DNA of 64,000 nt from Colwellia sp. (GCA_026196955.1 JAPHTO010000060.1:18425-82424), one strand, 5' to 3'. Positions 1-64,000 are shown, numbered from the stretch's first letter. Notes: generated from the sequence alone by a model not told the origin. A program made the numbers and translations.

Positions 1-524
1 CCTTGACGCACTAGCACTTGTGTCTCTGCTGACGATTGACCTGTTGAATGTAATGCTATAACGCTCCATTGCTCAGACATCAACGGCATGGCTAAGACAT
101 CAACATACATGGTTTTTGTCTTAATATCAGCATCTGCTAACCACGACTGCCAACGCTGCATTTGGCTATGTTCAACAATAGCCACAAAACAATTATTACC
201 GGCACTATCATCTTGGTGATCAGCATAAGCAAAAAACAGCTGTTCAACATCTTGCGCCAGTTCATCTTCAAGCATATAAGGTACTGCTGAGCGCATAGCA
301 CGTTGAGATTTAGTCGGCACGGCTAATTGTTTTAAGATAACATCACTGCCAGGTACAAAAATTTCAACCACACGTTGAGATGCCTTTTCTGTTAGCGTTG
401 TTAACTGCTCTGCATTAGCCAACACACCACTAGCAATAATTTCTCGCTCTGTGGCACTAAAAACCAGCCAAGATATTTCATCTTCAGCTTGGCTGCCTAG
501 GCGTATATATAAAGTTTCGGCCAT
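1..524 (-). CDS. gspL: Type II secretion protein GspL, N-terminal part (gene runs off the left edge of the window)
   Basis: Absent from the ORF track because it is truncated. The ATG at 524-522 overlaps the gspK stop (TAATG). My translation MAETLYIRLGSQAEDEISWLVFSATEREIIASGVL... stays open to position 1. It sits directly after gspK in the gsp operon. Confidence 0.7.
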   Translation of the reverse strand, partial: MAETLYIRLGSQAEDEISWLVFSATEREIIASGVLANAEQLTTLTEKASQRVVEIFVPGSDVILKQLAVPTKSQRAMRSAVPYMLEDELAQDVEQLFFAYADHQDDSAGNNCFVAIVEHSQMQRWQSWLADADIKTKTMYVDVLAMPLMSEQWSVIALHSTGQSSAETQVLVRQ

Positions 525-1636
525 TAATTGCGTCCTATGGTGCGACTGATCACATCAATATATTTATTATTGGTTATTTTCATTACTGAGTTAAAAGCAA
601 AAAAACTGTTATTAAAGTTAGCACTGGCTTTTAGTGTAAAGTATTCACTATCAACTACAAACTGATCTTTTTTACTATCACTATTTTTGATCCTAGTAAA
701 CTCGGGTAAAGTGTATAAATCGTCTATCGTTTCAAACCCTTCTTCGCCACGAGCACTCAGTATTTGTTGCGCTTCATCTGGCGTTGAGTCTAAAAGTGCT
801 TGCAGTAACTCAGGTTGTTCAGCATTTAAAGTATTAATGTTTATTTTATGCATATCACTAGCAGGAAGTATACACACATATGGCTTGATGGCTTCAATTA
901 CCGCAGGGGTAAAGTGTTCGATAATGCGCAATTCATTAATGCTAGCCAGATAATTATTTGCTGCTAGATAAGGAAACTCACGCGAGGCATAATCATCATC
1001 TTCTGCGCCCCCGGCACTACTGATACGATCGTCTTCATCTAACCAGTCCGTTAGCGCATCAGCCATAGACTCTGCTTCAAATTGTGAAATGCCTTCAATG
1101 TGTAAATTTATTAATAATGTTTCTAATGCCAACCTAGCTGGAACTTTATTGTTTCTGCCATTAGCATTGCCAGCATTGCTATTACTCCCTTTGCTGTTTT
1201 GTGAACCATCGCCGCTACTATTGTCATTGCCTGCATTGTTACTGCCACTTCCACTGCCAGAATTATTATTATTGTTACCCAAAGGTGCCCGTAATGCATT
1301 TAAATTAAGACAACTTTGTAAATCGGTAATTTCACCAGTGATCTGACCAAAATCAACGGGGTATGTCGTCTCACCTTGCGCCCAAATTTGCCCTAGATGG
1401 GTAACATCTTCATCTTCTTTAAACGCGGTAATTAACACTCTCTTGGTAAACGCTTCTGCCCCCATGGCATACCAGTAAGCCTGCTGGTTAAAACTAATAT
1501 TAGTACTGCGCTGCATTTGCATTTGCAAACGACTAGTCATTTGAGTGGCTATTACCACACACATGGCGACGATGAGCATAACCGTAATTAATGCAACACC
1601 TTGCTGCTTTTTATGATGAATACGTGGCGTTATCAT
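524..1636 (-). CDS. gspK: Type II secretion minor pseudopilin GspK
   Basis: N-terminal hydrophobic segment QQGVALITVMLIVAM, ~370 aa, and position between gspJ and gspL. It contains an unusual N/G/S-rich insert. Confidence 0.85.
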   Translation of the reverse strand: MITPRIHHKKQQGVALITVMLIVAMCVVIATQMTSRLQMQMQRSTNISFNQQAYWYAMGAEAFTKRVLITAFKEDEDVTHLGQIWAQGETTYPVDFGQITGEITDLQSCLNLNALRAPLGNNNNNSGSGSGSNNAGNDNSSGDGSQNSKGSNSNAGNANGRNNKVPARLALETLLINLHIEGISQFEAESMADALTDWLDEDDRISSAGGAEDDDYASREFPYLAANNYLASINELRIIEHFTPAVIEAIKPYVCILPASDMHKININTLNAEQPELLQALLDSTPDEAQQILSARGEEGFETIDDLYTLPEFTRIKNSDSKKDQFVVDSEYFTLKASANFNNSFFAFNSVMKITNNKYIDVISRTIGRN

Positions 1637-1645
1637 GCTGGTGCC

Positions 1646-2293
1646 TTAATCTTTTTTCGTCGCACTGTTGTCAACTCCCGGCACTAAAAACTGACGGCGT
1701 ATGACCCCATAATCGATTGTCTCTATCTCAACAGCAATAGCGAGTGGTAAGTCATTTTCTACCCATTTTTCTTGCCATTTTTTCCCATCGTAATATTCAA
1801 AAACAATACTCGTGACATCAGAAATTAATGGACGTACTTTCGGCTCTTCACCAACGACAGCATCAACAAAGTTAAAATGAAGCCGTTGCAAGGTTTCCTC
1901 ACTTAGCTGATAAGCAACCGCCTGCATATCACTGCGAGGTAATAATAACCCTGGATTTGTCCATCCATGTCTAACAAAGCCAATTGCTTGCTCACCATCA
2001 ACAACATCTGTTGCCGTTTGCAAAAAACGCTCTGATGGTTTTTCACCATTAAGGCGCGCACTTCGTCGTGCTAATTGCGTAATATCTCGCTCAATAATTA
2101 AGAATGCTCGCTGTAATTCATTTTGACGTTTACTGCTAACTTGAGCCTTTTCATCTCCTTTGATAACAGAATCAAAGATAGTAAAACTTGATAAGCTGAT
2201 CACCGAAAAAATAGCGATAGCAATTAACACCTCTAATAAAGTAAAGCCTTGGTTGTTCGAACTTTTAGCATAGGAAAATGGCTGAACTGTCAT
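1646..2293 (-). CDS. gspJ: Type II secretion minor pseudopilin GspJ
   Basis: Prepilin motif QGFTLLEVLIAIAIF; size and operon position fit. Confidence 0.85.
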   Translation of the reverse strand: MTVQPFSYAKSSNNQGFTLLEVLIAIAIFSVISLSSFTIFDSVIKGDEKAQVSSKRQNELQRAFLIIERDITQLARRSARLNGEKPSERFLQTATDVVDGEQAIGFVRHGWTNPGLLLPRSDMQAVAYQLSEETLQRLHFNFVDAVVGEEPKVRPLISDVTSIVFEYYDGKKWQEKWVENDLPLAIAVEIETIDYGVIRRQFLVPGVDNSATKKD

Positions 2294-2676
2294 TATTGTT
2301 CAACCTTAGAGACATAGGTAGTTAAACTACTCAGCGGTAGCTTTTCATCTTCATCTAAACGCACTTCCACAACAATAGCGCGCATATCTTTATCTGTAGT
2401 TTTAATTACTTTTTGATGCCAAAACCACTGCCTTCCCGCCAGCTCAACATCACCTTTAGCATTATTTTTAGGTGGCCATTTTTGTTCTAAATTAGCCGCA
2501 ACTAACTGATTAGAGGCCACCCAGTTAGCAAACATTTTATTTTCAAGATGCCCCATATTGCGAGCATTATTACTGGCAGCGCTTAGTAAAGCGAGACCAG
2601 CAATCGCAAAAACGGCCATGGCAAGCATCACTTCAATCAGGGTAAAACCACGCGTCAAAGAGGAATTACTCATCAT
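2293..2676 (-). CDS. gspI: Type II secretion minor pseudopilin GspI
   Basis: Prepilin motif RGFTLIEVMLAMAVF, 127 aa, operon position. Confidence 0.85.
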   Translation of the reverse strand: MMSNSSLTRGFTLIEVMLAMAVFAIAGLALLSAASNNARNMGHLENKMFANWVASNQLVAANLEQKWPPKNNAKGDVELAGRQWFWHQKVIKTTDKDMRAIVVEVRLDEDEKLPLSSLTTYVSKVEQ

Positions 2677-3385
2677 CTAACACCGGGCCTTCAATCGTTA
2701 GCGGAGTAGCGTATATGCCTGTAACACGATAAGCTAAGTCAGATAAATCATCGTAGAGAGAAGCTTGCTCACTAAAATGAAAGGTCAAACTAAATGGGGT
2801 GATATCACCGCCCGATAAAATATACACTTGTGGAATGATTTTTTGCTCTTTTTTTGCTTCAATATCATCGAAAGACAAGTACTCATTAGACTGCTCGGTA
2901 AAAACCGAAGAATCAAACAACAATGGCTCGTCAATGGGTAGATCATCAAGCGCTAAAGTCAGCTCGACACCTTCGGGAAGCTCTTGTACTGATAGCCATG
3001 TTTGCTCGGGGATTTCACTCCACTTGACGCCATCATAACCAAAGAATTGATAAGTATTATCTTTAACGAATAAACCAAGCTCAACATTATTGAGCAAGCC
3101 ATAATTAGCAGCGCTTTCAAAAATTCCGACAAAACGGAAGCTCACTTCTTTTAAAGTATCTTCAGGGCGCTTACCTGAAAAAGTAAACTGCACCATGGTC
3201 GCTATAATACCAATTAAGGCAATCACCACCATCACTTCAATGAGTGTGAAGCCTTTGGATTTTGCTGAGGGCCGATGGTGACTTTTCATGGACATTTTGC
3301 TCGATAGTATCAGTTTAAAGTATGGTTCTCCTTTAAGCTGTAGAGCTGAATTTAAAGAAAAAGGTACGGAGTTGACGGTAGTCAA
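2666..3385 (-). CDS. gspH: Type II secretion minor pseudopilin GspH (true start probably ATG at 3295 or 3289)
   Basis: Prepilin motif KGFTLIEVMVVIALIG lies about 45 aa into the tracked ORF. The internal Met31/Met33 (MSMKSHHRPSAKSKGFTLIE) would give a normal leader length. Confidence 0.8.
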   Translation of the reverse strand: MTTVNSVPFSLNSALQLKGEPYFKLILSSKMSMKSHHRPSAKSKGFTLIEVMVVIALIGIIATMVQFTFSGKRPEDTLKEVSFRFVGIFESAANYGLLNNVELGLFVKDNTYQFFGYDGVKWSEIPEQTWLSVQELPEGVELTLALDDLPIDEPLLFDSSVFTEQSNEYLSFDDIEAKKEQKIIPQVYILSGGDITPFSLTFHFSEQASLYDDLSDLAYRVTGIYATPLTIEGPVLDDE

Positions 3386-3437
3386 TGAGTACTTTTGCCG
3401 CCTAAATTACGCTTTACAGTAACAAGGTGAATTTTTA

Positions 3438-3884
3438 CTACTGGTAGTCGCCTAAATTCCAATTACCAATATCATCTTCAGTACCTACTTCACCATCTGG
3501 CCCTGCGGTAAAGACATCCATTTTGCCATGCTCACCTGGGTTTAATAAATAATACTCACCACCCCAAGGATCTTTAGGTAAACGCTTAACGTAGCCATCT
3601 TCTTGAAAACGACGAGGTAAAGGCTCAACATCGGTTTCTTCAACTAGGGCTTCTAAGCCCTGATCTGTGGTAGGGTAATCATAATTATCTAATTTATACA
3701 TATTTAACGAGTTTTCTAAGGCGGTGATGTCAGATACGGCTTTTTGCATATTGGCTCGTTCTTGACTTCCCATAAGATTTGGCACCACCATGCTAGCTAA
3801 AATACCTAGAATAACAATAACCACCATCACTTCTAACAGGGTAAAACCTTGAACTCTTTTACTGTTTAACTTCGCTTTATTCAT
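3438..3884 (-). CDS. gspG: Type II secretion major pseudopilin GspG
   Basis: QGFTLLEVMVVIVILGILA prepilin N-terminus, 148 aa, with conserved GspG-like C-terminal region (DPWGGEYYLL). Confidence 0.95.
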   Translation of the reverse strand: MNKAKLNSKRVQGFTLLEVMVVIVILGILASMVVPNLMGSQERANMQKAVSDITALENSLNMYKLDNYDYPTTDQGLEALVEETDVEPLPRRFQEDGYVKRLPKDPWGGEYYLLNPGEHGKMDVFTAGPDGEVGTEDDIGNWNLGDYQ

Positions 3885-3973
3885 TTTACTTTCCTAACTA
3901 CTTATCTAAATTCATTAACACTTATTCGATTGTCTCTATTACAGAGCCAAATCTAGAAGGACGAATATCGGCG

Positions 3974-5224
3974 TTAACCACCAACCAGGGTATTTAACTG
4001 TAAAATCGGCTCTAAAATGGCAACCACTATAAATAATACGATCCCCGCCATTACCACCATTAATGCAGGCTCAAAAGCTTTTAATGAAATATTCACCAAG
4101 GCTTCAAACTCTCTATCTTGGTTGTCTGCCGCTCGACCTAGCATATGCTCAAGTTGACCACTTTTCTCACCGCTGGCGATCATGTGCAGCATCATAGGTG
4201 GAAACAGTTTTGTTTGCTCTAAGGACATGCGTAAACTCGACCCTTCTCTCACTTTGTCAGCTGCCGCTTTCACTTGTTGCTTAATAAACAGGTTATCAAG
4301 TACTTCACCTGATATCTTCATACTCTCTAGCAAGGGCACAGCACTGGCAGTTAAAATACTCAAGGTTCGAGCAAAGCGCGCCGTGTTTATCCCCTTAGCA
4401 ACTTTTCCAATCCCCGGCAGCGCAATAACACGCTGATGATAAGCTAGTTGAAATGCCGGCTTTTTTATCAATTGAGAAAATAATAGCACTATGGCTGCAA
4501 TTATCAGTACCAACACTAGACCATAGGCCTGCAAAAACTCACTACTCGCAATTAAGAATTGGGTAGTTGAGGGTAAATTTTCACCCATGTGTTCAAATTG
4601 ACCGACAATTTGTGGGACAACTTTCGTTAATAGTATTGCGATTACGCCCACCGCAACGACCGTCATAATAATAGGGTATACCAAGGCTTGAATGAGCTGC
4701 GAGCGCATTTGTTCTCGTTGCTCTGTATAATCTGCTAATCGATTCAATACTTTATCTAAATGACCTGATTTTTCACCGGCAGCAACCATAGCACGATATA
4801 AACGATTAAAAACTTTCGGAAATTCAGCCATGCTCTCAGCTAAACCATAACCTTCAGTGACCTTGGTACGCACCCCCATGATCATGCTTTTAATACGATT
4901 TTTTTCGCCTTGCTCTGCCACTGCCATAAGTGACTCTTCAAGCGGTAAACCCGATTCAACCAGAGTGGCTAATTGGCGTGTGATCAAGGCTAATTCAGCA
5001 GCAGAGATTTTGCCCTGATTTCCTCTACTAGCAGCACGAATAGTACTTTTACCAGCCACTTTGCCTGAGCTAACTTTGTTACTCGCTAATGTGGCGACAA
5101 CTTCTATAGGCATTAAACCTTGATCACGCAGCATGCTACGTACTTGTCTAGGTGTATCTCCTTCAATAACGCCTTTTTTGGTTTTTCCCCGACTGTCTAC
5201 AGCCTGATAATCAAATGCAGCCAT
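3974..5224 (-). CDS. gspF: Type II secretion inner-membrane platform protein GspF
   Basis: 416 aa polytopic protein with the duplicated GspF-type cytoplasmic domains; operon position. Confidence 0.95.
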   Translation of the reverse strand: MAAFDYQAVDSRGKTKKGVIEGDTPRQVRSMLRDQGLMPIEVVATLASNKVSSGKVAGKSTIRAASRGNQGKISAAELALITRQLATLVESGLPLEESLMAVAEQGEKNRIKSMIMGVRTKVTEGYGLAESMAEFPKVFNRLYRAMVAAGEKSGHLDKVLNRLADYTEQREQMRSQLIQALVYPIIMTVVAVGVIAILLTKVVPQIVGQFEHMGENLPSTTQFLIASSEFLQAYGLVLVLIIAAIVLLFSQLIKKPAFQLAYHQRVIALPGIGKVAKGINTARFARTLSILTASAVPLLESMKISGEVLDNLFIKQQVKAAADKVREGSSLRMSLEQTKLFPPMMLHMIASGEKSGQLEHMLGRAADNQDREFEALVNISLKAFEPALMVVMAGIVLFIVVAILEPILQLNTLVGG

Positions 5225-6798
5225 TAATCTTCTCGTGTGACCCGCAAGACTTCTTCAAGTGTTGTTTGTCCGGTCATAACTTTATCAAAACCATCACGGC
5301 GTATAGAGGCCGTATTTTGACGGATATATTTTTCAATCGCTTGTTCACCATGGCCGTTATGAATAATCTCTCTCACTTTATCATCAACCACTAACAGCTC
5401 ATGAATCCCTGTACGGCCTTTATAGCCTTTAAAGTTACATTCTGAGCAGCCAACAGCGCGGTAAATCTTCTGCTTATTATCGCTAGGTAAACCTAACAAG
5501 GTACGCTCTTCTTCATCGGGCAGATGACTTTCTCGACAATGCGGACAAAGAGTACGCACTAAACGCTGTGCCAATACACCTAATAAACTAGACGATAATA
5601 AAAATGGCTCAACCCCCATATCTTCCATACGGGTAATTGCCCCAGCAGCAGTATTAGTATGTAAGGTTGATAACACTAAGTGACCGGTAAGACTAGCTTG
5701 TACGCCAATTTGTGCGGTTTCTAAATCACGAATTTCACCCACCATCACCACATCGGGATCTTGTCGTAAAATAGCCCGTAAACCACGAGCAAAGGTCATA
5801 TCAACCTTGGTATTAACCTGTGTTTGCCCGATCCCTTCAATTGCGTATTCAATGGGATCTTCTACCGTGAGAATATTGCGCTCTTTGGCATCAATTTGCG
5901 TCAACCCTGCATACAAAGTAGTACTTTTACCCGAGCCCGTAGGGCCTGTAACTAGAATAATGCCGTGAGGCTTATCAATTAACTGACTAAAAGAGTGACG
6001 ATTAACATCTGTCATTCCAAGGTCTTCAAGATCTAATCGAGCCGAATTTTTATCTAGCAAACGCAATACCACTCGTTCACCATGACCCGTTGGCATTGTC
6101 GATACACGCACATCAACCGCTCGCCCACCAATACGTAGTGAAATACGGCCATCTTGTGGAATGCGTTTTTCAGCAATATCGAGTTTTGCCATAACCTTAA
6201 TACGTGAAACCAACAAAGAGGCTAGTTTACGATTTGGCTTTAATACTTCTCGCAAAACTCCATCGACACGAAAACGTATTTGCAACGCATTTTCAAAGGT
6301 TTCAATATGGATATCACTGGCGGTTTCTTTAATCGCTTCACTGAGCATGGCATTGATCAGCTTAATGATTGGCGCATCATCTTCGTTTTCAAGTAAATCT
6401 TCACTTTCAACCATTTCATCAGCAAGCGAATATAGATCCACTTCATTACCAATATCTTCCATCATTTGCTGTGCTTCAGATGAGTCACGTTGATACGCGT
6501 CAGTAAGAAGAAGTTCAAATGAAGTTGCATCCTGGACATCAAAACTAAAAGGCGCTTTAATAATTCGGCGCACTTCAATGATAGTGTCTAAGCTGATGTC
6601 TGCTAAACAATGCAAAACATAACCGTCTTCTTGCTGACTTAAAAGCACACTAAAACGCTTGGCAAAGGCAAAAGGTAAACGCCAAGCGGTTGAGCTAAGC
6701 GCTTGTTCATCTTCTATTAAAGCCTGCTTTTTGACTGGCGCTATTGATTGTTCGCTATCTTGTTCTGTGTTTAACTGATCAGCATCTAAATCAGCCAT
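5224..6798 (-). CDS. gspE: Type II secretion ATPase GspE
   Basis: Walker [10 protein letters not shown], the secretion-ATPase Asp/His boxes, and a tetracysteine CPHC...CSEC motif. Confidence 0.95.
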
Positions 6799-8930
6799 TA
6801 GTTGTTATTCTCGTCTAATAGTTCTTGTTTCGCTTTCGTATCTTTGTCTTCTGCTTTTGATTTTTGGTAATCATCAAAAGAGGGTGGCAGTGATAGATCA
6901 TCATTCCATTCAGGTAAAATAGGTAAGACATCACTACTCATCAGTGACAAACCTTCTTCTTGCTTGCGTAGTTCATCAGCACGAATAAAGTTATATTTTT
7001 CCTTCGCCATGGTATTCATCACATTAGCATCGGTAATAATTGTGGGACGTAAAAATACCATTAAATTACGCTTACGGGTGCTATTAGAGGTTGATTTGAA
7101 TAAGTGACCAATAATTGGAATATCACCTAGTAGCGGCACTTTTTGCACACTTTCTTGCACATCTTCATCAATCAAACCACCTAAAATAACGGTCGCACCA
7201 TTTTCTACCATGACGGTAGTTTTAATTTCACGTTTATTGATAGAGATATCAACGCCTGTTGCACCACTCACCGAAGAAACTTCTTGTTCGATAGTTAGCT
7301 GTACACCAGTGCCTTCATTGATTTGCGGCGTGACTAATAATTTTATCCCTACCTCTTGTCTGTCTACCGTTTGGAAAGGGTTAGAGTTATTACTACCGGT
7401 TTGTGAGCCAGTGATAATAGGCACTTCTTGACCCACTAAGAAATAGGCTTCTTCATTATCTAGTGTTGTAATGCTCGGTGTTGCCAAAATATTAGAATTA
7501 GTATCAGAGCTAACCGCTTGCACAATAGCGCCCCAATCATTTTCCATAATACCAAACATGCCACCGCTAACGGTACCAAGCAATTGTGCCAATAGAGTAT
7601 AATCACCTCGAGTATCTGGGTTTGTCGTTGTAACAGGGTTACCATTTGAATCGATAGTAGTTACTGAGTTCCCCTCTTCACCTTCAGCAGATATTGCTGC
7701 TGCAGCAACAGAAGAGATAGGCGCTGGACCGTTGGTAAATTGGGTAAAGCCACCCGCCTCACTGTACCATTGCACGCCAAGTTGTACGCCGTCGGTTTCA
7801 AAAACTTCAACAATAATAGCTTCGATATGCACTTGTGCACGCGGTACATCAAGTTGTCGAATCACTGACTCAAGTGAGCGGAGCATATCGGGTTGGCCAG
7901 TAATCACTAAGGTATTGGTTGATTCATGAGCTTCGATACTGGTATCAGTTTTTGACTTGCTTCGCGTTTTGGATGTTGTTGACTTTTCTTCTGAGGCAAT
8001 GGTTTTACTGACGCCATCAAGTACTTTAACTAAATCATCTGCTTTCGCATATTTTAAGTAGTAAATTCGGGTATTACCGCTGGTTTCTAATTCACTATCA
8101 AGACGCTTAACTAAACGACTAACACGTTCGCGTGCTTGAATTTCACCGCTAACAATAACGCTATTTGAGCGATCATCCGCCACTATTTTTGGTATTAAAA
8201 AGGTAGGTTGTCCCGCTTTACCACCACTTGGTTTATTCATGGCTTCAATAATGCGGACTATTTCTCCAGCAGAAGCATATTGTAATTTAATAATTTCAAC
8301 ATCTTGGTCGCCGGCTCTATCAACACGCTCAATAATTTTGACTAAGCGGTTTACCGTTGCGGCTGTACCGGTAAGCATAATAACGTTAGCCGGATCATAG
8401 TTAGTCACATTGCCGCCGCCTGCTTGATCTGATAATTGACGTAGCAATGGCACTAACTCACGGACAGTAACATTTTTCACTTCCACAATTCGAGTCACCA
8501 TTTCGTCGCCAAGTATAGTACTATTACTGCCAACGACAGGAATTGAAGAGGTTTTCGCGTCTTTATTGCGAATGATCTTAATAATGTTGTTATCCATTTC
8601 TACCGCAGCAAATCCGTAGACTTCCAACACATTTAAGAAAAATTGATAATATTGTTCTTCAGAGAGTAAATCATAGCTACGTACGTTCACTTTACCGCGT
8701 ACGTTAGGGTCAACAATCATGGTCTTTTTCAAGTTTTTGCCAACAATATTGACAAACTCCGTCACTTCAGTGCCCTTAAAGTTAGGAGAGTATTGCGCAG
8801 CACTTGCTTGCCCAACAGCAAAAATACCACTAACAATAGCGGCGGTTGCTAGCGCCATGCCAGTTTGTTTGAGTTGCTTAAACAGGTGGAAAAAATGCTT
8901 TACCACTGAAACGTTTAAGGTGGTGCCCAT
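6798..8930 (-). CDS. gspD: Type II secretion outer-membrane secretin GspD
   Basis: 710 aa with a signal peptide, N-domains and a C-terminal secretin domain ([16 protein letters not shown]). Confidence 0.95.
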
Positions 8931-9006
8931 GAAAAATTCCTTATTGCTTTTTATTTTATAATACTCAAGATTTTATAATGTTTAATATTAATTTTTTACA
9001 CTGTCA

Positions 9007-9957
9007 TTAATCAATACTAAAAAGTATTTCAACTAAATCATTATTGCGATTAACTAATAATGAAATATCACGTTCGGTTTTCAATGCTGACATTGCTTGT
9101 GCGGCCTCTACTGGTGTAAGTAAATCATAACCATTCATTTGCACAGCGACATCGCCTGCTTTTAGCCCTGATAATTTGAAAAACTCAGGATTCTTACCCG
9201 GAGATAAGCGATACCCCACTATTGCACCGTTTTCACGCGCGGGTGAAATACGCAAATAATCGGTGATCTTACCCGGGTTTTCACTAAGATCAGCTCTTAA
9301 TTTAACAGCGCTTTTGCTCAACTCTTTATTTAAACGTTGGTCAACAATATTTTGTTGTTTGGGGCCAATATCAGACATCTTATTTTTACGCTGAGGGGGC
9401 TTATTTTCTACTTCAGTAGCAACAATCCCCTTAGCTGGTTGGTTATAATCTGCCCCATCCAACATTAATGTCTCTAACCGACCTGACTGTTTGATAATTA
9501 CTCGGTCAATTAATACCTGCTCAAGGCTTGCGCGAGTACCTATGATGATATCACCAATACCATAAGTCTCTTGCTTACCCTTGTGTTCAATAATAGCCGC
9601 CGCCGTTTCACTACTATCGCTAGCAACCGCCGCAGATAAAGTTAATTGCAAACGTGTTTGCGGCGCATTTTGCACTTGCTCAACAACTTCTTCTACTTGG
9701 CTATTATATTGGCCAAATAAATTAAGCGCTTGCAGTGCTGATAAATTATAATTACTTGCTGTTTGTTTTTTATAAATTTTACTATGAATAGTCGTGCTAT
9801 TTATTGCTTGCTCTTGCGGCACAAACAGCCAAGTTATTTTCGCCGCTAAAAAAGCAATATAGATGAGTAACAATAAGCTAATCGCCTGTGCTATTTTTTG
9901 TTGCGGTAGTTTTGCCAGCACGGTGGAAAATGATGTCAAATTATTGGTTAAAGCCAT
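9007..9957 (-). CDS. gspC: Type II secretion protein GspC (TM anchor plus PDZ domain)
   Basis: N-terminal TM helix and a C-terminal PDZ-like segment (GYRLSPGKNPEFFKLSGLKAGDVAVQMNG). It is the first gene of the operon. Confidence 0.8.
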   Translation of the reverse strand: MALTNNLTSFSTVLAKLPQQKIAQAISLLLLIYIAFLAAKITWLFVPQEQAINSTTIHSKIYKKQTASNYNLSALQALNLFGQYNSQVEEVVEQVQNAPQTRLQLTLSAAVASDSSETAAAIIEHKGKQETYGIGDIIIGTRASLEQVLIDRVIIKQSGRLETLMLDGADYNQPAKGIVATEVENKPPQRKNKMSDIGPKQQNIVDQRLNKELSKSAVKLRADLSENPGKITDYLRISPARENGAIVGYRLSPGKNPEFFKLSGLKAGDVAVQMNGYDLLTPVEAAQAMSALKTERDISLLVNRNNDLVEILFSID

Positions 9958-10226
9958 TTAGTTTTCAGCTATTTTATTTTAGTTATTTAAGTCTACTATA
10001 GTTAGCAGCTAGTAATTGTGCAAAGTCATATAAAGGGTTAATAATCTGTTAACTCAACAGTGCAAGTTATCGATAATACTTGACCCTAAGCTTAGCAACA
10101 AGCAATGAACTGAATTTTTATCTATTATTTATAAAACAGCAGGTAGTTATTTGTATATTGTGTTATTTTTTAACGCTATTTACTTATCTCACTTTAGCAA
10201 TCAACTTTCGAAAAAGTCACTCTACT

Positions 10227-10640
10227 ATGGCCACTGAAAACAAAAAAAGTTCAACCAATTTAACCTCAACCCGTTTAGATAAGTGGCTGTGGGCAGCACG
10301 CTTTTATAAAACCCGCGCTATTGCCAAACAAATGATTGACGGTGGTAAAGTGTTTTATAATGGCCAACGCTCCAAATCCGGCAAAGCGGTTGTCATTGGC
10401 GATATGATAAAAATCAGGCAAGGGTTTGATGAGAAAGAAGTTGAAGTGATCGCGCTAGCCGATAGACGCCGTGATGCAACTTTTGCTCAGACACTTTATC
10501 TGGAAACGGATAAAAGCATTAAAATAAGAGCAAAGAATAGCCTAGCCCGAAAACAAGGGATTTTATTAAGCCCAGCTTCTGATACCAAACCCGATAAAAA
10601 ACAACGAAGAAAACTGCGAGAATTTAAAGAGCGCATTTAA
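10227..10640 (+). CDS. hslR: Heat-shock protein 15, ribosome-associated S4-domain protein HslR
   Basis: S4 domain RLDKWLWAARFYKTRAIAKQMIDGGKVFYNGQRSK. I use the ATG at 10227 (137 aa) rather than the TTG-extended tracked ORF at 10080. It lies adjacent to hslO. Confidence 0.85.
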   Translation: MATENKKSSTNLTSTRLDKWLWAARFYKTRAIAKQMIDGGKVFYNGQRSKSGKAVVIGDMIKIRQGFDEKEVEVIALADRRRDATFAQTLYLETDKSIKIRAKNSLARKQGILLSPASDTKPDKKQRRKLREFKERI

Positions 10641-10663
10641 TATCAAACACGGCAGACTTATCT

Positions 10664-11176
10664 TCAATGCTCCATAATTTTATTTGTTAAAGCGGCTACC
10701 TGTGAAGCTTGCACATTATCGACAATGGTTGCAAGTTTGCCCAAGCCACCTTTTACATAGCCTGAGACCTGATAGCGATGAGTAATTTTTGTCTTCCCCT
10801 TACCTACACTATCAAACTTCCAGCTCATACCACCATTAACTCCCATCATTTGTAAAGGGCCCAAACCACCAATCATTCTTATTTCAATACCCGGGACAAC
10901 ATATGACACTGTCATATGAAGGGCTTGGCTCTCACCATCTGTTTCACAAAAACACCCACCTGCTTTAGCATCAATACTCAAATAGGCTGAATTTCCAAAC
11001 CAAGTATGATCATCCTGCCACCATTCTCCTACCCTCAAGAATTGCTGGTAAGCAGTGTTATTGTCTGCATCGACGGTTTTTTCAATTTGAATAATAAAGC
11101 CATTATCACCACTACTCACAACTTCAGCAGCAAGCTCAAATGACAAAAAAGTTAAAAAAAATAAAAACTGTTTCAT
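10664..11176 (-). CDS. Secreted hypothetical protein (SRPBCC/START-like fold is only a guess)
   Basis: 170-aa ORF with a signal-peptide-like N-terminus (MKQFLFFLTFLSFELAA). I recognise no motif with confidence. Confidence 0.5.
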   Translation of the reverse strand: MKQFLFFLTFLSFELAAEVVSSGDNGFIIQIEKTVDADNNTAYQQFLRVGEWWQDDHTWFGNSAYLSIDAKAGGCFCETDGESQALHMTVSYVVPGIEIRMIGGLGPLQMMGVNGGMSWKFDSVGKGKTKITHRYQVSGYVKGGLGKLATIVDNVQASQVAALTNKIMEH

Positions 11177-11286
11177 TTTAGAATCCTACTAGATAAAAAT
11201 TGCCGCTCTTTAGTGTAACAACTATAATAGTCCTTTAATATTTTTAGGTATAGCCATGATATTGGCCAAATACAGGATACAACTTT

Positions 11287-12183
11287 ATGCCACAAGCAGA
11301 CATGACTAACACCGATGAATTAAATCGCTATTTATTTGATAACATGCACGCCCGTGGTGAGCTAGTGCAACTAAGTAACAGCTACCAAGCCATTATTAAC
11401 AACCATAACTACCCATTAGGGGTGCGTTTATTGTTAGGGGAACTATTAGCAGCGACTTGTTTATTAACAGCGACGTTAAAATTTGAAGGTGAGATCACTG
11501 TGCAACTGCAAGGTGATGGGCCTGTCAGCTATATGTCAGTTAATGGTAACAACAATCAGCAAATGCGCGGAATTGCCAGACTAGCTGTTGCCGATATGTC
11601 AAATGAAGTAACAACCTTGCATGACTTAATTGGCAAAGGCACCATGGTGATCACCATCAGACCTACTCAAGGTGAAGCTTACCAAGGCGTAGTTGCTTTA
11701 GAACATGCAACATTAGCAGACTGTTTAGCGCACTACTTTGAAGTCTCAGAGCAAATTCCGACTAAAATTTGGTTATTTATTGATGATGACAAACAGCAGG
11801 CAGCTGGCAGCTTAGTACAGTTATTACCTGATGGTGATGGCAGTAGTGAAAATAAAGACAAGCAGGAAAGTGATTTTGAACACTTAACACAGTTAACCAA
11901 CACCATTAAAGCCGATGAAATTTTCACGCTTGAAGCACAAGCATTATTATACCGTTTATATCATCAAGAGAAAGTAAGCTTGTTCGAGCCACAAGCGATC
12001 AGTTATCAATGTGGCTGTTCAAGTGATAAATGTTTAGCTGCTATTTCACAAATTAAACCGGATGAGATTAGCGCCATTTTGACTGAGCACGGAAAAATCT
12101 CCATGACTTGTGAGTATTGTCTTACTTGTTATGACTTTTTTGCTGATGATTTAAAAAGTTTCACTTCGAAACAAACTCATTAG
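11287..12183 (+). CDS. hslO: Redox-regulated chaperone Hsp33
   Basis: 298 aa; C-terminal zinc centre CGC...CEYC (YQCGCSSDKC ... MTCEYCLTCY); follows hslR as in enterobacteria and vibrios. Confidence 0.95.
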   Translation: MPQADMTNTDELNRYLFDNMHARGELVQLSNSYQAIINNHNYPLGVRLLLGELLAATCLLTATLKFEGEITVQLQGDGPVSYMSVNGNNNQQMRGIARLAVADMSNEVTTLHDLIGKGTMVITIRPTQGEAYQGVVALEHATLADCLAHYFEVSEQIPTKIWLFIDDDKQQAAGSLVQLLPDGDGSSENKDKQESDFEHLTQLTNTIKADEIFTLEAQALLYRLYHQEKVSLFEPQAISYQCGCSSDKCLAAISQIKPDEISAILTEHGKISMTCEYCLTCYDFFADDLKSFTSKQTH

Positions 12184-12499
12184 TTACTAACTTTCAGTTT
12201 GTTCATAAAAACTTAACTTAGCACTCTTTTGGATATTTATTACTTAAAAGAGTGCCAAACCAACACCTCCTCGCAGCCCCTACCCTTATTATTGTTGTAA
12301 AATTACACTCAAGAAATATCAGACTATTTTAAATATTTATGTCGCTTATACTGAAAACTTTCAACTTAGGTTATTTTTTACTTTCGTTTTGTGCGTTATT
12401 CCCCTAAAATGACGCCGTGAAAACTTTTAAACCCTATTTCAACTTAAGCTCAACCTAAACTAAACTTAAAATTCGTCATACCTTAGGAGTGAATTTGCT

Positions 12500-14110
12500 A
12501 TGACCGCCCAAGAAAACTCAATTGATTTGTCACAATATGGCATTAACGATGTATCTGAAATTGTTTACAACCCATCATATGAGTTACTTTTTAGTGAAGA
12601 AACTAAAGCAGGTCTCGAAGGCTTTGATAAAGGCGTAGTCACGGAGCTTGGCGCAGTCAATGTTGATACAGGTATTTTTACTGGCCGTTCACCTAAAGAT
12701 AAATACATAGTTCGTGATGACGTTACCCGCGATACAGTTTGGTGGTCAGATCAAGGTAAAAACGACAATAAGCCAATGAGCACTGAAACTTGGGGTGAAC
12801 TTAAGAGCTTAGTGACTACTCAGCTTTCAGGAAAACGCTTGTTTGTTGTTGATACTTTTTGTGGCGCAAATGATGATACACGTTTAAAAGTTCGCTTTAT
12901 CACTGAAGTCGCATGGCAAGCGCACTTTGTTAAAAACATGTTCATTCGCCCAAGTGATGAAGAATTAAAAACTTACCAGCCTGATTTCGTGGTTATGAAT
13001 GGCGCTAAAACCACTAACCCTAACTGGAAAGAGCAAGGCTTAAATTCAGAAAATTTTGTTGCTTTTAACCTTACTGAAAAAATTCAATTAATTGGTGGAA
13101 CTTGGTACGGCGGCGAAATGAAAAAAGGTATGTTCTCAATGATGAACTACCTATTACCACTTAAAGGCATAGCGTCAATGCACTGTAGTGCAAACGTAGG
13201 CAAAGAAGGCGACGTTGCTGTGTTCTTTGGTTTATCTGGCACAGGTAAAACTACACTTTCTACTGATCCTAAGCGCCAATTAATTGGTGATGACGAACAC
13301 GGTTGGGATGACAACGGTGTATTTAACTTTGAAGGTGGCTGTTATGCTAAAACCATCAAGTTAAGCAAAGAAAATGAACCTGATATTTATAATGCTATTC
13401 GTCGTGATGCGTTACTAGAGAACGTAACAGTCAGCGATGATGGAACCATTGATTTTGATGATAACTCACGTACAGAAAACACGCGTGTTTCTTACCCAAT
13501 TCATCATATTGATAACATTGTTAAACCCGTTTCTCGTGCTGGTCATGCGAAAAAAGTTATTTTCTTAACCGCAGATGCTTTTGGTGTTTTACCACCGGTT
13601 GCGAAATTAACACCTGAGCAAACAGAATATTACTTCTTATCTGGCTTTACCGCTAAATTAGCAGGAACTGAGCGTGGCATTACCGAGCCTACACCTACTT
13701 TCTCAAGTTGTTTTGGTGCGGCTTTCTTAAGCTTACACCCAACACAATATGCAGAAGTTTTGCGTAAGCGCATGACAGATGCTGGTGCAGAAGCCTACTT
13801 AGTCAATACTGGTTGGAATGGTACTGGTAAACGTATTTCTATCAAAGCGACTCGCGCTATTATTGATGCGATTTTAGATGGTTCAATCGATCACGCTGAA
13901 ACAACCGTTGTACCTATGTTTAATCTTGCAGTACCAAATGCGATTGACGGCGTTGAAGATAATATTCTAGACCCAAGAAATACTTATCAAGATGCAAGCG
14001 AATGGCATGAAAAAGCTGTTGATTTAGCTAACCGTTTTGTCAATAACTTTGATAAATTCACTGATACCGATAACGGTAAAGCGTTAGTTGCTGCTGGCCC
14101 ACAGCTATAA
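12500..14110 (+). CDS. pckA: Phosphoenolpyruvate carboxykinase (ATP)
   Basis: 536 aa, kinase-1a motif [11 protein letters not shown], and strong overall resemblance to E. coli PckA. Confidence 0.97.
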
Positions 14111-14126
14111 AAACAGGATGTAAAAT

Positions 14127-14157
14127 AAAAGCCCGCTACACTAGCGGGCTTTTTTTT
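14127..14157 (+). terminator. Intrinsic terminator after pckA
   Basis: Stem GCCCGCTA (14131-14138) pairs with TAGCGGGC (14142-14149), followed by a T8 run. Confidence 0.8.
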
Positions 14158-14262
14158 GCCTAAAACTGAATTGTTTTTTCAACAAGAACATAACAACTCG
14201 ACACGATAAAATAGCGGATGGCATCAAATTACCTTTGAATGAGTACATTTTGTCGAGTTAAG

Positions 14263-15558
14263 CTAAAATGTTAACGGTAAAGACACTTTTGCTTGCAAAC
14301 CGCCGCTAGCTTTATTCGATAGTTTGACCTTGCCGCCATGCGTATCAACAATACGTTTAATAATGGCCAAACCTAAACCACTGCCCTCAGTTCCGCGTGC
14401 CGTATCTCCTTGAGTAAAGGGTTGAAATAAACGATCAATATCAGCCTCAGGAATACCTTCTCCTTGATCGCTAACAATGAAATATACGCAGCTGTTTTTC
14501 TTATCATGACCGGTGATCACCTCTATATCACTTTGTGTATAGCGGATAGCATTTTGAATTAAATTTGCTAAGGCACGTTTTACAGCCACGTGGCGAAGCG
14601 GGATCTTAGGACAATCATGTGCAATAAAATGGATATTCCTGTCATTGGGAGTTTCGGCATTGATAACTTCTTCAACCAAAAGATTTAAGTCGCCTAGCTC
14701 AGCTTTATCTTTAGAATCGTGACGAATATAGTCAATAAACTGATCGATAATATTATTCATATCATCAATGTCGTTTTCAATGCCTTCTTTAAGAAAATCA
14801 TCAAGCTCCGACATCATCTCGCTAGCTAATCGAATGCGAGTTAATGGCGTACGTAAATCGTGGGAAATACCCGCCATCAGCAGGTTTCTGTCGTCTTCTA
14901 ATTGTTTTATGCCTTTAGACATATGATTAAAGGCTTGCGTTACCGCCATAATCTCTGACGTGCCATGCTCAGTGAGTGGCTCAGGGAAATCGCCTCGCCC
15001 AACATCTTCTGCCGCTCGTTGTAATGATTTTAAAGGTCGATTTAATTGCCTTACAAAGAGCCAACCACCCGCAACACTGAGTACACCAATAATGCCGAGG
15101 AAGAAAATAAGCGGTGAAAAGTTAGCTTCTTCTAAGCCCAATAAGGGAATTTTCACCCATAAATTAGGTGCTTGGGGTGGGCGGATCCAAAAAAGGTATT
15201 CATCTCCTTGTGATATTCTCACTTCTGCAGGGCCGCCAAGTAATTCAGACATTTGCTCTGAGCGATAAGGATAATATCCCGCAGAAGCTAAGCCCAATTT
15301 CAGCGCATCGCTTTCACGGTAAACACCAATTCCTGTTTCTCGATGAAAGGCTTCAGCCATTTTTGGGCTTAAACGGGCATCTTTAATATCAATAAAAACG
15401 ACACGAATCTGCTTAGCCAGCAACTGATTAATTTGTTGCTGGTTTGGCTCAATAACATACAGTGCGAAGGATATGTATGAGACAACCTGATTTACAAAGA
15501 GTAAAAAACCAATAAGTAATACAGTTTGCCCAAAGGCACTACGAGGCAATACTTTCAT
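14263..15558 (-). CDS. envZ: Osmolarity sensor histidine kinase EnvZ
   Basis: Two TM segments, HAMP domain, H-box [11 protein letters not shown], and N/G boxes ([23 protein letters not shown]). It lies downstream of ompR. Confidence 0.9.
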
Positions 15559-15596
15559 CGAACCTTACTTAGCGCTGTTCGCAATAAGCTAATCAA

Positions 15597-16319
15597 TTAA
15601 ACGCTCGCGCCATCAGGTACAAAAACGTAGCCTAAACCCCAAACCGTTTGTAAATAGCGAGGTTTAGCAGGATCTTTTTCCAACATACGACGCAAGCGCG
15701 ATACTTGCACATCAATACTACGCTCAAGTGCTGAGTAATCACGTCCACGCGCTAAGTTCATTAACTTATCACGGGACAATGGCTCTCTAGGGTGTGTAAC
15801 TAAGGCCTTCAATACCGCAAATTCACCACTGGTTAATGGCATGCTAATATCCCCTTTAACCATTTCACGGGTCGCTAAATTAAGTTGGTATTCACCAAAA
15901 GTGATATTGTTCTCTTCTAATGATGGCGCCCCAGGTGCTTCTTGTACTCGGCGGCGCAATACCGCTTTAATCCGTGCTAACAACTCTCTCGGATTAAAAG
16001 GCTTAGGCATATAATCATCAGCACCAATCTCTAAACCAATAATGCGATCAACTTCATCACCTTTTGCCGTTAACATAACAATGGGCATGTTATTATTTTG
16101 TTGACGCAAGCGACGGCAAATTGACAGGCCATCTTCACCGGGTAGCATTAAATCTAGCACCAGTAAGTGGAAGTTTTCCCGCTCTAATAATCTATCCATT
16201 TGTTCTGAATTTGCAGCACTTCTCACGGCAAACCCTTGTTCTACGAGGTAACGCTCTAATAAGGAGCGTAAACGCATATCATCATCTACCACTAAAATTT
16301 TTTGAGTTTCTTGGGTCAT
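15597..16319 (-). CDS. ompR: Response regulator OmpR
   Basis: 240 aa with a receiver domain (ILVVDDD...LDLMLPGEDG) plus a winged-helix output domain; near-collinear with E. coli OmpR. Confidence 0.95.
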   Translation of the reverse strand: MTQETQKILVVDDDMRLRSLLERYLVEQGFAVRSAANSEQMDRLLERENFHLLVLDLMLPGEDGLSICRRLRQQNNNMPIVMLTAKGDEVDRIIGLEIGADDYMPKPFNPRELLARIKAVLRRRVQEAPGAPSLEENNITFGEYQLNLATREMVKGDISMPLTSGEFAVLKALVTHPREPLSRDKLMNLARGRDYSALERSIDVQVSRLRRMLEKDPAKPRYLQTVWGLGYVFVPDGASV

Positions 16320-16466
16320 ATTATTCTCTCAAGATTGCTAAGACGTTCATTTAATATGAAAAATACTATAAGCGATATCGCGACATATTAAAAAGAGCGT
16401 TTCGTAAATGTTTCAGGCCTTTTGTTACAATTTATGAATATAGTTGAAAACTTTAATTAATTGTAT

Positions 16467-16964
16467 TTATTGTAGATAATGAATTGCTTGCTCAGTAACG
16501 CATTGAGTAAAACTCTTTTTACGTTCACTGCGCGATAGCGCCAAAATAGCTTTCTCAACTAAGGCCATTTTTTGCTTTCGTTCAACCTCAGGCAAATGTG
16601 CTAATTGCTCATGAAAGCAACCTAATAAACCAAAATTTAAAGCCACATCCGATTGCATACTATCTTCTCCTAAGCAAGCAATCAGCTTTTCTGCCAAACG
16701 ATCTTTATCCATTTTTAACACCAGCTCATTGAGCTTATAGGTAACAGGCTCAACTTTTCTTGCCTTATTACAGGAATACAGCATATCTGCCACCGCAACA
16801 ATTGGAATAAGTTTTTGATGTTGTTCACTAAATTTTTCTTTGAGCCAAGCATTATGCTCTTTAATTGCTTGCTCTTGTGTTGAATTACTTGAAAATGCCC
16901 AGACAGGCATTGGCTTGACTAACAGTGAAAAAAATAAAAAGAAGAGTATAAATGATGTTTTCAT
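16467..16964 (-). CDS. Secreted hypothetical protein
   Basis: 165-aa ORF with a signal peptide (MKTSFILFFLFFSLLVKPMPVWA); no recognisable motif. Confidence 0.55.
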   Translation of the reverse strand: MKTSFILFFLFFSLLVKPMPVWAFSSNSTQEQAIKEHNAWLKEKFSEQHQKLIPIVAVADMLYSCNKARKVEPVTYKLNELVLKMDKDRLAEKLIACLGEDSMQSDVALNFGLLGCFHEQLAHLPEVERKQKMALVEKAILALSRSERKKSFTQCVTEQAIHYLQ

Positions 16965-17280
16965 TACATATAGTTAGCTTGCTTGAGAGAGTAAGTTAAG
17001 TATACCGCTTCTATTTTAAGATGCTAGTTTAGCGCTAGCTCATATGACTTTACTTTTAACATAAAACCCTACTAAGTAGAAACAGCATTAATACCAACCG
17101 CCTAAGTAATATTTTTATGCATTATCATGATTTTTATCGTATATTCGTTAGTGTGATTTCAGCTTGTAGTGACTGCACAAGTAGAATTTTTGCCAAAAGA
17201 ATTAAATGGGGCTCTAATAGCGCGAAACACGCAAGCCTTACAGCACATTTAAAATACTATGAATAAATCAGGAAGACATT

Positions 17281-18096
17281 ATGAACCCAGAAGAAATCGT
17301 TAATCAGATGACGCAAATGACATTACTCTATGGTCCTAAATTGCTTGGAGCAATCGTTGTATGGGTCATTGGTGGATGGATAATAGGAGCCATCGGTCGT
17401 GGTGTAGAAAAAGCGTTAAACAAAAGTAAGACAGATCCATCACTAATGCCTTTCCTTATGGGAATTGTGAACGGCCTTTTAAGGATAATGTTAGTTATTA
17501 CCGTGCTTGGTATGTTAGGCATCGAAATGACCTCCTTTATTGCTATTCTTGGTGCTGCCGGTTTAGCTGTGGGTATGGCGCTTTCGGGTACCTTACAGAA
17601 TTTTGCTGGTGGTGTGATGATTCTCATCTTCAAACCATTCAAAGTGGGTGATGTTATTGAAGCACAAGGCTATACAGGCTCTGTTGCTCAGATACAAATT
17701 TTCAATACCATTATGAAAACCCCTGATAATAAAACTATCATCATTCCTAACGGTGGTTTGTCAACATCGTCCATGGTGAATTACTCCACTGAAGCAACCA
17801 GACGTGTTGATTGGACTGTGGGCATTGCTTATGGTGACGATGCAGACAAAGCGCGCGAAGTGATCAAACGTTTATGTGATGAAGACTCGCGTATTTTAAA
17901 AGATCCAGAGTTATTTATTGCCGTTTCAGCCTTAGCAGACAGCTCGGTTAATTTTGCCGTTAGAGCATGGGTGAATGCACCTGACTATTGGGGCGTATAC
18001 TTTGAATTGAATGAGAAAATATATAAAACCTTTGAAAGTGAAGGATTAAATATTCCTTACCCACAAATGGATATTCATTTACATAAAGACGCTTAG
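17281..18096 (+). CDS. Small-conductance mechanosensitive channel (MscS family)
   Basis: Three N-terminal TM helices, then the MscS beta-domain signature (FKPFKVGDVIEAQGYTGSVAQIQIFNTIMKTPDNKTIIIPNG). Confidence 0.9.
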   Translation: MNPEEIVNQMTQMTLLYGPKLLGAIVVWVIGGWIIGAIGRGVEKALNKSKTDPSLMPFLMGIVNGLLRIMLVITVLGMLGIEMTSFIAILGAAGLAVGMALSGTLQNFAGGVMILIFKPFKVGDVIEAQGYTGSVAQIQIFNTIMKTPDNKTIIIPNGGLSTSSMVNYSTEATRRVDWTVGIAYGDDADKAREVIKRLCDEDSRILKDPELFIAVSALADSSVNFAVRAWVNAPDYWGVYFELNEKIYKTFESEGLNIPYPQMDIHLHKDA

Positions 18097-18140
18097 CAAC
18101 GAGCAAAACCGGTAAGCAGAAAGTAATCGGTATAAACTGA

Positions 18141-18176
18141 AAAGAGCAGACCAAATTAACTTGGCCTGCTCTTTTT
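18141..18176. terminator. Imperfect hairpin between the convergent mscS-like and PepSY genes (possible bidirectional terminator)
   Basis: AAAGAGCAG..CC / GG..CTGCTCTTTTT arms flanked by A- and T-runs. Confidence 0.5.
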
Positions 18177-18212
18177 CATTATCAAAGGCCTGTATATAAA
18201 AAGTTGCTTAAC

Positions 18213-18992
18213 CTAGCGCTTTGCTCTGGCATAGCGTATCCAAATATAAATGCCACTTAATGAAAGCAGTATTAATAAAATAGCCACTGCGTCCATAAAT
18301 AACACACCAAACAACCCTAATATACGACCGCTATGAGCATCTAAAACAATACGCTCTAACGTTAGAAACTGCGAACGATAGGCTAATACGGCATGTGCTA
18401 TTGTCTTTTCTGGCGCCTGAGTAGGCATTATCCAAGTTGGTTCAACAATAAAATTAACATCTTGCCACTCAAAAAAATCATGATTAGTTTGATAATAACC
18501 TGAAGGTGTACTGACAATAATACTGTGCTTGTCAACGCTTACTGCACGGATATTTTGCGGTACTCCAAGCGCCTCGCCTAATTGATCAATTAAGTCGCCT
18601 TCTTGATTGAATAAGTAAATGTTATCATCACTTACCGCCAAAATAGTCTTAGCAGGTGAATTGGGAGATAATGAAATAAACGTCGCAGCAACAATATGGC
18701 TAACGCCTTCTAATAACAATTTATCATTAAACCAAAGTAAGTTATTAGTTACCTGAAGAGCATTTTGCTGATAAAAGCGCACGTCACTTGGCGGTGAAAT
18801 ACCATAATGATCTAATAACAACGTATTTTTAATTGGCTTGTGAGCAAGCGATAGCATGTCGGTATGATTTAGAGCAATACCAGAAAGCGATAAAAAAATC
18901 AGAAAAAAAGCAGCAATAATACCCAGCTTTCGATGCCATTCTCGCAAGTGGCGAATGAGACGATTATGCAGTGATTTTGATGATGGTTTCAT
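18213..18992 (-). CDS. PepSY-associated TM-helix protein (PiuB/FoxB-like putative reductase)
   Basis: 259 aa with N- and C-terminal TM helices and the typical RxxHRxxG-like start (LREWHRKLGIIAAFF). It is the last gene of the porin operon. Confidence 0.65.
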   Translation of the reverse strand: MKPSSKSLHNRLIRHLREWHRKLGIIAAFFLIFLSLSGIALNHTDMLSLAHKPIKNTLLLDHYGISPPSDVRFYQQNALQVTNNLLWFNDKLLLEGVSHIVAATFISLSPNSPAKTILAVSDDNIYLFNQEGDLIDQLGEALGVPQNIRAVSVDKHSIIVSTPSGYYQTNHDFFEWQDVNFIVEPTWIMPTQAPEKTIAHAVLAYRSQFLTLERIVLDAHSGRILGLFGVLFMDAVAILLILLSLSGIYIWIRYARAKR

Positions 18993-19073
18993 AGCTTATT
19001 TAAAGGATTACATAGCGCGTTTGCATTAGATTGCGCCTATTCTGCCGCAAGCATCACTTATAAGCTAGAAATT

Positions 19074-19613
19074 TTAATGACCGTTTAATGCTTTATTATT
19101 TAACCACAAAGCAAGGCGGGCAATTTTAGTGGTTGCTCTAACTGAAAGCGTAGCGCCGGTGATGCCGTCTATATCTTGTGTTAAGCGTTTTTCGCTATCC
19201 AGGCTCGCATTGATAAATTGTTTCGCATAGAAGTCGTGTCGAACTTCATCACCACGGCTCTCTCTAAAAGTCAGCACTTTAAGTTTGCTAATGTGCTGTT
19301 TACCTTGATGCACACTAATGTGGACACCGATAGTAATAGGTTTTTCTTTTCCAACCTCATCCAAAATCCAAACACTGTCATTACCCTGTTGCCAGTACCG
19401 AATTCGCATGCGATTGAATTTATGACTAAGAATCTCTGCAATGACGGCTTTATCTTCTTTAGTGAGCCAAAGCATTTTAACAGCCGAGTTCTCGCCTAAA
19501 CTGGCACTGATAAACGCTTTTGGTGTTTGATAAACACCTTTAGCCGCAAGGCATTCAAAGCTGAATAACCAAAGCGAAATAAACAATACTAAAGAGGTAA
19601 ATATTTTCATCAT
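19074..19613 (-). CDS. Periplasmic FMN-binding domain protein (flavinylation motif)
   Basis: Signal peptide plus a C-terminal DIDGITGATLSVRA segment, matching the [S/T]GA[S/T] covalent-FMN motif of FMN_bind domains. Confidence 0.7.
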   Translation of the reverse strand: MMKIFTSLVLFISLWLFSFECLAAKGVYQTPKAFISASLGENSAVKMLWLTKEDKAVIAEILSHKFNRMRIRYWQQGNDSVWILDEVGKEKPITIGVHISVHQGKQHISKLKVLTFRESRGDEVRHDFYAKQFINASLDSEKRLTQDIDGITGATLSVRATTKIARLALWLNNKALNGH

Positions 19614-19702
19614 TTATCAACACTCATTAACAGAAAAAGTGAATAGTACTTTTGCACTATCCACTCGCTTTTTAATCTATATTGCTTGAAGTAATAGCAA
19701 TA

Positions 19703-20878
19703 TTAGAACTGATAGCCAAAGCCTAAGTTAAAGCCTTTAGAATCTTTAGCACCACCAAGATCTTCATAGTCAGCCTTTAAAACTACATTTTCATGAATGT
19801 AGTAGTTAACACCAACACTCGTTGATTCAACAGCAGTTGAGTCACTATTACCGGCATTGTTGTCATATTCAGCATAACGCGCAAAAACACCTACTTTTTC
19901 ATTAAAGGCATAAGAAGGTTCAATGTACCAACCTGTTTGCTCATCACGGCCTAACGCTTTTGCTTCATCACCATTAATATCCCAACGAGCATATAATGCA
20001 CGTACAGTGAAATCGCTTACTTGATAGATAGCATGTGCTTCAAGTAATGTTGCATCAGCGGTATCAATAGGTGCATCAAAGTTATTACCACCTTGAGTAA
20101 TATCTGTTTGATATTGAACAGTAGCAGCAAGCTCTAAACCAGTAACCGCTGTGTATTTAACACGCGCTGTATAAGCTAAGTTTTCAGCTGATGCTTTCGC
20201 GACTTTTTGACGGCCATTACGAATTTTAAAATCATCACCAACTTCTAAGCCACTGGTTGCTGCACCATCGATGCTTAACCCTGCTGACGGTTTGAAGTTA
20301 AAAGCAACACCGGCTTCCCACCAAGTTGCTGGAATAATATTTTTTTCCACGCCGTTACGCTCAACACCGTAAAATGTTGGTGGCTCATGAGTTTCATTAA
20401 TAATACCAACCGGAATTAAGAATAAACCAACCTTTGAGCTCACTTCTTGATTGATATCAACTTCAACATAAGCTTGCTCAAGTTCAACCTCACCAGATTT
20501 GCCTTCACCTGCAATTGAGTGCTCTAGTTCAAACTCAGAGAAAAAACGTACACTGTCACTAAATTCATGGCCGAAAAATAATACAAAACGGTGAAAATCA
20601 ATTTTCGCATCGCTATCATCATAGTTGTTATAGTGTAGCTCACCATAGCCACCAATGGTTGTATTAGCAAAAACACTTTCTTCCGCTTTTACTTCAACTT
20701 GATCAGCCGTTGCATTCAATTTTTGATCAGTTTCATCTAAACGTTTTTCTAAAGACTGTAGAACTTTTTGTTGTTCCGCAATGATTTGACGTAATTTATC
20801 CGTTTCTTCGTTTGCGATAGCCGCGTTGCTGGCAAAAAGACCAATTAAAGCCGAAGCAATTAATGTTTTCTTCATCAT
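19703..20878 (-). CDS. Outer-membrane porin (OprO/P-like family, N-terminal coiled coil)
   Basis: Signal peptide, a coiled-coil stretch, alternating beta-strand pattern, and the terminal GFGYQF aromatic residue. Confidence 0.75.
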   Translation of the reverse strand: MMKKTLIASALIGLFASNAAIANEETDKLRQIIAEQQKVLQSLEKRLDETDQKLNATADQVEVKAEESVFANTTIGGYGELHYNNYDDSDAKIDFHRFVLFFGHEFSDSVRFFSEFELEHSIAGEGKSGEVELEQAYVEVDINQEVSSKVGLFLIPVGIINETHEPPTFYGVERNGVEKNIIPATWWEAGVAFNFKPSAGLSIDGAATSGLEVGDDFKIRNGRQKVAKASAENLAYTARVKYTAVTGLELAATVQYQTDITQGGNNFDAPIDTADATLLEAHAIYQVSDFTVRALYARWDINGDEAKALGRDEQTGWYIEPSYAFNEKVGVFARYAEYDNNAGNSDSTAVESTSVGVNYYIHENVVLKADYEDLGGAKDSKGFNLGFGYQF

Positions 20879-21009
20879 GTGAGTAATTCCAATAGTATGT
20901 AATGTTATTTTAGTGCTAACAGTGTTAGCGGAAATCGGTTATTGGAAGGCTTTATAATAGTAAAAAATGGAGAGCACCTTCTCAAAAGTGGCGCTATTAA
21001 ACCATATAG

Positions 21010-21028
21010 ACAAATGAGAATCAATATC
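21010..21028. promoter_or_regulatory. Candidate Fur box upstream of the porin/FMN-binding/PepSY operon
   Basis: ACAAATGAGAATCAATATC matches 14 of 19 positions of GATAATGATAATCATTATC. It lies ~130-150 nt upstream of the porin ATG (20878). Confidence 0.45.
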
Positions 21029-21183
21029 ATTTGCATTATTTATTACACAAAATGAACTTTATTTGATTTAGGTCATGTTGTGATTCTTTAATTTGAGGTT
21101 AGTGAGGGAAATTGGCAGCATAATCATCATGAAAGACATGACACATACCATAGTCAATTCAGTACAACACAAGATCTTGACTT

Positions 21184-21849
21184 TTATTTAGTCAAAATAC
21201 TTCTCGCACCTTTAATAAATTCTTCTTTATCCACATTCATAGGCTCTGGTACAAGAATGCCTTTTTGAACGGCTGGGCGTTGCGCTATTTGTTCAACCCA
21301 ACGGGCTAGATTAGGAAAATCGTCTAAACTGACACCAGACCAATCATGCGTATGTACCCAACACCAATTAGCCATGTCTGCGATAGAATATGCTGCTGTT
21401 AAATATTCACTGTCTTTAAGTTGTGCGTCTAGCACTGAAAAAAGCCTTTTGACTTCATTTTGATAGCGATCAATGACTGGCTGAATTTTCTCAGGGAAGT
21501 AGCGATAAAACACATTGGCTTGCCCCATCATTGGGCCTATTCCGCCCATTTGAAACATTAACCATTGCATTACTTGTGAGCGTTCCTTACTGGTTTGGGG
21601 CAAAAACAAGCCTGATTTTTCTGCCAAATAAATCATAATGGCGCCTGTTTCAAATACAGAAAAGTCATCATTACTTCGATCAACAATCGCAGGAATACGA
21701 CCATTAGGACATAAGGTTAAAAACGCTGCTGATTTTTGCTCGCCTTTCATTAAATCAATGGCATGAACTTGATAGTCCATAGCCATTTCCTCTAACGCTA
21801 CCGAGGCTTTCCACCCGTTAGGTGTCGCTGCTGTGTAGAGATCAATCAT
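21184..21849 (-). CDS. Glutathione S-transferase family protein, YfcG-like
   Basis: From Met33 the protein reads [57 protein letters not shown], very like the E. coli YfcG N-terminus. The tracked start at 21945 would overlap the upstream GST by 95 nt. Confidence 0.8.
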
Positions 21850-21850
21850 C

Positions 21851-22459
21851 TTAGGCACTGTAACTTGGGCGGGCTGAGACTCTTTCATACCAAGCCAATA
21901 AATGGCTATGCTCATCACTGGGGCGTATTTGAACAACACGCGCAAAGTCTATGGCGCAAAGTAAAACAATATCTGCGATGCTAAAGTAATCACCGACAAG
22001 GTAAGTCGACTCTTTCAAATGCTCATTCAGCTCATCAAAGTAAGCGATGGCATTTTTCCCTGACTCTTTACCCCACTCTTCCACAGGCGTCATGCGATCT
22101 TTAAAATAACCTGTGGTGTGTTGAAAGCACATACCAATAGGTAGCATAAAATGAAATTCAATACGGCGGTGCCACATTTCAACTTGCGCTTTTTCTAAAG
22201 GCGTTCGACCCATAAGCGGATTTTCAGGATGTAACTCTTCAAAATAACGACAAATAGCAAGCGTTTCACCAAGGCAGGTGCCATCATCTAATTCCAAAAA
22301 GGGAATTTTAGTGGTTGGATTTTTAGCGCGCATTGCAGGTGATAAATTCTCACCCGCAGCAATATCCACTTCAACATAGTCCATCTCAATGCCTTTTTCA
22401 GCAAGAAAAACACGTACACGCCGAGGATTAGGGGCTTTGTGGGTTTGGTAAATTTTCAT
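21851..22459 (-). CDS. Glutathione S-transferase family protein
   Basis: 202 aa with a thioredoxin-like N-domain ([25 protein letters not shown]) and a helical C-domain. Confidence 0.85.
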
Positions 22460-22577
22460 TTAAGCTATCCTATGTTGTTATGTTATTAATCACCTTATCA
22501 GCATTTTTAAGCGGCATAAATAAGTTTAAAATCTCTAGCTTCTATAAAAAGGCGAAAGATCAACAGCCCCTAAGCTT

Positions 22578-23321
22578 TTATTTACCTAATTGACTATCTA
22601 GCCAACCAACAATATAACGCCCTAATTGTTTATCTTTATCAAGCAATGGATAACCATGGTCGCCACCCTTGTAGGCGATAAATTTACTCTGTTCATTTGT
22701 GGTGGTTTTAAACAACTTTTTCGCACTTTCATAAGTGCCTGTATCTTCCTCTGCAGCAATAATCAAGGTGGGCTTATCGGCCATTATTTTCTTATAACGT
22801 GCTATATTTTCATCACGCTGACCGGAAGAAAAAAAGCCAATAACCTTGATAGGGTTATTCTCTGCTAATGTAATGGCTTGCGAGCCACCACAACTAGCAC
22901 CAACCACACCGACAATACCTTTATCAGAGATTTTGCTCAGTAAGTGTTTATAAGCCAGTTGCACATCACTAGGCCAATGAACAGACATTGCACGCCACGC
23001 TTTGCGGCGCTCATCTTGAGGTAACGCTTGAATTTTCTCGATATTGAATTCATCATTGGTGCTTTCACCAAAACCGCGAAAATCTAAACTTAACGCATGT
23101 ATACCTTGCGCTGACAATTGCTGACCGATCTCGTTATACATACTGCGGTTATAATTACATTGATGTAATAGTAATACCCCTCTATCACTTGTGATATTAC
23201 TTTGATAATAGCTAGCTTTTAAGTCGAAGCCATCGTCTGCTTTAAGTAATAAATCATTCGCCTTACTGGTTAATGTGAATGTAATTAATGTTGCCGATAA
23301 TAATGTCAAAAATAGTTTCAT
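22578..23321 (-). CDS. Secreted alpha/beta hydrolase (dienelactone-hydrolase-like)
   Basis: Signal peptide, nucleophile elbow GASCG, and HG-type oxyanion region (VLLLHQ). Confidence 0.7.
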   Translation of the reverse strand: MKLFLTLLSATLITFTLTSKANDLLLKADDGFDLKASYYQSNITSDRGVLLLHQCNYNRSMYNEIGQQLSAQGIHALSLDFRGFGESTNDEFNIEKIQALPQDERRKAWRAMSVHWPSDVQLAYKHLLSKISDKGIVGVVGASCGGSQAITLAENNPIKVIGFFSSGQRDENIARYKKIMADKPTLIIAAEEDTGTYESAKKLFKTTTNEQSKFIAYKGGDHGYPLLDKDKQLGRYIVGWLDSQLGK

Positions 23322-23513
23322 CTGTATTCCCTTCAGGTTAATTGCCTATCATCAAAGCTATCTAATTGTTAGTGACATTAAAACTATAACGCGCTGAATG
23401 GTTGGTAAATCAGGTTTAATGACCACTCTTTTTACGTATTTTCATTCAAGGTTTTAGAGATGAATAGAAGTTAACTTGGAAAGCATACCAGCTATGATTA
23501 TATTAAGTTAAAA

Positions 23514-23567
23514 TGGCTAAAGGAACTTGAACCCTCGACAACCAGAATCACAATTCAACTCATAGCC
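23514..23567 (-). repeat. Displaced, decayed copy of the tRNA-His 3' half (distal att-like site) plus a conserved element end
   Basis: TGGCTAAAGGAACTTGAACCCTCGACAACCAGAATCACAAT aligns with tRNA-His 32080-32121. The next ~50 nt are homologous to 27964-28015. Confidence 0.7.
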
Positions 23568-23704
23568 TTTTAAAATTATTACTTTTAGTGGTTTATCACG
23601 GTTATTATTGCAAAGAATAAGAACAGAAATAGAGGCTATGGTGTACATCAGCCAACCAACAAAAAAAATACTAATGTGGTTAAGTTCTTATTTTTATAAC
23701 GTGT

Positions 23705-24949
23705 TTACTGCTTTTTGTTACCAATGATCTCCTTGAGAGTATGGATAAAAGTGTTTATCTCTTTCTCATCGTTATAATAATGTACTGAAGCACGTACTAA
23801 ATCTGGAAGTTGTCGCTTAGTAGCATCAATTAACGTGCTTGACGGGCAGCTAGAGCTTACATTTATGTTTTTGCCATGAAGCTGTTCAACTATGCTAGGT
23901 GCTGTAAAACCATCAACAGTAAACGTGACTATTCCACATTTATTCTTCCCTATGTCTTGAACGGTGACACAGGGAATTGCAGATAACATTGTACGTAACT
24001 TTTCAGCCAATAAAACTACAGCACTTTCAATATTTTCAATACCTATATTGAGAGCATAATCCACAGCAGAGCCGAGACCAAGTTTAGCACTATAATTATT
24101 CTCCCAGTTTTCAAATCGGCGAGCATCATTTCTCAACTCATAGCTGGAGGGGCTAGTCCAAATTGCAGACATTAAATCAATCATTGGAGGATGCAGCTTT
24201 TTAATTACGCTTTTGCGTACAAACAGAAAACCAACTCCTCTCGGCCCCCGTAGATATTTTCGACTTGTTGCCGATAGTACATCACACTGAATACTTTCAA
24301 CATCTAAAGGAATTTGTCCAGCTGACTGGCAGGCGTCTACAATATAGAAAATGTTCTGGCGTTTGGTAATGGCGCCTATTTCTTCCACTGGATTGATCAA
24401 TCCTCCATTGGTGGGTACATGTGTCACTGAAACCAATTTTACCTGTTCATCAATCATTCCCTCTAGCGATGAAATACAAATTTCTCCTTCAGTATTTGAA
24501 GGTATAACCTCTATGATGACCCCTTTTTGCTTTGCAACTTGAAGGTAAGCCAAATAATTGGATGCATATTCAGCTTCACAAGTGAGAATGCGATCCCCTT
24601 TTTTAAAGGGAATAGAATAGAAAGCCATCATCCATCCGACAGTTGCATTTTCAACAATAGCGATTTCATCACGATGACAATTAATTAAGCGCGAGATTGA
24701 ATCATATACAGCTTCTATTTGATCTGACATACAATTTGCTGCTTCATATCCCCCAATTGATGCTTCCAATGTTAAATGGTTGAGTTGAGTTTCAAATACG
24801 CAATTAGGCATTAATGAAGAACCAGCATTGTTCAAGTGAATTACATTTTTCTTTCCTTGTGTATCATTAAAAACCGCTTCTTTATCGATTGGCATATTCT
24901 TATCTCTTGTGTTGACTATATAAGTTATTTCACAGGAATATAAAGCCAT
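23705..24949 (-). CDS. Class V aminotransferase / cysteine-desulfurase-like PLP enzyme (start possibly Met19 at 24895)
   Basis: PLP-lysine region SATSRKYLRGPRGVGFLFV and the HLNNAGSS N-terminal motif typical of class V fold-type I enzymes. Confidence 0.85.
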   Translation of the reverse strand: MALYSCEITYIVNTRDKNMPIDKEAVFNDTQGKKNVIHLNNAGSSLMPNCVFETQLNHLTLEASIGGYEAANCMSDQIEAVYDSISRLINCHRDEIAIVENATVGWMMAFYSIPFKKGDRILTCEAEYASNYLAYLQVAKQKGVIIEVIPSNTEGEICISSLEGMIDEQVKLVSVTHVPTNGGLINPVEEIGAITKRQNIFYIVDACQSAGQIPLDVESIQCDVLSATSRKYLRGPRGVGFLFVRKSVIKKLHPPMIDLMSAIWTSPSSYELRNDARRFENWENNYSAKLGLGSAVDYALNIGIENIESAVVLLAEKLRTMLSAIPCVTVQDIGKNKCGIVTFTVDGFTAPSIVEQLHGKNINVSSSCPSSTLIDATKRQLPDLVRASVHYYNDEKEINTFIHTLKEIIGNKKQ

Positions 24950-25012
24950 TTACAAACGATTTTTCTTTTAATAGACTTTACAAAATGTAAAGTAAGCTTG
25001 GGAAACTATAAG

Positions 25013-25942
25013 ATGAAATTGCCGCCACTAACAGCCCTCACCTATTTCAATGCGGCTGCATTACAGTTAAGTTTCAAGGCTGCGGCTAAGCAATTTTGTG
25101 TGACAGAGGGGGCGATAAGCCGACAAATTAAACTTTTAGAAGAATATTATGGTAAACCCCTGTTTGTTCGAACTAGGCGAGGAGTTCAATTGACGGATGC
25201 TGGGCAGCGTTTGATTTCAGTTATCGAACCTGCAATACAGAAGATTTTTCAAATCTCACAAGAGATACGCGGGTATAGTCCACAGTTCACATTGTCAGTC
25301 ACTACTAGCTTTGCTATACGTTGGTTGTTACCACGATTAGCAAATTTCGAAGCTACTCACCCTAATTTTCCAATAAATATTCAAGCAGCTAAAAATCCTC
25401 AAAAAATACAAAGTGTTGATTATGGAGCAAGTATTATTTATGTATTAGGAGATCCATATCACTCTGAAGCTACTATCCCAGCTAATGGGCATTTTGTCAT
25501 GGCGGAGTGGCTTATACCGGTGTGTTCACCAGCACTTTTAGACGAAGGAAAGTCGATTTCTCCATCATCTATGGAGGAGTTTAGGTTGATATTAAATGAG
25601 TCGAGCGGACGAGATTGGCGCCTTTGGTTAGAGTGCACTCCCACGGCAAAAGTACAATTTGATACAGCTATCAGGCTTGAGCATGACGATACAGCGATAC
25701 AGGCGGCTGTCGCAGGACATGGAATCGCTTTAGCTAATGTTGCTTACATAGATAATGAATTAAAAATGGGGAGTTTAGTTCCCATAATTGACCATCCTCC
25801 AGTTGCCATCGGTGCGCATTATTTTATTTGTAAACCAAGTTGTTTTGAACAACCTCATATTAAAGCGTTTAGTGAATGGCTTATGAAAAGTGCAGCCGAA
25901 TGCCTACCTCAAAATGACAAGATACCTAAGTACGGTGAATAA
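25013..25942 (+). CDS. LysR-family transcriptional regulator (GcvA-like), divergent from the aminotransferase
   Basis: N-terminal HTH LTALTYFNAAALQLSFKAAAKQFCVTEGAISRQIKLLE. I use the ATG at 25013 rather than the TTG at 24998. Confidence 0.9.
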   Translation: MKLPPLTALTYFNAAALQLSFKAAAKQFCVTEGAISRQIKLLEEYYGKPLFVRTRRGVQLTDAGQRLISVIEPAIQKIFQISQEIRGYSPQFTLSVTTSFAIRWLLPRLANFEATHPNFPINIQAAKNPQKIQSVDYGASIIYVLGDPYHSEATIPANGHFVMAEWLIPVCSPALLDEGKSISPSSMEEFRLILNESSGRDWRLWLECTPTAKVQFDTAIRLEHDDTAIQAAVAGHGIALANVAYIDNELKMGSLVPIIDHPPVAIGAHYFICKPSCFEQPHIKAFSEWLMKSAAECLPQNDKIPKYGE

Positions 25943-26128
25943 CATGACTATCAGAAATTTTGTAGCTGAAAAATAATTCCCTTCTTAATGAACCAAACTA
26001 TAAGTTAAAAACTAGCATGAATATATTAAAGTGGGTTAGTGAAACAAACCCATATGAAATTTCAATTGTAAGCTATTATTCAAAATGCACTTAGCAGCAT
26101 AAATGCAATGTTTGTACATTTATAATAA

Positions 26129-26263
26129 GTTTCTTGTTTTGCTTTATCATCTTATATAATTGCCCTCCAACGACTTGAAACTTTGAAAAAATATGCTGAT
26201 AACCATGACAAATCTATCAGTCAAATTGTACGAGAATCGTTAAAGACTTTGTTAAATAAATAA
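26129..26263 (+). pseudogene. Start-less remnant of a ribbon-helix-helix (CopG/antitoxin-like) gene
   Basis: The open frame ...YIIALQRLETLKKYADNHDKSISQIVRESLKTLLNK* has no in-frame ATG/GTG start upstream of the RHH-like segment. It is followed by a perfect 11-bp hairpin (26276-26303). Confidence 0.3.
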
Positions 26264-26404
26264 AAGCGGTGAAGTAGTGATAATCCAATACTGGATTATC
26301 ACTAAATTAGACCATTTAATTCATGTATTGTCGCAATTGTTCAAGACATATTGATTATCAATCTATAACCTTCTTCATACTTTAACCAATGAGGAGGCAA
26401 CGCC

Positions 26405-26794
26405 TTGAAATTTAAATACACGATACTTTATGTTGATGATGTTATTGAAACATTCAATTTCTATGAAAAAGCATTTGGCCTTAAAAAGAAAATGCTCCAT
26501 GAGAGTGGAGAGTATGGGGAATTAGATACTGGCAGTACGATACTTTCATTTTCCTCTCTCAAGCTCATGAAAGAACTAGGAAAAAACCCTGCTAAACCTA
26601 ACTTAAAAGCCCCTACGTTTGAAGTGGCTTTTGAAACTGATAATGTAAAGACTGCACTGTCTAAAGCACTAGAGGCGGGGGCTTCACTCGTGCAAGATGC
26701 TACGGATATGCCTTGGGGGCAGACAATAGCTTATGTAATCGAGAACAATGGTTTTTTAGTTGAAATTTGTACGCCTGTAGCTTCTCAGGCATAG
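26405..26794 (+). CDS. VOC (glyoxalase/bleomycin-resistance/dioxygenase) family protein
   Basis: 129 aa, TTG start preceded by GAGGAGG, and a VOC-like pattern (KYTILYVDDVIETFNFYEKAFG ... GFLVEICTP). Confidence 0.8.
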   Translation: MKFKYTILYVDDVIETFNFYEKAFGLKKKMLHESGEYGELDTGSTILSFSSLKLMKELGKNPAKPNLKAPTFEVAFETDNVKTALSKALEAGASLVQDATDMPWGQTIAYVIENNGFLVEICTPVASQA

Positions 26795-27426
26795 CCTTTG
26801 TCATTTAGCTGCCTGATAATAGCTGGAGAATTTAATACCTGTACTGGTGTTAACCCAAACCAGCGCTGAAACTCTCTATTCATATGAGACTGATCAGAAA
26901 AGCTGTAGTTTTCCGCATGATCAACTAGGCACACACTTTGGCTTAAACTTCTGGCAGCTTTTCTAATTCTAGCTAATTGTAACCAATAACTAGGTGTTCT
27001 CTTGGTCTTACTTAAAACCAGTCGCTGTAAAGTTCTGGTGCTGACCCCAAGTTGAGCCGAAATTTGTTTTATCGAACCCATCTCACTAGCAAAACACGTT
27101 AGTGCTTCCTCAATTGAGCTTTCGGTAGAAATAAAATCACCTATAAAGCCTTTCACATCTTCAGCATGAAGTTGTTTTGTTTCAATGTAGTCTAATAACT
27201 CACGCTCTTTAATTTCTGCTCCAGGACTTAAGCGAAAGCCAATATAATTGCAGCTTTCTTCTATCTGAACAAACTCGGGGCGGTCGTATAGAGGTGACAC
27301 TAACCAATTTGGTTTTTCATTTTCCAACGTTTTGACTATCAAATCACGACAACCATCAGGAATGACAATTGTCGATGTTGCGGCATTAAAGTCTGCACTC
27401 CAAATAGAAATCAGGTTATCGTTCAT
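26785..27426 (-). CDS. AraC-family transcriptional regulator
   Basis: C-terminal double HTH (ISAQLGVSTRTLQRLV ... FSDQSHMNREFQRWFGLTP). Its 3' end overlaps the VOC gene by 10 nt (convergent). Confidence 0.85.
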   Translation of the reverse strand: MNDNLISIWSADFNAATSTIVIPDGCRDLIVKTLENEKPNWLVSPLYDRPEFVQIEESCNYIGFRLSPGAEIKERELLDYIETKQLHAEDVKGFIGDFISTESSIEEALTCFASEMGSIKQISAQLGVSTRTLQRLVLSKTKRTPSYWLQLARIRKAARSLSQSVCLVDHAENYSFSDQSHMNREFQRWFGLTPVQVLNSPAIIRQLNDKGYA

Positions 27427-27917
27427 TTTATTAAGCTAAATATTATATTACAGTCTTGTCTTCAAATTCACAAAGTTCTTCAATAATGAAAGTACCACAC
27501 TAATAGCTGGCTTCATAGCGACTGCTTCGAGCTTTGTTGTCTATCAAGGTAAAGACAGGTCAGCCCCTTTCGGATACTAAAAATAGCTCAAAAAGTTATT
27601 CATATTTATCTCTAATGGCGGAACTGCTGCCATTATTTCATTAATCAAACTGCAACGGAGCTAGACAGTAAAATGAATGTGTCACCAAGCTCTATCTCTA
27701 ATTGGCAATGTTATGAAAAGATCAAAGTTATAACTATTAATAACTTTTGTTGGTATTTATTTACTTTTCGCCCGCACAGGAGTTGAATATGGATTTGTTG
27801 CTTTATCTAAAATTAAGAGTATAAAAACGTTAAATTAAATAAGGGACAAGTAGCTAAATGCCGCATGGTTATTGAACTAATGGATAGCTTAATAATTTTT
27901 CGAGGAGATATAAAAGA

Positions 27918-27976
27918 TGGGGTGGCTAAAGGGACTTGAACCCTCGACAACCGGAATCACAATTCAACTCCTAGCC
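27918..27976 (-). repeat. Displaced copy of the tRNA-His 3' half (internal att-like site between the two cassettes)
   Basis: 27918-27963 matches 32076-32121 at 44 of 46 positions. The 2 differences are compensatory in the T stem. The sequence then diverges into an element end shared with 23556-23607. Confidence 0.8.
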
Positions 27977-28092
27977 TTTTAAAGTCATTACTTTTAGTAG
28001 TTTATCATTGTTATCAGTGTTTATGTTTTTTGCAATTATTAACTTTTGATGGTTATTAATGTATATCTATAGGCACAGAATACGCACAGGAC

Positions 28093-28124
28093 TTTGAAAC
28101 CTAACACCTTAGTTAGGTTTCAAA
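28093..28124. terminator. 13-bp hairpin downstream of the S8 peptidase gene
   Basis: TTTGAAACCTAAC (28093-28105) pairs with GTTAGGTTTCAAA (28112-28124). The T-rich tail is only on the plus strand, so its role as the minus-strand terminator is uncertain. Confidence 0.35.
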
Positions 28125-28162
28125 ATTTAATTTTATTAATATCTGAGAAATCAATATTATAA

Positions 28163-30652
28163 TTAAACCACCACTTCTACAGGCACTGTTAATCCCACTT
28201 GTATAGAAACAGGAGTATATAGATCTACCGTCTGATCTGGTGTAGTAATCGACACAATCAAAGAGTAACGAGTCGCTTTATCCCATTTACCTAAATGACT
28301 ACGCTCTCGCCACCATCCAATCGTTGGCGATATACCTATTAAGTTAGAAGCAGCTAAATCAGCTGCTGTCCCTTTCCATATATCAGAATGAATAGATCCC
28401 CTATCTCTAGCTTGACTACCTAGTAGCCAATGATCGCTAGGGCTGCTAGTACCAGAACCATTTTCATCTGAATCTCTAGCCGCTTTATTAATTCGTTTTA
28501 AAAATTCATCTTTTGACTCGCTAGGGGAATTTAGGTCAAATCTAAGCGCATGTGAAGCATATCTATACCTATTTTTCCAACCAATTTCCCCGGGACCAGC
28601 CTCTATGAAGTATGAGAGCGTTATACGCATTTCTACAGGAGTACCATGAGGTAAATCTAAAAGTGTTTCTTTAGGCCAAGGCAGTTCGTGAAGGTGCATG
28701 TCCTTAGTGCGATATCCACCTGTAGGCTTTTTATCAAATGGTTGTAATGTCGATTGATTTATAAGTGTTAATGAATTTTTAGCGCTATGTAGAGCTCTTT
28801 CTAGGTCTGGTATACCATAACCGCAGACACTTAAAAGATGCTTGTAACTAGTTTTACTTTCATCATTAATGAATTGTCTTTTTAATGTATCGGGCCAAGA
28901 AGCACTATGAACTAACAAAGCTCTTATGGTTTCAGGCCAAAATTCTGGAAATGCTGAATTTAATTTACCACTCATCCATGCTAGTTGAGCTGCAGCAGCA
29001 CTTGTCATACTGAAAGTACTAAAATGTGCTTGTTGTGGATTATAAAAAGTAGAAAGTAAACTCAAATCATCACACTCAGTTACAAAACTACTTTCGTCAA
29101 TAGCAAGGTTACCACCCTCCATTACCAGCTCAGGTTTTATAGGCCATTTATTTTCCTCCCACGTAGAGGATGTAGTAGAAAATGGTGAAAGACCAAATTC
29201 AGGAGCTACACTGGAATATCCATTTAAAGTTGCATCAGTTATTTGGGTTAATGTCGTATACGCGCCAACAGTTAAAGCATTCCATGATTGAGCCGGATCA
29301 TGAACAGAGTCAGTTAACTGAATATCAGGATAACGAATAGCGGCATCTGTGATGCTTGCAGTAGTGTTTCCTGCACTTAGTATAATTAAACGTTGAGTAT
29401 CGTCATTAGCCCCTGATGAAAGCTGATCAATTTGAGCTGACCATGAGGTCGGCCTTCCTCTATCTCTCGTATCTTCTGCTGTAATAGCCATGCAAAAGCT
29501 GCGCTGCCTATTAGGAGCTTGAATTTCAGCACGGCTAACAGCTTGAGATGTAATATATCCCCATATATTTGCAGTATTTTGCTCTGGCGGCTGAGGTAAT
29601 ATTTTGACTGATTCTAGATTATGGGTTAATTCAATTCGTGAGGTAGAGTTTAAGGCGTCAATTAAGTTTCCATAACCACTTATTCCAGCCATTAAAGTGC
29701 CATGTTTATCATGGTCATGCTTACCCCATTCTTCATTAACGGTATGGCAATCATTATCAATTAATAAATCACGTATTAATGGATGGCCATTATTTACTCC
29801 AGTATCAAGTATACAGACACTAGCCTCTGAACTAAGGTCTATATTAATACGACCAAGTAGATCATCTACCCACTCACCTTGATCTTTATTATTTAAAGTC
29901 ATCCAGAATTCAGCGGTGATTTTAGCTTTACGATACTCTGCAATGTGATCAGATAGTTCTGATAACTTTTCTAATTGAGCATTATTAGCATAGATAACTT
30001 TAACAGCTCGTTCGGGGAATTTAATAATGCCTTCTTTAAACTGAATTTCTTGCTCACCTAATAGTGATTCAAATGCGCTGATAACCGTCAAATTATCACT
30101 ACTCAACCAAACCTCAATCCATTCAGGGGTATTTGTAGGTATCAAATCATATGCATCACTCCAAAAAGAATCCACTAATAATGCTTTGCGAATGTTTGAT
30201 ATTGTATTAATTAAAGCCGCATTCTTAGGTTTGTCTTTGGAGGTGTTTACATGAAGATAATCAGAAACTTTATCAAGAAAGAAATTCTTTTGAGCATTAG
30301 GAATGTATACAGTTGCGTATTGAATGCGAGTATTGTTATCAGGATTTGTAATTTCACGAACATTTAGTAATCGAATTTTCTTAGGCAAATTCTCTAAGCT
30401 TTTTAATTCTAATTCAGAGTCAGGATCACTAATAAATTCTAGATAAATACCGTTTCGAGTAGCATGGCTCACGGCACTTTCATTTTCTGCTTCTTCCCAA
30501 GCATTATTTAATTGTATTTGTAAATATGCACCGTGGGTTGCTCGATCGCGGCTAGGAGGCGGTTTACCTTGTCCACGCCTTGTTGTTGTATAATTGCTCG
30601 TCTCAGGGGCTTGAGTTAAAACTATATGGGGGAGTCTTCCTTCGGTCATCAC
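28163..30652 (-). CDS. Large signal-less (predicted cytoplasmic) S8 subtilisin-family serine peptidase, IetS-like (likely start ATG at 30649)
   Basis: Catalytic residues occur in canonical S8 order: D283 (CILDTGV), H317 (KHGTLMAG), N429 (LSAGN), S551 (SMTSAAAAQ). There is no signal peptide or TM segment. AAGGA lies 6 nt upstream of the ATG at 30649. The ~270-aa N-terminal and ~230-aa C-terminal regions are unassigned. Confidence 0.85.
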   Translation of the reverse strand: MMTEGRLPHIVLTQAPETSNYTTTRRGQGKPPPSRDRATHGAYLQIQLNNAWEEAENESAVSHATRNGIYLEFISDPDSELELKSLENLPKKIRLLNVREITNPDNNTRIQYATVYIPNAQKNFFLDKVSDYLHVNTSKDKPKNAALINTISNIRKALLVDSFWSDAYDLIPTNTPEWIEVWLSSDNLTVISAFESLLGEQEIQFKEGIIKFPERAVKVIYANNAQLEKLSELSDHIAEYRKAKITAEFWMTLNNKDQGEWVDDLLGRINIDLSSEASVCILDTGVNNGHPLIRDLLIDNDCHTVNEEWGKHDHDKHGTLMAGISGYGNLIDALNSTSRIELTHNLESVKILPQPPEQNTANIWGYITSQAVSRAEIQAPNRQRSFCMAITAEDTRDRGRPTSWSAQIDQLSSGANDDTQRLIILSAGNTTASITDAAIRYPDIQLTDSVHDPAQSWNALTVGAYTTLTQITDATLNGYSSVAPEFGLSPFSTTSSTWEENKWPIKPELVMEGGNLAIDESSFVTECDDLSLLSTFYNPQQAHFSTFSMTSAAAAQLAWMSGKLNSAFPEFWPETIRALLVHSASWPDTLKRQFINDESKTSYKHLLSVCGYGIPDLERALHSAKNSLTLINQSTLQPFDKKPTGGYRTKDMHLHELPWPKETLLDLPHGTPVEMRITLSYFIEAGPGEIGWKNRYRYASHALRFDLNSPSESKDEFLKRINKAARDSDENGSGTSSPSDHWLLGSQARDRGSIHSDIWKGTAADLAASNLIGISPTIGWWRERSHLGKWDKATRYSLIVSITTPDQTVDLYTPVSIQVGLTVPVEVVV

Positions 30653-30674
30653 TTATCCTTGAATAAAAATCCTA

Positions 30675-31643
30675 TTACCGCCCTAAATACGCTCCATGAC
30701 GATGATTTATTGAATCTAAAACTTGAGTGGCTTTTACTTTGTTATGGTCACTTAGTACGGCAACTTTAATTGCATCTTCACATGCATGTGCTATTTCTGC
30801 GTGACTTAAACCATCGCTATTTTTAAGCACCCTTTTCCACGCGAAATTTGAATCAATAAAACGACCAAGAACATTTTCAATAAGATGCTTACGCTCTTCT
30901 TCTTGTGGCTCTTGATAATGAAGAACATCATCAAAACGACGGAAAAGTGCATGATCAAGCAATTTAGGGTTATTGGTTGCAGCTACAATAAAACTATCAG
31001 ATTGATCCTGTTCAATAAATTGTAGAAATGCATTTAAAACCCTACGCATTTCACCAACATCATTGTCCATAGTTCGTTCGCTACCTATTGCATCAAACTC
31101 ATCAAATAGATAGACACCACTCTCCTGTTTAATTAAATCAAATATCTGACGCAATTTAGCACTTGTTTCACCCATAAACTTAGTAACTAATCGGTCAACT
31201 TGAATAATATGAAGTGGTAAATTTAATTCAAAAGCCAAAACTTTAGCTGTTAAGGTTTTTCCCGTTCCTGGTGGGCCTGATAGTAAAATTTTTCTTCTAT
31301 GGTCAAGTCCGTGTGATTTGAGTTTACCTCTTTGTCGGTACTCATGGAAAACGCGTTCGATACGTTGCTCCATTTTAGTTTCCATAATTAAAGCTGATTT
31401 AGGTATGTTAGGTGCTTCAGTTAAAACTAGATTCTTTAAATCCTGAGGAAACGATATTACTTTCAAAGCTTTTCGAGAGTCCAAAAGCTTTTTGTCAACT
31501 AAATCACGGATCTCGTGAGCAAGAGTTGCATGCCCTTGTTTAGCTTCATGGGCAGCAACCTGCAGCGCTATAGTTAAAAAACGCTCCTTATCTTCACTAG
31601 TATACGAGCGAATTAGTGATTTTATTTGTTCTGCCGTTGCCAT
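30675..31643 (-). CDS. Classic-clade AAA+ ATPase, IetA-like
   Basis: Walker A GPPGTGKT (123-130), Walker B VYLFDEFD (177-184), sensor-1 AATNN (221-225), arginines in FRRFD (234-238), and a ~110-aa helical N-domain. It lies 22-25 nt upstream of the S8 gene on the same strand. Confidence 0.85.
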   Translation of the reverse strand: MATAEQIKSLIRSYTSEDKERFLTIALQVAAHEAKQGHATLAHEIRDLVDKKLLDSRKALKVISFPQDLKNLVLTEAPNIPKSALIMETKMEQRIERVFHEYRQRGKLKSHGLDHRRKILLSGPPGTGKTLTAKVLAFELNLPLHIIQVDRLVTKFMGETSAKLRQIFDLIKQESGVYLFDEFDAIGSERTMDNDVGEMRRVLNAFLQFIEQDQSDSFIVAATNNPKLLDHALFRRFDDVLHYQEPQEEERKHLIENVLGRFIDSNFAWKRVLKNSDGLSHAEIAHACEDAIKVAVLSDHNKVKATQVLDSINHRHGAYLGR

Positions 31644-32075
31644 GATCTTTTAACCCGATTTGTAAGTACTGATATCATACCTAATAAATATATACTTATG
31701 TATTAAAAGTTATAAACATTTATAGCCGATCAGTGTTAGTCAATATGGTCTTGTTTGTAGATTTTGTCGCTAAAATAATGAAATCCATTTTGCTTGGAAT
31801 TTAACCCTTTTTCCCGAACCATATACACAAAAGAGAAAATGGCAGAGCGAGTTAACTGCAATAATTGCTCTAAATGATCAATAAAATCAGCCTCTTTAAT
31901 AAACGTAATATCATCTTCCGCACAGGATACGCACAGGAATAGGATATGAATTTGGTGTTTTATCTAAAAATTAGAGTACAAAAAAGTTGAATTAAATAAA
32001 GGGGAAAATAACTAAGAACTGCGCGGCTATTGACCTGATAGAATATTTAAGAAATTTTTTGAGGGAGTATAAGAG

Positions 32076-32152
32076 TGGGGTGGCTAATGGGACTTGAACC
32101 CACGACAACCGGAATCACAATCCGGGGCTCTACCAACTGAGCTATAGCCACC
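32076..32152 (-). tRNA. hisT-tRNA: tRNA-His (anticodon GTG), intact, with G-1 and encoded CCA
   Basis: The reverse complement reads GGTGGCTATAGCTCAGTTGGTAGAGCCCCGGATTGTGATTCCGGTTGTCGTGGGTTCAAGTCCCATTAGCCACCCCA, nearly identical to E. coli tRNA-His. The anticodon loop is TTGTGAT. Confidence 0.95.
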
Positions 32153-32191
32153 ACAGAGTTTACTTAGAGCGCCTATTGATAAGGCGCGGAG

Positions 32192-32221
32192 AGTATATTG
32201 CATTTATGCGTATTTTGACAA
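32192..32221 (-). promoter_or_regulatory. Candidate sigma70 promoter of tRNA-His
   Basis: On the minus strand: TTGTCA (32221-32216), an 18-nt spacer, TATACT (32197-32192), then the GC-rich discriminator CTCCGCGCC. This sits ~35 nt upstream of the tRNA 5' end. Confidence 0.45.
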
Positions 32222-32284
32222 GAAAAATCTTCCCTTTTGGTTGTATTTATACGCTGTTGTTTCTGTTTTACAAAATTTGTGCAG

Positions 32285-33184
32285 CTAATCTGCAACGCCA
32301 GCTATATTTTCATCTAAAAAGTCTAAGAAGACACGCGTTTTAGGGGAAACAAGATCTCGCTTTAAGTAAATGGCATAGGTAGCACTGAGTTCTTCATATG
32401 GACTAAAGACATGCTCAGGCATAACTTGGCTTATCGAACCATTTTCTAACTCCTTTTTAATAGCCCAAAAAGGCATTAATGCCAGTCCCGCATCATTTAA
32501 TACTAGCTGTTTTTGACCATTTACCGAGTTAACTGAAATACTTTTATTAATGGTTAGTTTTATTCTTTCTTCAGCCATTAAAAACCAATCTTTCCAACGG
32601 GAATAACTGTATTGAATACATTGATGGTCTATTAAGTCTTCTGGGTTAAGAGGTGTACCTTTGCTAGCTAAATATTGTGGGCTAGCACACAATAAAAAAT
32701 TATTATAAGCCAATCGTTTTGCAATCATAGATGAATCAGGTAATCGACCACTGCGAACCGCCACATCAATATTTTCTTCAACAAGATCAACAACACGCTC
32801 AGTTAACTCAACTCTAACATCAATATCTGGGTACAATGTCATAAACTTGGAAATAAGTGGTAGCACAACACTTTCGCCAAACCCTACAGTCATGCTTATT
32901 TTTAGCGTACCTCTTGGCCTTTCTTGCAAGTCATTAACGACTCTTTTAGCTTCATCAAACTCAGATACAATACGCTGAGAAAACTCATAATATTTATGCC
33001 CTGCTTCTGTTAATCCGGTATTTCTGGTGGTTTTATTCAAAAGACGAACACCAAGCTCCTGTTCAAGAACCGCTAATTGCCTAGAAATAGAAGAAGGCTG
33101 CACATCAAATATTCTACTGGCTTCAGAGATGCTACCCGTCTCTACCACGCAGTTGAAATACAATAACCGATTCAACGAACTCAT
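32285..33184 (-). CDS. LysR-family transcriptional regulator
   Basis: HTH LNRLLYFNCVVETGSISEASRIFDVQPSSISRQLAVLE. It is transcribed divergently from the oxidoreductase gene. Confidence 0.9.
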   Translation of the reverse strand: MSSLNRLLYFNCVVETGSISEASRIFDVQPSSISRQLAVLEQELGVRLLNKTTRNTGLTEAGHKYYEFSQRIVSEFDEAKRVVNDLQERPRGTLKISMTVGFGESVVLPLISKFMTLYPDIDVRVELTERVVDLVEENIDVAVRSGRLPDSSMIAKRLAYNNFLLCASPQYLASKGTPLNPEDLIDHQCIQYSYSRWKDWFLMAEERIKLTINKSISVNSVNGQKQLVLNDAGLALMPFWAIKKELENGSISQVMPEHVFSPYEELSATYAIYLKRDLVSPKTRVFLDFLDENIAGVAD

Positions 33185-33362
33185 TTTTCTCTCCTATGTA
33201 ACCTTATTATTACCTGAACTTATACTTTCACCACATTGACCAGTATTGTCCAAAAGACAAATGTTATTTGCCTGTTAGGTGGTTGGTTGCTCTATTAGCA
33301 AGAGATAGAATAGCTTCACTAAAACAAACTATCAAATCAACAAACAAATAAAGAGTAATATT

Positions 33363-34340
33363 ATGAAAGCAATGATCATTAAAGAAATAGGCAGTAGTGA
33401 AGTTTTCCAAATGTCTGAAAAAGTGAAGCCAGTAGCTAAACCTGGCCATATGGTTGTAGCTGTAAAAGCAACGAGTGTAAATCCTATTGATACTATGCTT
33501 CGCTCAGTTGAATTGCCTTGGTCAGAAAACTTACCAGAGATACTACACGGTGATGTTGCAGGCATTGTTATCGAAGTTGGTGCAGGTGTGGCTGATTTTA
33601 AGGTTGGTGACGAAGTCTACGGAATGGCTGGTGGTATTAACGGTACTGATGGTGCGTTGGCTGAATTTATGTTGGTTGATGCACGATTAATGGCTCTAAA
33701 ACCGAAAACATTATCGATGAAACAAGCCGCAGCCCTACCGTTAGTTGCCATTACTTCCTATGAAGCGCTTGTTGAAAAAATGAATGTTAAGGCCGGTGAT
33801 AATGTGCTTATTCATGGCGCTGTTGGAGGAGTTGGCCACATCGCTGTTCAGTTAGCAAAAGTGCTTGGCGCAAATGTAACCTCAACTTACTCTCCAGCTA
33901 ATGAAGCATTAGCTAAAACAGTAGGTGCGGATAATTTAGTTGATTACACCACAGAGTCTGTTTCTGATTACGTACAGTCATATACTGGCGGTGCTGGCTT
34001 TGACAAAATCTTTGATACCGTTGCAGGTGATAATATTGAAAAGTCATTTGAAGCAGCTAAATTCAATGGTCATGTAGCCACAATATTACCAATTTCTGAT
34101 CCACTACAAGTTGCACTTAAGGGGTTATCTTTTCACAGTGTTCTAATGCTTATTCCATTATGTCACGGCGTTAACCATGAATCACATGGCCGTATTCTTA
34201 CAGAGATTGCAGCGCTGGTTGATGCTGGTAAAATTACTCCAATTATTGACCAAAGTGATTATTCAATATGGGAAGTAGCTAAAGCGCATGATTTACTCGC
34301 GTCAGGTAAAGCGGTAGGCAAAATCACCTTAACAGTTTAG
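33363..34340 (+). CDS. Zinc-type alcohol dehydrogenase / NADPH:quinone oxidoreductase (MDR superfamily)
   Basis: 325 aa, GroES-like N-domain (FKVGDEVYG), and Rossmann motif GAVGGVGHIAVQLAK. Confidence 0.9.
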   Translation: MKAMIIKEIGSSEVFQMSEKVKPVAKPGHMVVAVKATSVNPIDTMLRSVELPWSENLPEILHGDVAGIVIEVGAGVADFKVGDEVYGMAGGINGTDGALAEFMLVDARLMALKPKTLSMKQAAALPLVAITSYEALVEKMNVKAGDNVLIHGAVGGVGHIAVQLAKVLGANVTSTYSPANEALAKTVGADNLVDYTTESVSDYVQSYTGGAGFDKIFDTVAGDNIEKSFEAAKFNGHVATILPISDPLQVALKGLSFHSVLMLIPLCHGVNHESHGRILTEIAALVDAGKITPIIDQSDYSIWEVAKAHDLLASGKAVGKITLTV

Positions 34341-34381
34341 GTTTTACAAAGACTGACAGGTTCTGAAATCGGGTTATTAGT

Positions 34382-34466
34382 ATCACAATCCGAGATTATA
34401 ACAACTGAGCTATAGTCACACTAAATTTACTGTAGCGTCACATGATGAAGTGCTGAGAGTATATTT
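34382..34466 (-). pseudogene. Decayed copy of the tRNA-His 5' half plus its promoter region
   Basis: ATCACAATCCGAGATTATAACAACTGAGCTATAGTCACACTAAATTTACTGTAGCG...GAGAGTATATT aligns with 32115-32199, roughly four-fifths identical by eye. The D-stem and acceptor are broken. Confidence 0.55.
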
Positions 34467-34645
34467 CATCTAGTGAAAATAGCTTACCATCTAACCCTCA
34501 CAAGTAATAAACTTAACGCCGTCAATTTCAAATTCAGTTTCTTCATCCTCAAAATTTTATCATTTTATTTTGAGCGTCGTTTTTAACAAAATTCTCCACT
34601 TTTTGTTAAAATCAATAGACAAGCTATTACAACAGGGTTTTCACT

Positions 34646-35176
34646 ATGTCTTTAGAATCAATTACAGCGCAAATAAAAGCACAAGGTGAAAAAATTCCAC
34701 CGGTGGAGTTATGGGATCCTGATTATTGTGGCGAGATGGATCTAACCATAAAAGCCAATGGCGACTGGTTTTATGCAGGCACAATTTTTAAACGACCTGC
34801 GCTAGTTAAACTACTATCTTCAGTACTAAAAAAAGAAGGTGATGAGTTCTTTTTAGTCACTCCCGTTGAAAAAATTAAAATCACCGTTGATGATGCGCCT
34901 TTTGTGTTGACTCAATGGTCTTGGCAAGATGATAACCAAACCATGATGCTTGTTAGTAATAACGTTGGTGATAAATTTACCTTAGATGCTAATCATCCAA
35001 TTATCATCAATGAAGCTGGAGAGCTATACGTCACTGTACGCCGCAATTTACTAGCGAAAGTGCACCGCAATATATATTACCAATGGATAGATTTGGCGAA
35101 GGAAGTAACGACTAAAAAAGGCACTGAATTAATCTTTACCAGTGCCGATTGTCATTTTTCTTTGGGGGTTATTTAA
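34646..35176 (+). CDS. DUF1285-family protein
   Basis: 176 aa; the pattern LWDPDYCGEMDLTIKANGDWFYAGTIFKRPALVKLLSSVLKKEGDEFFLVTPVEK matches my recollection of DUF1285. Confidence 0.6.
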   Translation: MSLESITAQIKAQGEKIPPVELWDPDYCGEMDLTIKANGDWFYAGTIFKRPALVKLLSSVLKKEGDEFFLVTPVEKIKITVDDAPFVLTQWSWQDDNQTMMLVSNNVGDKFTLDANHPIIINEAGELYVTVRRNLLAKVHRNIYYQWIDLAKEVTTKKGTELIFTSADCHFSLGVI

Positions 35177-35236
35177 AAGGCGCTTTGGCAAGCAGTGATC
35201 TTAGCTCATAGTAAGGTACTGCTTGTCAGTATGTTA

Positions 35237-36607
35237 TTAAATAACGCGAGAGAAACGCTGTTGATTAACATGCTTTTTCATATAGGCATCAAAACTCATA
35301 CAAATAATACGAATCAGTAGACGCGCTTTTTGATCAACTCTTATAAACGTAGCGGCATTTTCAACTAAACCATCATCGATGAAAGTATCTAATAACGGTA
35401 AGTCCTCAACAAAATACTCATCAAAGTTAATACCATATTTTTCATTGATCGCTTCTTTATCTAGATAGAGGTTACACATTAGCTCACGAATGACTTCACC
35501 ACGTAAAATATCATCATCATTTAAGCTAACACCACGCTCAAGTGCATGCTGTTGATTGTCTATCGCTTCATAATAGCTTTTCAAATCTTTAATGTTTTGA
35601 CCAAATGAGCGACCAATGCTACTAATTGACGAAACACCAAGCCCCAATAAATCACAACCGCCTTTGGTGGTATAGCCTTGGAAATTACGGTGTAGGGTGC
35701 CATTATTTTGGGCAATTGACAGCTCATCATTAGGTTTTGCAAAATGATCCATGCCGATAAACTCATAACCATAATCACACAGGGTTTCTATCGATAATTT
35801 CATTAATGCAAATTTTTGCTTTACGTCTGGTAGCCATTCATCACGCAGTTTACGTTGAGCAGCAAACCTGCTCGGTAAATGAGCATAGCTAAACAATGAA
35901 ATACGATCGACATCCCACTCATGCGCTTTGTCTAAGGTTTTTTTGAAATTCTCTAGCGTTTGATGCGGTAATCCGTAAATCAAATCAATATTAATCGACT
36001 GAAAGCCTACCGCTTTAGCATGACCTATAAAGTCACCAATAAATTGAGTAGATTGCACGCGGTTAATGGCTTCTTGCACTTTCAAGTCTAAATCTTGTAC
36101 ACCTAAACTTAAACGATTAAACCCTAGAGAAAACAAATGCTCTGCGAGATCCATTTCTATTTCACGTGGATCAATTTCAATACTCATTTCTAGATCATCA
36201 GAGAAATCAAATTTTTCTTTTAGCAATTCTACTAATGTGGTGATTTGTTGATGCGTTAAAAAGCTTGGTGTGCCACCACCCCAATGCAATTGCTTCACTT
36301 TATATTCAGTAAATAATGGCGCTTGCAAGGCAATTTCTTGTGCTAAATATTCAAGGTAGGTATCTGCTTTGTCACGATGACGCGTGATAACTTTATTACA
36401 GCCACAGTAATAACAAAGGGTGTGGCAAAAAGGGATATGAACATACAAGGATAATTCACGATTAGCAGAGTCGTTCACCGCCTGAATAAAATCATTATGG
36501 GTAAAATCGTCATGAAACTCTAGTGCGGTTGGATACGAGGTGTACCTTGGCCCACTAGTGTTATATTTACTGAGTAATTGAGGATCGAAAAATTGACTAA
36601 CTTGCAT
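35237..36607 (-). CDS. hemN: Oxygen-independent coproporphyrinogen III oxidase (radical SAM)
   Basis: 456 aa, CxxxCxxC cluster motif (PFCHTLCYYCGC), and yihI-hemN synteny as in E. coli. Confidence 0.95.
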   Translation of the reverse strand: MQVSQFFDPQLLSKYNTSGPRYTSYPTALEFHDDFTHNDFIQAVNDSANRELSLYVHIPFCHTLCYYCGCNKVITRHRDKADTYLEYLAQEIALQAPLFTEYKVKQLHWGGGTPSFLTHQQITTLVELLKEKFDFSDDLEMSIEIDPREIEMDLAEHLFSLGFNRLSLGVQDLDLKVQEAINRVQSTQFIGDFIGHAKAVGFQSINIDLIYGLPHQTLENFKKTLDKAHEWDVDRISLFSYAHLPSRFAAQRKLRDEWLPDVKQKFALMKLSIETLCDYGYEFIGMDHFAKPNDELSIAQNNGTLHRNFQGYTTKGGCDLLGLGVSSISSIGRSFGQNIKDLKSYYEAIDNQQHALERGVSLNDDDILRGEVIRELMCNLYLDKEAINEKYGINFDEYFVEDLPLLDTFIDDGLVENAATFIRVDQKARLLIRIICMSFDAYMKKHVNQQRFSRVI

Positions 36608-36639
36608 GATTTTTACCGCTGATTTTACAATTGCTCGGT

Positions 36640-36680
36640 ATTATACACCATTATCGCAATTGGGTATTGATCAAACTCAA
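36640..36680 (-). promoter_or_regulatory. Candidate class II FNR-dependent promoter of hemN
   Basis: TTGAT-N4-CTCAA (36667-36680) matches 9 of 10 positions of the FNR consensus. It is centred ~30 nt upstream of a perfect TATAAT (36645-36640, minus strand), i.e. about -41 from the expected start. Confidence 0.5.
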
Positions 36681-36712
36681 GCTCGTTAGTCATTCTTTAA
36701 AGGTGACTTAGG

Positions 36713-37024
36713 TTATTCAGCACATTGAATGCATTTTTCAGCCGCAGGTTGTACTTGTAGACGCTGTTGGCCAATTTCATCACCGCAAGCTTGGCAGATG
36801 CCATAGTTACCATTTTCCATTCGTGTGATGGCATTTGATAAATGCTGTATTTCAATTTTTGCTTCTGATTCAAGCGCATTGAGTACTTCGTCATTTTCAC
36901 GCTCGCCCGCCTGCTCTGCCCAATCAGCATCTCTGCCGCCAGCAAAATCTTTATGAATTGAGCTAATACGGTTTTGTAGTTCAATAATACGTTGGGTGAA
37001 TTGTGATTTTAATTGCTCAGTCAT
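36713..37024 (-). CDS. DksA/TraR-family C4 zinc-finger protein
   Basis: 103 aa, coiled-coil N-terminal part, and C-terminal CQACGDEIGQQRLQVQPAAEKCIQC. Confidence 0.85.
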   Translation of the reverse strand: MTEQLKSQFTQRIIELQNRISSIHKDFAGGRDADWAEQAGERENDEVLNALESEAKIEIQHLSNAITRMENGNYGICQACGDEIGQQRLQVQPAAEKCIQCAE

Positions 37025-37081
37025 AACTGTTACCTCAAAAACAAAATGTCATTCCAAGTAATAATTTAACCCCAGAATGAA

Positions 37082-37576
37082 CTAGGAAGATTGACTCAGT
37101 ATACTCATTCTTTCCGTAGTATATTGTTGAAGTAGATCAAGATCTGACACTATTTCTTGATGTAATTCTGCAACTAAGGTCATACGTTGATAATCTTCTT
37201 TCATTCGTTGCTTTTTCTGTAATTTCTTTCGCTCTTCTAGAATCGCTAAATGTTTTATCTCATTGTATAACTTAAATATAGCAGGAAATTGCTGATCTAG
37301 CTCACTGCTGGTTTTAAGCGAATCAAGCAGCACTGATAATCGCCAACATCCTTCATCAAACTCACACTGCTCTTCTTTCATAGCGCGCGTTATTAATAAA
37401 ACACTCGACAATACCTTATGGTCGTGTTGCGCAAGGGCTTTTTGATGTGCTAATTCAGCTTGTTGTTGTCGTTGCTTTTGCTGCGCAAGTTGACGCAATA
37501 AACTGCCAGCATAAAAGGCTAATACCGCGATAATAACAACGCCTAATATTAGGGCATAAAACCAATAATCAGTCAT
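37082..37576 (-). CDS. Membrane-anchored hypothetical protein (DUF2489-like)
   Basis: N-terminal TM helix and a Q-rich helix. Conserved position next to yihI. The family assignment is from memory only. Confidence 0.5.
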   Translation of the reverse strand: MTDYWFYALILGVVIIAVLAFYAGSLLRQLAQQKQRQQQAELAHQKALAQHDHKVLSSVLLITRAMKEEQCEFDEGCWRLSVLLDSLKTSSELDQQFPAIFKLYNEIKHLAILEERKKLQKKQRMKEDYQRMTLVAELHQEIVSDLDLLQQYTTERMSILSQSS

Positions 37577-37585
37577 GACAAAGCC

Positions 37586-38164
37586 TTACTCAAACTGAGA
37601 GAAATCGTCGCTAGCATTATCTAGCTTATCCCATAAATCATCTTCAGAGTTCTTACTCGCTGCCTGTTTGACCTCTTCGCTATCATCTTCATCTAAGCCT
37701 AATTGCTCAGTTAATACTTGATGACGCTCCATCATGTCATTAAAGTAATCCACTTCCTGCTCTGTTAGGGCAATATCTTGCTCTTGCTTGGCTAATATGG
37801 CTTGTAGCTTATCGTCTGATTCGATGGCGGCAAGCTCTTGGGCGAGATCTTGCTCAGGCTCAACATAACGAATAGCAGCAATGGCATCTTGACCTGATTT
37901 AGACGGCTTTTTAGCGCGCTGCTGAGGAGCTTTTGCCTCACCACCAAGTGCTATCGGGGTTTTACTACCGATACGAGGATCTTTCTTTTGCTGGTTTACT
38001 GTTGCTGTATTTTTATTAAGTTGTGCTTCTTGCTGACGATTACCCGGTTTTTTGCCAGTTTTCTTGCGCGCACGCTTGTCAACATTAGCTAATGCTTCTT
38101 TGCTTAACTTGGGTTTTGCTTTCGGTGCTGTCGCAGGTTTTCTAGATTTTTTAGTACGAGACAT
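37586..38164 (-). CDS. yihI: Der GTPase-activating protein YihI
   Basis: Basic N-terminus (MSRTKKSRKP...), acidic C-terminus, ~190 aa, adjacent to hemN as in E. coli. Confidence 0.8.
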   Translation of the reverse strand: MSRTKKSRKPATAPKAKPKLSKEALANVDKRARKKTGKKPGNRQQEAQLNKNTATVNQQKKDPRIGSKTPIALGGEAKAPQQRAKKPSKSGQDAIAAIRYVEPEQDLAQELAAIESDDKLQAILAKQEQDIALTEQEVDYFNDMMERHQVLTEQLGLDEDDSEEVKQAASKNSEDDLWDKLDNASDDFSQFE

Positions 38165-38309
38165 GAATTTGATACTTTTTAGCGATTAATGGCGCTATTT
38201 TACGCCATTAAACACTAAAAAGTAATGAAAGATTTAATTACCCGTCAATCGTTAACCGTTTATAAATTAACCTTCCTCTTTCTACTGGTAACTAAATATT
38301 CGTGAGAGT

Positions 38310-38888
38310 TTAGTCTTGCTCATGCAACCAAGCAGCGTGACGGGGAGCACGCTTGGTTTTTGACCATTCTTCAATCATTTCGGGGCCAACTTCATTAAGC
38401 TGTTTGTATTGCTCTGGCGTGCCTGTATTCGCGGCTAACTCTAAACGATGGCCATTGGGATCGAAAAAGTAAATCGATTTAAAAACACCATGATTAACGG
38501 GTCCCAAAACATCGACACCTTTGCTTTCTAGCTCTTCTTTTGCTGAGATTAATGCCTCAACACTGCCAACACGCAACGCTAAATGTTGAACCCATGCAGG
38601 CGTATTTTCATCACGCCCCATATCTGGGGAATTTGGAATTTCAAAAAAAGCTAAAACATTCTCATTGCCTGCATCAAGAAAAATATGCATGTAAGGATCC
38701 GGCGCTTTAGTCGAAGGCACTTCGTTTTCTGCAATCGCCAACACTAAGTCCATGTTTAGCTTGTCTTTATACCAATCGGTTGTTTCTTTCGCATCTTTAC
38801 AACGATAGGCAACGTGGTGAATTTTCTCTATATTTATCATGTTCAGAACATCTCTTACTTTATTAGTAGATGCACTAATTTTAATCAT
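38310..38888 (-). CDS. VOC-family (glyoxalase/dioxygenase) protein; start may be Met17 (38840)
   Basis: IEKIHHVAYRCKDAKETTDWYKDKLNM ... HLALRV ... NGHRLEL: the paired beta-alpha-beta-beta-beta modules with metal-binding His/Glu typical of VOC proteins. Confidence 0.75.
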   Translation of the reverse strand: MIKISASTNKVRDVLNMINIEKIHHVAYRCKDAKETTDWYKDKLNMDLVLAIAENEVPSTKAPDPYMHIFLDAGNENVLAFFEIPNSPDMGRDENTPAWVQHLALRVGSVEALISAKEELESKGVDVLGPVNHGVFKSIYFFDPNGHRLELAANTGTPEQYKQLNEVGPEMIEEWSKTKRAPRHAAWLHEQD

Positions 38889-39048
38889 ACCTTAGCCAAG
38901 TTCACTAATTTTAGCGCCATTTAAGCCCTTAACTAACGTCAGCAAATCACTACGGCGGATTGTATAGATATTTTTACAGCCCTTCGACTGCTTTGCGCTC
39001 AGGACAAGCGGTACAAGTGCCTACCATCCTGAGTTTATCGGGAAGTGT

Positions 39049-39909
39049 TTATGCCAGTATGACGGTTTTATCGCCATTGAGGCAGACGCGCTGCTCAGCA
39101 TGCAAACGCACAGCATGACTTAGGGCTGTCGCCTCGAGATCATGACCCATATGCACCATATGCTCTATGGTAAACGTATGATTAATAGGCTTAACTTCTT
39201 GTACGATAATAGGCCCTTCATCAAGGTTGGCTGTCACATAATGGGCGGTAGCACCGATAACCTTAACACCACGAGCGTGTGCTTGGTGATAAGGGCGAGC
39301 ACCTTTAAAACTCGGTAAGAAAGAGTGATGAATATTGATAGCACGACCAGCAAGTTGCTGACATAAATCATCAGATAAAATTTGCATATAACGAGCAAGC
39401 ACTAATAAATCGGCGTCTGTTTCTTGCATTAAGTCAATAATCTGCGCTTCTTGCTGTGCTTTAGTCTCAGCGGTTATCGGTAAATAATGAAATGGCACAC
39501 CATGCCAATCAGCAAGAGCTTGGCAATCGTGATGATTTGACATAACAGCAACCACATTAATAGGAAGTACACCCGATTTCCATTTAGTTAGCAGCGACAC
39601 GAGGCAGTGGTCATCCTTTGATACCGCAATAACAACATTAGGTACATCTTCTTTGTTTCGTAACTGATAGGTCATATTCAGTGGCGTAGCCAATTCGTTT
39701 AGCGCTTCAATAAACTCGCTTGCAGACACAGTTAAATTTCGATCGTCAAAGGCAATACGAGAGAAAAACGTTTCGGTATAGGGATCACTATATTGAGAAG
39801 TTTCCGTTATAAAGGCGCCATGTTCAAATAGACTTTGCGAGACTTTTGCTAAAACGCCAGTGTTGTCAGGACATTGCCAAGTAAGAATATAGTGGTTAGG
39901 TGTGGTCAT
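39049..39909 (-). CDS. purU: Formyltetrahydrofolate deformylase
   Basis: 286 aa with an N-terminal ACT domain and a formyltransferase core (INIHHSFLPSFKGARPY). Confidence 0.95.
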   Translation of the reverse strand: MTTPNHYILTWQCPDNTGVLAKVSQSLFEHGAFITETSQYSDPYTETFFSRIAFDDRNLTVSASEFIEALNELATPLNMTYQLRNKEDVPNVVIAVSKDDHCLVSLLTKWKSGVLPINVVAVMSNHHDCQALADWHGVPFHYLPITAETKAQQEAQIIDLMQETDADLLVLARYMQILSDDLCQQLAGRAINIHHSFLPSFKGARPYHQAHARGVKVIGATAHYVTANLDEGPIIVQEVKPINHTFTIEHMVHMGHDLEATALSHAVRLHAEQRVCLNGDKTVILA

Positions 39910-40022
39910 GATATTTTATTCAAAGGATAACGATATTGCATCATTGGCTATTTTTACAAACAATGCCAGTGTTTTGATAGCTTTAATAGCTATAAAGGTT
40001 GAATATCAGCTATAAATCGAAG

Positions 40023-40253
40023 TTAGTTTTGAGAAATTTTATGCTTATTTTTGATATAAAGTTGCTCAACCTTCTCTCGTGCCCAAGGCGTTTTTCGTAA
40101 AAATTTCAAACTAGATTTAATGCTCGGATCTTTGGTAAAACAATTTATGTTGATCTGCTTGCCTAAGGTTTCAAAACCAAAGTAAGCCTCCAATTCAGTT
40201 ACCATTGTTTTTAGCGTAATACCATGCAGTGGATTATAAGGTTGATTGTCCAT
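40023..40253 (-). CDS. VF530/DUF2132-like small protein
   Basis: From Met30: [66 protein letters not shown]. The tracked N-terminal extension is hydrophobic junk. Confidence 0.6.
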
Positions 40254-40365
40254 GTAAAAGGTCATATATAAAAATATGCTGGTACTATAGCAAAAAAGGC
40301 ACCTTATCTTCAAAACAAATGCATTGAAAATAGGTGCCATAGCAAGAAATAACGAGGGTCGTTAT

Positions 40366-41112
40366 TTATGCAAAGTGCTCAGCCAAATCATCTGCGCCAC
40401 CAATATGCTTACCGTCGATATAGACTTGCGGTACAGTATCGGCGTTAGTGATAGCTCGCATCGCTGAAATGCTTATTTCATCACCAAGAACTAACTCTTC
40501 ATATTGTAAACCTTGCTGGGCAAGTAATGCTTTTGCGCGTGCGCAATGCGGGCAGCTAGGTTTAGTAAATAAAGTCACTTGGCTATTTTGTACAGCTTCA
40601 GGGTTAATATAAGCCAACATGGTATCTGCATCTGATACTTCAAAAGGGTCACCTGGTAAATCAGGTTCAATGAACATTTTTTCAATGACACCGTCTTTAA
40701 CTAACATTGAATAGCGCCAGCTACGCTTGCCAAAACCTATATCATTTTTTGCAACCAATAGGCCCATACCATCAGTGAAGTCGCCATTACCGTCAGGAAT
40801 AAAGCTCACGTTTTCAGCATTTTGATCAGCAGCCCAAGCGTTCATCACAAAAGTATCATTAACTGATACACAAAGGATTTCATCTACGCCATTTTCAGCA
40901 AACTTGCCTGCTAATTCATTATAACGAGGTAAGTGCGTTGAAGAGCAAGTAGGGGTAAATGCTCCAGGTAATGAAAAAACGACAACGGTTTTACCAGCAA
41001 AAATTTCTTGGCTGTCTCGTTTACTCCATTCATCATTAATACGAATTGGAAAAGTGACTGACGGGACTTTCTGCCCTTCTTTGTTTTCAAAATTAATGTT
41101 TTGTGTTGACAT
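40366..41112 (-). CDS. Hybrid peroxiredoxin-glutaredoxin (Prx5-Grx fusion)
   Basis: Prx5-type motif PGAFTPTCS in the N-domain; Grx motif CPHC and a GG pair in the C-domain; 248 aa. Confidence 0.9.
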   Translation of the reverse strand: MSTQNINFENKEGQKVPSVTFPIRINDEWSKRDSQEIFAGKTVVVFSLPGAFTPTCSSTHLPRYNELAGKFAENGVDEILCVSVNDTFVMNAWAADQNAENVSFIPDGNGDFTDGMGLLVAKNDIGFGKRSWRYSMLVKDGVIEKMFIEPDLPGDPFEVSDADTMLAYINPEAVQNSQVTLFTKPSCPHCARAKALLAQQGLQYEELVLGDEISISAMRAITNADTVPQVYIDGKHIGGADDLAEHFA

Positions 41113-41319
41113 GATTTTTCCTTAATAAAAATTTAAAAAGATGTTTTCAGTAGATGAAGCCATTATTCAGCAATAAACTCATTAGTTAAAGTGATTTAAA
41201 ACGAATGGATTAATCGAAAAAAACGAACAACCTTATTTGCATTTTATTTTTGAAATTGTTTCTGCCTTTTCAGGTCTTTTCTTTGGCAGTCATTTCAATT
41301 AATTTTTAAGGAAACCCTT

Positions 41320-41979
41320 GTGTTCATCAAACCAATCACCTTGCTTGTAAGCACCTTTATTCTATTTACCAGTACCATAACGTTTGCACAGAGTACGCAA
41401 GTCACCAAGGCGATTGCCGAAAGTGCGGATCTGATAACACCATTAATGAACGGCCAATATGTGCCAAGTACTATTGAAGTTACCACGCTCTCAGGCAAAA
41501 AACGGACACTCGCAGACGTATTAAATAATCAGAAAACGATTTTATTTTTCTACCGCGGTGGCTGGTGCCCATTTTGTAACACCCAAATGGGACAGTTAAA
41601 GAAGATTGAGCCAAAACTTAGCAAGTTAGGCTTTCAACTAATCGGTATCTCAACCGATAACGAATATGATTTACAAAAAAGTGTTGGCAAACATAAGCTA
41701 AACTATCAATTATTAGCTGACTTTAATTCAACAACAAGCCAAGCATTCGGTTTAGCCTTTTATGCGAGCCAAAGCGTTACTGACAGATACCTTGCAGCAA
41801 TGAATTTGAAAAATCCATTGCAAAAGAACGCAGCGGGAAACGAGAGATTAGTGTTACCTGCGCCAGCAATTTACATTGTTGATAAGCAAGGTTTAGTGCA
41901 ATTTAACTATGTAAATACTAATTACAAAGTACGTTTACACGAAGAATTGCTGTTAAAAGCAGCACAACTAGTTAAATAG
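41320..41979 (+). CDS. Secreted thioredoxin-fold peroxiredoxin/redoxin (AhpC/TSA family)
   Basis: GTG start, signal peptide, active-site region FYRGGWCPFCNTQ. Confidence 0.8.
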   Translation: MFIKPITLLVSTFILFTSTITFAQSTQVTKAIAESADLITPLMNGQYVPSTIEVTTLSGKKRTLADVLNNQKTILFFYRGGWCPFCNTQMGQLKKIEPKLSKLGFQLIGISTDNEYDLQKSVGKHKLNYQLLADFNSTTSQAFGLAFYASQSVTDRYLAAMNLKNPLQKNAAGNERLVLPAPAIYIVDKQGLVQFNYVNTNYKVRLHEELLLKAAQLVK

Positions 41980-42109
41980 TGGCTCGTCAAATAACGACTT
42001 GTCGCTAAAATATTTGCTAATCGCTAGCTTGGCGTGATAAATTAGATGTTAACTTGTATATACAACTACAAGTTAGGCGCATCATTGATTAATCAACAAA
42101 GAGCTAACG

Positions 42110-42898
42110 ATGGATTCAAGTTATCAATTAACGACAGGCAATATTGGTATGCTGATCAGCATGCCCCATAATGGCCAAGTAATACCGCAAGATATCGCAG
42201 CAACGATGACAGACAACGGGCTCAATGTTGCTGACACTGACTGGTATATGGATAAGCTGTATGACTTTGCCAGTGCAATGGGTATTTACACGCTTTCACC
42301 AAAGTTTAGTCGTTATGTCATTGACCTAAACAGAAACTCAAGTGGCGAATCTTTATATGCTGGCGCCAATAATACCGAGCTATGCCCTACCACTAGCTTT
42401 GATTTATCGCCATTGTACCTGCCTAATCAACTACCTTCTGAACAAGAAGTACAGCGTAGAATTGACACATATTGGCAACCTTATCACCAAGCAATATCAA
42501 GCACATTAACGCAGTTGAAACAAAAATATGGCAAAGTTGTTTTACTTGATGCGCATTCCATTTTATCGCAAGTGCCGCGTTTTTTTTCAGGTACCCTGCC
42601 TGATTTTAATTTTGGCAGCGCAGACGGCTGCAGCTGCGATGAAGAATTACTCAAAGACATTAATAAAATTGATTTTTCCCCCTATAGCAGTGTTTTTAAT
42701 GGTCGCTTTAAAGGAGGCTATATTACTCGTGCTTATGGCGATCCTGACAACAATATTCATGCTATACAACTTGAGTTATCGCAACGCACATACCTGGACG
42801 AGCCTAGTAATCATTATAATGAGCAAAAAGCTGAACAAGTAAAAGTACAACTGCAAAAATTTGTGCAGTGCTTGGTTGATTTTGCTCAAGCAAAATAG
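42110..42898 (+). CDS. hutG: N-formylglutamate amidohydrolase
   Basis: 262 aa; the FGase family pattern (SMPHNG ... VIDLNR ... LLDAHS); adjacent to hutF. Confidence 0.8.
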   Translation: MDSSYQLTTGNIGMLISMPHNGQVIPQDIAATMTDNGLNVADTDWYMDKLYDFASAMGIYTLSPKFSRYVIDLNRNSSGESLYAGANNTELCPTTSFDLSPLYLPNQLPSEQEVQRRIDTYWQPYHQAISSTLTQLKQKYGKVVLLDAHSILSQVPRFFSGTLPDFNFGSADGCSCDEELLKDINKIDFSPYSSVFNGRFKGGYITRAYGDPDNNIHAIQLELSQRTYLDEPSNHYNEQKAEQVKVQLQKFVQCLVDFAQAK

Positions 42899-42916
42899 AA
42901 CAAATTGGAAAGAATC

Positions 42917-44329
42917 ATGCAAGAAATGACATCAAAATCAGCACAATATTACGTTAAAAACATTCTGTTAAGTGATGGCTGGGCGAGTGACAAAACCCTC
43001 ACGGTTGAAAACGGCATTATCACGGCGATCACTGCGGGAAAAGAGCCGCATGCCACTCCTCTATCAGGAGCCGTTATTCCTGGTATGATCAATTGTCACT
43101 CCCATGCTTTTCAACGTGCATTCGCAGGTTTTAGTGAGCAAGGTAGCGAAGGGCAAGATAGCTTTTGGACTTGGCGAAAAGTGATGTATAAATTTTTGGC
43201 AAAGTTGACCGAGACTGATGCACAAGTTATTGCCGAACACCTGTATATAGAAATGCTAAAAATGGGCTACACCCGTGTTGCTGAGTTTCATTATTTACAT
43301 CATAATATTGACGGTAAAAGTTACTCAACGAATGATCTGTCGTCAACAAAACCCTTAGCCACCATGGCAAACGCTATATTTTCTGCCGCCAAGAATGCTG
43401 GAATAGGCCTAACTCTGTTACCCGTTTTATACCAGTATGCCGGCTTTGGCAAGCAAGCACCAAATGAGGGTCAAAAACGCTTTATTAATTCCACCACACA
43501 GTTTAATCAGCTAGTCAGTGATTGCTTTGAACTATCATCGCAATTCGCTAACACCAATGTTGGTATCGCTCCTCACTCATTACGAGCAGTAGATAAAGAA
43601 TCTATCGAGCAAGCTGTTGCCCATGTGCGCGCACTTGATAATAAAGCACCTATTCATATACATATTAGTGAGCAGCAGCAAGAGGTTAATGACTGTCTAG
43701 CTCACTATGGAAAACGCCCAGTTCAGTGGCTTTTAGATAATATTGATCTCGACAAACATTGGTGCTTGATCCATGCTACGCATATAAATGAACAAGAACA
43801 GCAAGGCATTGTTAACAGTCAAGCTATTGCCGGTATATGCCCAACAACTGAAGCCAATTTAGGCGATGGCATTTTTCCAACCACAGAATTTTTAACCTTA
43901 AAAGGCACTTTTGCCATAGGCTCAGACAGCCATATCAGTGTTAACCCTGTTGAAGAGTTGCGTTGGTTGGAATATGCCCAACGCTTGACTAAACAGCAAA
44001 GAGCAATTCTTGCTAGCACAGAGACAGCATCGGTTGGACAATATTTATGGCAAAATGCAGCACTTGGCGGTGCTCAAAGCACAAGCTCAAATACTGGCAG
44101 CTTAGCTGTTGGTAAGCAGGCTGATTTACTGGTGTTAGATGAAAAGCAAACCCGACTCTATGCTAATAACAGTCAGCATTTACTTGATAGCGTTGTTTTT
44201 GCTAGTAGAGAAAATACCGTACGTGACGTTATGGTGAATGGTCATTGGGTAGTGTGTAACGGCGAACATGAACAAGAACAAAAGAGTGCTGATAATTTCG
44301 CCCAGTTACTCACAAGGTTATCTGCTTAA
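42917..44329 (+). CDS. hutF: Formimidoylglutamate deiminase
   Basis: Amidohydrolase-superfamily metal motif (INCHSHAFQR ... HISE ... HATH ... GSDS), ~470 aa. I prefer the ATG at 42917 to the TTG at 42905. Confidence 0.8.
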   Translation: MQEMTSKSAQYYVKNILLSDGWASDKTLTVENGIITAITAGKEPHATPLSGAVIPGMINCHSHAFQRAFAGFSEQGSEGQDSFWTWRKVMYKFLAKLTETDAQVIAEHLYIEMLKMGYTRVAEFHYLHHNIDGKSYSTNDLSSTKPLATMANAIFSAAKNAGIGLTLLPVLYQYAGFGKQAPNEGQKRFINSTTQFNQLVSDCFELSSQFANTNVGIAPHSLRAVDKESIEQAVAHVRALDNKAPIHIHISEQQQEVNDCLAHYGKRPVQWLLDNIDLDKHWCLIHATHINEQEQQGIVNSQAIAGICPTTEANLGDGIFPTTEFLTLKGTFAIGSDSHISVNPVEELRWLEYAQRLTKQQRAILASTETASVGQYLWQNAALGGAQSTSSNTGSLAVGKQADLLVLDEKQTRLYANNSQHLLDSVVFASRENTVRDVMVNGHWVVCNGEHEQEQKSADNFAQLLTRLSA

Positions 44330-44341
44330 GATGGCAAGCCA

Positions 44342-44698
44342 TTAAAGCATATTTTCATACTGACTAATGGTTTGACAAACACTGGCTTGGTTCGCTGGAT
44401 GGAATACAACGTTTTTGGTTTGCTCTTTACAATAATCTTGATAAAACGCTTTAACATTCGCTCTTGAAGAAGTAATTTCCTTTAAGTATTTTACTTCTTC
44501 TACCGAAAAACTTTCTAACTTTGGCTGCAAGTCTGTAAAAATCTTGTCTGCCTTTAAGCGCACTCGGGTATCACTAAATTCACTAAAACCTTCAAGCACA
44601 GCTTCTTTTTGTTCATTATAGAATTTAGTAACTTCTGGTTGTGGATAAAAATGTAAAAAGAGTGCAATAGCGACGATTAAGATCAATAAATTTTTCAT
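44342..44698 (-). CDS. Hypothetical exported or membrane-anchored protein
   Basis: 118-aa ORF with a hydrophobic N-terminus; no motif recognised. Confidence 0.5.
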   Translation of the reverse strand: MKNLLILIVAIALFLHFYPQPEVTKFYNEQKEAVLEGFSEFSDTRVRLKADKIFTDLQPKLESFSVEEVKYLKEITSSRANVKAFYQDYCKEQTKNVVFHPANQASVCQTISQYENML

Positions 44699-44804
44699 AT
44701 GATACCGTATATTAGTATGCGCTAATCTATGTTATTCTTGCATAGACAATAACATAAACCATTTTCTTATACTAATAGCATATTTTGCCTTCTAAGGATT
44801 TATC

Positions 44805-46244
44805 GTGAATGCCAACGAAAAACCAAAAATATCTAATACTAATAAAATCCCCGTAAAAAATGTAAAAATTCATCCCGCTAAAAACTCAAATGAACGTTAT
44901 AAACCGGGTGATCAAATTTATGTACGTAAAAATTCAGGTTTTTTTCAAAAGCTAAGGCAACGTATGAATCTGGTTTATTTTGCCTTTTTCGCCCTACTTC
45001 CTTGGCTACAATATAAAGGTCATCAAGCGGTATTATTTGATATTAGTGAACAGCGCTTTACTTTATGGAGCCTAACCTTGTGGCCGCAAGATTTAACCTT
45101 GTTAGCATGGTTTTTTATTTTTGGCGCTTTTTTATTGTTTTTTGTCACCACTTTCTTAGGGCGAGTATGGTGCGGTTACATGTGCCCACAAACCGTTTGG
45201 ACCTTCATATTCATTTGGTTTGAAGAAAAAATTGAAGGCAGTGCAAACCAGCGAAGAAAGCTAGATCAGCAAAAAATGAGCGGCAAAAAGTTTTGGAAGA
45301 AATCGCTAAAACATGGCAGCTGGCTATTATTCTCACTCTTTACAGCCATGACCTTTGCGGGATATTTCTCGCCGATGAATGAGCTTTTCGTCAATGTATT
45401 CACCCTTAATACCAGTGTGACGATGGCAATTATTTTAGCTTTTTTTACCTTTGCTACCTATGGTAATGCTGGCTGGATGCGCGAGACAGTCTGTTTACAT
45501 ATGTGTCCTTATGCACGCTTTCAATCAGCAATGTTTGATAAAGACACCTTAACGGTTGCCTATGATACCGACCGAGGTGAAAGTCGTGGTGCTCGCGGTA
45601 GAAAGCAAGATCACAAAGCTTTAGGTTTAGGCGACTGCATTGACTGTAACTTATGTGTTGAGGTTTGCCCAACAGGAATTGATATTCGAAACGGTTTGCA
45701 ATATGAATGCATAAACTGTGGCTCTTGTGTTGATGCTTGTTCAAGTGTTATGACACGTATGAAATATGATCAAGGTTTAATTCGCTACACCACTGAACAC
45801 GAACTTGATGGTAAAAAAGTGCATTTAGTGCGTTCAAAACTCATTGGCTATGCTGTCGTCTTAATGATCATGAGTACCATGTTAGTACTTGAAGTTGTCA
45901 ACCGCGTTCCCTTGTCACTCGATATTATTCGCGACAGAACGGAGCTAGCCAAAGAAAACTTTAACGGTGAAATTGAAAATGTTTTCACTTTAAAAATACT
46001 TAACATGTCACAAACCGATAACACTTATAAACTTTCTGTTAAGGGGATTGAAAACACCCAGTGGCACGGCAAACAAGAAATATTTGTTAAAGCCGCGACC
46101 GTCTATACACTGCCTATTAGCATCTCTGTTGATCCATACGAGTTAAAAGGCTATATGACAGATATTACTTTCAGTGTTGAGCAGGTATCTCCAGAGTCTG
46201 ATGCTAAAATTGAACATGAAAGCCGCTTCTTTAATAAACGCTAA
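44805..46244 (+). CDS. ccoG: Cytochrome c oxidase (cbb3) accessory protein CcoG/FixG, 4Fe-4S ferredoxin
   Basis: TM helices plus cysteine clusters (CGYMCPQ, CLHMCPYARFQ, CIDCNLCVEVCPTGIDIR, CINCGSCVDAC). Confidence 0.9.
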   Translation: MNANEKPKISNTNKIPVKNVKIHPAKNSNERYKPGDQIYVRKNSGFFQKLRQRMNLVYFAFFALLPWLQYKGHQAVLFDISEQRFTLWSLTLWPQDLTLLAWFFIFGAFLLFFVTTFLGRVWCGYMCPQTVWTFIFIWFEEKIEGSANQRRKLDQQKMSGKKFWKKSLKHGSWLLFSLFTAMTFAGYFSPMNELFVNVFTLNTSVTMAIILAFFTFATYGNAGWMRETVCLHMCPYARFQSAMFDKDTLTVAYDTDRGESRGARGRKQDHKALGLGDCIDCNLCVEVCPTGIDIRNGLQYECINCGSCVDACSSVMTRMKYDQGLIRYTTEHELDGKKVHLVRSKLIGYAVVLMIMSTMLVLEVVNRVPLSLDIIRDRTELAKENFNGEIENVFTLKILNMSQTDNTYKLSVKGIENTQWHGKQEIFVKAATVYTLPISISVDPYELKGYMTDITFSVEQVSPESDAKIEHESRFFNKR

Positions 46245-47233
46245 TGGCTAATTTTGACTTTAAAGCACTCTCTCCCGACACCATTATTGATGGCTTAGAG
46301 AGTGCTGGCTTCACAGTAGACAGTGGCTTACTTGCACTTAATAGTTATGAAAATAGGGTTTATCAATTTCATGATTATGAGCTTAATAAGTTTGTTACCA
46401 AATTTTATCGACCTCAGCGCTGGTCATTGGCACAAATCCAAGAAGAGCATGACTTTTCTTTTGAGCTTGATGAGCAAGAACTTCCCATTGTTGCGCCGCT
46501 AAAAATCGATAACAAAAGTTTATTTGAACACAATGGCTATCACTTTGCGGTATTTCCTTGTCGAGGTGGTCGCATTTTTGAAGTCGACAATCTAGATCAG
46601 TTAGAATGGATGGGGCGCTTTGTCGGTAGAATTCACGCTGTTGCCGCGCAAAAGCCTTTCCAACACAGACCGAGTTTCAATACTGAAGAAATGCTCTTTC
46701 AAGCGCAAGAGACTATAGTGGCTAGCAACTTTGTGCCGAACGTATTAAACAAAGCCTTTTTTACCATTTTAGAGCAAGTGATCGACGTTGCCAGCAAGCA
46801 ATACGCTGAGCACTATAAGCCAGAGCAACAAATTCGTCTTCATGGTGACTGCCATGCTGGCAATATCTTATGGCGCGATGAAGGCCCTCACTTTGTAGAC
46901 CTTGATGATTGTCGTACGGGCCCTGCGATTCAAGACTTATGGATGATGCTTTCAGGCGATAGACAACAACAATTGTTACAAATTGACACGCTACTAATGG
47001 GTTATGAAGAGTTTTTTTCGTTTGAATCTAGCCAACTTGTTTTGATAGAATCATTAAGAACCATGCGCGTAGTGAATTATATGGCTTGGTTGTGTAAGCG
47101 CTGGCAAGATCCTGCCTTCCCTCAAAATTTTCCCTGGTTTAATACCGAGAAATATTGGGAGCAGCAAATACTTATGCTCAAAGAGCAAATGTCAGCCCTT
47201 CAACAACCACCGTTAAGTTTATTACCTGCTTAA
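46244..47233 (+). CDS. srkA: Stress-response Ser/Thr kinase SrkA (YihE)
   Basis: Collinear with E. coli YihE (LNSYENRVYQF ... RLHGDCHAGNILWRD ... FVDLDD ... DPAFPQNFPWF); precedes dsbA as in E. coli. Confidence 0.88.
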   Translation: MANFDFKALSPDTIIDGLESAGFTVDSGLLALNSYENRVYQFHDYELNKFVTKFYRPQRWSLAQIQEEHDFSFELDEQELPIVAPLKIDNKSLFEHNGYHFAVFPCRGGRIFEVDNLDQLEWMGRFVGRIHAVAAQKPFQHRPSFNTEEMLFQAQETIVASNFVPNVLNKAFFTILEQVIDVASKQYAEHYKPEQQIRLHGDCHAGNILWRDEGPHFVDLDDCRTGPAIQDLWMMLSGDRQQQLLQIDTLLMGYEEFFSFESSQLVLIESLRTMRVVNYMAWLCKRWQDPAFPQNFPWFNTEKYWEQQILMLKEQMSALQQPPLSLLPA

Positions 47234-47253
47234 ACCTAAATAGGAAAATAAGA

Positions 47254-47901
47254 ATGAAAAAAATACAGCAACACTTTATAGTGATATTTATGCTTTTGAC
47301 GGCATTTTCAGCCAGTGCATGTGCTGAAAAATACACTGAAGGCAAGCAATACACTAAAGTCAGCGAAACCGCATCAACTAAAGCAGAAGTGCGCGAATAT
47401 TTCTCTTTTTATTGTCCTCACTGTTTCAAATTTGAACCTTTTATGGAAGATCTGAAAAAGCAGTTACCGGAAGGGGTTAGCTTTGAGCGTAACCATGTTG
47501 ATTTTCTTCGTGCAGCTTCGCCAAAGATACAAGCGATGCTAACTAAGTCTGTAGTCGTTGCTGAGCAACTAGGCATGGACAAAAAACTTATTGGCGCAAT
47601 ATTTAAGTATATTCATGTACAACGTGCCGTGATCACTTCAGAAAAAGATATTCGTAACATCTTTGTGCTTAATGGCGCTGATGGTGAAAAATTTGATAAA
47701 TTAATGAAAAGCTTTAGCGTTAACAGCAGAGCAAAATCAATGAAAAAGCACCAAGAGACTATGGCAAAGAAAAGAGCAATTACTGGCGTTCCTGCAGTGA
47801 TTGTTAATGGTAAATACCGAATCAATGCTCAAGAGCTAGATAAGAATAATTTTGAACAAGATTATCAAAACTTAGTTGCGTACTTATTAACGCTAAAATA
47901 A
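47254..47901 (+). CDS. dsbA: Periplasmic thiol:disulfide oxidoreductase DsbA
   Basis: Signal peptide from the ATG at 47254 (MKKIQQHFIVIFMLLTAFSASA), active site FSFYCPHCFKFEP, and cis-Pro loop GVPAVIVNG. Confidence 0.9.
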   Translation: MKKIQQHFIVIFMLLTAFSASACAEKYTEGKQYTKVSETASTKAEVREYFSFYCPHCFKFEPFMEDLKKQLPEGVSFERNHVDFLRAASPKIQAMLTKSVVVAEQLGMDKKLIGAIFKYIHVQRAVITSEKDIRNIFVLNGADGEKFDKLMKSFSVNSRAKSMKKHQETMAKKRAITGVPAVIVNGKYRINAQELDKNNFEQDYQNLVAYLLTLK

Positions 47902-47938
47902 TCGCATCAAGTTAACATAGTGATTTAATCAATTTTAT

Positions 47939-47972
47939 AAAAAAACCGTCATCATACAATGACGGTTTTTTA
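47939..47972. terminator. Bidirectional intrinsic terminator between dsbA and the convergent 733-aa gene
   Basis: A-run, stem CCGTCA (47946-47951) pairing with TGACGG (47960-47965), then a T-run. Confidence 0.75.
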
Positions 47973-47985
47973 TTATTGAAATCTA

Positions 47986-50187
47986 CTAAGATGATTTATT
48001 AAACAAATTCTTCAGTAATTTAGCTTTTGCTTGAGCAAATTCATCCGCCGTTAAAAAGCCCTGCTGCTTCAAGTTCACTAGCTTTTCTAAAGCATTAACT
48101 AATTCAGTATCAATTGTACTCTTAGCATTTTCATTAACACTTGTGCCGCTTACTTTTTGGGCTTTTGGCTGAGCTGAACTATTATCCACTGTTTGCGAAC
48201 TTGCAGCATTATCTACCCTAACTTTAGGTTTAGGTTGAACGCCTGCCTCTGGTATGGAAGTTGATTTGCCCACCGCTTTATGAGTAACAGGTCTGATCGC
48301 CGCGGCTTGATTATGCAATGGCGTAACATTTTTCTTCACGGCTCCCTGTGTCGTCTCACTGCTCTTAACTATGGCTTTAGCTTTTCTCTTACCTGTTTGG
48401 GTCGGATTTAGTTGTTTGCCAATAAACCAACACCAATCAATTAAATAATCAACCACCTTAAAATAGCTTTTCTTAGTGATACGATTACTGCCCTTGCGCA
48501 AATATAAACAAACAGAATAAATGTGCTTATCCTTATCGGTAAGCTGTAAGCTTATTTGCCTAATTTTACCATCGACCATTTTATCAACATGTTCTTTAGT
48601 AAAAACGGCTCGAAGGTCTTGGTCTTTATCATTACTAAAGCCATGGCCTGAGTCTTCATTAATTAGGTTAACACTTTGATCATTAAGTTGTATTTCACTA
48701 CTAACAATATCAGCTAAATCGAGAATAGTTTCTGCATTTTTCTTGTGACGACGGTATAAGCCAATTTGTTGTTGAGAGGCGCTTAACTCAAGATGGGCAA
48801 ACTGTTGCCTAACCAGTTTTTTTGCCGAAAATTTATTCCGCTTACTCCAATAATAAAAAGCAGCTGCCACCATGACAAAAAACAAAAAGAGTAAAAACTT
48901 ATTGTCCGACGACGAAGCTGTAGAGGGAAGCTCTTCACGAGCTGCTATAGCTAACTCAGTCGGGTTTTCTTGTGATAATAGGTACAGCATGTTTTCATAA
49001 TTATCTAAAATCAGAACCTCACCCGATGCATTGACACTAAGGCTAGGTTGGCTATTTTCGGGTAACTGCTGTGAGGTGAACAACCACTCTATTTGTGGTT
49101 TATTTTCTTCATAATCATTGGCTGAAAAAGAACGTTTGAAAACTAATGATTCAATCAACCACCCCTGCTCTTGCTGAGAAAAAAGCAGTAACTTGTTTCT
49201 TAAGTAAGCTAGGTTTCGCCCTCGATACATGACAATATCATTAACCGCCTGGTCGCTTTGATAAAGCACTTTTTTAGGTGAGTTGCTACGCCAATCATCT
49301 CTTCCTGTCGTTAGGGACAACATATGCTTTTCATTATATTGATGCATGAGCAATAATTGCTCGCTATTCTTATCTGGCCATATAAATTGTTGGATCTTTT
49401 GCGCACCTAATAAGTAAATGGCATCTTTAATTTTGCTATCTTTCAAAAAAGGATTACTGCTAGGAACAGTAAAACTACGTAAGCCAAATTGAGCAGGATG
49501 AATGCGTAAAATAACCCCCGAGTATAGAGGTTGTTGCCATTTTTGATTACCACTTAAACTCATATACAATAAGCCGTAATTATCATTCCAAGATTTAGCT
49601 GCGGGATTAAATGCGAGCTGATTGATAGCAAAGCTCTCATCTGGCACGGCAACTCGTAGCACCTCTCGCTTGGTGCTCATGTCAACTTTTTGATGATTAA
49701 CCGACTGGAATTGCCACTCTGTAATAACCGCATCAAACTCAAGAGGTAATTCAGCAGAGCGTTCTTGTAATCGTTTAGTAGTGCTTTTTTTATCAATGGG
49801 CTCTATATGACTTGTATAAAATGTTCCGTAACCTGTTTGATCACGTAAAGAAAAACTAGGATGTAAGGTGATAGCGGTGAATTTGGTGACATTGTTACTG
49901 AGGGTCAAAATAGCGTTTTCTTCAATGATACCTGTAGACAAATAAAGCTGCCCGGCATCATTAATCACAAAAAATTGCTCTTTGTTATTGGGGTTAGCGA
50001 TAATTTGTTGCCAGTTATTAGCGCTGCTTGTGTGATGATTTAGCTGAGATATGATGTTCAGTTGATAGCTGTTGCTATTGGCAGCAATATGGCCAGAATA
50101 GAAGATAAACAAACTCACTAGCCAATAAAGTAGTGGGGAAAATAATCTATCTTTTACGAAGTGTCGCTTAAATGTTATTGCCGTCAC
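47986..50187 (-). CDS. Bitopic membrane protein: periplasmic degenerate sorbosone/glucose-dehydrogenase-like domain, TM, cytoplasmic domain, low-complexity linker, C-terminal SHOCT motif
   Basis: N-terminal anchor; ...HPSFSLRDQTGYGTFYTSH ... SGVILRIHP... patterns; TM helix FLLFLFFVMVAAAFYYW at about residue 440; C-terminal LKQQGFLTADEFAQAKAKLL. Confidence 0.6.
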   Translation of the reverse strand: MTAITFKRHFVKDRLFSPLLYWLVSLFIFYSGHIAANSNSYQLNIISQLNHHTSSANNWQQIIANPNNKEQFFVINDAGQLYLSTGIIEENAILTLSNNVTKFTAITLHPSFSLRDQTGYGTFYTSHIEPIDKKSTTKRLQERSAELPLEFDAVITEWQFQSVNHQKVDMSTKREVLRVAVPDESFAINQLAFNPAAKSWNDNYGLLYMSLSGNQKWQQPLYSGVILRIHPAQFGLRSFTVPSSNPFLKDSKIKDAIYLLGAQKIQQFIWPDKNSEQLLLMHQYNEKHMLSLTTGRDDWRSNSPKKVLYQSDQAVNDIVMYRGRNLAYLRNKLLLFSQQEQGWLIESLVFKRSFSANDYEENKPQIEWLFTSQQLPENSQPSLSVNASGEVLILDNYENMLYLLSQENPTELAIAAREELPSTASSSDNKFLLFLFFVMVAAAFYYWSKRNKFSAKKLVRQQFAHLELSASQQQIGLYRRHKKNAETILDLADIVSSEIQLNDQSVNLINEDSGHGFSNDKDQDLRAVFTKEHVDKMVDGKIRQISLQLTDKDKHIYSVCLYLRKGSNRITKKSYFKVVDYLIDWCWFIGKQLNPTQTGKRKAKAIVKSSETTQGAVKKNVTPLHNQAAAIRPVTHKAVGKSTSIPEAGVQPKPKVRVDNAASSQTVDNSSAQPKAQKVSGTSVNENAKSTIDTELVNALEKLVNLKQQGFLTADEFAQAKAKLLKNLFNKSS

Positions 50188-50268
50188 GAGATATTTTGTC
50201 CATGAAATATACCTAACAGTTTAGTTTATAAACTAAATAATACTTCATTTGTAATTAACATCAATATA

Positions 50269-50943
50269 TTAATTTTTCATTATGTGTACTACTTTACCTT
50301 CAATAAACTGTGTTTTTGCTGCTGTTGCTAAATAACTCAGCTTACCTTCAATAATAATATTATCGTCTACTTTCGCCTTTTCAACTAAATTTTGCGCTTG
50401 TTTCCCCCAAACATGCAATTCACGCGCTAATAAAATGGTTTGCCAGTTTTGCTTGTCGATATCGTATACGTGCTGACTAATCGTGATATTGACTTGTGCC
50501 ATCTGCTTATTGTTTGCCGTGGTAATCAATTGCGGCATTGACGCTATTTTGCCACTACAATGAATTTGATTAATACTTTGAGTATACCCTTTAGCAAATT
50601 TTTGAATAAAACTAGCATGAACAATTGGAGGATGCTCATTCACCTTAGCGTTACTCGGCTTGATGTTACTTAAATATCCCTGCACTAATATTACATCACC
50701 TTTTTCTGCAAATAAAAGTGCCTGCTCAACAAGCTCCCCTTCCACTTTGACATGATGATAACTAGTCCATTCTTTGTATTGGTTAGTTTTTTTATCTAGC
50801 CACTTACTACTCGTTGCTATGGTCACCTCAGTAATGGCTGACACTGGATTAGCGCGGTAGCGAATATCAGGCTTGCTGACTAAATTTCCGAGCAAGGTAA
50901 CAGAGCATAACTGCGGATTTTGCACAGGGGCGACTTGATGCAT
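50269..50943 (-). CDS. Tandem-OB-fold SSB-like protein without an acidic C-terminal tail
   Basis: OB1 LLGNLVSKPDIRYRANPVSAITEVTIATSSKWLDKKTNQYKEWTSYHHVKVEG parallels E. coli SSB residues ~8-60, including both Trp. OB2 (res ~130-215) repeats the pattern. There is no DDDIPF-type tip. Confidence 0.6.
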   Translation of the reverse strand: MHQVAPVQNPQLCSVTLLGNLVSKPDIRYRANPVSAITEVTIATSSKWLDKKTNQYKEWTSYHHVKVEGELVEQALLFAEKGDVILVQGYLSNIKPSNAKVNEHPPIVHASFIQKFAKGYTQSINQIHCSGKIASMPQLITTANNKQMAQVNITISQHVYDIDKQNWQTILLARELHVWGKQAQNLVEKAKVDDNIIIEGKLSYLATAAKTQFIEGKVVHIMKN

Positions 50944-51090
50944 AACATAACTCTAATTTAAAAATAATAACTGTCGATAATATACCATTATCAATAAGGA
51001 CAATCGGCCTTTTCGGGTAGTTTTTGAAAATTATTGACTATTCATCTTATATATTAAAATATACAATAACATTAAAACGCACAGGCTAAT

Positions 51091-52992
51091 GTGTACATGA
51101 TAACAGCACACTATAAATCTTCAATAATGATACTCATAGTGTCCGTTGTTCTACTTTTTAACAACACTACTTTCTCGCAGCAATTAAGCAAAGAGCAAGT
51201 CAAAGTCGCCTACCTCTACAACTTTTTAAAGCACATCACTTGGCCTGATGAGCATAATAAAAAGCAATTTGTTATTGCCGTCTATCGAGATGCTGACTTT
51301 TATGCGTTATTAGTGCGCTCCTTTAACAATAAACGCGTCAGCGGCAAGGATATTAACCTAGTCGCGATAAGTGATGTTTCTCAAGCTAGAGCCGCAGATT
51401 TACTTTACATTCCCAGCCAATTTAATAACAAACTCGCTCAAATAGCGGCGCAGGTTAGAAGCTCACAAACCCTGCTAGTTACCGATAATAGTGCTGATAA
51501 ACACAATGCTATGGTGAACTTAATTGATAGCGATAATAATGCGATTTCTTTTGAAATCAATCAATCCAATATCATTTATGAAAAACTAAAAACATCTCCG
51601 CAATTACTCTTGCTAGGAGGCACTGAACTAGACATAGCGTCTTTATACCGTGAAACAGAGCAGGCAATGCAGCAGACAAGGGAGCGAGAGTCTACTTTAA
51701 ATGCCACGTTAGCCATTCAGCAAGCGAAAATAAAATCAACTAATCAAAAGCTCAGCCAGCTTAACGCTGAATTAGCACGCAGCAGTCAAGAAATAAATCA
51801 ACAGCAATTGGCAATGCAAAAGAAAGAACAGGAATTAGCATTTATTCTTCAGCAACTCAGTGAAGCCAACAAAAATTTTGGTAAACAAACTCAAGCCATC
51901 TCAGAGAAAAAACAGCAAGTAGCAGCCAAAGAGCAAGAAAACCAACAAATGGCAAATTTGATCAAGCAAAATAAGATCATTCTCCAAGAGCAACAGCAAA
52001 ACATAAACAATCAACAACAAGCACTCAATATACAAAATGATGAATTAGCAGCACAGCAACAAACAATTGTCGAACAAAAAACCACCATCACGATTACCAG
52101 TATATTAATTATTTTTGTCGCATTAGTGTTAATACTACTAGTCGGTTTATTCCTAAAAAATAAAAAAACTACCCGTAAACTTAGCGTTGCCTTAGCGCAT
52201 TTGGAGGAAACGCAAAATCAACTAATACAATCAGAAAAAATGGCTTCTCTAGGTAAACTCATTGCAGGTGTTGCTCATGAAATTAATACCCCCCTGGGTA
52301 TTGCAGTAACCTCCACTAGCCTTATTCAAGAAAACACGGAAGAAATAGCCAAAAAACTCAACAATAAAACATTAAGTCAAAGACAATTACAGTCTTTTAT
52401 TAATATCGTTAGCGAGTCATCAGTCATCTCTAATAAAGGCTTAGAGCGGGTGATCCAGTTAATGCATAACTTTAAAGAAGTCGCTGCCGATCAGATTGTA
52501 GAAGAAATGAGAAAAATAAATTTAGCGGATTATATTGATGAAGTCATGACAACGCTTGCCAGTGAGTTGAAAAAAAACAAGATCGCATACCAATACAAGG
52601 GGGAATGCGATCTTGCTATTAACACTATACCTGGGGCTTTGGCTCAAGTAGTCACAAATTTAGTGAACAACTCTATTCGACATGGCTTTGATACTGACAA
52701 TTGCCAAGATAGTTTAGGAAATCGTATAACCATTTCTCTTGAGCAAAATAGCCATGATGAGGTTTGTCTCACCTACCAAGATAACGGCAAGGGCATGGAT
52801 GAAAAAACCTTATTGCAAGTGTTTGACCCCTTTTTTACCACCAAGCGCAATAAAGGTGGTACAGGGTTAGGCATGAATATTGTGTTTAATATTGTCGAGC
52901 AAAAATTAAATGGTCATATAGAAATGCAAAGTAGTTTAGGAGAAGGGGTCATTTGTACTATCACTCTCCCCTTACTAACACTTACCGTTTAA
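51091..52992 (+). CDS. Orphan sensor histidine kinase with a YfiR/DUF4154-like periplasmic domain and a Q-rich coiled coil
   Basis: VKVAYLYNFLKHITWPD (YfiR-like); ~150-aa Q-rich coiled coil; TM helix; H-box GVAHEINTPLG; HATPase N/G boxes (NLVNNSIRHG, DNGKGM, GTGLGMNI). No response regulator is adjacent. Confidence 0.8.
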   Translation: MYMITAHYKSSIMILIVSVVLLFNNTTFSQQLSKEQVKVAYLYNFLKHITWPDEHNKKQFVIAVYRDADFYALLVRSFNNKRVSGKDINLVAISDVSQARAADLLYIPSQFNNKLAQIAAQVRSSQTLLVTDNSADKHNAMVNLIDSDNNAISFEINQSNIIYEKLKTSPQLLLLGGTELDIASLYRETEQAMQQTRERESTLNATLAIQQAKIKSTNQKLSQLNAELARSSQEINQQQLAMQKKEQELAFILQQLSEANKNFGKQTQAISEKKQQVAAKEQENQQMANLIKQNKIILQEQQQNINNQQQALNIQNDELAAQQQTIVEQKTTITITSILIIFVALVLILLVGLFLKNKKTTRKLSVALAHLEETQNQLIQSEKMASLGKLIAGVAHEINTPLGIAVTSTSLIQENTEEIAKKLNNKTLSQRQLQSFINIVSESSVISNKGLERVIQLMHNFKEVAADQIVEEMRKINLADYIDEVMTTLASELKKNKIAYQYKGECDLAINTIPGALAQVVTNLVNNSIRHGFDTDNCQDSLGNRITISLEQNSHDEVCLTYQDNGKGMDEKTLLQVFDPFFTTKRNKGGTGLGMNIVFNIVEQKLNGHIEMQSSLGEGVICTITLPLLTLTV

Positions 52993-53951
52993 GTGAACTC
53001 GCGTTTTCTTTTTCGCATGGTATAAAAAGAGTCAAAACTATATAAAGCCAATGCCGACCAAATGAAAATAAAGGTTATAAATTCAGCTGCTTGTATTGAT
53101 TCTTGATAATAAAACACCGCCAAAAGAAACATAATACTAGGGCCTATGTATTGAAAAAATCCCAAACTAGATAAGGTGAGGCGTTTAGCTGCTGCGGTAA
53201 AGCACAGCAAAGGCGCTGTTGTTACTACGCCAGCTAACATCAAAATTATATTTAAGTGTTGGCTGTTAGCCATTAAATTGCTTGAAGGGCTGTTAACAAA
53301 AAATCCCCAGTAAATTAATGCAAACGGTAGCATTAATAGTGACTCAACCAGCAAACCAACAAATGAATCCACTTGCATCTTTTTACGTAATACACCATAA
53401 ATAGCGAATGAACTCGCTAATGCCAAAGAAACAATTGGTAGTGTACCTAGGGTAAACAATTGCACTAACACCCCCACCACCGCCAATATCACCGCAATAA
53501 ATTGAGTCTTTCGTAAACGCTCACTAAAAAACAACATACCCAAAGCCACATTGAATAAGGGATTAATAAAGTACCCCAAACTTGCATCAAGTAAATGATC
53601 ATTATTTACCGCCCAAATAAATAATAACCAATTAAAGGCTAATATAGTGGCTGACAGTGTTAGCTTTAACATAAGCTTTGGTTGCTGGCAAAGGGTGATA
53701 ACGGCTTGCCACTTTTTCATCATCACAACGAGTATGAGTAAAAACAAGCTAGACCAAATAATACGGTGCATCAGAATTTCACCGGCACCAATATCTAACA
53801 ATAGCTTAAAATACATTGGAGCAATGCCCCACATAGCATAAGCCGCTAACGCATTAGCCACACCTGCATGGTTACTTTCTTGCTGCTTTTGTAATGATAC
53901 TTGACTCATAAAGACATAATTTGCAATGGCAAAGGGGGCGCATAATAGCAC
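52989..53951 (-). CDS. rarD: EamA/DMT-family transporter RarD (start possibly 53909)
   Basis: Ten-TM DMT pattern and an N-terminus ...GVANALAAYAMWGIAPMYFKLL like RarD; rarD-yigI-recQ neighbourhood as in E. coli. Confidence 0.8.
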   Translation of the reverse strand: MLLCAPFAIANYVFMSQVSLQKQQESNHAGVANALAAYAMWGIAPMYFKLLLDIGAGEILMHRIIWSSLFLLILVVMMKKWQAVITLCQQPKLMLKLTLSATILAFNWLLFIWAVNNDHLLDASLGYFINPLFNVALGMLFFSERLRKTQFIAVILAVVGVLVQLFTLGTLPIVSLALASSFAIYGVLRKKMQVDSFVGLLVESLLMLPFALIYWGFFVNSPSSNLMANSQHLNIILMLAGVVTTAPLLCFTAAAKRLTLSSLGFFQYIGPSIMFLLAVFYYQESIQAAEFITFIFIWSALALYSFDSFYTMRKRKREFT

Positions 53952-54011
53952 AGCTATTAGAATTTCTTTCTATTATATTACCCAAGGGTTCACACGCCGA
54001 TTTGGGAAGAA

Positions 54012-54467
54012 TTAACCCACCATATAGGTCCCTGTACCAAAGGCAATATGTTCTCCTAGCTCGTTATGCATCTCCATTCGGGCAACAGCCACTTTACTCC
54101 CGCTACGAATAATATGAGCGGTAACAATAAATTGCTCGCCACGTCCAGGTCGTAAAAAGTCTGTTCGTAAATCTATGGTGCCAACCTTACTCAAGCCCTG
54201 CTTGACTGTTTCAGGTGTGACATCAGCAAGCTGCTCAATAATGTTAGCAGCGGCTACCGTACCACCCGCTAAATCTAAGGCTGAAGCCGTCACACCACCA
54301 TGAAGAATTTTCTGCATAGGATTACCAATCAGCTTATCTTGCCAGACAAAGCGTACTTCTGATTTTTTAGCATTAAAGCGCGTTATCTCTAGACCAAGCA
54401 GCTGGTTGAAGGGCATATTATTATTCCACTCTTCGGTTAGTTGTTTATACACTGCTTCATAATTCAT
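54012..54467 (-). CDS. yigI: Hotdog-fold (PaaI/4HBT) thioesterase, YigI-like
   Basis: From Met27: MNYEAVYKQL...; motif ILHGGVTASALDLAGG; ~151 aa. Confidence 0.75.
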   Translation of the reverse strand: MNYEAVYKQLTEEWNNNMPFNQLLGLEITRFNAKKSEVRFVWQDKLIGNPMQKILHGGVTASALDLAGGTVAAANIIEQLADVTPETVKQGLSKVGTIDLRTDFLRPGRGEQFIVTAHIIRSGSKVAVARMEMHNELGEHIAFGTGTYMVG

Positions 54468-54587
54468 GTGATTTCTCTCTGGTCTGATGTGTTGATAATT
54501 AAGACTAACATCCTTTTGACGAATTAGTGTAAAAATAATGATCACTCACAAGCAACTCTAGGGTAAAATAGTTGTCATTAACCCCCC

Positions 54588-56426
54588 TTGAAGAAAATCT
54601 TGTTGAACACGAACATCTGCCCTTCTGTCTCAGAAGAAAACAAAAACCTTCTGCTAGATACATTAAAGCATTATTTTGGCTATGACAGCTTTCGCCCTGG
54701 ACAAGCAGAAATTATCGAGAGCCTGATGCAAGGTAGAGATTCATTAGTCTTAATGCCTACAGGTGGTGGTAAATCTTTATGTTACCAACTCCCCGCCATT
54801 TTACTACCTGGGGTAACGATTGTTGTCTCACCATTAATAGCGTTAATGAAGGATCAAGTTGATAATTTAACTAGGCAGGGAATTCCTGCCGCCTTCATCA
54901 ATTCATCATTAGACCCACAAACGATAAACGCTATTTTTTCTCGCCTTGCTAAAGGGGAAATAAAGCTACTTTACGTCGCACCTGAGCGTTTAACCAATCG
55001 CTACTTTTTACAAGGACTAAGTGATCTTCCGTTAAGCTTATTTGCCATCGACGAAGCCCATTGTATTTCACAATGGGGGCATGATTTTCGTCCTGCATAT
55101 ACCCAGTTGCAATGTTTGAAACAGTACTTTCCAAGCGTACCTGTTATGGCGCTTACCGCTACCGCCGATGTTACAACCCGAAAAGATATCTTGACGCAGT
55201 TAGCGTTAAATAACCCATACATACAACTAGATAGTTTCGATAGATCCAATATTCGTTTTACCCTAGCGCAAAAATACGATGGTGAAAAACAAGTGTTAGG
55301 CTATATCCGCAAGCAAGGTGAAGATAGTGGCATTATATATTGCAATAGTCGTTGGCAAGTGGAGAAACTCGCCAAATATTTAGCCGCATGTGGGGTTAAC
55401 TGTGCGGCTTATCATGCAGGTTTAGAAAATGAAATTCGCGCTATGGTGCAAGATGGCTTTACCAAAGACAACATTCAAATAGTTATTGCAACTGTTGCCT
55501 TCGGTTTGGGGATCAACAAACCCAATGTCCGTTATGTTATTCATTTTGAACCACCGCGAACTTTAGAGTCTTATTATCAAGAAATTGGCCGCGCTGGTCG
55601 TGATGGACTACCCGCCGAAGCGTTATTTTTAGTGGCTGAAAAAGATATCACTCGCATTAAAAAGCGTATTAGCGAAGGTGATAATCAAACAAGAGTGAAA
55701 GTGGAATTACAACGTTTTGCAGCACTAAGTGCTTTTGTTGATGCACAGACTTGCCGTCGACAAGTAGTGCTTAATTATTTTGCTGAATACACAGAGCAAG
55801 GTTGCGGCAACTGCGATATTTGTCTAGATCCACCGAGTCAATTTGATGCCACCATTCCGGCGCAAAAAGTACTCTCTTGTGTATATCGCATTAAAGGGCA
55901 AGGTGATATTAATCATGTTATTGATGTATTACGTGGCGAGCTTACAGAAAAAGTAAAAAGGCTAGAGCACAATAAGGCCTCTACATTTGCCATTGGGCAA
56001 GGAAAAACACCGGGTTATTGGTTTGCCTTAATAGCACAACTAATACATTTAGGTTATTTACAGCAAGATATTGAGCAAGAGTCTAATCTGTGTTTAACAC
56101 AAGCTTCGGGCTCTGTTCTTAAAGCATGTGAGCCATTAATGCTAGCCAGCCCTCGTTTGCAAAAAGCCAGTTATTGGCAACACAAAAGCCAACAAAAAAC
56201 CTACGATAGAGGCTTATTTGCTAAATTACGTGAGTTGCGTAAAAGTATTGCTGACAGTGAAGATATTGCACCATTTATTGTATTTAATGATGCGACATTA
56301 TCTGAATTAGCCCGCGTACAGCCGCTAACGTCTCAACAAATGTTAGCGATTAGTGGTATTGGCGATGTTAAACTTGCGCGCTACGGCCAAGCATTTTTAT
56401 CTTTGATTAAAGAGCATAACCCATAA
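54588..56426 (+). CDS. recQ: ATP-dependent DNA helicase RecQ
   Basis: 612 aa, TTG start; motifs [29 protein letters not shown] ([17 protein letters not shown]), zinc-binding CRR...CGNCDIC, and a C-terminal HRDC domain. Confidence 0.95.
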
Positions 56427-56457
56427 CGCCCTGCTAAATTTTTTATCACTTAAGATC

Positions 56458-56484
56458 AAAAAAAGCGCCAATGGCGCTTTTTTA
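56458..56484. terminator. Bidirectional intrinsic terminator between recQ and the cytochrome c gene
   Basis: A-run, GCGCC-AAT-GGCGC hairpin, T-run. Confidence 0.8.
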
Positions 56485-56524
56485 TTCGCTACTCATTACG
56501 GGTAGCATTTTATTACTATGACGC

Positions 56525-56824
56525 TTATTTCAAACTTGCGTAATATGCTGCTAGGTTAGCTATATCTGCATCACTTAAAGCCGCAACCATACCTTTCATG
56601 GTAGGGTCATTTCGTTTGCCAGATTTAAAATCTTTCAGTTGCTTAGCTGTGTAAGCTTCTTTTTGGCCTGCAAGGTTCGGATAAGTAGGAACAGCAGAAA
56701 TACCAGCAGTGCCATGACATGCGCTACACATCATAGATTTAGCTTTACCAGCTTCAACATCACCAGCTAAGGCAGGACCAGCCATCATTACGGTTGCAGC
56801 AACTGCAAGAGTAAGTTTTTTCAT
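56525..56824 (-). CDS. Periplasmic class I c-type monohaem cytochrome
   Basis: Signal peptide, haem motif CSACHG, distal Met region (DPTMKGMV), 99 aa. Confidence 0.85.
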
Positions 56825-57012
56825 AGTAATTGTCTCTCTTTGTCTATAAATTTATTTTCTGAAAATAGTATAAGTAAAATAATTTAGGCTGTCGTCGTTT
56901 TTTTAACTTAATATAGTGATTAGCATCAAATATTCATAATTAAACCACTAAATATGCTTATTGTTGTGATAATTTGGTATGATTTCTGTTTACCTATTTA
57001 CCTCTTGTCAGG

Positions 57013-57327
57013 TTGCTAATGTCTGAAATAGCAGTGCAAATAATTAACTGTATTGATGAGCAGATCACTGTTCTTTTTGATCAAAATTGGTTTCATGAAG
57101 ACACGACTTGGCTTCATCAATTAATTTTAGACAAAATTCCTGATCATCAAATCATGGAAACAATCCTTGGAGCAGATAGAGAGAACATACGCTTTCGCTG
57201 GCAAGACGCTGAGTTTGCCTTAAATTTCGAGTACTACAGCCAGTCCTGTTGGATTTGTGCTCAAGATGAAATTAGCACCTTGAAAATCCAATCATTGTTT
57301 CAGTTAATATCAAAAAACGATGTTTGA
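57013..57327 (+). CDS. Hypothetical protein
   Basis: 104-aa ORF (TTG start) overlapping the next gene by 8 nt, which suggests co-translation. No motif recognised. Confidence 0.45.
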   Translation: MLMSEIAVQIINCIDEQITVLFDQNWFHEDTTWLHQLILDKIPDHQIMETILGADRENIRFRWQDAEFALNFEYYSQSCWICAQDEISTLKIQSLFQLISKNDV

Positions 57328-57781
57328 TAAAATACTCATTAGCCGCTGCTTTTTAGGCGAAAAAGTTCGTTATAACAGTGAGGTTATAGCGCTGAAGCAT
57401 CCATTACTCACCTTGTGGCAACAACAAAATCGCTTCATTGCCATTTGCCCAGAAATTGCTGGAGGCTTATCAGTACCAAGAGAGCCTGCGGAGCAAAATC
57501 AAGTTAATGGAGAAATACTCACTTGCACAGGAGTTAATGTCACTAAACAATTTAATGTTGGTGCGCAACAAAGTCTCGCATTATGCCAACAACACCATAT
57601 TCGTTTCGCATTGTTGAAGGAATCAAGCCCCTCTTGTGGTAGCACATTGATTTATGACGGTACTTTTGCTAACAAAAAAATTGCCGGGCAAGGTGTTACT
57701 AGCCAATTACTCACTCAAGCAGGTATTCAAGTATTTTCAGAAAATACTATTGAAGCGCTAGCAACCTTATTAGATAAATAA
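57320..57781 (+). CDS. DUF523 (TudS-like Fe-S) family protein
   Basis: ILISRCFLGEKVRYN ... CPEIAGGLSVPREPAE ... KESSPSCGS: three conserved Cys in DUF523 spacing. Confidence 0.65.
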   Translation: MFDKILISRCFLGEKVRYNSEVIALKHPLLTLWQQQNRFIAICPEIAGGLSVPREPAEQNQVNGEILTCTGVNVTKQFNVGAQQSLALCQQHHIRFALLKESSPSCGSTLIYDGTFANKKIAGQGVTSQLLTQAGIQVFSENTIEALATLLDK

Positions 57782-57790
57782 GCTCTGTGT

Positions 57791-58774
57791 CTACTTTCTA
57801 CTTTCGCTGACAATTGCTTTACGGCTGCGATTGATAAACTGATTCAACCCTTCTTTCGCTTGCATTTCACCTACCCCTAATGAAACACTCATTTTAGGTA
57901 GCCTAATACCCGATTGAACACTGACAAAACGGAGTTTTTCTACGCCCTGCTTTATCTTTTCCGCTATCTCAGAAGCGATACCACCATCAACATCGGGTAA
58001 TAATACAATAAACTCATCATTAGCAGAACGCACAGGTAAGCCACTATCATCAACGTAACTGGCTACTTTTTTGGCTATTTTAGATAAAATGACATCGCCA
58101 ATTAAACCACCAAATTTTTCACTAAACTTAGCAAAATGATCAACACTCACCACAATAGCAGCCACCGTCCTATTTGCATCTTCTATCAACCAGGTATCAA
58201 CATGCTTAGACATAGCCTTGCGATTATATAAACCTGTGACGGGATCTAAATAAACCTCTTGACGAACTTCTTCTAATTCATCTTCTAATGTTTTGGTATA
58301 TTGCTGTGACTGTAGCAGCTGCTCTGCTAGTTGTTGTTGCTGCTTTTTAAAAATAATTGAAGCACGATGCAACTGAGTTATTGCAGTTTTCACCTCAGCT
58401 TTATCATGAGACATTAAGGCGGGAATATTATCATCAAGCTGTTCAATCAATCCTTCAGCACTGGTAGTAGATTGCTGACAACTGTGTTGAACCTGTTGAA
58501 ATAATTGAGCAAGATCAGAAACGATTTCATGGCGAAATTTACTTTGCTCAAGAAAATGCTCTTTATATAGTTGCTCCATAAAAAAGCCATCTAGCGCTTT
58601 ACCCGATAACAGTAGGCGTTTAATAGCGGCTACAAGTATTGGGTTATTGTTTTTACAATATTCATAGCTAACAGCATAATTGATGGGGTTAACAGCTAAA
58701 TGCCACTGTTTCAGCTGCTTAACTGCCAGCGACATGGTTTTATCTGCTTGTTTTATAGAATCGTGATATTTCAC
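57791..58774 (-). CDS. Helical sensor domain plus degenerate GGDEF domain protein (SANDEF in place of GGDEF)
   Basis: DPVTGLYNRKAM ... VSVDHFAKFSEKFGGLIGDVILSKIA ... RSANDEFIVLLPD: GGDEF fold with substituted signature glycines. Confidence 0.75.
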   Translation of the reverse strand: MKYHDSIKQADKTMSLAVKQLKQWHLAVNPINYAVSYEYCKNNNPILVAAIKRLLLSGKALDGFFMEQLYKEHFLEQSKFRHEIVSDLAQLFQQVQHSCQQSTTSAEGLIEQLDDNIPALMSHDKAEVKTAITQLHRASIIFKKQQQQLAEQLLQSQQYTKTLEDELEEVRQEVYLDPVTGLYNRKAMSKHVDTWLIEDANRTVAAIVVSVDHFAKFSEKFGGLIGDVILSKIAKKVASYVDDSGLPVRSANDEFIVLLPDVDGGIASEIAEKIKQGVEKLRFVSVQSGIRLPKMSVSLGVGEMQAKEGLNQFINRSRKAIVSESRK

Positions 58775-58950
58775 CGATCCACCTCATTGCGTTATGGCAG
58801 TCCATGCCTGCTTTTAGTGTTCTTTGACACCTATTATTTATATTCTCTAGCATCTAAGCACAAATATCTACAAAATTTATGTTATTTATCTGTAACCTTA
58901 GTTTGCAACTCTGCTAAAGTAATCAATCCTTCAACTTTGAGTTATTTAGA

Positions 58951-60759
58951 ATGAAACTTTTATTTTCCATCGCAATAGCATTTTTTCTTACCAGTTGTAG
59001 TCAAACACCTGATACTTCAGCAAAGCCTACCGCTATTTCTTCAAGTAAAAGTGATCAACATTTACAACAATTAATTCAAACTCATCAACAATTTTATCTG
59101 CAATCAAGTCCTTTTAACGACCCCCAAGAGGGAGGGAGCAATGGCAAATTACCGGACTTATCGCCGCAGTACCTCGCAAAGCAAAATAAAAAGCTCAATA
59201 ACATATATCAAGCGCTAATTAGGATTAGTAACGATGAGTTAAATAAAGAAAACCAAATTAATAGTGCGGTATTACTCTATACCATTAAAAATCAACTAGA
59301 CAGCTATAAAAATAAAGAGCATTACATGCCATTAACGGCTGAGTCAGGCTTTCATGTATGGATTTCCAATATAACTCAGCAGGTCAAGCTTAAAAGCCTA
59401 CAGGATTATCAAGACTATTTATCAAAATTACGCGCCATTCCCCGTTACTTTGAACAGCAAACTGCTTGGATGAATCTTGGCATTAAAGCTGGCATAACGC
59501 AGCCAAAGGTAGTTTTAGTTGGTTTTGAGCAATCAATAAAAGCTTTTATCGTTGATGATGTTACTAGCAGTCATTATTACCAACCTTTTACAAAGATGTC
59601 AGGACAAGTAACTCCTGAAAACCAAATAGCGCTTCAGCAAGAAGCCAAGAAAATTCTACGTGAAAAGGTCATTCCGGCATACCAACAATATTACCATTTT
59701 ATGGTTAACCAGTATAAGCCCAACGCCCGAGATAATATTGCCGCAACGTCATTACCCAATGGCGATGCCTACTATCAAAACAGAGTACAGCACTATACAA
59801 CATTAAGCATGAGCGCTGATGACGTGCATCAACAAGGTTTAGATGAAGTTAAGCGTATTCGTGCTGAAATGGATGCTATTATTAAGCAAGTTGAATTTGA
59901 GGGGAGCTTTGCCGATTTTATAAAATTTTTACGTAACGACGAACAATTTTATGCAAAGACGCCAAAAGCGCTACTAAAAGAAGCGTCTTATATTGCCAAG
60001 CAAATGGATGCTAAATTACCAGCACTCTTTAAAACACTACCTAGAACCCCTTACGGCGTTATTGAAGTCCCCGCAAGTATCGCTCCCAAGTATACAACAG
60101 GCCGCTATTCAGGCCCTACGCGTGATGATCAAGCAGGAAACTACTGGGTAAACACTTACCGACTTGATAGACGCCCGCTATACGTATTGCCTGCATTAAC
60201 CTTACATGAAGCAGTGCCTGGACACCATTTGCAGGGCTCAATTGCTAAAGAAATGAAAAATGTTCCTTTGTTTCGAAACCGCACATACATCTCTGCATTT
60301 GGCGAGGGTTGGGGTTTATATTCAGAGTATTTAGGAATTGAAGCGGGAATTTATCAAACTCCCTATCAAAATTTTGGTCGTTTAACCTATGAAATGTGGC
60401 GAGCATGTCGCCTTGTTGTTGATACGGGTATGCACACTAAAGGCTGGTCGCGCCAACAGGCTATTAATTACCTTGCTGATAATACCGCGCTATCACTGCA
60501 CAATGTACAAACAGAAGTGGACCGCTATATTTCATGGCCAGGACAAGCCTTATCATACAAGATTGGCGAATTGACAATTAAGCGCTTACGTCAAAAAGCA
60601 GAAAAAACTTTAGCCAATGATTTTGATTTGCGTGATTTTCATGATCAAATTTTGAAAAATGGTTCAATGCCATTATCCATGCTAGAAAAAGTAATCGATG
60701 CTTATATCACTAGCGAAGAATTGAAGCGAAATAAAAAAAGTGATGAAAAAAGATATTAA
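58951..60759 (+). CDS. DUF885-family lipoprotein (metallopeptidase-like HExxH)
   Basis: Lipobox LTSC; motif LHEAVPGHHLQ ... GEGWGLYSE; 602 aa. Confidence 0.8.
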   Translation: MKLLFSIAIAFFLTSCSQTPDTSAKPTAISSSKSDQHLQQLIQTHQQFYLQSSPFNDPQEGGSNGKLPDLSPQYLAKQNKKLNNIYQALIRISNDELNKENQINSAVLLYTIKNQLDSYKNKEHYMPLTAESGFHVWISNITQQVKLKSLQDYQDYLSKLRAIPRYFEQQTAWMNLGIKAGITQPKVVLVGFEQSIKAFIVDDVTSSHYYQPFTKMSGQVTPENQIALQQEAKKILREKVIPAYQQYYHFMVNQYKPNARDNIAATSLPNGDAYYQNRVQHYTTLSMSADDVHQQGLDEVKRIRAEMDAIIKQVEFEGSFADFIKFLRNDEQFYAKTPKALLKEASYIAKQMDAKLPALFKTLPRTPYGVIEVPASIAPKYTTGRYSGPTRDDQAGNYWVNTYRLDRRPLYVLPALTLHEAVPGHHLQGSIAKEMKNVPLFRNRTYISAFGEGWGLYSEYLGIEAGIYQTPYQNFGRLTYEMWRACRLVVDTGMHTKGWSRQQAINYLADNTALSLHNVQTEVDRYISWPGQALSYKIGELTIKRLRQKAEKTLANDFDLRDFHDQILKNGSMPLSMLEKVIDAYITSEELKRNKKSDEKRY

Positions 60760-60765
60760 TTAAGG

Positions 60766-60948
60766 AAGAAAAACAAGGCAAGGAAGCCACGCAAAGTAGA
60801 CCGAGGAAACAGACAGAAAGCTGTTAAAATAGAAGAGCCCCCACTACATCTAAATTTGGCAGTCCCGCTGTCATAGGTTTCCCGTTAGACCGGTAACTTT
60901 GCGTCTCTAGTTTTCACTAGATTTGCCCTTGTCGAGCTTTAGCAGCTC
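60766..60948 (-). ncRNA. Candidate ~180-nt structured small RNA of unknown family
   Basis: A GC-richer island in an AT-rich spacer. It forms a long imperfect hairpin on the minus strand: CAAGGGCAA/TTGCCTTG, ACGCAAAGT/ACTTTGCGT (9 bp), ACCG/CGGT, GGAAAC/GTTTCC, GACAG/CTGTC. The 3' arm runs into TTTTTCTT, and a promoter lies just upstream. Confidence 0.4.
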
Positions 60949-60954
60949 GAGAAC

Positions 60955-60982
60955 ATTATAAGTCATGGTTTTAAATTGTAAA
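60955..60982 (-). promoter_or_regulatory. Near-consensus sigma70 promoter facing the structured region
   Basis: On the minus strand: TTTACA (60982-60977), a 16-nt spacer, TATAAT (60960-60955), preceded by a T-rich UP-like tract. Confidence 0.45.
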
Positions 60983-61057
60983 CAAAAAAAACTAACAAGT
61001 GACTAGTAATCACGCTAAAATAGCAATTAAACTATCGCTAACGCCTTATTTTTACTG

Positions 61058-62926
61058 ATGTTCATTATAAAAAAAATATTTGTTTTATTTCTTTTTTTCC
61101 TCACTATTACCGCTGGTTTTAGTGCTTTTAGCTCATTAGCCAGTGAAAATAACTTAACGTCTCAAGCACAATTAATGGATCAAGTTGAGTACTTAATTCA
61201 ACAAGACGCCGAAAGTCTGCACTACGATGAAGTGATTCGATTAAGTAACAAAATAATTCCTAATAGAAGCAAATACCCTAAAGAAGTTATTGCTAAAATA
61301 TATTTATTATTAGCTAACATTGCTTTAAATAAGGGCGAGATGGAAAGCGCTTTTCAATTTACTCAAGATGGCCTAGTAGCAGCAAGTCTGCATCAAAAAA
61401 CTCAACTTTGCTTACAAATAAAGTTGGCAGAAATTTTAACGGCAAAAAAACAATATAAAAAGTTGTTGAGTGTTTCTGAAAATACCATCAAAGCATTAGG
61501 AGCAGAAGATAATACTAAGTATATGCTCTTTGCATTAAGTTATAGAAGCGTTGCCAATGCTATGTTATTCAAACATAACAAAGCACTTGAAGATCTCCAA
61601 AAAGTTCAAGCTGTTATTGAGCAAAACCCAGCCTTTAGTGAACATATTTCACTGTTATCTATTTTGGCTAATGCCTACTACTATTTAGGCGAATACCAGA
61701 CCTCACTAACCATACAATTAAAAATATTGAAGTTACGATTTACCCTTAATAGGCTTGATAATGTTAATCAAACCTATAATCATCTCGGCAATGCCTATTT
61801 GAATTTACATCGATATAATGATGCCTATAACGCGTATTGGGAAGCCAAACGATATGCAGAAAAAAAAGCGGCACCAATCTATGCCGCTTATGCTGGGCAA
61901 GGTATGGCTTTAGCATTACAACATCAAAAACAGTATTTACAAGCCCAAACAGAGTTAGTCAAAGCGCAAAAAATATTTCATCAACATAATTTGGCGACAC
62001 CTTATTTAGAAACCCTCATCACACTTGCGCAAATCAGCCACGAAATAAAACAATTTCCAGCAAAAGAAGCCTATTTATTAGCAGCTGAAAAGAGAGCCGA
62101 GGATAACCAATTAACTGATCAATATATTATTTTGTATCAATTACTTGCCCATATGTATTTAACTAAAAATGAAGTTAAAAAGGCTTACTTTTGGCAAGAA
62201 AAATACAGCCAAGCTTTACTAGACACAAAGCCTTTAAAGCTAGATGCTCGTGCCCACTCAACACAAAAAAAAGACCTTGTTGATAGCTTACAAACCAAAA
62301 AACTTGCTTTAGAGCTTGCAGAAAAAAGCGAACTGGCAAGTACCTTTACCAGTAAATACCAGCATCAACAAATAATGATCTGGGTATTATTATTCATTAT
62401 TACATCAATAATTCTTAGTCAACTTTTTATTTGGCTAAGACGTAGAGCTAAACGTTCACGAAGCGAATATGATGAACAGGATACAAGTTGCCAAGTTTTA
62501 GTGAATCCCATTCAAACAAAAGCGCTTTATCAAGCGAATTTCAACATGGCCAGAAAATACGCTTACCCCCTGACGTTAGGCTATATTTCAATCAACAATT
62601 GGCAAGAATTACTGTTTAAGTTTAACAAAAAAGTTGTCAATGAAGTCAGTGACAATATAGTCGATTTAATCAATGAGCATATTAGCGAATTTGAAAACGC
62701 AGGTTTAATTAATGATGGCGAGTATTTATTGCTTTTCCCTCATCAAAACAAAGAAGATGTTATGATAACCATGGAAAAGTTATTAGAAGATTTGCGCTTA
62801 AGATTTTTTGCCAATTTAGGGGGAGTTTCAGTTATACTTTCCTACTCTGTAGAAAGCCCTGATTTTCAAGATATTGACCCTTATATTTTTCTATCTCAAT
62901 TAAGCTCAGCGGTTAAATCTATATAA
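61058..62926 (+). CDS. TPR-repeat periplasmic domain, TM helix, and highly degenerate GGDEF-like cytoplasmic domain
   Basis: Signal/anchor, multiple TPR-like repeats (YNHLGNAYLNLHRYNDAYNAYWEA...), and a TM helix at about residue 445. The C-terminal LTLGYISINNWQELL...GLINDGEYLLLFPH resembles a GGDEF fold lacking the motif. Confidence 0.65.
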   Translation: MFIIKKIFVLFLFFLTITAGFSAFSSLASENNLTSQAQLMDQVEYLIQQDAESLHYDEVIRLSNKIIPNRSKYPKEVIAKIYLLLANIALNKGEMESAFQFTQDGLVAASLHQKTQLCLQIKLAEILTAKKQYKKLLSVSENTIKALGAEDNTKYMLFALSYRSVANAMLFKHNKALEDLQKVQAVIEQNPAFSEHISLLSILANAYYYLGEYQTSLTIQLKILKLRFTLNRLDNVNQTYNHLGNAYLNLHRYNDAYNAYWEAKRYAEKKAAPIYAAYAGQGMALALQHQKQYLQAQTELVKAQKIFHQHNLATPYLETLITLAQISHEIKQFPAKEAYLLAAEKRAEDNQLTDQYIILYQLLAHMYLTKNEVKKAYFWQEKYSQALLDTKPLKLDARAHSTQKKDLVDSLQTKKLALELAEKSELASTFTSKYQHQQIMIWVLLFIITSIILSQLFIWLRRRAKRSRSEYDEQDTSCQVLVNPIQTKALYQANFNMARKYAYPLTLGYISINNWQELLFKFNKKVVNEVSDNIVDLINEHISEFENAGLINDGEYLLLFPHQNKEDVMITMEKLLEDLRLRFFANLGGVSVILSYSVESPDFQDIDPYIFLSQLSSAVKSI

Positions 62927-62961
62927 GACTCACTTTTTGGTAAATAAATTTTAGGTGAAAA

Positions 62962-63441
62962 ATGATAGCTGTATTACTTGTTACCGCCCTGTTCGTTGTT
63001 ATTAGCGTTTACTTTTACTTTCGAGCCGAAATGCTACAACGTGAATTGCTGGTATTAAAACGTGAATCTGCCAATATTCAAAAAGAAAACAAAAACTTAT
63101 CGAAATCGATGGCATTGCTAGCTAGTAGCCATGAAGACTTTGCTAAAAGCCGCTTAAGCTTGTTAGGCACTAACACATCAGAAAATAAGGATATTGAGTT
63201 AATCATTCCCCTCATAAATAACTACGCCGCTATTTTTCGAGAGTGTTTAACCGGTAAAGGTAAAATGCAACCTATGATCAAGAAGTGCTTTGATAACCAT
63301 GATCCTGATGCATTTAAAGCCTTTATGAAAACAATAATTAAGACAGATAGTAAACTTCAACGCCTATGGGGAAGCAATAACTTAGCAGGTTTTGTTTCTT
63401 TGGCAGAATCGCTGTTAATAAAGTTCAGCAAGGAAAAGTAG
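62962..63441 (+). CDS. Membrane-anchored hypothetical protein
   Basis: 159-aa ORF with an N-terminal TM helix and a coiled-coil stretch. Confidence 0.5.
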   Translation: MIAVLLVTALFVVISVYFYFRAEMLQRELLVLKRESANIQKENKNLSKSMALLASSHEDFAKSRLSLLGTNTSENKDIELIIPLINNYAAIFRECLTGKGKMQPMIKKCFDNHDPDAFKAFMKTIIKTDSKLQRLWGSNNLAGFVSLAESLLIKFSKEK

Positions 63442-63511
63442 GCAGTTAAGGAGTAGGCACCTTTAACTCGCGTTAAAAGCCGATTGAGATATTAAATTCC
63501 GAGAATTATCG

Positions 63512-63766
63512 CTAATTTCGAATCATAATATCAGGTGAAGTGTCTATTTCACCTTCGCAGGAAATAGTAGCAGCATTACCATTACATAATAAGATAGCCA
63601 TACTGCCTGCTTGGCTATCGCGAATGTAGCTTAAGTCGTAGCCGAACTGAGTCAAACTACTGGCTGCAAATTTTTGAGCCAATGACAACTTTCCCCACAA
63701 ATTTTCAGGCACTACGTTTCGCTGTCGCCTTTCAAGAAGTGCTTCCCTTTCTACTGTTGCTTGCAT
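63512..63766 (-). CDS. Small hypothetical protein
   Basis: 84-aa ORF; no motif recognised. Confidence 0.4.
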   Translation of the reverse strand: MQATVEREALLERRQRNVVPENLWGKLSLAQKFAASSLTQFGYDLSYIRDSQAGSMAILLCNGNAATISCEGEIDTSPDIMIRN

Positions 63767-64000
63767 GTTGAGCCTCTATTTTAAATTAAAATGGCAAAAA
63801 TCCATCTAGCCATAATACAATTGGATACATTTACTGCGCTTAAAAAACAAGCGAATACTCTCGTAAGTTATCTCAATTTGTTTTACACATCAACATTTTT
63901 TTATCTAAAAAACTGTTATCATTACCGGCTATGTTTAATAGTCCAATATTTTTTAACTAAGTGTTAATTAATTGCGTAGATATTGTAAATAAACAGAGTG

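Follow-up and report, generated by a model that had tools for sequence, protein, structure and literature searches.

Recombinase-free cassettes stacked at a tRNA-His gene of Colwellia: candidate non-autonomous relatives of pipolin-like islands

Introduction

How does a chromosome acquire the geometry of serial integration at a tRNA gene when nothing encoded nearby could integrate? The question is raised by a 64,000-nt stretch of DNA from Colwellia sp. (GCA_026196955.1), hereafter the window, which comes from a metagenome-assembled genome (MAG). A first-pass annotation had recognised pieces of tRNA-His beside the intact gene and had read the two units that they bound, X and Y, as related elements inserted one after the other. 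We assign a probability of about 0.6 to the reading that this interval is an accretion island at tRNA-His and that its cassettes are non-autonomous, CIME-like derivatives of a pipolin-like island family, produced by site-specific recombination. They look like stripped-down relatives of the integrase-carrying, pipolin-like islands found at the same spot in related bacteria, and would therefore represent a known kind of island growth; they are regarded as non-autonomous because the window encodes no such integrase.

Results

The only tRNA called by ARAGORN in the 64-kb window is tRNA-His(GTG), intact at 32076-32151 on the minus strand (68 bits with the Rfam tRNA model). Its 3′ half (32076-32121) recurs as two displaced copies of nt 31-76, also on the minus strand. 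Copy 2 lies at the X/Y junction (27918-27963) and, as previously counted, matches the intact gene at 44 of 46 positions (nhmmer E 2.7e-8). Copy 1, the oldest and decayed, had been placed near 23514 and is found at the outer end of X as 23509-23554 (E 2.7e-4); it is 87% identical to copy 2 over 46 nt and agrees with the intact gene at 37 of 41 positions over the well-aligned 23514-23554, or about 87-90% overall. The sole difference between copy 2 and the intact gene is a compensatory T-stem pair: the intact 3′ half reads ATGGG...CCCAC, and both displaced copies carry the other functional allele, AAGGG...CCCTC. Because the alleles differ, the intact 3′ half would have come with Y instead of being duplicated in place, which adds support to the successive integration already suggested by the geometry.

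A third cassette, Z, absent from the first-pass annotation, occupies 32152-34381 on the 5′ side of tRNA-His. Beyond it lies a displaced tRNA-His 5′ half with the decayed original promoter (34382-34472, minus strand), at the position that the intact tRNA holds in loci L009, L050 and L057. The tRNA part (34382-34419) is a decayed copy of nt 1-38 (84% identical; profile E 0.025), the promoter spans 34434-34472, and together they align at 79% over 90 columns (score 68 vs a shuffle maximum of 28). This remnant is 227 nt from the DUF1285 gene identified by Pfam (34646-35176, plus strand), which anchors the hotspot to the chromosome on its 5′ side and is conserved beside it in 49 loci. At the other end, the working tRNA promoter and the proximal arm of Z (32152-32300) include the tandem repeat TGCAGCTAATCTGCAAC (32277-32296), a motif confined to loci carrying 5′-side cassettes; over 245 nt, this arm shares 91% identity with its counterpart in L004. 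Both ends of Z are thus present, with the distal arm decayed: its remains are tentatively placed at 34341-34381 by a weak alignment to the "arm B" of other loci, the arm-B profile scoring below significance there. From these arrangements we infer that the intact tRNA-His is composite, its 3′ half brought by Y and its 5′ half and promoter by Z.

Every junction lies within the anticodon loop. The point shared by the four tRNA pieces is ATCACAAT (32114-32121), flanked by CCGGA/TCCGG, and the 3′ and 5′ fragments overlap nowhere else. An identity block ending in the loop, with the stem supplying inverted core sites, is the arrangement of att sites of the anticodon-loop class of tyrosine integrases. 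The first-pass annotation was correct in naming tRNA-His as the target; the crossover belongs in the anticodon loop and not, as it had supposed, at the extreme 3′ end.

Since the window is from a MAG, the X-Y tandem might be an assembly chimera in which two strain variants, one carrying X and the other Y at tRNA-His, were fused at the 46-nt repeat that they share. A second, independent assembly (GCA_026193635.1) agrees with 21782-25529 and 30608-38065 at 99.97-100%; its breaks at 25529 and 30608 leave 27.9 kb uncovered, so the X/Y junction is known from this MAG assembly alone. However, the 3′ halves differ at two positions and the flanks are 81-88% identical, so that exact overlaps measure ~20 nt, too short for usual assembly k-mers. 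We consider such a chimera very improbable, and even if it were real, each cassette would still be att-flanked and devoid of an integrase.

Both X and Y are bounded by tRNA half-copies and homologous arms at either end. The tRNA-proximal arms, armL_Y (31905-32075; nhmmer E 6.9e-45) and armL_X (27755-27917; E 1.8e-42), are detected by a four-sequence profile at E 1e-42 to 1e-45. Aligned over 31930-32075 and 27773-27917, they are 81% identical in 141 columns, where three-quarters had been estimated by eye, and their local score of 110 is far beyond chance (maximum 33 in 1000 shuffles). The homology reported on the distal side of the displaced copies is equally clear: armR_Y (27964-28130) and armR_X (23555-23660; profile E 5e-20) share 88% identity over 51 nt (27964-28014 vs 23555-23605; score 72 vs a shuffle maximum of 31).

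The arms bear tandem repeats of 11-bp period (GCACAGGATAC-GCACAGGA; TGCAGCTAATC-TGCAAC), which are probably arm-type binding sites of a P4/SXT-type integrase. Both Y arms carry GCACAGrATACGCACAGGA (degenerate form GCACAGrrTAcGCACAGGA), at 28073 and 31920, these being the two occurrences in the window vs 0.06 expected. In armR_Y it makes up an intact tandem repeat, GCACAGAATACGCACAGGA (28073-28091), with a hairpin after it, and in armL_Y the tandem repeat GCACAGGATACGCACAGGA (31920-31938); putative arm-type sites repeated on both arms are a feature expected of att sites. In X, armR_X holds the decayed version GCAAAGAATAAGAACAGAA (23610-23628) and armL_X retains only one CGCACAGGA repeat (27773-27781). 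The ends of the cassettes suggest that Y is young and structurally intact and that X and Z are decaying.

Other origins for the arms were rejected. Treating armR as a decayed 5′ half plus promoter, or arm B as a decayed 3′ half plus armL, gave local alignments no better than shuffles. Nor do the arms resemble a known or structured RNA: Rfam finds the tRNA only, and the arm B consensus fold is weak (-15 kcal/mol over 349 columns). A 60-codon frame is open at 31736-31919; otherwise the arms hold no convincing small ORFs or gene fragments.

Between the arms lies cargo. Pfam searches of all ORFs of X, Y and Z with 129 aa or more returned only aminotransferase V, LysR, VOC, AraC, S8 peptidase, AAA, LysR and Zn-ADH, in agreement with the genes previously listed for X and Y. 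The cargo of X (23705-27426) comprises a class-V aminotransferase (23705-24949, minus), LysR (24998-25942, plus), VOC/glyoxalase (26405-26794, plus) and AraC (26785-27426, minus); that of Z (32285-34340) comprises LysR (32285-33184, minus) and a Zn-dependent dehydrogenase/quinone oxidoreductase (33363-34340, plus). Y encodes the subtilase IetS (the S8 peptidase; 28163-30652, minus; PADLOC E 1.6e-37) and the AAA+ ATPase IetA (30675-31643, minus; E 9.8e-77), adjacent on one strand with a 22-nt gap, which identifies them as the anti-phage defence pair IetAS. The window IetA is itself named "MAG: Colwellia sp."; its closest homologue (78% identity) sits elsewhere in a chromosome, at a site unrelated to this one, and the genes listed around it include no called tRNA.

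X, Y and Z contain no integrase, excisionase or transfer genes, as is characteristic of CIMEs. The earlier statement that X and Y lack a recombinase can be extended to the whole 64-kb window, in which Pfam, tblastn and an integrase profile revealed neither a recombinase nor a fragment of one. Seven tyrosine integrases and four island core proteins gave only noise in tblastn, the IntSXT-type integrase, DUF2787 and orphan core genes of pipolins included; the profile found nothing among six-frame ORFs of at least 40 aa, and no integrase or core-gene fragments occur anywhere in the window. Pfam annotation of the ORFs at 524-23321 and of X, Y and Z shows no polymerase, and hence no primer-independent PolB. 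The window also encodes no integron integrase, and the cassette ends are tRNA halves, not attC sites. Searches for traces of movement were likewise negative: three patterns for arms and circle junctions had no matches in viral contigs, circle-junction scans and empty-site look-ups found no excised circle or empty site, a reconstructed attP_Y matched plasmids and phages in its tRNA part only, and exact-sequence look-ups of the cargo proteins returned the same two assemblies or nothing.

The arms and motifs of the window flank tRNA-His in other Colwelliaceae with unrelated cargo, where six further bounded cassettes likewise lack an integrase. The same tRNA-proximal arm accompanies different cargo in L009, L020/L052 and L051, and L051 and L009 are bounded and integrase-free. 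In L004, L006, L024, L026 and L049, remnants of the 5′ half are accompanied by a conserved arm of 270 nt; the bounded 4.8-kb cassette of L004 contains cargo only, and L024 holds many gene fragments. A metagenome scan for armL plus tRNA retrieved two loci only, one being the L020 genome. Hotspot content differs in every species and the flanks are conserved. Arm-like sequence is also found downstream of tRNA-His or tRNA-Pro in the otherwise native-looking L032, L016, L005 and L036, and L009 contains a 192-nt direct repeat covering the whole tRNA.

These last three observations would suit a history in which no integrase took part in recent events: the arms would be conserved chromosomal sequence around tRNA-His, and cargo would be swapped by homologous recombination after DNA uptake, with tRNA and arms as anchors and the L009 repeat left by a Campbell-type homologous crossover. 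Yet homologous exchange replaces DNA and does not stack it, and it would not generate half-copies of the tRNA with every end in the anticodon loop, each linked to a specific second arm. It also leaves unexplained why the repeat stands on both Y arms, including the one that never adjoins an intact tRNA, and why integrase-bearing islands use the same site. We therefore regard it as very unlikely.

Islands of this kind, with the same arm repeats, were sought on the suggestion of the first-pass annotation and exist at the hotspot in other genomes. Arms bearing CACAGrATAyGCACAGGA adjoin tRNA-His in integrase-bearing islands of Colwellia sp. BRX8-9 and a Thalassotalea MAG, and in L057 and L060 the adjoining arm bears CACAGAATATGCACAGGA, one to two mismatches from the window repeats. 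The arm of a Shewanella island (L064) bridges the arm families, being matched by both profiles and having repeats of both types. Full-length arm homology to the Colwellia/Thalassotalea islands was not found, arm C sharing repeat motifs only, and no distal att site was found within reach in L040/L060 or L057. Across the hotspot the island core is pipolin-like, consisting of a ParA-like gene, a P4/SXT-type integrase, DUF2787, a second integrase with Xis, and PolB. In L057, L060, L063 and L054 the ParA-like gene is followed by an integrase (Arm-DNA-bind_3 + Phage_integrase), two orphan genes and DUF2787, and integrase, DUF2787 and orphan core proteins are present in L054, L057, L060, L063 and L064. 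A second integrase occurs in L054, L063 and L064, and a PolB_2 polymerase in L063 and L064 (PF03175 being the only model on record, with no NCBIfam match). This gene order matches the published gammaproteobacterial pipolin core of IntSXT-type integrase, orphan genes, DUF2787, WYL, IntP2 with excisionase, and PolB (Mateo-Caceres and Redrejo-Rodriguez 2024, PMC11551731).

With such islands at the site, the cassettes might be fossils formed in place: complete integrase-bearing islands would have integrated serially, each later losing integrase and core by deletion, so that the cassettes never moved alone and cannot now. The decayed ends of X and Z (copy 1, the degraded repeat of armR_X, the repeat lost from armL_X and the 5′ remnant) and the gene fragments of L024 speak for this, as does an internal arm copy without a core in L054/L049, which indicates that some of the cassettes, at least, are dead. 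For pipolins, deletions accompanying tandem accretion have been reported (PMC11551731), and degenerated elements with scattered partial tRNAs are the norm in tycheposon islands. On the other hand, X, Y, Z, L004, L009 and L051 keep no fragment of integrase, ParA-like, DUF2787 or orphan core genes, X and Y each retain the two arms, and the ends of Y show no decay; repeated clean deletions sparing both arms are less parsimonious. We consider fossilisation in place unlikely, though by no means negligible.

Discussion

Based on the above data, we favor a scheme in which three cargo-only cassettes would have been spliced into the tRNA anticodon loop by tyrosine-integrase-type site-specific recombination. 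X would have entered first and then Y, both on the 3′ side of tRNA-His, each bringing a new copy of nt 31-76 and pushing the prior copy outward; Z would have entered on the 5′ side, bringing a new promoter and a new 5′ half. The two att arms of the cassettes would be those of an island family that also has autonomous members, located at this hotspot in related genomes; the pipolin-like core of those members includes the gene for a P4/SXT-type integrase that has an arm-binding domain. We infer that this integrase family acts on the window arms and that the cassettes moved without an integrase of their own: arm-cargo-arm units may have travelled, or could travel, served by the integrase of a co-resident island. 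Y would still be structurally competent for such service, X and Z being in decay.

A bolder and doubtful extension is that Colwelliaceae run an integron-like cassette economy at tRNA-His, in which recombinase-free arm-cargo-arm units of ~4-5 kb, in two versions (3′ half, or promoter plus 5′ half), would rely for both insertion and excision on the arm-binding integrase of pipolin-like islands, acting in trans, and would shuttle defence and regulator-enzyme modules between species.

The locus details how IetAS defence and small regulator-enzyme modules come to reside at a tRNA hotspot of a marine psychrophile. It connects att-flanked cassettes that lack an integrase with pipolin-like islands, a link not described in PMC11551731, and documents insertions that replace the tRNA promoter and 5′ half; in that study, the insertion point was the 3′ end of the target gene for 99.8% of pipolin integrations. 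Should an integrase indeed serve the cassettes in trans, the part played by pipolin integrases in gene flow would extend beyond the transfer of their own element.

Our integrase-bearing relatives share with pipolins the core order, tRNA integration, defence-rich cargo and tandem accretion. The window itself shows integration at a tRNA gene with flanking direct repeats, but lacks PolB, integrase and DUF2787 and retains only cargo and arms. The tycheposon islands of Prochlorococcus (Hackl et al., bioRxiv 10.1101/2020.12.28.424599) also grow from a tRNA by repeated integration, with partial tRNAs between units, mostly integrase-free material and adaptive or defensive cargo; their integrase and replication modules differ, and the integrase-less units here are not leftover DNA without boundaries but still possess the two conserved arms. 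Integron cassettes are similarly small, promoter-poor or self-contained cargo units that lack a recombinase and are stacked at one site, with the integrase elsewhere. In contrast to them, the present cassettes have no attC hairpins and no adjacent IntI or attI, and their site is a tRNA anticodon loop with lambda-type arms.

CIMEs (cis-mobilizable elements) are reportedly subject to accretion-mobilisation at tRNA-Lys or fda in streptococci, in work credited to Pavlovic, Bellanger, Puymege et al. Like them, the cassettes described here have attL- and attR-type flanks, lack integrase and transfer genes, stand in tandem at one att site and are probably related to integrase-bearing elements using that site. 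The term CIME itself appears in ICEberg 2.0 (PMC6323972) and in an IME review (PMC5704250). Unlike CIMEs, the cassettes would have a pipolin-like island and not an ICE as presumed helper, and their mobilisation is predicted; their host is a marine gammaproteobacterium, and they add a second, 5′-side geometry that swaps the tRNA promoter.

Results

The tRNA-His(GTG) gene, the sole tRNA gene of the window, lies on the minus strand at 32076-32151, and pieces of it recur on both sides. The first-pass annotation had reported two further copies of its 3' half (tRNA nt 31-76, plus-strand 32076-32121), which alignment and a profile search both confirm: copy 2, at 27918-27963, is identical at 44 of 46 positions, and copy 1, at 23509-23554, is 87% identical over 46 nt (37/41 over the well-aligned part). 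The 5' half (32114-32151) has a second copy as well, 84% identical, at 34382-34419, with a degraded copy of the tRNA promoter beyond it at 34434-34472. The four pieces share only ATCACAAT, the anticodon loop with the stem CCGGA/TCCGG on both sides. Tyrosine integrases that target tRNA genes classically cross over at this loop (Williams 2002).

Three att-bounded, recombinase-free cassettes sit at this one anticodon loop. X (23.5-27.9 kb) and Y (27.9-32.1 kb), on the 3' side, stand as first described; a third, Z (32152-34381), on the 5' side of tRNA-His, had been overlooked in the earlier count of two. The absence of a recombinase from the units, also noted then, holds, with no integrase detected in X, Y, Z or the whole 64-kb window. 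All ORFs of 129 aa or longer in these units are cargo: class-V aminotransferase, LysR, VOC and AraC genes in X, the PADLOC-recognised defence pair IetS and IetA in Y, and LysR and Zn-dependent dehydrogenase genes in Z. Rfam weakly matches group II intron domains where the VOC gene begins (26364-26528), at 25.6 bits against a gathering score of 34.5; this is probably due to chance. Between IetA and the Y arm, a 60-codon open frame without a good start codon (31736-31919, minus strand, EDDITFIKEADFIDHLEQLL...) may be a gene fragment. The window is MAG sequence and its X/Y junction rests on one assembly; a second assembly of the same organism covers 21782-25529 and 30608-38065, agreeing there, with the X/Y junction outside its coverage.

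The tRNA pieces provide a history of the site. In the T stem, the intact 3' half reads ATGGG...CCCAC and both displaced copies read AAGGG...CCCTC, a compensatory pair, which argues that copy 2 is an undecayed alternative allele and not a mutated duplicate, and that the present 3' half of the gene arrived with Y. X would have inserted before Y. On the other side, the displaced 5' half lies 227 nt from the gene for DUF1285, the chromosomal anchor, and thus marks the original position of the tRNA gene, since intact tRNA-His lies at about the same distance from DUF1285 in three loci of other genomes (L009, L050 and L057). Z ends at this displaced 5' half with its old promoter, so the promoter and 5' half that the tRNA gene now uses were brought by Z.

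The homologies previously proposed for the flanks of these pieces proved sound. The tRNA-proximal arms of Y and X (armL; 31930-32075 versus 27773-27917) are 81% identical over 141 aligned columns, with a local score of 110 where 1000 shuffles reached at most 33, and the distal arms (armR) beside the displaced copies are 88% identical over 51 nt, scoring 72 against a shuffle maximum of 31. On each arm of Y lies a tandem repeat of 11-bp period, GCACAGGATAC-GCACAGGA at 31920-31938 in the proximal arm and GCACAGAATAC-GCACAGGA at 28073-28091 in the distal arm; the window has no other match, where 0.06 would be expected by chance. The distal copy of X is degraded (23610-23628) and its proximal arm is short of one unit. 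The proximal arm of Z has a different tandem repeat of 11-bp period, TGCAGCTAATC-TGCAAC, at 32277-32296.

We compared the site across 49 loci, mostly from Colwellia species, taken via the DUF1285 anchor and each reaching 10 kb from it, the far ends of large islands lying beyond. The spacing from tRNA-His to DUF1285 varies from 0.2 kb to >10 kb, the content differs in every species, and genes of X, Y, Z or the left flank of the window are absent from all 49. The cassette arms are members of a group of related arms that this hotspot carries in many Colwelliaceae. The X/Y proximal arm adjoins tRNA-His with unrelated cargo in L009 (a 4.2-kb unit with a Schlafen/AlbA_2 protein and an IS, between two full tRNA copies), in L020 (putative TetR, EamA-type transporter and cupin, by eye from translations) and in L051 (a 5.5-kb unit bounded by a decayed 3' half, its genes likewise read by eye as putative LysR, DJ-1, response regulator and histidine kinase). 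Displaced 5' halves, whose position with respect to the tRNA promoter matches that in the window, occur in L004, L006, L024, L026 and L049, adjoining DUF1285 in the first four and not in L049. All of them adjoin a conserved stretch of ~270 nt, arm B (L004 9346-9744; L006 2090-2482; L024 9343-9728; L026 2-390; L049 5508-5913 and 1495-1657), which is non-coding, at least as conserved as the neighbouring DUF1285 coding sequence, and forms no convincing RNA structure. The TGCAAC-type repeat lies on arm B and on proximal arms and is confined to these 5'-half loci. The bounded unit of L004 (4.8 kb) carries as cargo a GGDEF protein and a pilin-like protein only. Searches of all these units turned up no integrase.

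Several further features of these loci deserve mention. Arm B holds GGTCGTGGGTAT, an inverted copy of the tRNA's own ACCCACGAC 9-mer, beside the anticodon stem. Directly downstream of intact tRNA-His, L039 (6441-6500) and L050 (~9600-9700) contain palindromic junctions, CGGAATCAC-yAG-TGATTCGGTCGTGG, in which a 3' half runs at the anticodon loop into its own reverse complement, an arrangement suggestive of recombination between inverted core sites. The bounded integrase-less cassettes measure 4409 (X), 4158 (Y), 4215 (L009), 4127 (L049), 4833 (L004) and 5523 bp (L051), with Z (2268 bp) outside this cluster; the mode of ~4.2 kb could be a coincidence or a size constraint. tRNA-Pro follows tRNA-His in eight other Colwellia loci (L005, L008, L010, L022, L028, L031, L032 and L036) and is missing from the window. 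Lastly, a 213-nt intergenic stretch of the window (60782-60992) is 91% identical to L043 4681-4892, part of the variable hotspot at tRNA-His in a different Colwellia MAG, and may represent a short mobile or repeated element.

Autonomous islands with an arm-binding integrase share both the hotspot and the repeat motifs. A single locus, L040, from a Thalassotalea MAG, carries a P4-type integrase (Arm-DNA-bind_3 plus Phage_integrase) 3 kb from tRNA-His. The integrase belongs to a large family with homologues of 60-100% identity in Colwellia, Thalassotalea, Shewanella and Pseudoalteromonas. Five contexts share a conserved module, comprising a 65-aa gene, a ParA-like gene, the integrase, two orphan genes, DUF2787 and a ~50-aa gene, followed by variable, often defensive cargo, and four of them (L057, L060, L063 and L054) sit at the DUF1285/tRNA-His hotspot. 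The module is oppositely oriented in different loci. A second integrase is present in L054, L063 and L064, a PF03175 PolB (by Pfam family) in L063 and L064, and a PolA-type polymerase in L060. In L057 (Colwellia sp. BRX8-9) the order is integrase, cargo, arm C, tRNA-His, DUF1285. Arm C of L057 and L060 has CACAGAATATGCACAGGA, 1-2 mismatches from the window repeats, and the arm of Shewanella L064, whose island follows a tRNA-Arg-His-Pro-Pro-Pro cluster, matches the armL and arm C profiles and has both repeat types ~90 nt apart. L054, on the same contig as L049, starts with a 5' remnant and arm B. Next to its integrase-bearing island, between two arm-B copies, lies a 4.1-kb unit (L054 1283-4112, equal to L049 2300-5129) that pairs a gasdermin-protease-family gene with a 417-aa partner, a cargo cassette in tandem with a putative helper island.

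This gene order matches the published gammaproteobacterial pipolin core of IntSXT, orphan genes, DUF2787, WYL, IntP2 plus Xis, and piPolB (PMC11551731). Pipolins integrate at tRNAs and accrete in tandem, 99.8% of integrations being at the 3' end of the target gene (PMC11551731).

Discussion

Judged from sequence, the integrase family of the pipolin-like islands would have made the insertions, the arm repeats serving as its arm-type binding sites; GCACAGGATACGCACAGGA and TGCAGCTAATCTGCAAC are candidate sites for the N-terminal arm-binding domain of the BRX8-9-type integrase (P0043). We incline to the view that the cassettes are arm-cargo-arm units served in trans, because core-gene traces are absent from every bounded small unit (X, Y, Z, L004, L009 and L051), both arms are kept and the ends of Y are pristine. 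These same features disfavour the alternative that the cassettes are integrase-bearing islands that lost their core where they stood, a reading in keeping with the plain decay of X and Z and with certain arm copies elsewhere that have no core. Excision of Y would create the circle junction ...GAGGGAGTATAAGAG-TGGGGTGGCTAATGGG...GGAATCACAAT-TCAACTCCTAGCC...; junction scans found no excised circle, no empty site was found, and the 64-kb window holds no helper island, results that speak against service in trans.

Either reading, units served in trans or fossils, places the cassettes in a known class, CIMEs and accretion islands, with a parallel in the tycheposon islands. Tandem att-flanked remnants are a familiar sight at tRNA genes. 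Less familiar are clean integrase-less units with conserved arms that recur across species, their link to pipolin-like islands, and a 5'-side geometry that swaps the tRNA promoter, as opposed to the 99.8% 3'-end insertion of pipolins (PMC11551731).

Follow-up and report, generated by a model that had tools for sequence, protein, structure and literature searches.

Two adjacent genes in a 64,000-nucleotide stretch of Colwellia sp. DNA (the window, in its entirety) probably constitute an IetAS module, in which a toxic protease, IetS, is held harmless by an AAA+ ATPase, IetA, and which here makes up the entire cargo of a cassette at a tRNA-His gene. We assign this reading a probability of about 0.8. 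Judged from its sequence, the pair is a new copy of a known module, of the two-gene, proteobacterial pTiC58 type. The features discussed are listed in Table 1.

Table 1. Features of the ietAS cassette and its surroundings, in window coordinates
Feature	Position	Strand	Description	Basis
ietA	30675..31643	minus	322-aa classic-clade AAA+ ATPase, predicted antitoxin	ORF, profile matches
ietS	28163..30649	minus	828-aa cytoplasmic S8 subtilase, predicted toxin	ORF, profiles, AlphaFold models
Shine-Dalgarno-like AAGGA	30656..30660	minus	6 nt before ietS ATG, within 25-nt spacer	read from sequence
ietA leader	31644..31919	minus	276 nt, AT-rich, between P' arm and ietA; presumed promoter/operator	
Hairpin, 13-bp stem	28093..28124	.	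38 nt past ietS stop; likely terminator	terminator scan, self-complementary blastn match
tRNA-His, intact	32076..32151	minus	anticodon GTG; integration target; repeated core is its 3'-terminal 46 nt	ARAGORN
P' arm, tRNA-proximal	31920..32075	minus	156 nt; starts GCACAGGATACGCACAGGA	repeat comparison
P arm, tRNA-distal	27964..28091	minus	128 nt; ends GCACAGAATACGCACAGGA	repeat comparison
tRNA-His 3' fragment 1	27918..27963	minus	46 nt, tRNA positions 31-76, 96% identical; distal att of islet 1	
Tandem islet 2	23514..27917	minus	arms, four genes, tRNA fragment 2	ORFs, repeat comparison
Islet 2 arms	27773-27917 and 23555-23605		related to islet 1 arms	
Islet 2 AraC-type regulator	26785-27426			
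Islet 2 glyoxalase	26405-26794			
Islet 2 LysR	24998-25942			
Islet 2 aminotransferase	23705-24949			
tRNA-His 3' fragment 2	23514-23554		degenerate; end of islet 2	
tRNA-His 5' fragment	34382..34419	minus	positions 1-38, 84% identical, stops at anticodon loop	

The initial annotation described two co-directional minus-strand genes, 22 to 25 nt apart, with AAGGA 6 nt from an ATG, and reading of the ORFs and of the sequence confirmed each of these points. The upstream gene, ietA, is separated by 22 nt from a possible GTG start of ietS at 30652 (829 aa; 28163-30652) and by 25 nt from the ATG at 30649 (828 aa). The position of AAGGA inside such a short spacer indicates an operon with coupled expression. 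The leader of ietA, presumed to be its promoter/operator region, contains the inverted repeat TTATAAA-TG-TTTATAA and a weak sigma-70-like site (-35 at 31716, -10 ending at 31687) that matched at only 9 of 12 positions in a consensus scan. A search of the leader for ORFs of at least 25 aa found none with recognisable features. The hairpin past ietS is likely the terminator that closes the cargo. Third-position GC content (GC3) is 0.23 to 0.24 in ietA and ietS, versus 0.27 to 0.34 in neighbouring genes.

Every motif previously cited for IetA as a classic-clade AAA+ ATPase was found as stated: Walker A GPPGTGKT at residue 123 (with K129), Walker B VYLFDEFD at 177 (with D181 and E182), sensor-1 AATNN at 221, and FRRFD, which includes the arginine fingers, at 234. 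The N-domain, of about 110 aa, is helical. Pore-loop-1 reads KFMGE, and K[FY]MGE is kept in 119 of 120 homologues. The Pfam AAA profile matched IetA at 1.2e-30, and the nearest solved structures are p97/Cdc48 D2 unfoldases (E=3e-42). Proteasome-activating nucleotidase and FtsH profiles also matched.

IetS has the full S8 catalytic set, in the canonical order reported for it earlier: ILDTG at 281 (D283), HGT at 317 (H317), SAGN at 426 (N429), and TSAAA at 550 (S551) in 829-aa numbering, corresponding to D282, H316, N428, and S550 in 828-aa numbering. These four residues, the Asp-His-Ser triad and the oxyanion-hole Asn, are invariant in an alignment of 53 sequences, and Pfam Peptidase_S8 matched residues 276-613 at 6e-59. 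The hydropathy scan agrees with the earlier prediction that the protein remains in the cytoplasm. There is no hydrophobic stretch at the N-terminus, and the highest-scoring Kyte-Doolittle 19-residue window, at the extreme C-terminus, reaches only 1.44; thus, IetS has no evident signal peptide or transmembrane segment.

The two ends of IetS had been considered unassignable to any family. A Pfam search of residues 1-269 and 600-829 indeed gave no match, but the alignment with pTiC58 IetS (39% identity over residues 6-828, E=2e-173) runs end to end and includes both regions, which are therefore conserved IetS-specific domains. In the AlphaFold model (828-aa numbering), a helix at 36-61 is followed by ferredoxin-like alpha/beta modules at approximately 67-155 and 176-241, the S8 core at 276-613, and a C-terminal beta-sandwich at approximately 629-802. 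The tail, residues 1-27, is conserved in sequence, and the full-length model leaves it unresolved (pLDDT < 50). When the N-region was modelled alone, the prediction was confident (pLDDT 86). Among approximately 1,600 representatives, this region was found only at the N-termini of S8 proteins, and the S8 domain was present in all 10 of the 10 representatives of odd length. Foldseek matches of the N-domain were weak (E ~1e-3, TM <=0.36). At the level of Foldseek whole-chain alignments, the whole architecture resembled that of the prodomain-catalytic-P-domain subtilases Tk-SP, Kex2, ASP, and PCSK9.

PADLOC profiles assigned both proteins to the IetAS families. IetA matched PDLC02196 over residues 2-313 of 322 (E=9.8e-77), as well as three additional IetA models (1e-65 to 3e-39). 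IetS matched PDLC02198 over residues 186-818 (E=1.6e-37) and four additional IetS models, with the generic 'subtilase' model reaching only 3.6e-07. The pTiC58 proteins pick the same best models, the prototype IetS with a lower score (85.6 bits) than the window IetS (126.9 bits). The two IetA proteins are 49% identical over their full length (E=2e-102). Neither window protein reached the NCBIfam equivalog cut-offs for the anti-phage reference proteins: IetA scored 216.7 versus 510 bits against IteA_antiphage (NF042959), and IetS 48.7 versus 900 bits against IteS_antiphage (NF042956), a profile only 747 positions long. By these scores the window pair is a homologue, not an equivalog, of the reference IteA/IteS. 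Because the scores lie far under the cut-offs, anti-phage activity of this branch is something that we infer.

The AAA-then-S8 arrangement was kept in all homologous loci inspected. An AAA gene for 322-343 aa stands directly upstream of an S8 gene for 836-845 aa at loci L054, L055-57, L058-59, and L064, and gene order is identical at L060 and on pTiC58 (AAA gene, 319-328 aa). In 6 of 6 plasmid records found in both the IetA and the IetS match lists the genes are adjacent, and at least 25 IetS and IetA homologues with a longest contig of equal size were counted toward conservation of the pair. Homologues also occur as cargo of a Tn7-like element, on a plasmid between transposases, adjoining MazEF, and, in the case of a homologue that is 69% identical, alongside a retron-type RT, GmrSD, AlpA, and an integrase in what is a typical defence island. 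The initial annotation's proposal of an IetAS-like pair is supported by the PADLOC matches and by the adjacency and shared order of the genes in every locus examined, and neither of its computational grounds for rejection, missing profile matches or homologues that do not stay paired, applies.

Within the window, two conserved arms enclose a 3.8-kb cargo region that IetAS fills exactly. The cassette as a whole measures 4.1 kb, from 32075 to 27964, carries no other cargo, and lies at the sole tRNA gene of the window. The end of the P arm is an 18/19 direct repeat of 31920-31938. The P' arm is 79-84% identical to the first arm of the neighbouring islet (27773-27917), and the P arm is 91% identical to the second (23555-23605). 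Two metagenome contigs with different, unrelated cargo share a 176-nt match covering the P arm and tRNA fragment (27913-28088), at 85% identity. Repeated GCACAGGA octamers occur in the arms. At the distal end, the duplicated tRNA segment is cut off within the anticodon loop, where integrases commonly cross over. It differs from the intact gene at two positions, which compensate for each other as a T-stem pair (U50:A64 to A50:U64) and point to origin from a once-functional tRNA-His allele. The view of this locus as an att-flanked tRNA-His islet with the pair as its only cargo holds, and the flanking 46-nt repeat is genuine. However, the islet is not single, since at least two stand in tandem, and the duplication exceeds the att core, because approximately 145 nt downstream of tRNA-His is also repeated.

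Searches for an integrase between 22.5 and 36.6 kb, including islet 2, and among 20 further ORFs (202-479 aa) across the window found none, and for this reason the cassette is considered CIME-like or a fossil. CIME-type elements derive from integrative elements but lack an integrase; they can be mobilised in cis and build up tandem arrays at tRNA genes. The window cassette resembles them in being att-flanked, tandem, and without a recombinase, and in having arms common to siblings with other cargo. It differs from them in that no integrase-bearing parent element was identified and in its long arms (128-156 nt) with the octamers. The repeats and the sibling cassettes are what suggest that the cassette may be mobile. 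Its tRNA-proximal position indicates that it is the most recently integrated member of the tandem array.

On the other side of the tRNA gene, the tRNA-His 5' fragment stands upstream of an ADH-LysR gene pair (32285-34340). Together they may, tentatively, represent a third inserted module. In 51 other genomes ADH and LysR again occur together, there without tRNA-His. An empty target site was not found: a genome scan for the LysR neighbour located 51 loci, and tRNA-His was adjacent in none of them (0/51). The IetAS pair was not found beside the same LysR gene in these 51 related genomes.

Gao et al., in 2020, reportedly described anti-phage ietAS as a gene pair for an ATPase and an S8 protease. 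According to PMC5006074 and PMC13069673, which cite Yamamoto 2009 for it, the original description of this family was of a toxin-antitoxin system in which IetS is toxic and IetA counteracts it. The pTiC58 pair (ATU_RS23410/ATU_RS23415), the closest experimentally studied relative found, likewise has the ATPase gene before the protease gene, for products of 328 and 836 aa versus 322 and 828 aa here. Its published characterisation is that of a toxin-antitoxin system which stabilises the plasmid, rather than that of a phage defence (PMC5006074). The pTiC58 pair resides on a conjugative plasmid, raising stability and incompatibility, whereas its window counterpart lies in a chromosome, within a tRNA-His cassette of a gammaproteobacterium. 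The sgiAT pair (S026/S025) of SGI1, an AAA+ antitoxin and S8 toxin that are 50% and 36% identical to the pTiC58 pair, promotes SGI1 maintenance (PMC5006074) and is placed in the branch of the window pair through this published comparison. Like the window pair it is chromosomal. Its integrated, trans-mobilised carrier SGI1 is an integrative mobilisable element of 43 kb that encodes an integrase and many other genes, whereas the 4.1-kb window cassette is integrase-less and carries the pair alone.

The anti-phage ietAS systems (Gao et al. 2020; B. cereus m1293, Stokar-Avihail et al.; E. coli ECOR52) belong to the same two PADLOC families as the window pair, which by NCBIfam scores is a distant branch. 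In these systems protease activity is required and infection is abortive, and the ATPase behaves as an antitoxin, the ietA mutant being unclonable (PMC13069673). Toxicity of the Bacillus cereus homologue, which acts by abortive infection, is triggered by SPbeta yosG (bioRxiv 10.1101/2022.08.27.505566). The SNF2 helicase gene ietH of the three-gene ietHAS variant is absent from the window cassette. A chromosomal Mycoplasma AAA+/S8 pair, TA132/133 (353 and 757 aa, from another phylum), has the antitoxin gene upstream and noted flanking direct repeats, and deleting its antitoxin is lethal (PMC8562856); it is likened to the window pair by description. The earlier statement that trigger and mechanism of the family are unknown thus continues to apply to the biochemical mechanism, but a phage trigger (yosG), a toxin-antitoxin basis, and abortive infection have been published.

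These precedents make it possible, although we consider it rather less than an even chance, that the pair is an addiction module only, which through post-segregational killing keeps the cassette, or all of the tandem array, in place and has no meaningful anti-phage role. Stabilisation is what was shown for the pTiC58 and SGI1 pairs, the cassette has no other maintenance function, the window proteins score far under the anti-phage cut-offs, and E. coli ietAS by itself provides only limited protection. However, stabilising and anti-phage roles are not mutually exclusive, as other members protect through the same toxic activity, and the 69%-identical homologue is in a defence island. Furthermore, selection for stabilisation alone would be weak, because an integrase-less chromosomal cassette is seldom lost. 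By analogy with the protective members of the family, the window pair may have an anti-phage role.

The initial annotation proposed that the ATPase gates the protease. Read as activation, this would mean that a phage cue leads the IetA ring to unfold or strip an inhibitory, prodomain-like N-region, switching IetS on. The prodomain-like layout of IetS, the topology class that its ferredoxin-like modules share with subtilisin propeptides, and the threading pore loop kept in IetA are all compatible with this, but the genetics of homologues instead show the ATPase restraining the protease. In four systems, toxicity arises from the protease on its own and is counteracted by the ATPase, whose loss is lethal or whose mutant is unclonable; this makes activation improbable.

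A role in protein quality control, with IetA delivering unfolded substrates to IetS in the manner of ClpX-ClpP, is very improbable. An AAA+ unfoldase gene paired with a protease gene, and the proteasome-activating nucleotidase and FtsH matches, would be expected of such a housekeeping ATP-dependent protease, but the pair occurs patchily and in mobile settings (plasmids, Tn7, islands, tRNA islet), it was not found at the 51 LysR loci surveyed above, and its homologues behave as toxin-antitoxin systems. S8 proteases are often secreted in marine Alteromonadales, but a secreted nutritional subtilase with an accessory ATPase is scarcely credible for a protein that lacks a signal peptide or transmembrane segment, shares homology along its entire length with an intracellular toxin, and is obligately paired with IetA.

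In the preferred reading, that of a toxic protease restrained by its ATPase, IetS would be a cytoplasmic S8 serine protease that is toxic when uncontrolled, a role taken from the homologue literature. Hexameric IetA would keep it harmless as long as IetA is produced and ATP is available. IetA probably neutralises IetS enzymatically, because the substrate-threading pore loop is retained, and these motifs suggest that the antitoxin step may be that of an unfoldase. IetA may engage the conserved N-terminal tail of IetS, the tandem ferredoxin-like N-domains, or both, and hold or remodel IetS in a latent state. Restraint could fail if a phage product blocks or titrates IetA, if ATP drops, or if the cassette is lost. 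Freed IetS would then cleave cellular or phage proteins, and growth would stop.

A single dead-man switch of this kind would serve for abortion of infection as well as for stabilisation of the chromosomal cassette. A more specific proposal, which we offer tentatively and do not consider probable, is that IetA is an ATP-driven unfoldase that continuously engages the IetS tail and ferredoxin-like domains and is thus a non-stoichiometric antitoxin. The pair would then be an energy- or proteostasis-gated dead-man switch that may also anchor integrase-less 'plug-in' cassettes at the tRNA-His anticodon-loop site in Colwelliaceae.

The ATPase gene ietA and the S8 subtilase gene ietS lie 22 nt (GTG start) or 25 nt (ATG start) apart, and AAGGA precedes the ietS ATG by 6 nt. 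Reading the sequence gave the same ORF placement, spacer, and AAGGA as the initial annotation, and every motif that it quoted is present at its residue: in IetA, GPPGTGKT at 123, VYLFDEFD at 177, AATNN at 221, and FRRFD at 234; in IetS, the catalytic residues D283, H317, N429, and S551 (829-aa numbering), which are invariant in an alignment of 53 homologues. Pfam searches identified only AAA in IetA (1e-30) and Peptidase_S8 in IetS residues 276 to 613 (6e-59). The absence of an N-terminal signal was borne out by a Kyte-Doolittle scan of IetS, which revealed no hydrophobic N terminus, with all 19-residue windows at 1.44 or below.

Features of the ietAS locus and the surrounding tRNA-His array (window positions)
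Feature	Position	Strand or orientation	Description
ietA	30675-31643	minus	322-aa ORF
ietS	28163-30652	minus	829 aa from GTG; 828 aa from ATG 30649
tRNA-His	32076-32151		sole tRNA of the window
tRNA-His 3' fragment 1	27918-27963		46-nt copy of positions 31-76, break in the anticodon loop
Islet 2	23514-27917		related arms on both sides; ends in fragment 2 (23514-23554); without integrase
Octamer GCACAGGA (one copy GCACAGAA)	27774, 28073, 28084, 31920, 31931	single orientation	inner edges of islet arms

The initial annotation proposed that these genes encode an IetAS system and named a profile search as the test that could refute this. The search matched both PADLOC families (IetA, E=9.8e-77; IetS, E=1.6e-37), and the IetS match covers residues 186 to 818, far past the S8 core. 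At the founding IetAS locus, on the Agrobacterium Ti plasmid pTiC58 (NC_003065, 97873 to 101373), a gene for a 328-aa ATP-binding protein is followed by one for an 836-aa S8 peptidase. The window IetA aligns end to end with the pTiC58 IetA (49% identity, E=2e-102), and the window IetS is 39% identical to the pTiC58 IetS across residues 6 to 828 (E=2e-173). The best PADLOC models for the pTiC58 pair are the same as those for the window pair, and the pTiC58 IetS scores below the window IetS. The window pair is a member of the IetAS family and of its proteobacterial, pTiC58-type branch. It is not an equivalog of the NCBIfam anti-phage reference pair, as the IteA and IteS models gave 216.7 and 48.7 bits, below their cutoffs of 510 and 900 bits, respectively. 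The IetAS system is common, standard tools would call the window locus, and the locus is not a new kind of system. A housekeeping protease was rejected because the homologues are patchy and mobile in distribution and behave as toxin-antitoxin pairs. A secreted protease was rejected because IetS has no signal peptide or transmembrane segment, is an end-to-end homologue of an intracellular toxin, and is paired with IetA.

The terminal regions of IetS had been described as unassignable to any family. Residues 1 to 269 and 600 to 829 indeed gave no match at E values up to 10 in a copy of Pfam that does not include PF27160, and IetS had no sequence match in the PDB with an E value of at most 0.001. 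However, because the alignment with the pTiC58 pair runs end to end, both regions are conserved, family-specific parts of IetS. A profile search with the N-terminal region retrieved ~1,600 cluster representatives, in which the region was always N terminal and no alternative architecture was found; an S8 domain was present in all 10 of the odd-length representatives tested. The region is therefore specific to IetS rather than a shuffled module. PF27160, which has precomputed matches in some IetS homologues (P0006, P0009, P0013, and others), may be a recently defined domain over part of it.

The nearest relative of IetA is the D2 ring of p97/Cdc48 (E=3e-42), and its pore-loop-1 motif, K[FY]MGE, is kept in 119 of 120 homologues. 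Conservation of this loop points to a substrate-threading hexamer. The full-length model of IetS (pLDDT 77.5, pTM 0.70) starts with a tail (residues 1 to 27 in the 828-aa numbering) whose sequence is conserved (H8, R34, and H39 are invariant) yet whose model has pLDDT below 50. After the tail come a long helix and two alpha/beta modules, of which the second has a beta-alpha-beta-beta-alpha-beta topology, and then the S8 core and a C-terminal beta-sandwich. The nearest structures to the whole model in Foldseek were multidomain subtilases that combine a propeptide with a C-terminal beta domain (alignments of 580 to 675 columns), and the neighbors included ProN-Tk-SP, Kex2, ASP, fervidolysin, and PCSK9. 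The IetS model thus resembles convertases in its layout of prodomain, catalytic domain, and P-domain. Modeled alone, the N-terminal region was confident (pLDDT 86.4), and its fold search returned tandem ACT/ferredoxin-like structures at the level of fold class (E ~1e-3, TM of at most 0.36). An ACT or I9 domain is not claimed from such fold-class matches; the model suggests two ferredoxin-like modules behind the conserved tail.

IetAS is reportedly active against phages (Gao et al., 2020). The initial annotation lacked the toxin-antitoxin history of the family. PMC5006074 traces the definition of IetAS as a plasmid-stabilizing pair, with IetS as the toxin and IetA as the antitoxin, to 2009. The sgiAT genes of SGI1 are a functional IetAS homologue (PMC5006074), and a Mycoplasma AAA/S8 toxin-antitoxin pair is functional, with an antitoxin that cannot be deleted (PMC8562856). 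In E. coli, ietAS gives weak protection alone and acts in synergy with Zorya II. Trigger and mechanism had both been considered unknown. However, the B. cereus system works through abortive infection and turns toxic upon expression of SPbeta yosG (bioRxiv 10.1101/2022.08.27.505566), so that one trigger has been published; the biochemical basis of the anti-phage effect was still stated as unknown in 2026 (PMC13069673). The same 2026 paper describes ietHAS, a variant with a helicase, in which protease activity is required and the ietA mutant could not be cloned (PMC13069673). In contrast, the cassette at tRNA-His has ietA and ietS as its only cargo genes.

The initial annotation read the protease as gated by the ATPase, but the published genetics indicate that the ATPase restrains it and does not gate it open. 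When our analysis is combined with these genetics, the most likely mechanism is that IetA, at the expense of ATP, would keep IetS latent by holding or remodeling it, probably through contact with the tail or N-domains of IetS. Loss or inhibition of IetA would then free the protease and arrest the cell. The toxin role of IetS and the antitoxin role of IetA are predicted by analogy with homologues, and we infer both the unfoldase step of IetA and an anti-phage function for the branch found in the window.

The proposal that the pair is the sole cargo of an att-flanked islet at tRNA-His was upheld. The distal arm of this islet (islet 1) is 128 nt long (27964 to 28091) and ends in the 19-mer GCACAGAATACGCACAGGA, which recurs with 18 of 19 nt where the proximal arm meets the cargo (31920 to 31938). 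The two 19-mers enclose exactly the IetAS cargo, namely the leader, both genes, and a hairpin terminator (28093 to 28124). The octamer GCACAGGA has four copies in the arms and one elsewhere in the 64 kb (57525); the octamers are candidate binding sites for an arm-type recombinase or accessory protein.

The repeat exceeds an att core. The 145 to 156 nt 3' of the tRNA (31920 to 32075) are 79 to 84% identical to the stretch 3' of fragment 1 (27773 to 27917), and the 51 nt 5' of fragment 1 (27964 to 28014) are 91% identical to 23555 to 23605, which abuts a second, degenerate tRNA-His 3' fragment, fragment 2. The duplicated flanks and the two fragments therefore mark a tandem array, which reads, in the direction of the tRNA, tRNA-His, islet 1, fragment 1, islet 2, fragment 2, and unrelated flank. 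The cargo of islet 2 is metabolic and regulatory (AraC-type regulator, glyoxalase, LysR, and aminotransferase). The two mismatches between fragment 1 and the live tRNA-His are a compensatory T-stem pair, and thus fragment 1 derives from a once-functional allele. Both fragments carry A50:U64, and the live tRNA carries U50:A64. Sequential integration, with the IetAS islet the last to arrive, fits this allele pattern.

Neither the array nor a further 20 window ORFs of 202 to 479 aa yielded an integrase, and no integrase remnant was recognizable in the noncoding parts of the islet. A scan of genomes with the flanking LysR gene gave no orthologous tRNA-His site, and no empty site was found. Base composition gave no strong island signal; GC3 alone was somewhat lower. 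Islet 1 is an integrase-less, CIME-like cassette within a tandem array, with putative present mobility.

Upstream of a divergent pair of ADH and LysR genes, which directly precedes the intact tRNA (region 32152 to 34419), is a 38-nt tRNA-His 5' fragment (34382 to 34419; 84% identical) that ends at the anticodon loop. The ADH-LysR pair is a movable unit, recurring in 51 genomes (Colwellia, Oleispira, Psychromonas, Photobacterium, Shewanella, and Moritella), and it adjoins tRNA-His in none of them. The pair and the 5' fragment possibly make up a third inserted module that lies 5' of the tRNA. The junction pattern of arm and anticodon loop was absent from the viral contigs searched and had two metagenome matches, contigs in which a 176-nt stretch of distal arm and tRNA fragment (85% identical) flanks unrelated cargo. 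This sibling islet (Ga0070725_10004934, 4265 to 5925; Ga0209379_10003460, 122 to 3825) has the distal arm of islet 1, and its cargo includes a CapH-like HTH protein (PADLOC capH, 1e-12) and a CapP-like M78 peptidase (capP, 1.6e-39). Their genes are divergent from an operon for DUF1508, a class-3 lipase, and four proteins without a Pfam or PADLOC match, a candidate for an uncharacterized CapH/CapP-regulated defense operon. The first 10 kb of the window contain a type II secretion gene cluster (524 to 9957; components C, F, and K identified), which is ordinary core content.

Searches with IetS gave more than 5,000 matches, with full-length homologues at 57 to 69% identity in many phyla, and those with IetA gave at least 8,000 candidates with a similar distribution. 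Roughly 500 plasmid records have homologues. The expectation that the genes co-occur as neighbors held. In the homologous loci L054, L055 to L057, L058 to L059, and L064, an AAA gene of 322 to 343 aa lies directly 5' of an S8 gene of 836 to 845 aa, and L060 and pTiC58 have the identical order with an AAA gene of 319 to 328 aa. The homologues are adjacent in 6 of the 6 plasmid records common to both plasmid match lists, and the longest contig was of equal size in at least 25 IetS and IetA matches.

The contexts of homologues are typically mobile or defense related. For example, in two Logan contigs (ERR12731437 and ERR12731496; 738 to 12526) a 61%-identical IetAS directly follows tnsABCDE as the first cargo of a Tn7-like transposon inserted beside a glmS-like gene. 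A 69%-identical IetAS (GCA_006243085.1, contig VAPK010423809, 3464 to 11334) lies inside a defense island with AlpA, a PRTase-CE/wHTH protein plus a retron-type RT, an HsdM N-terminal fragment, GmrSD, an HD protein, and a phage-type integrase. Transposases flank the homologues on an Alteromonas plasmid, and one IetAS homologue locus adjoins MazEF. Exact-protein searches matched one genome alone, a fragmented MAG of the same species (GCA_026193635.1), in which the flanks and ietA are identical and the contigs break on both sides of ietS; in the protein collection, the best match to IetS reaches only 97% identity, on a 3.4-kb contig. These two observations suggest strain-level variation or an assembly problem at ietS.

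IetAS is a widespread toxin-antitoxin and defense module. The value that remains in the window locus is that of an unusually clean, minimal natural construct, with promoter leader, ietA, ietS, and terminator between two conserved arms, together with testable structural leads on an open mechanism: the threading pore loop of the antitoxin, the N-terminal modules and tail of IetS, and its convertase-like layout. The tandem, integrase-less tRNA-His cassettes add modestly to knowledge of the exchange of small defense or toxin-antitoxin modules in marine gammaproteobacteria.
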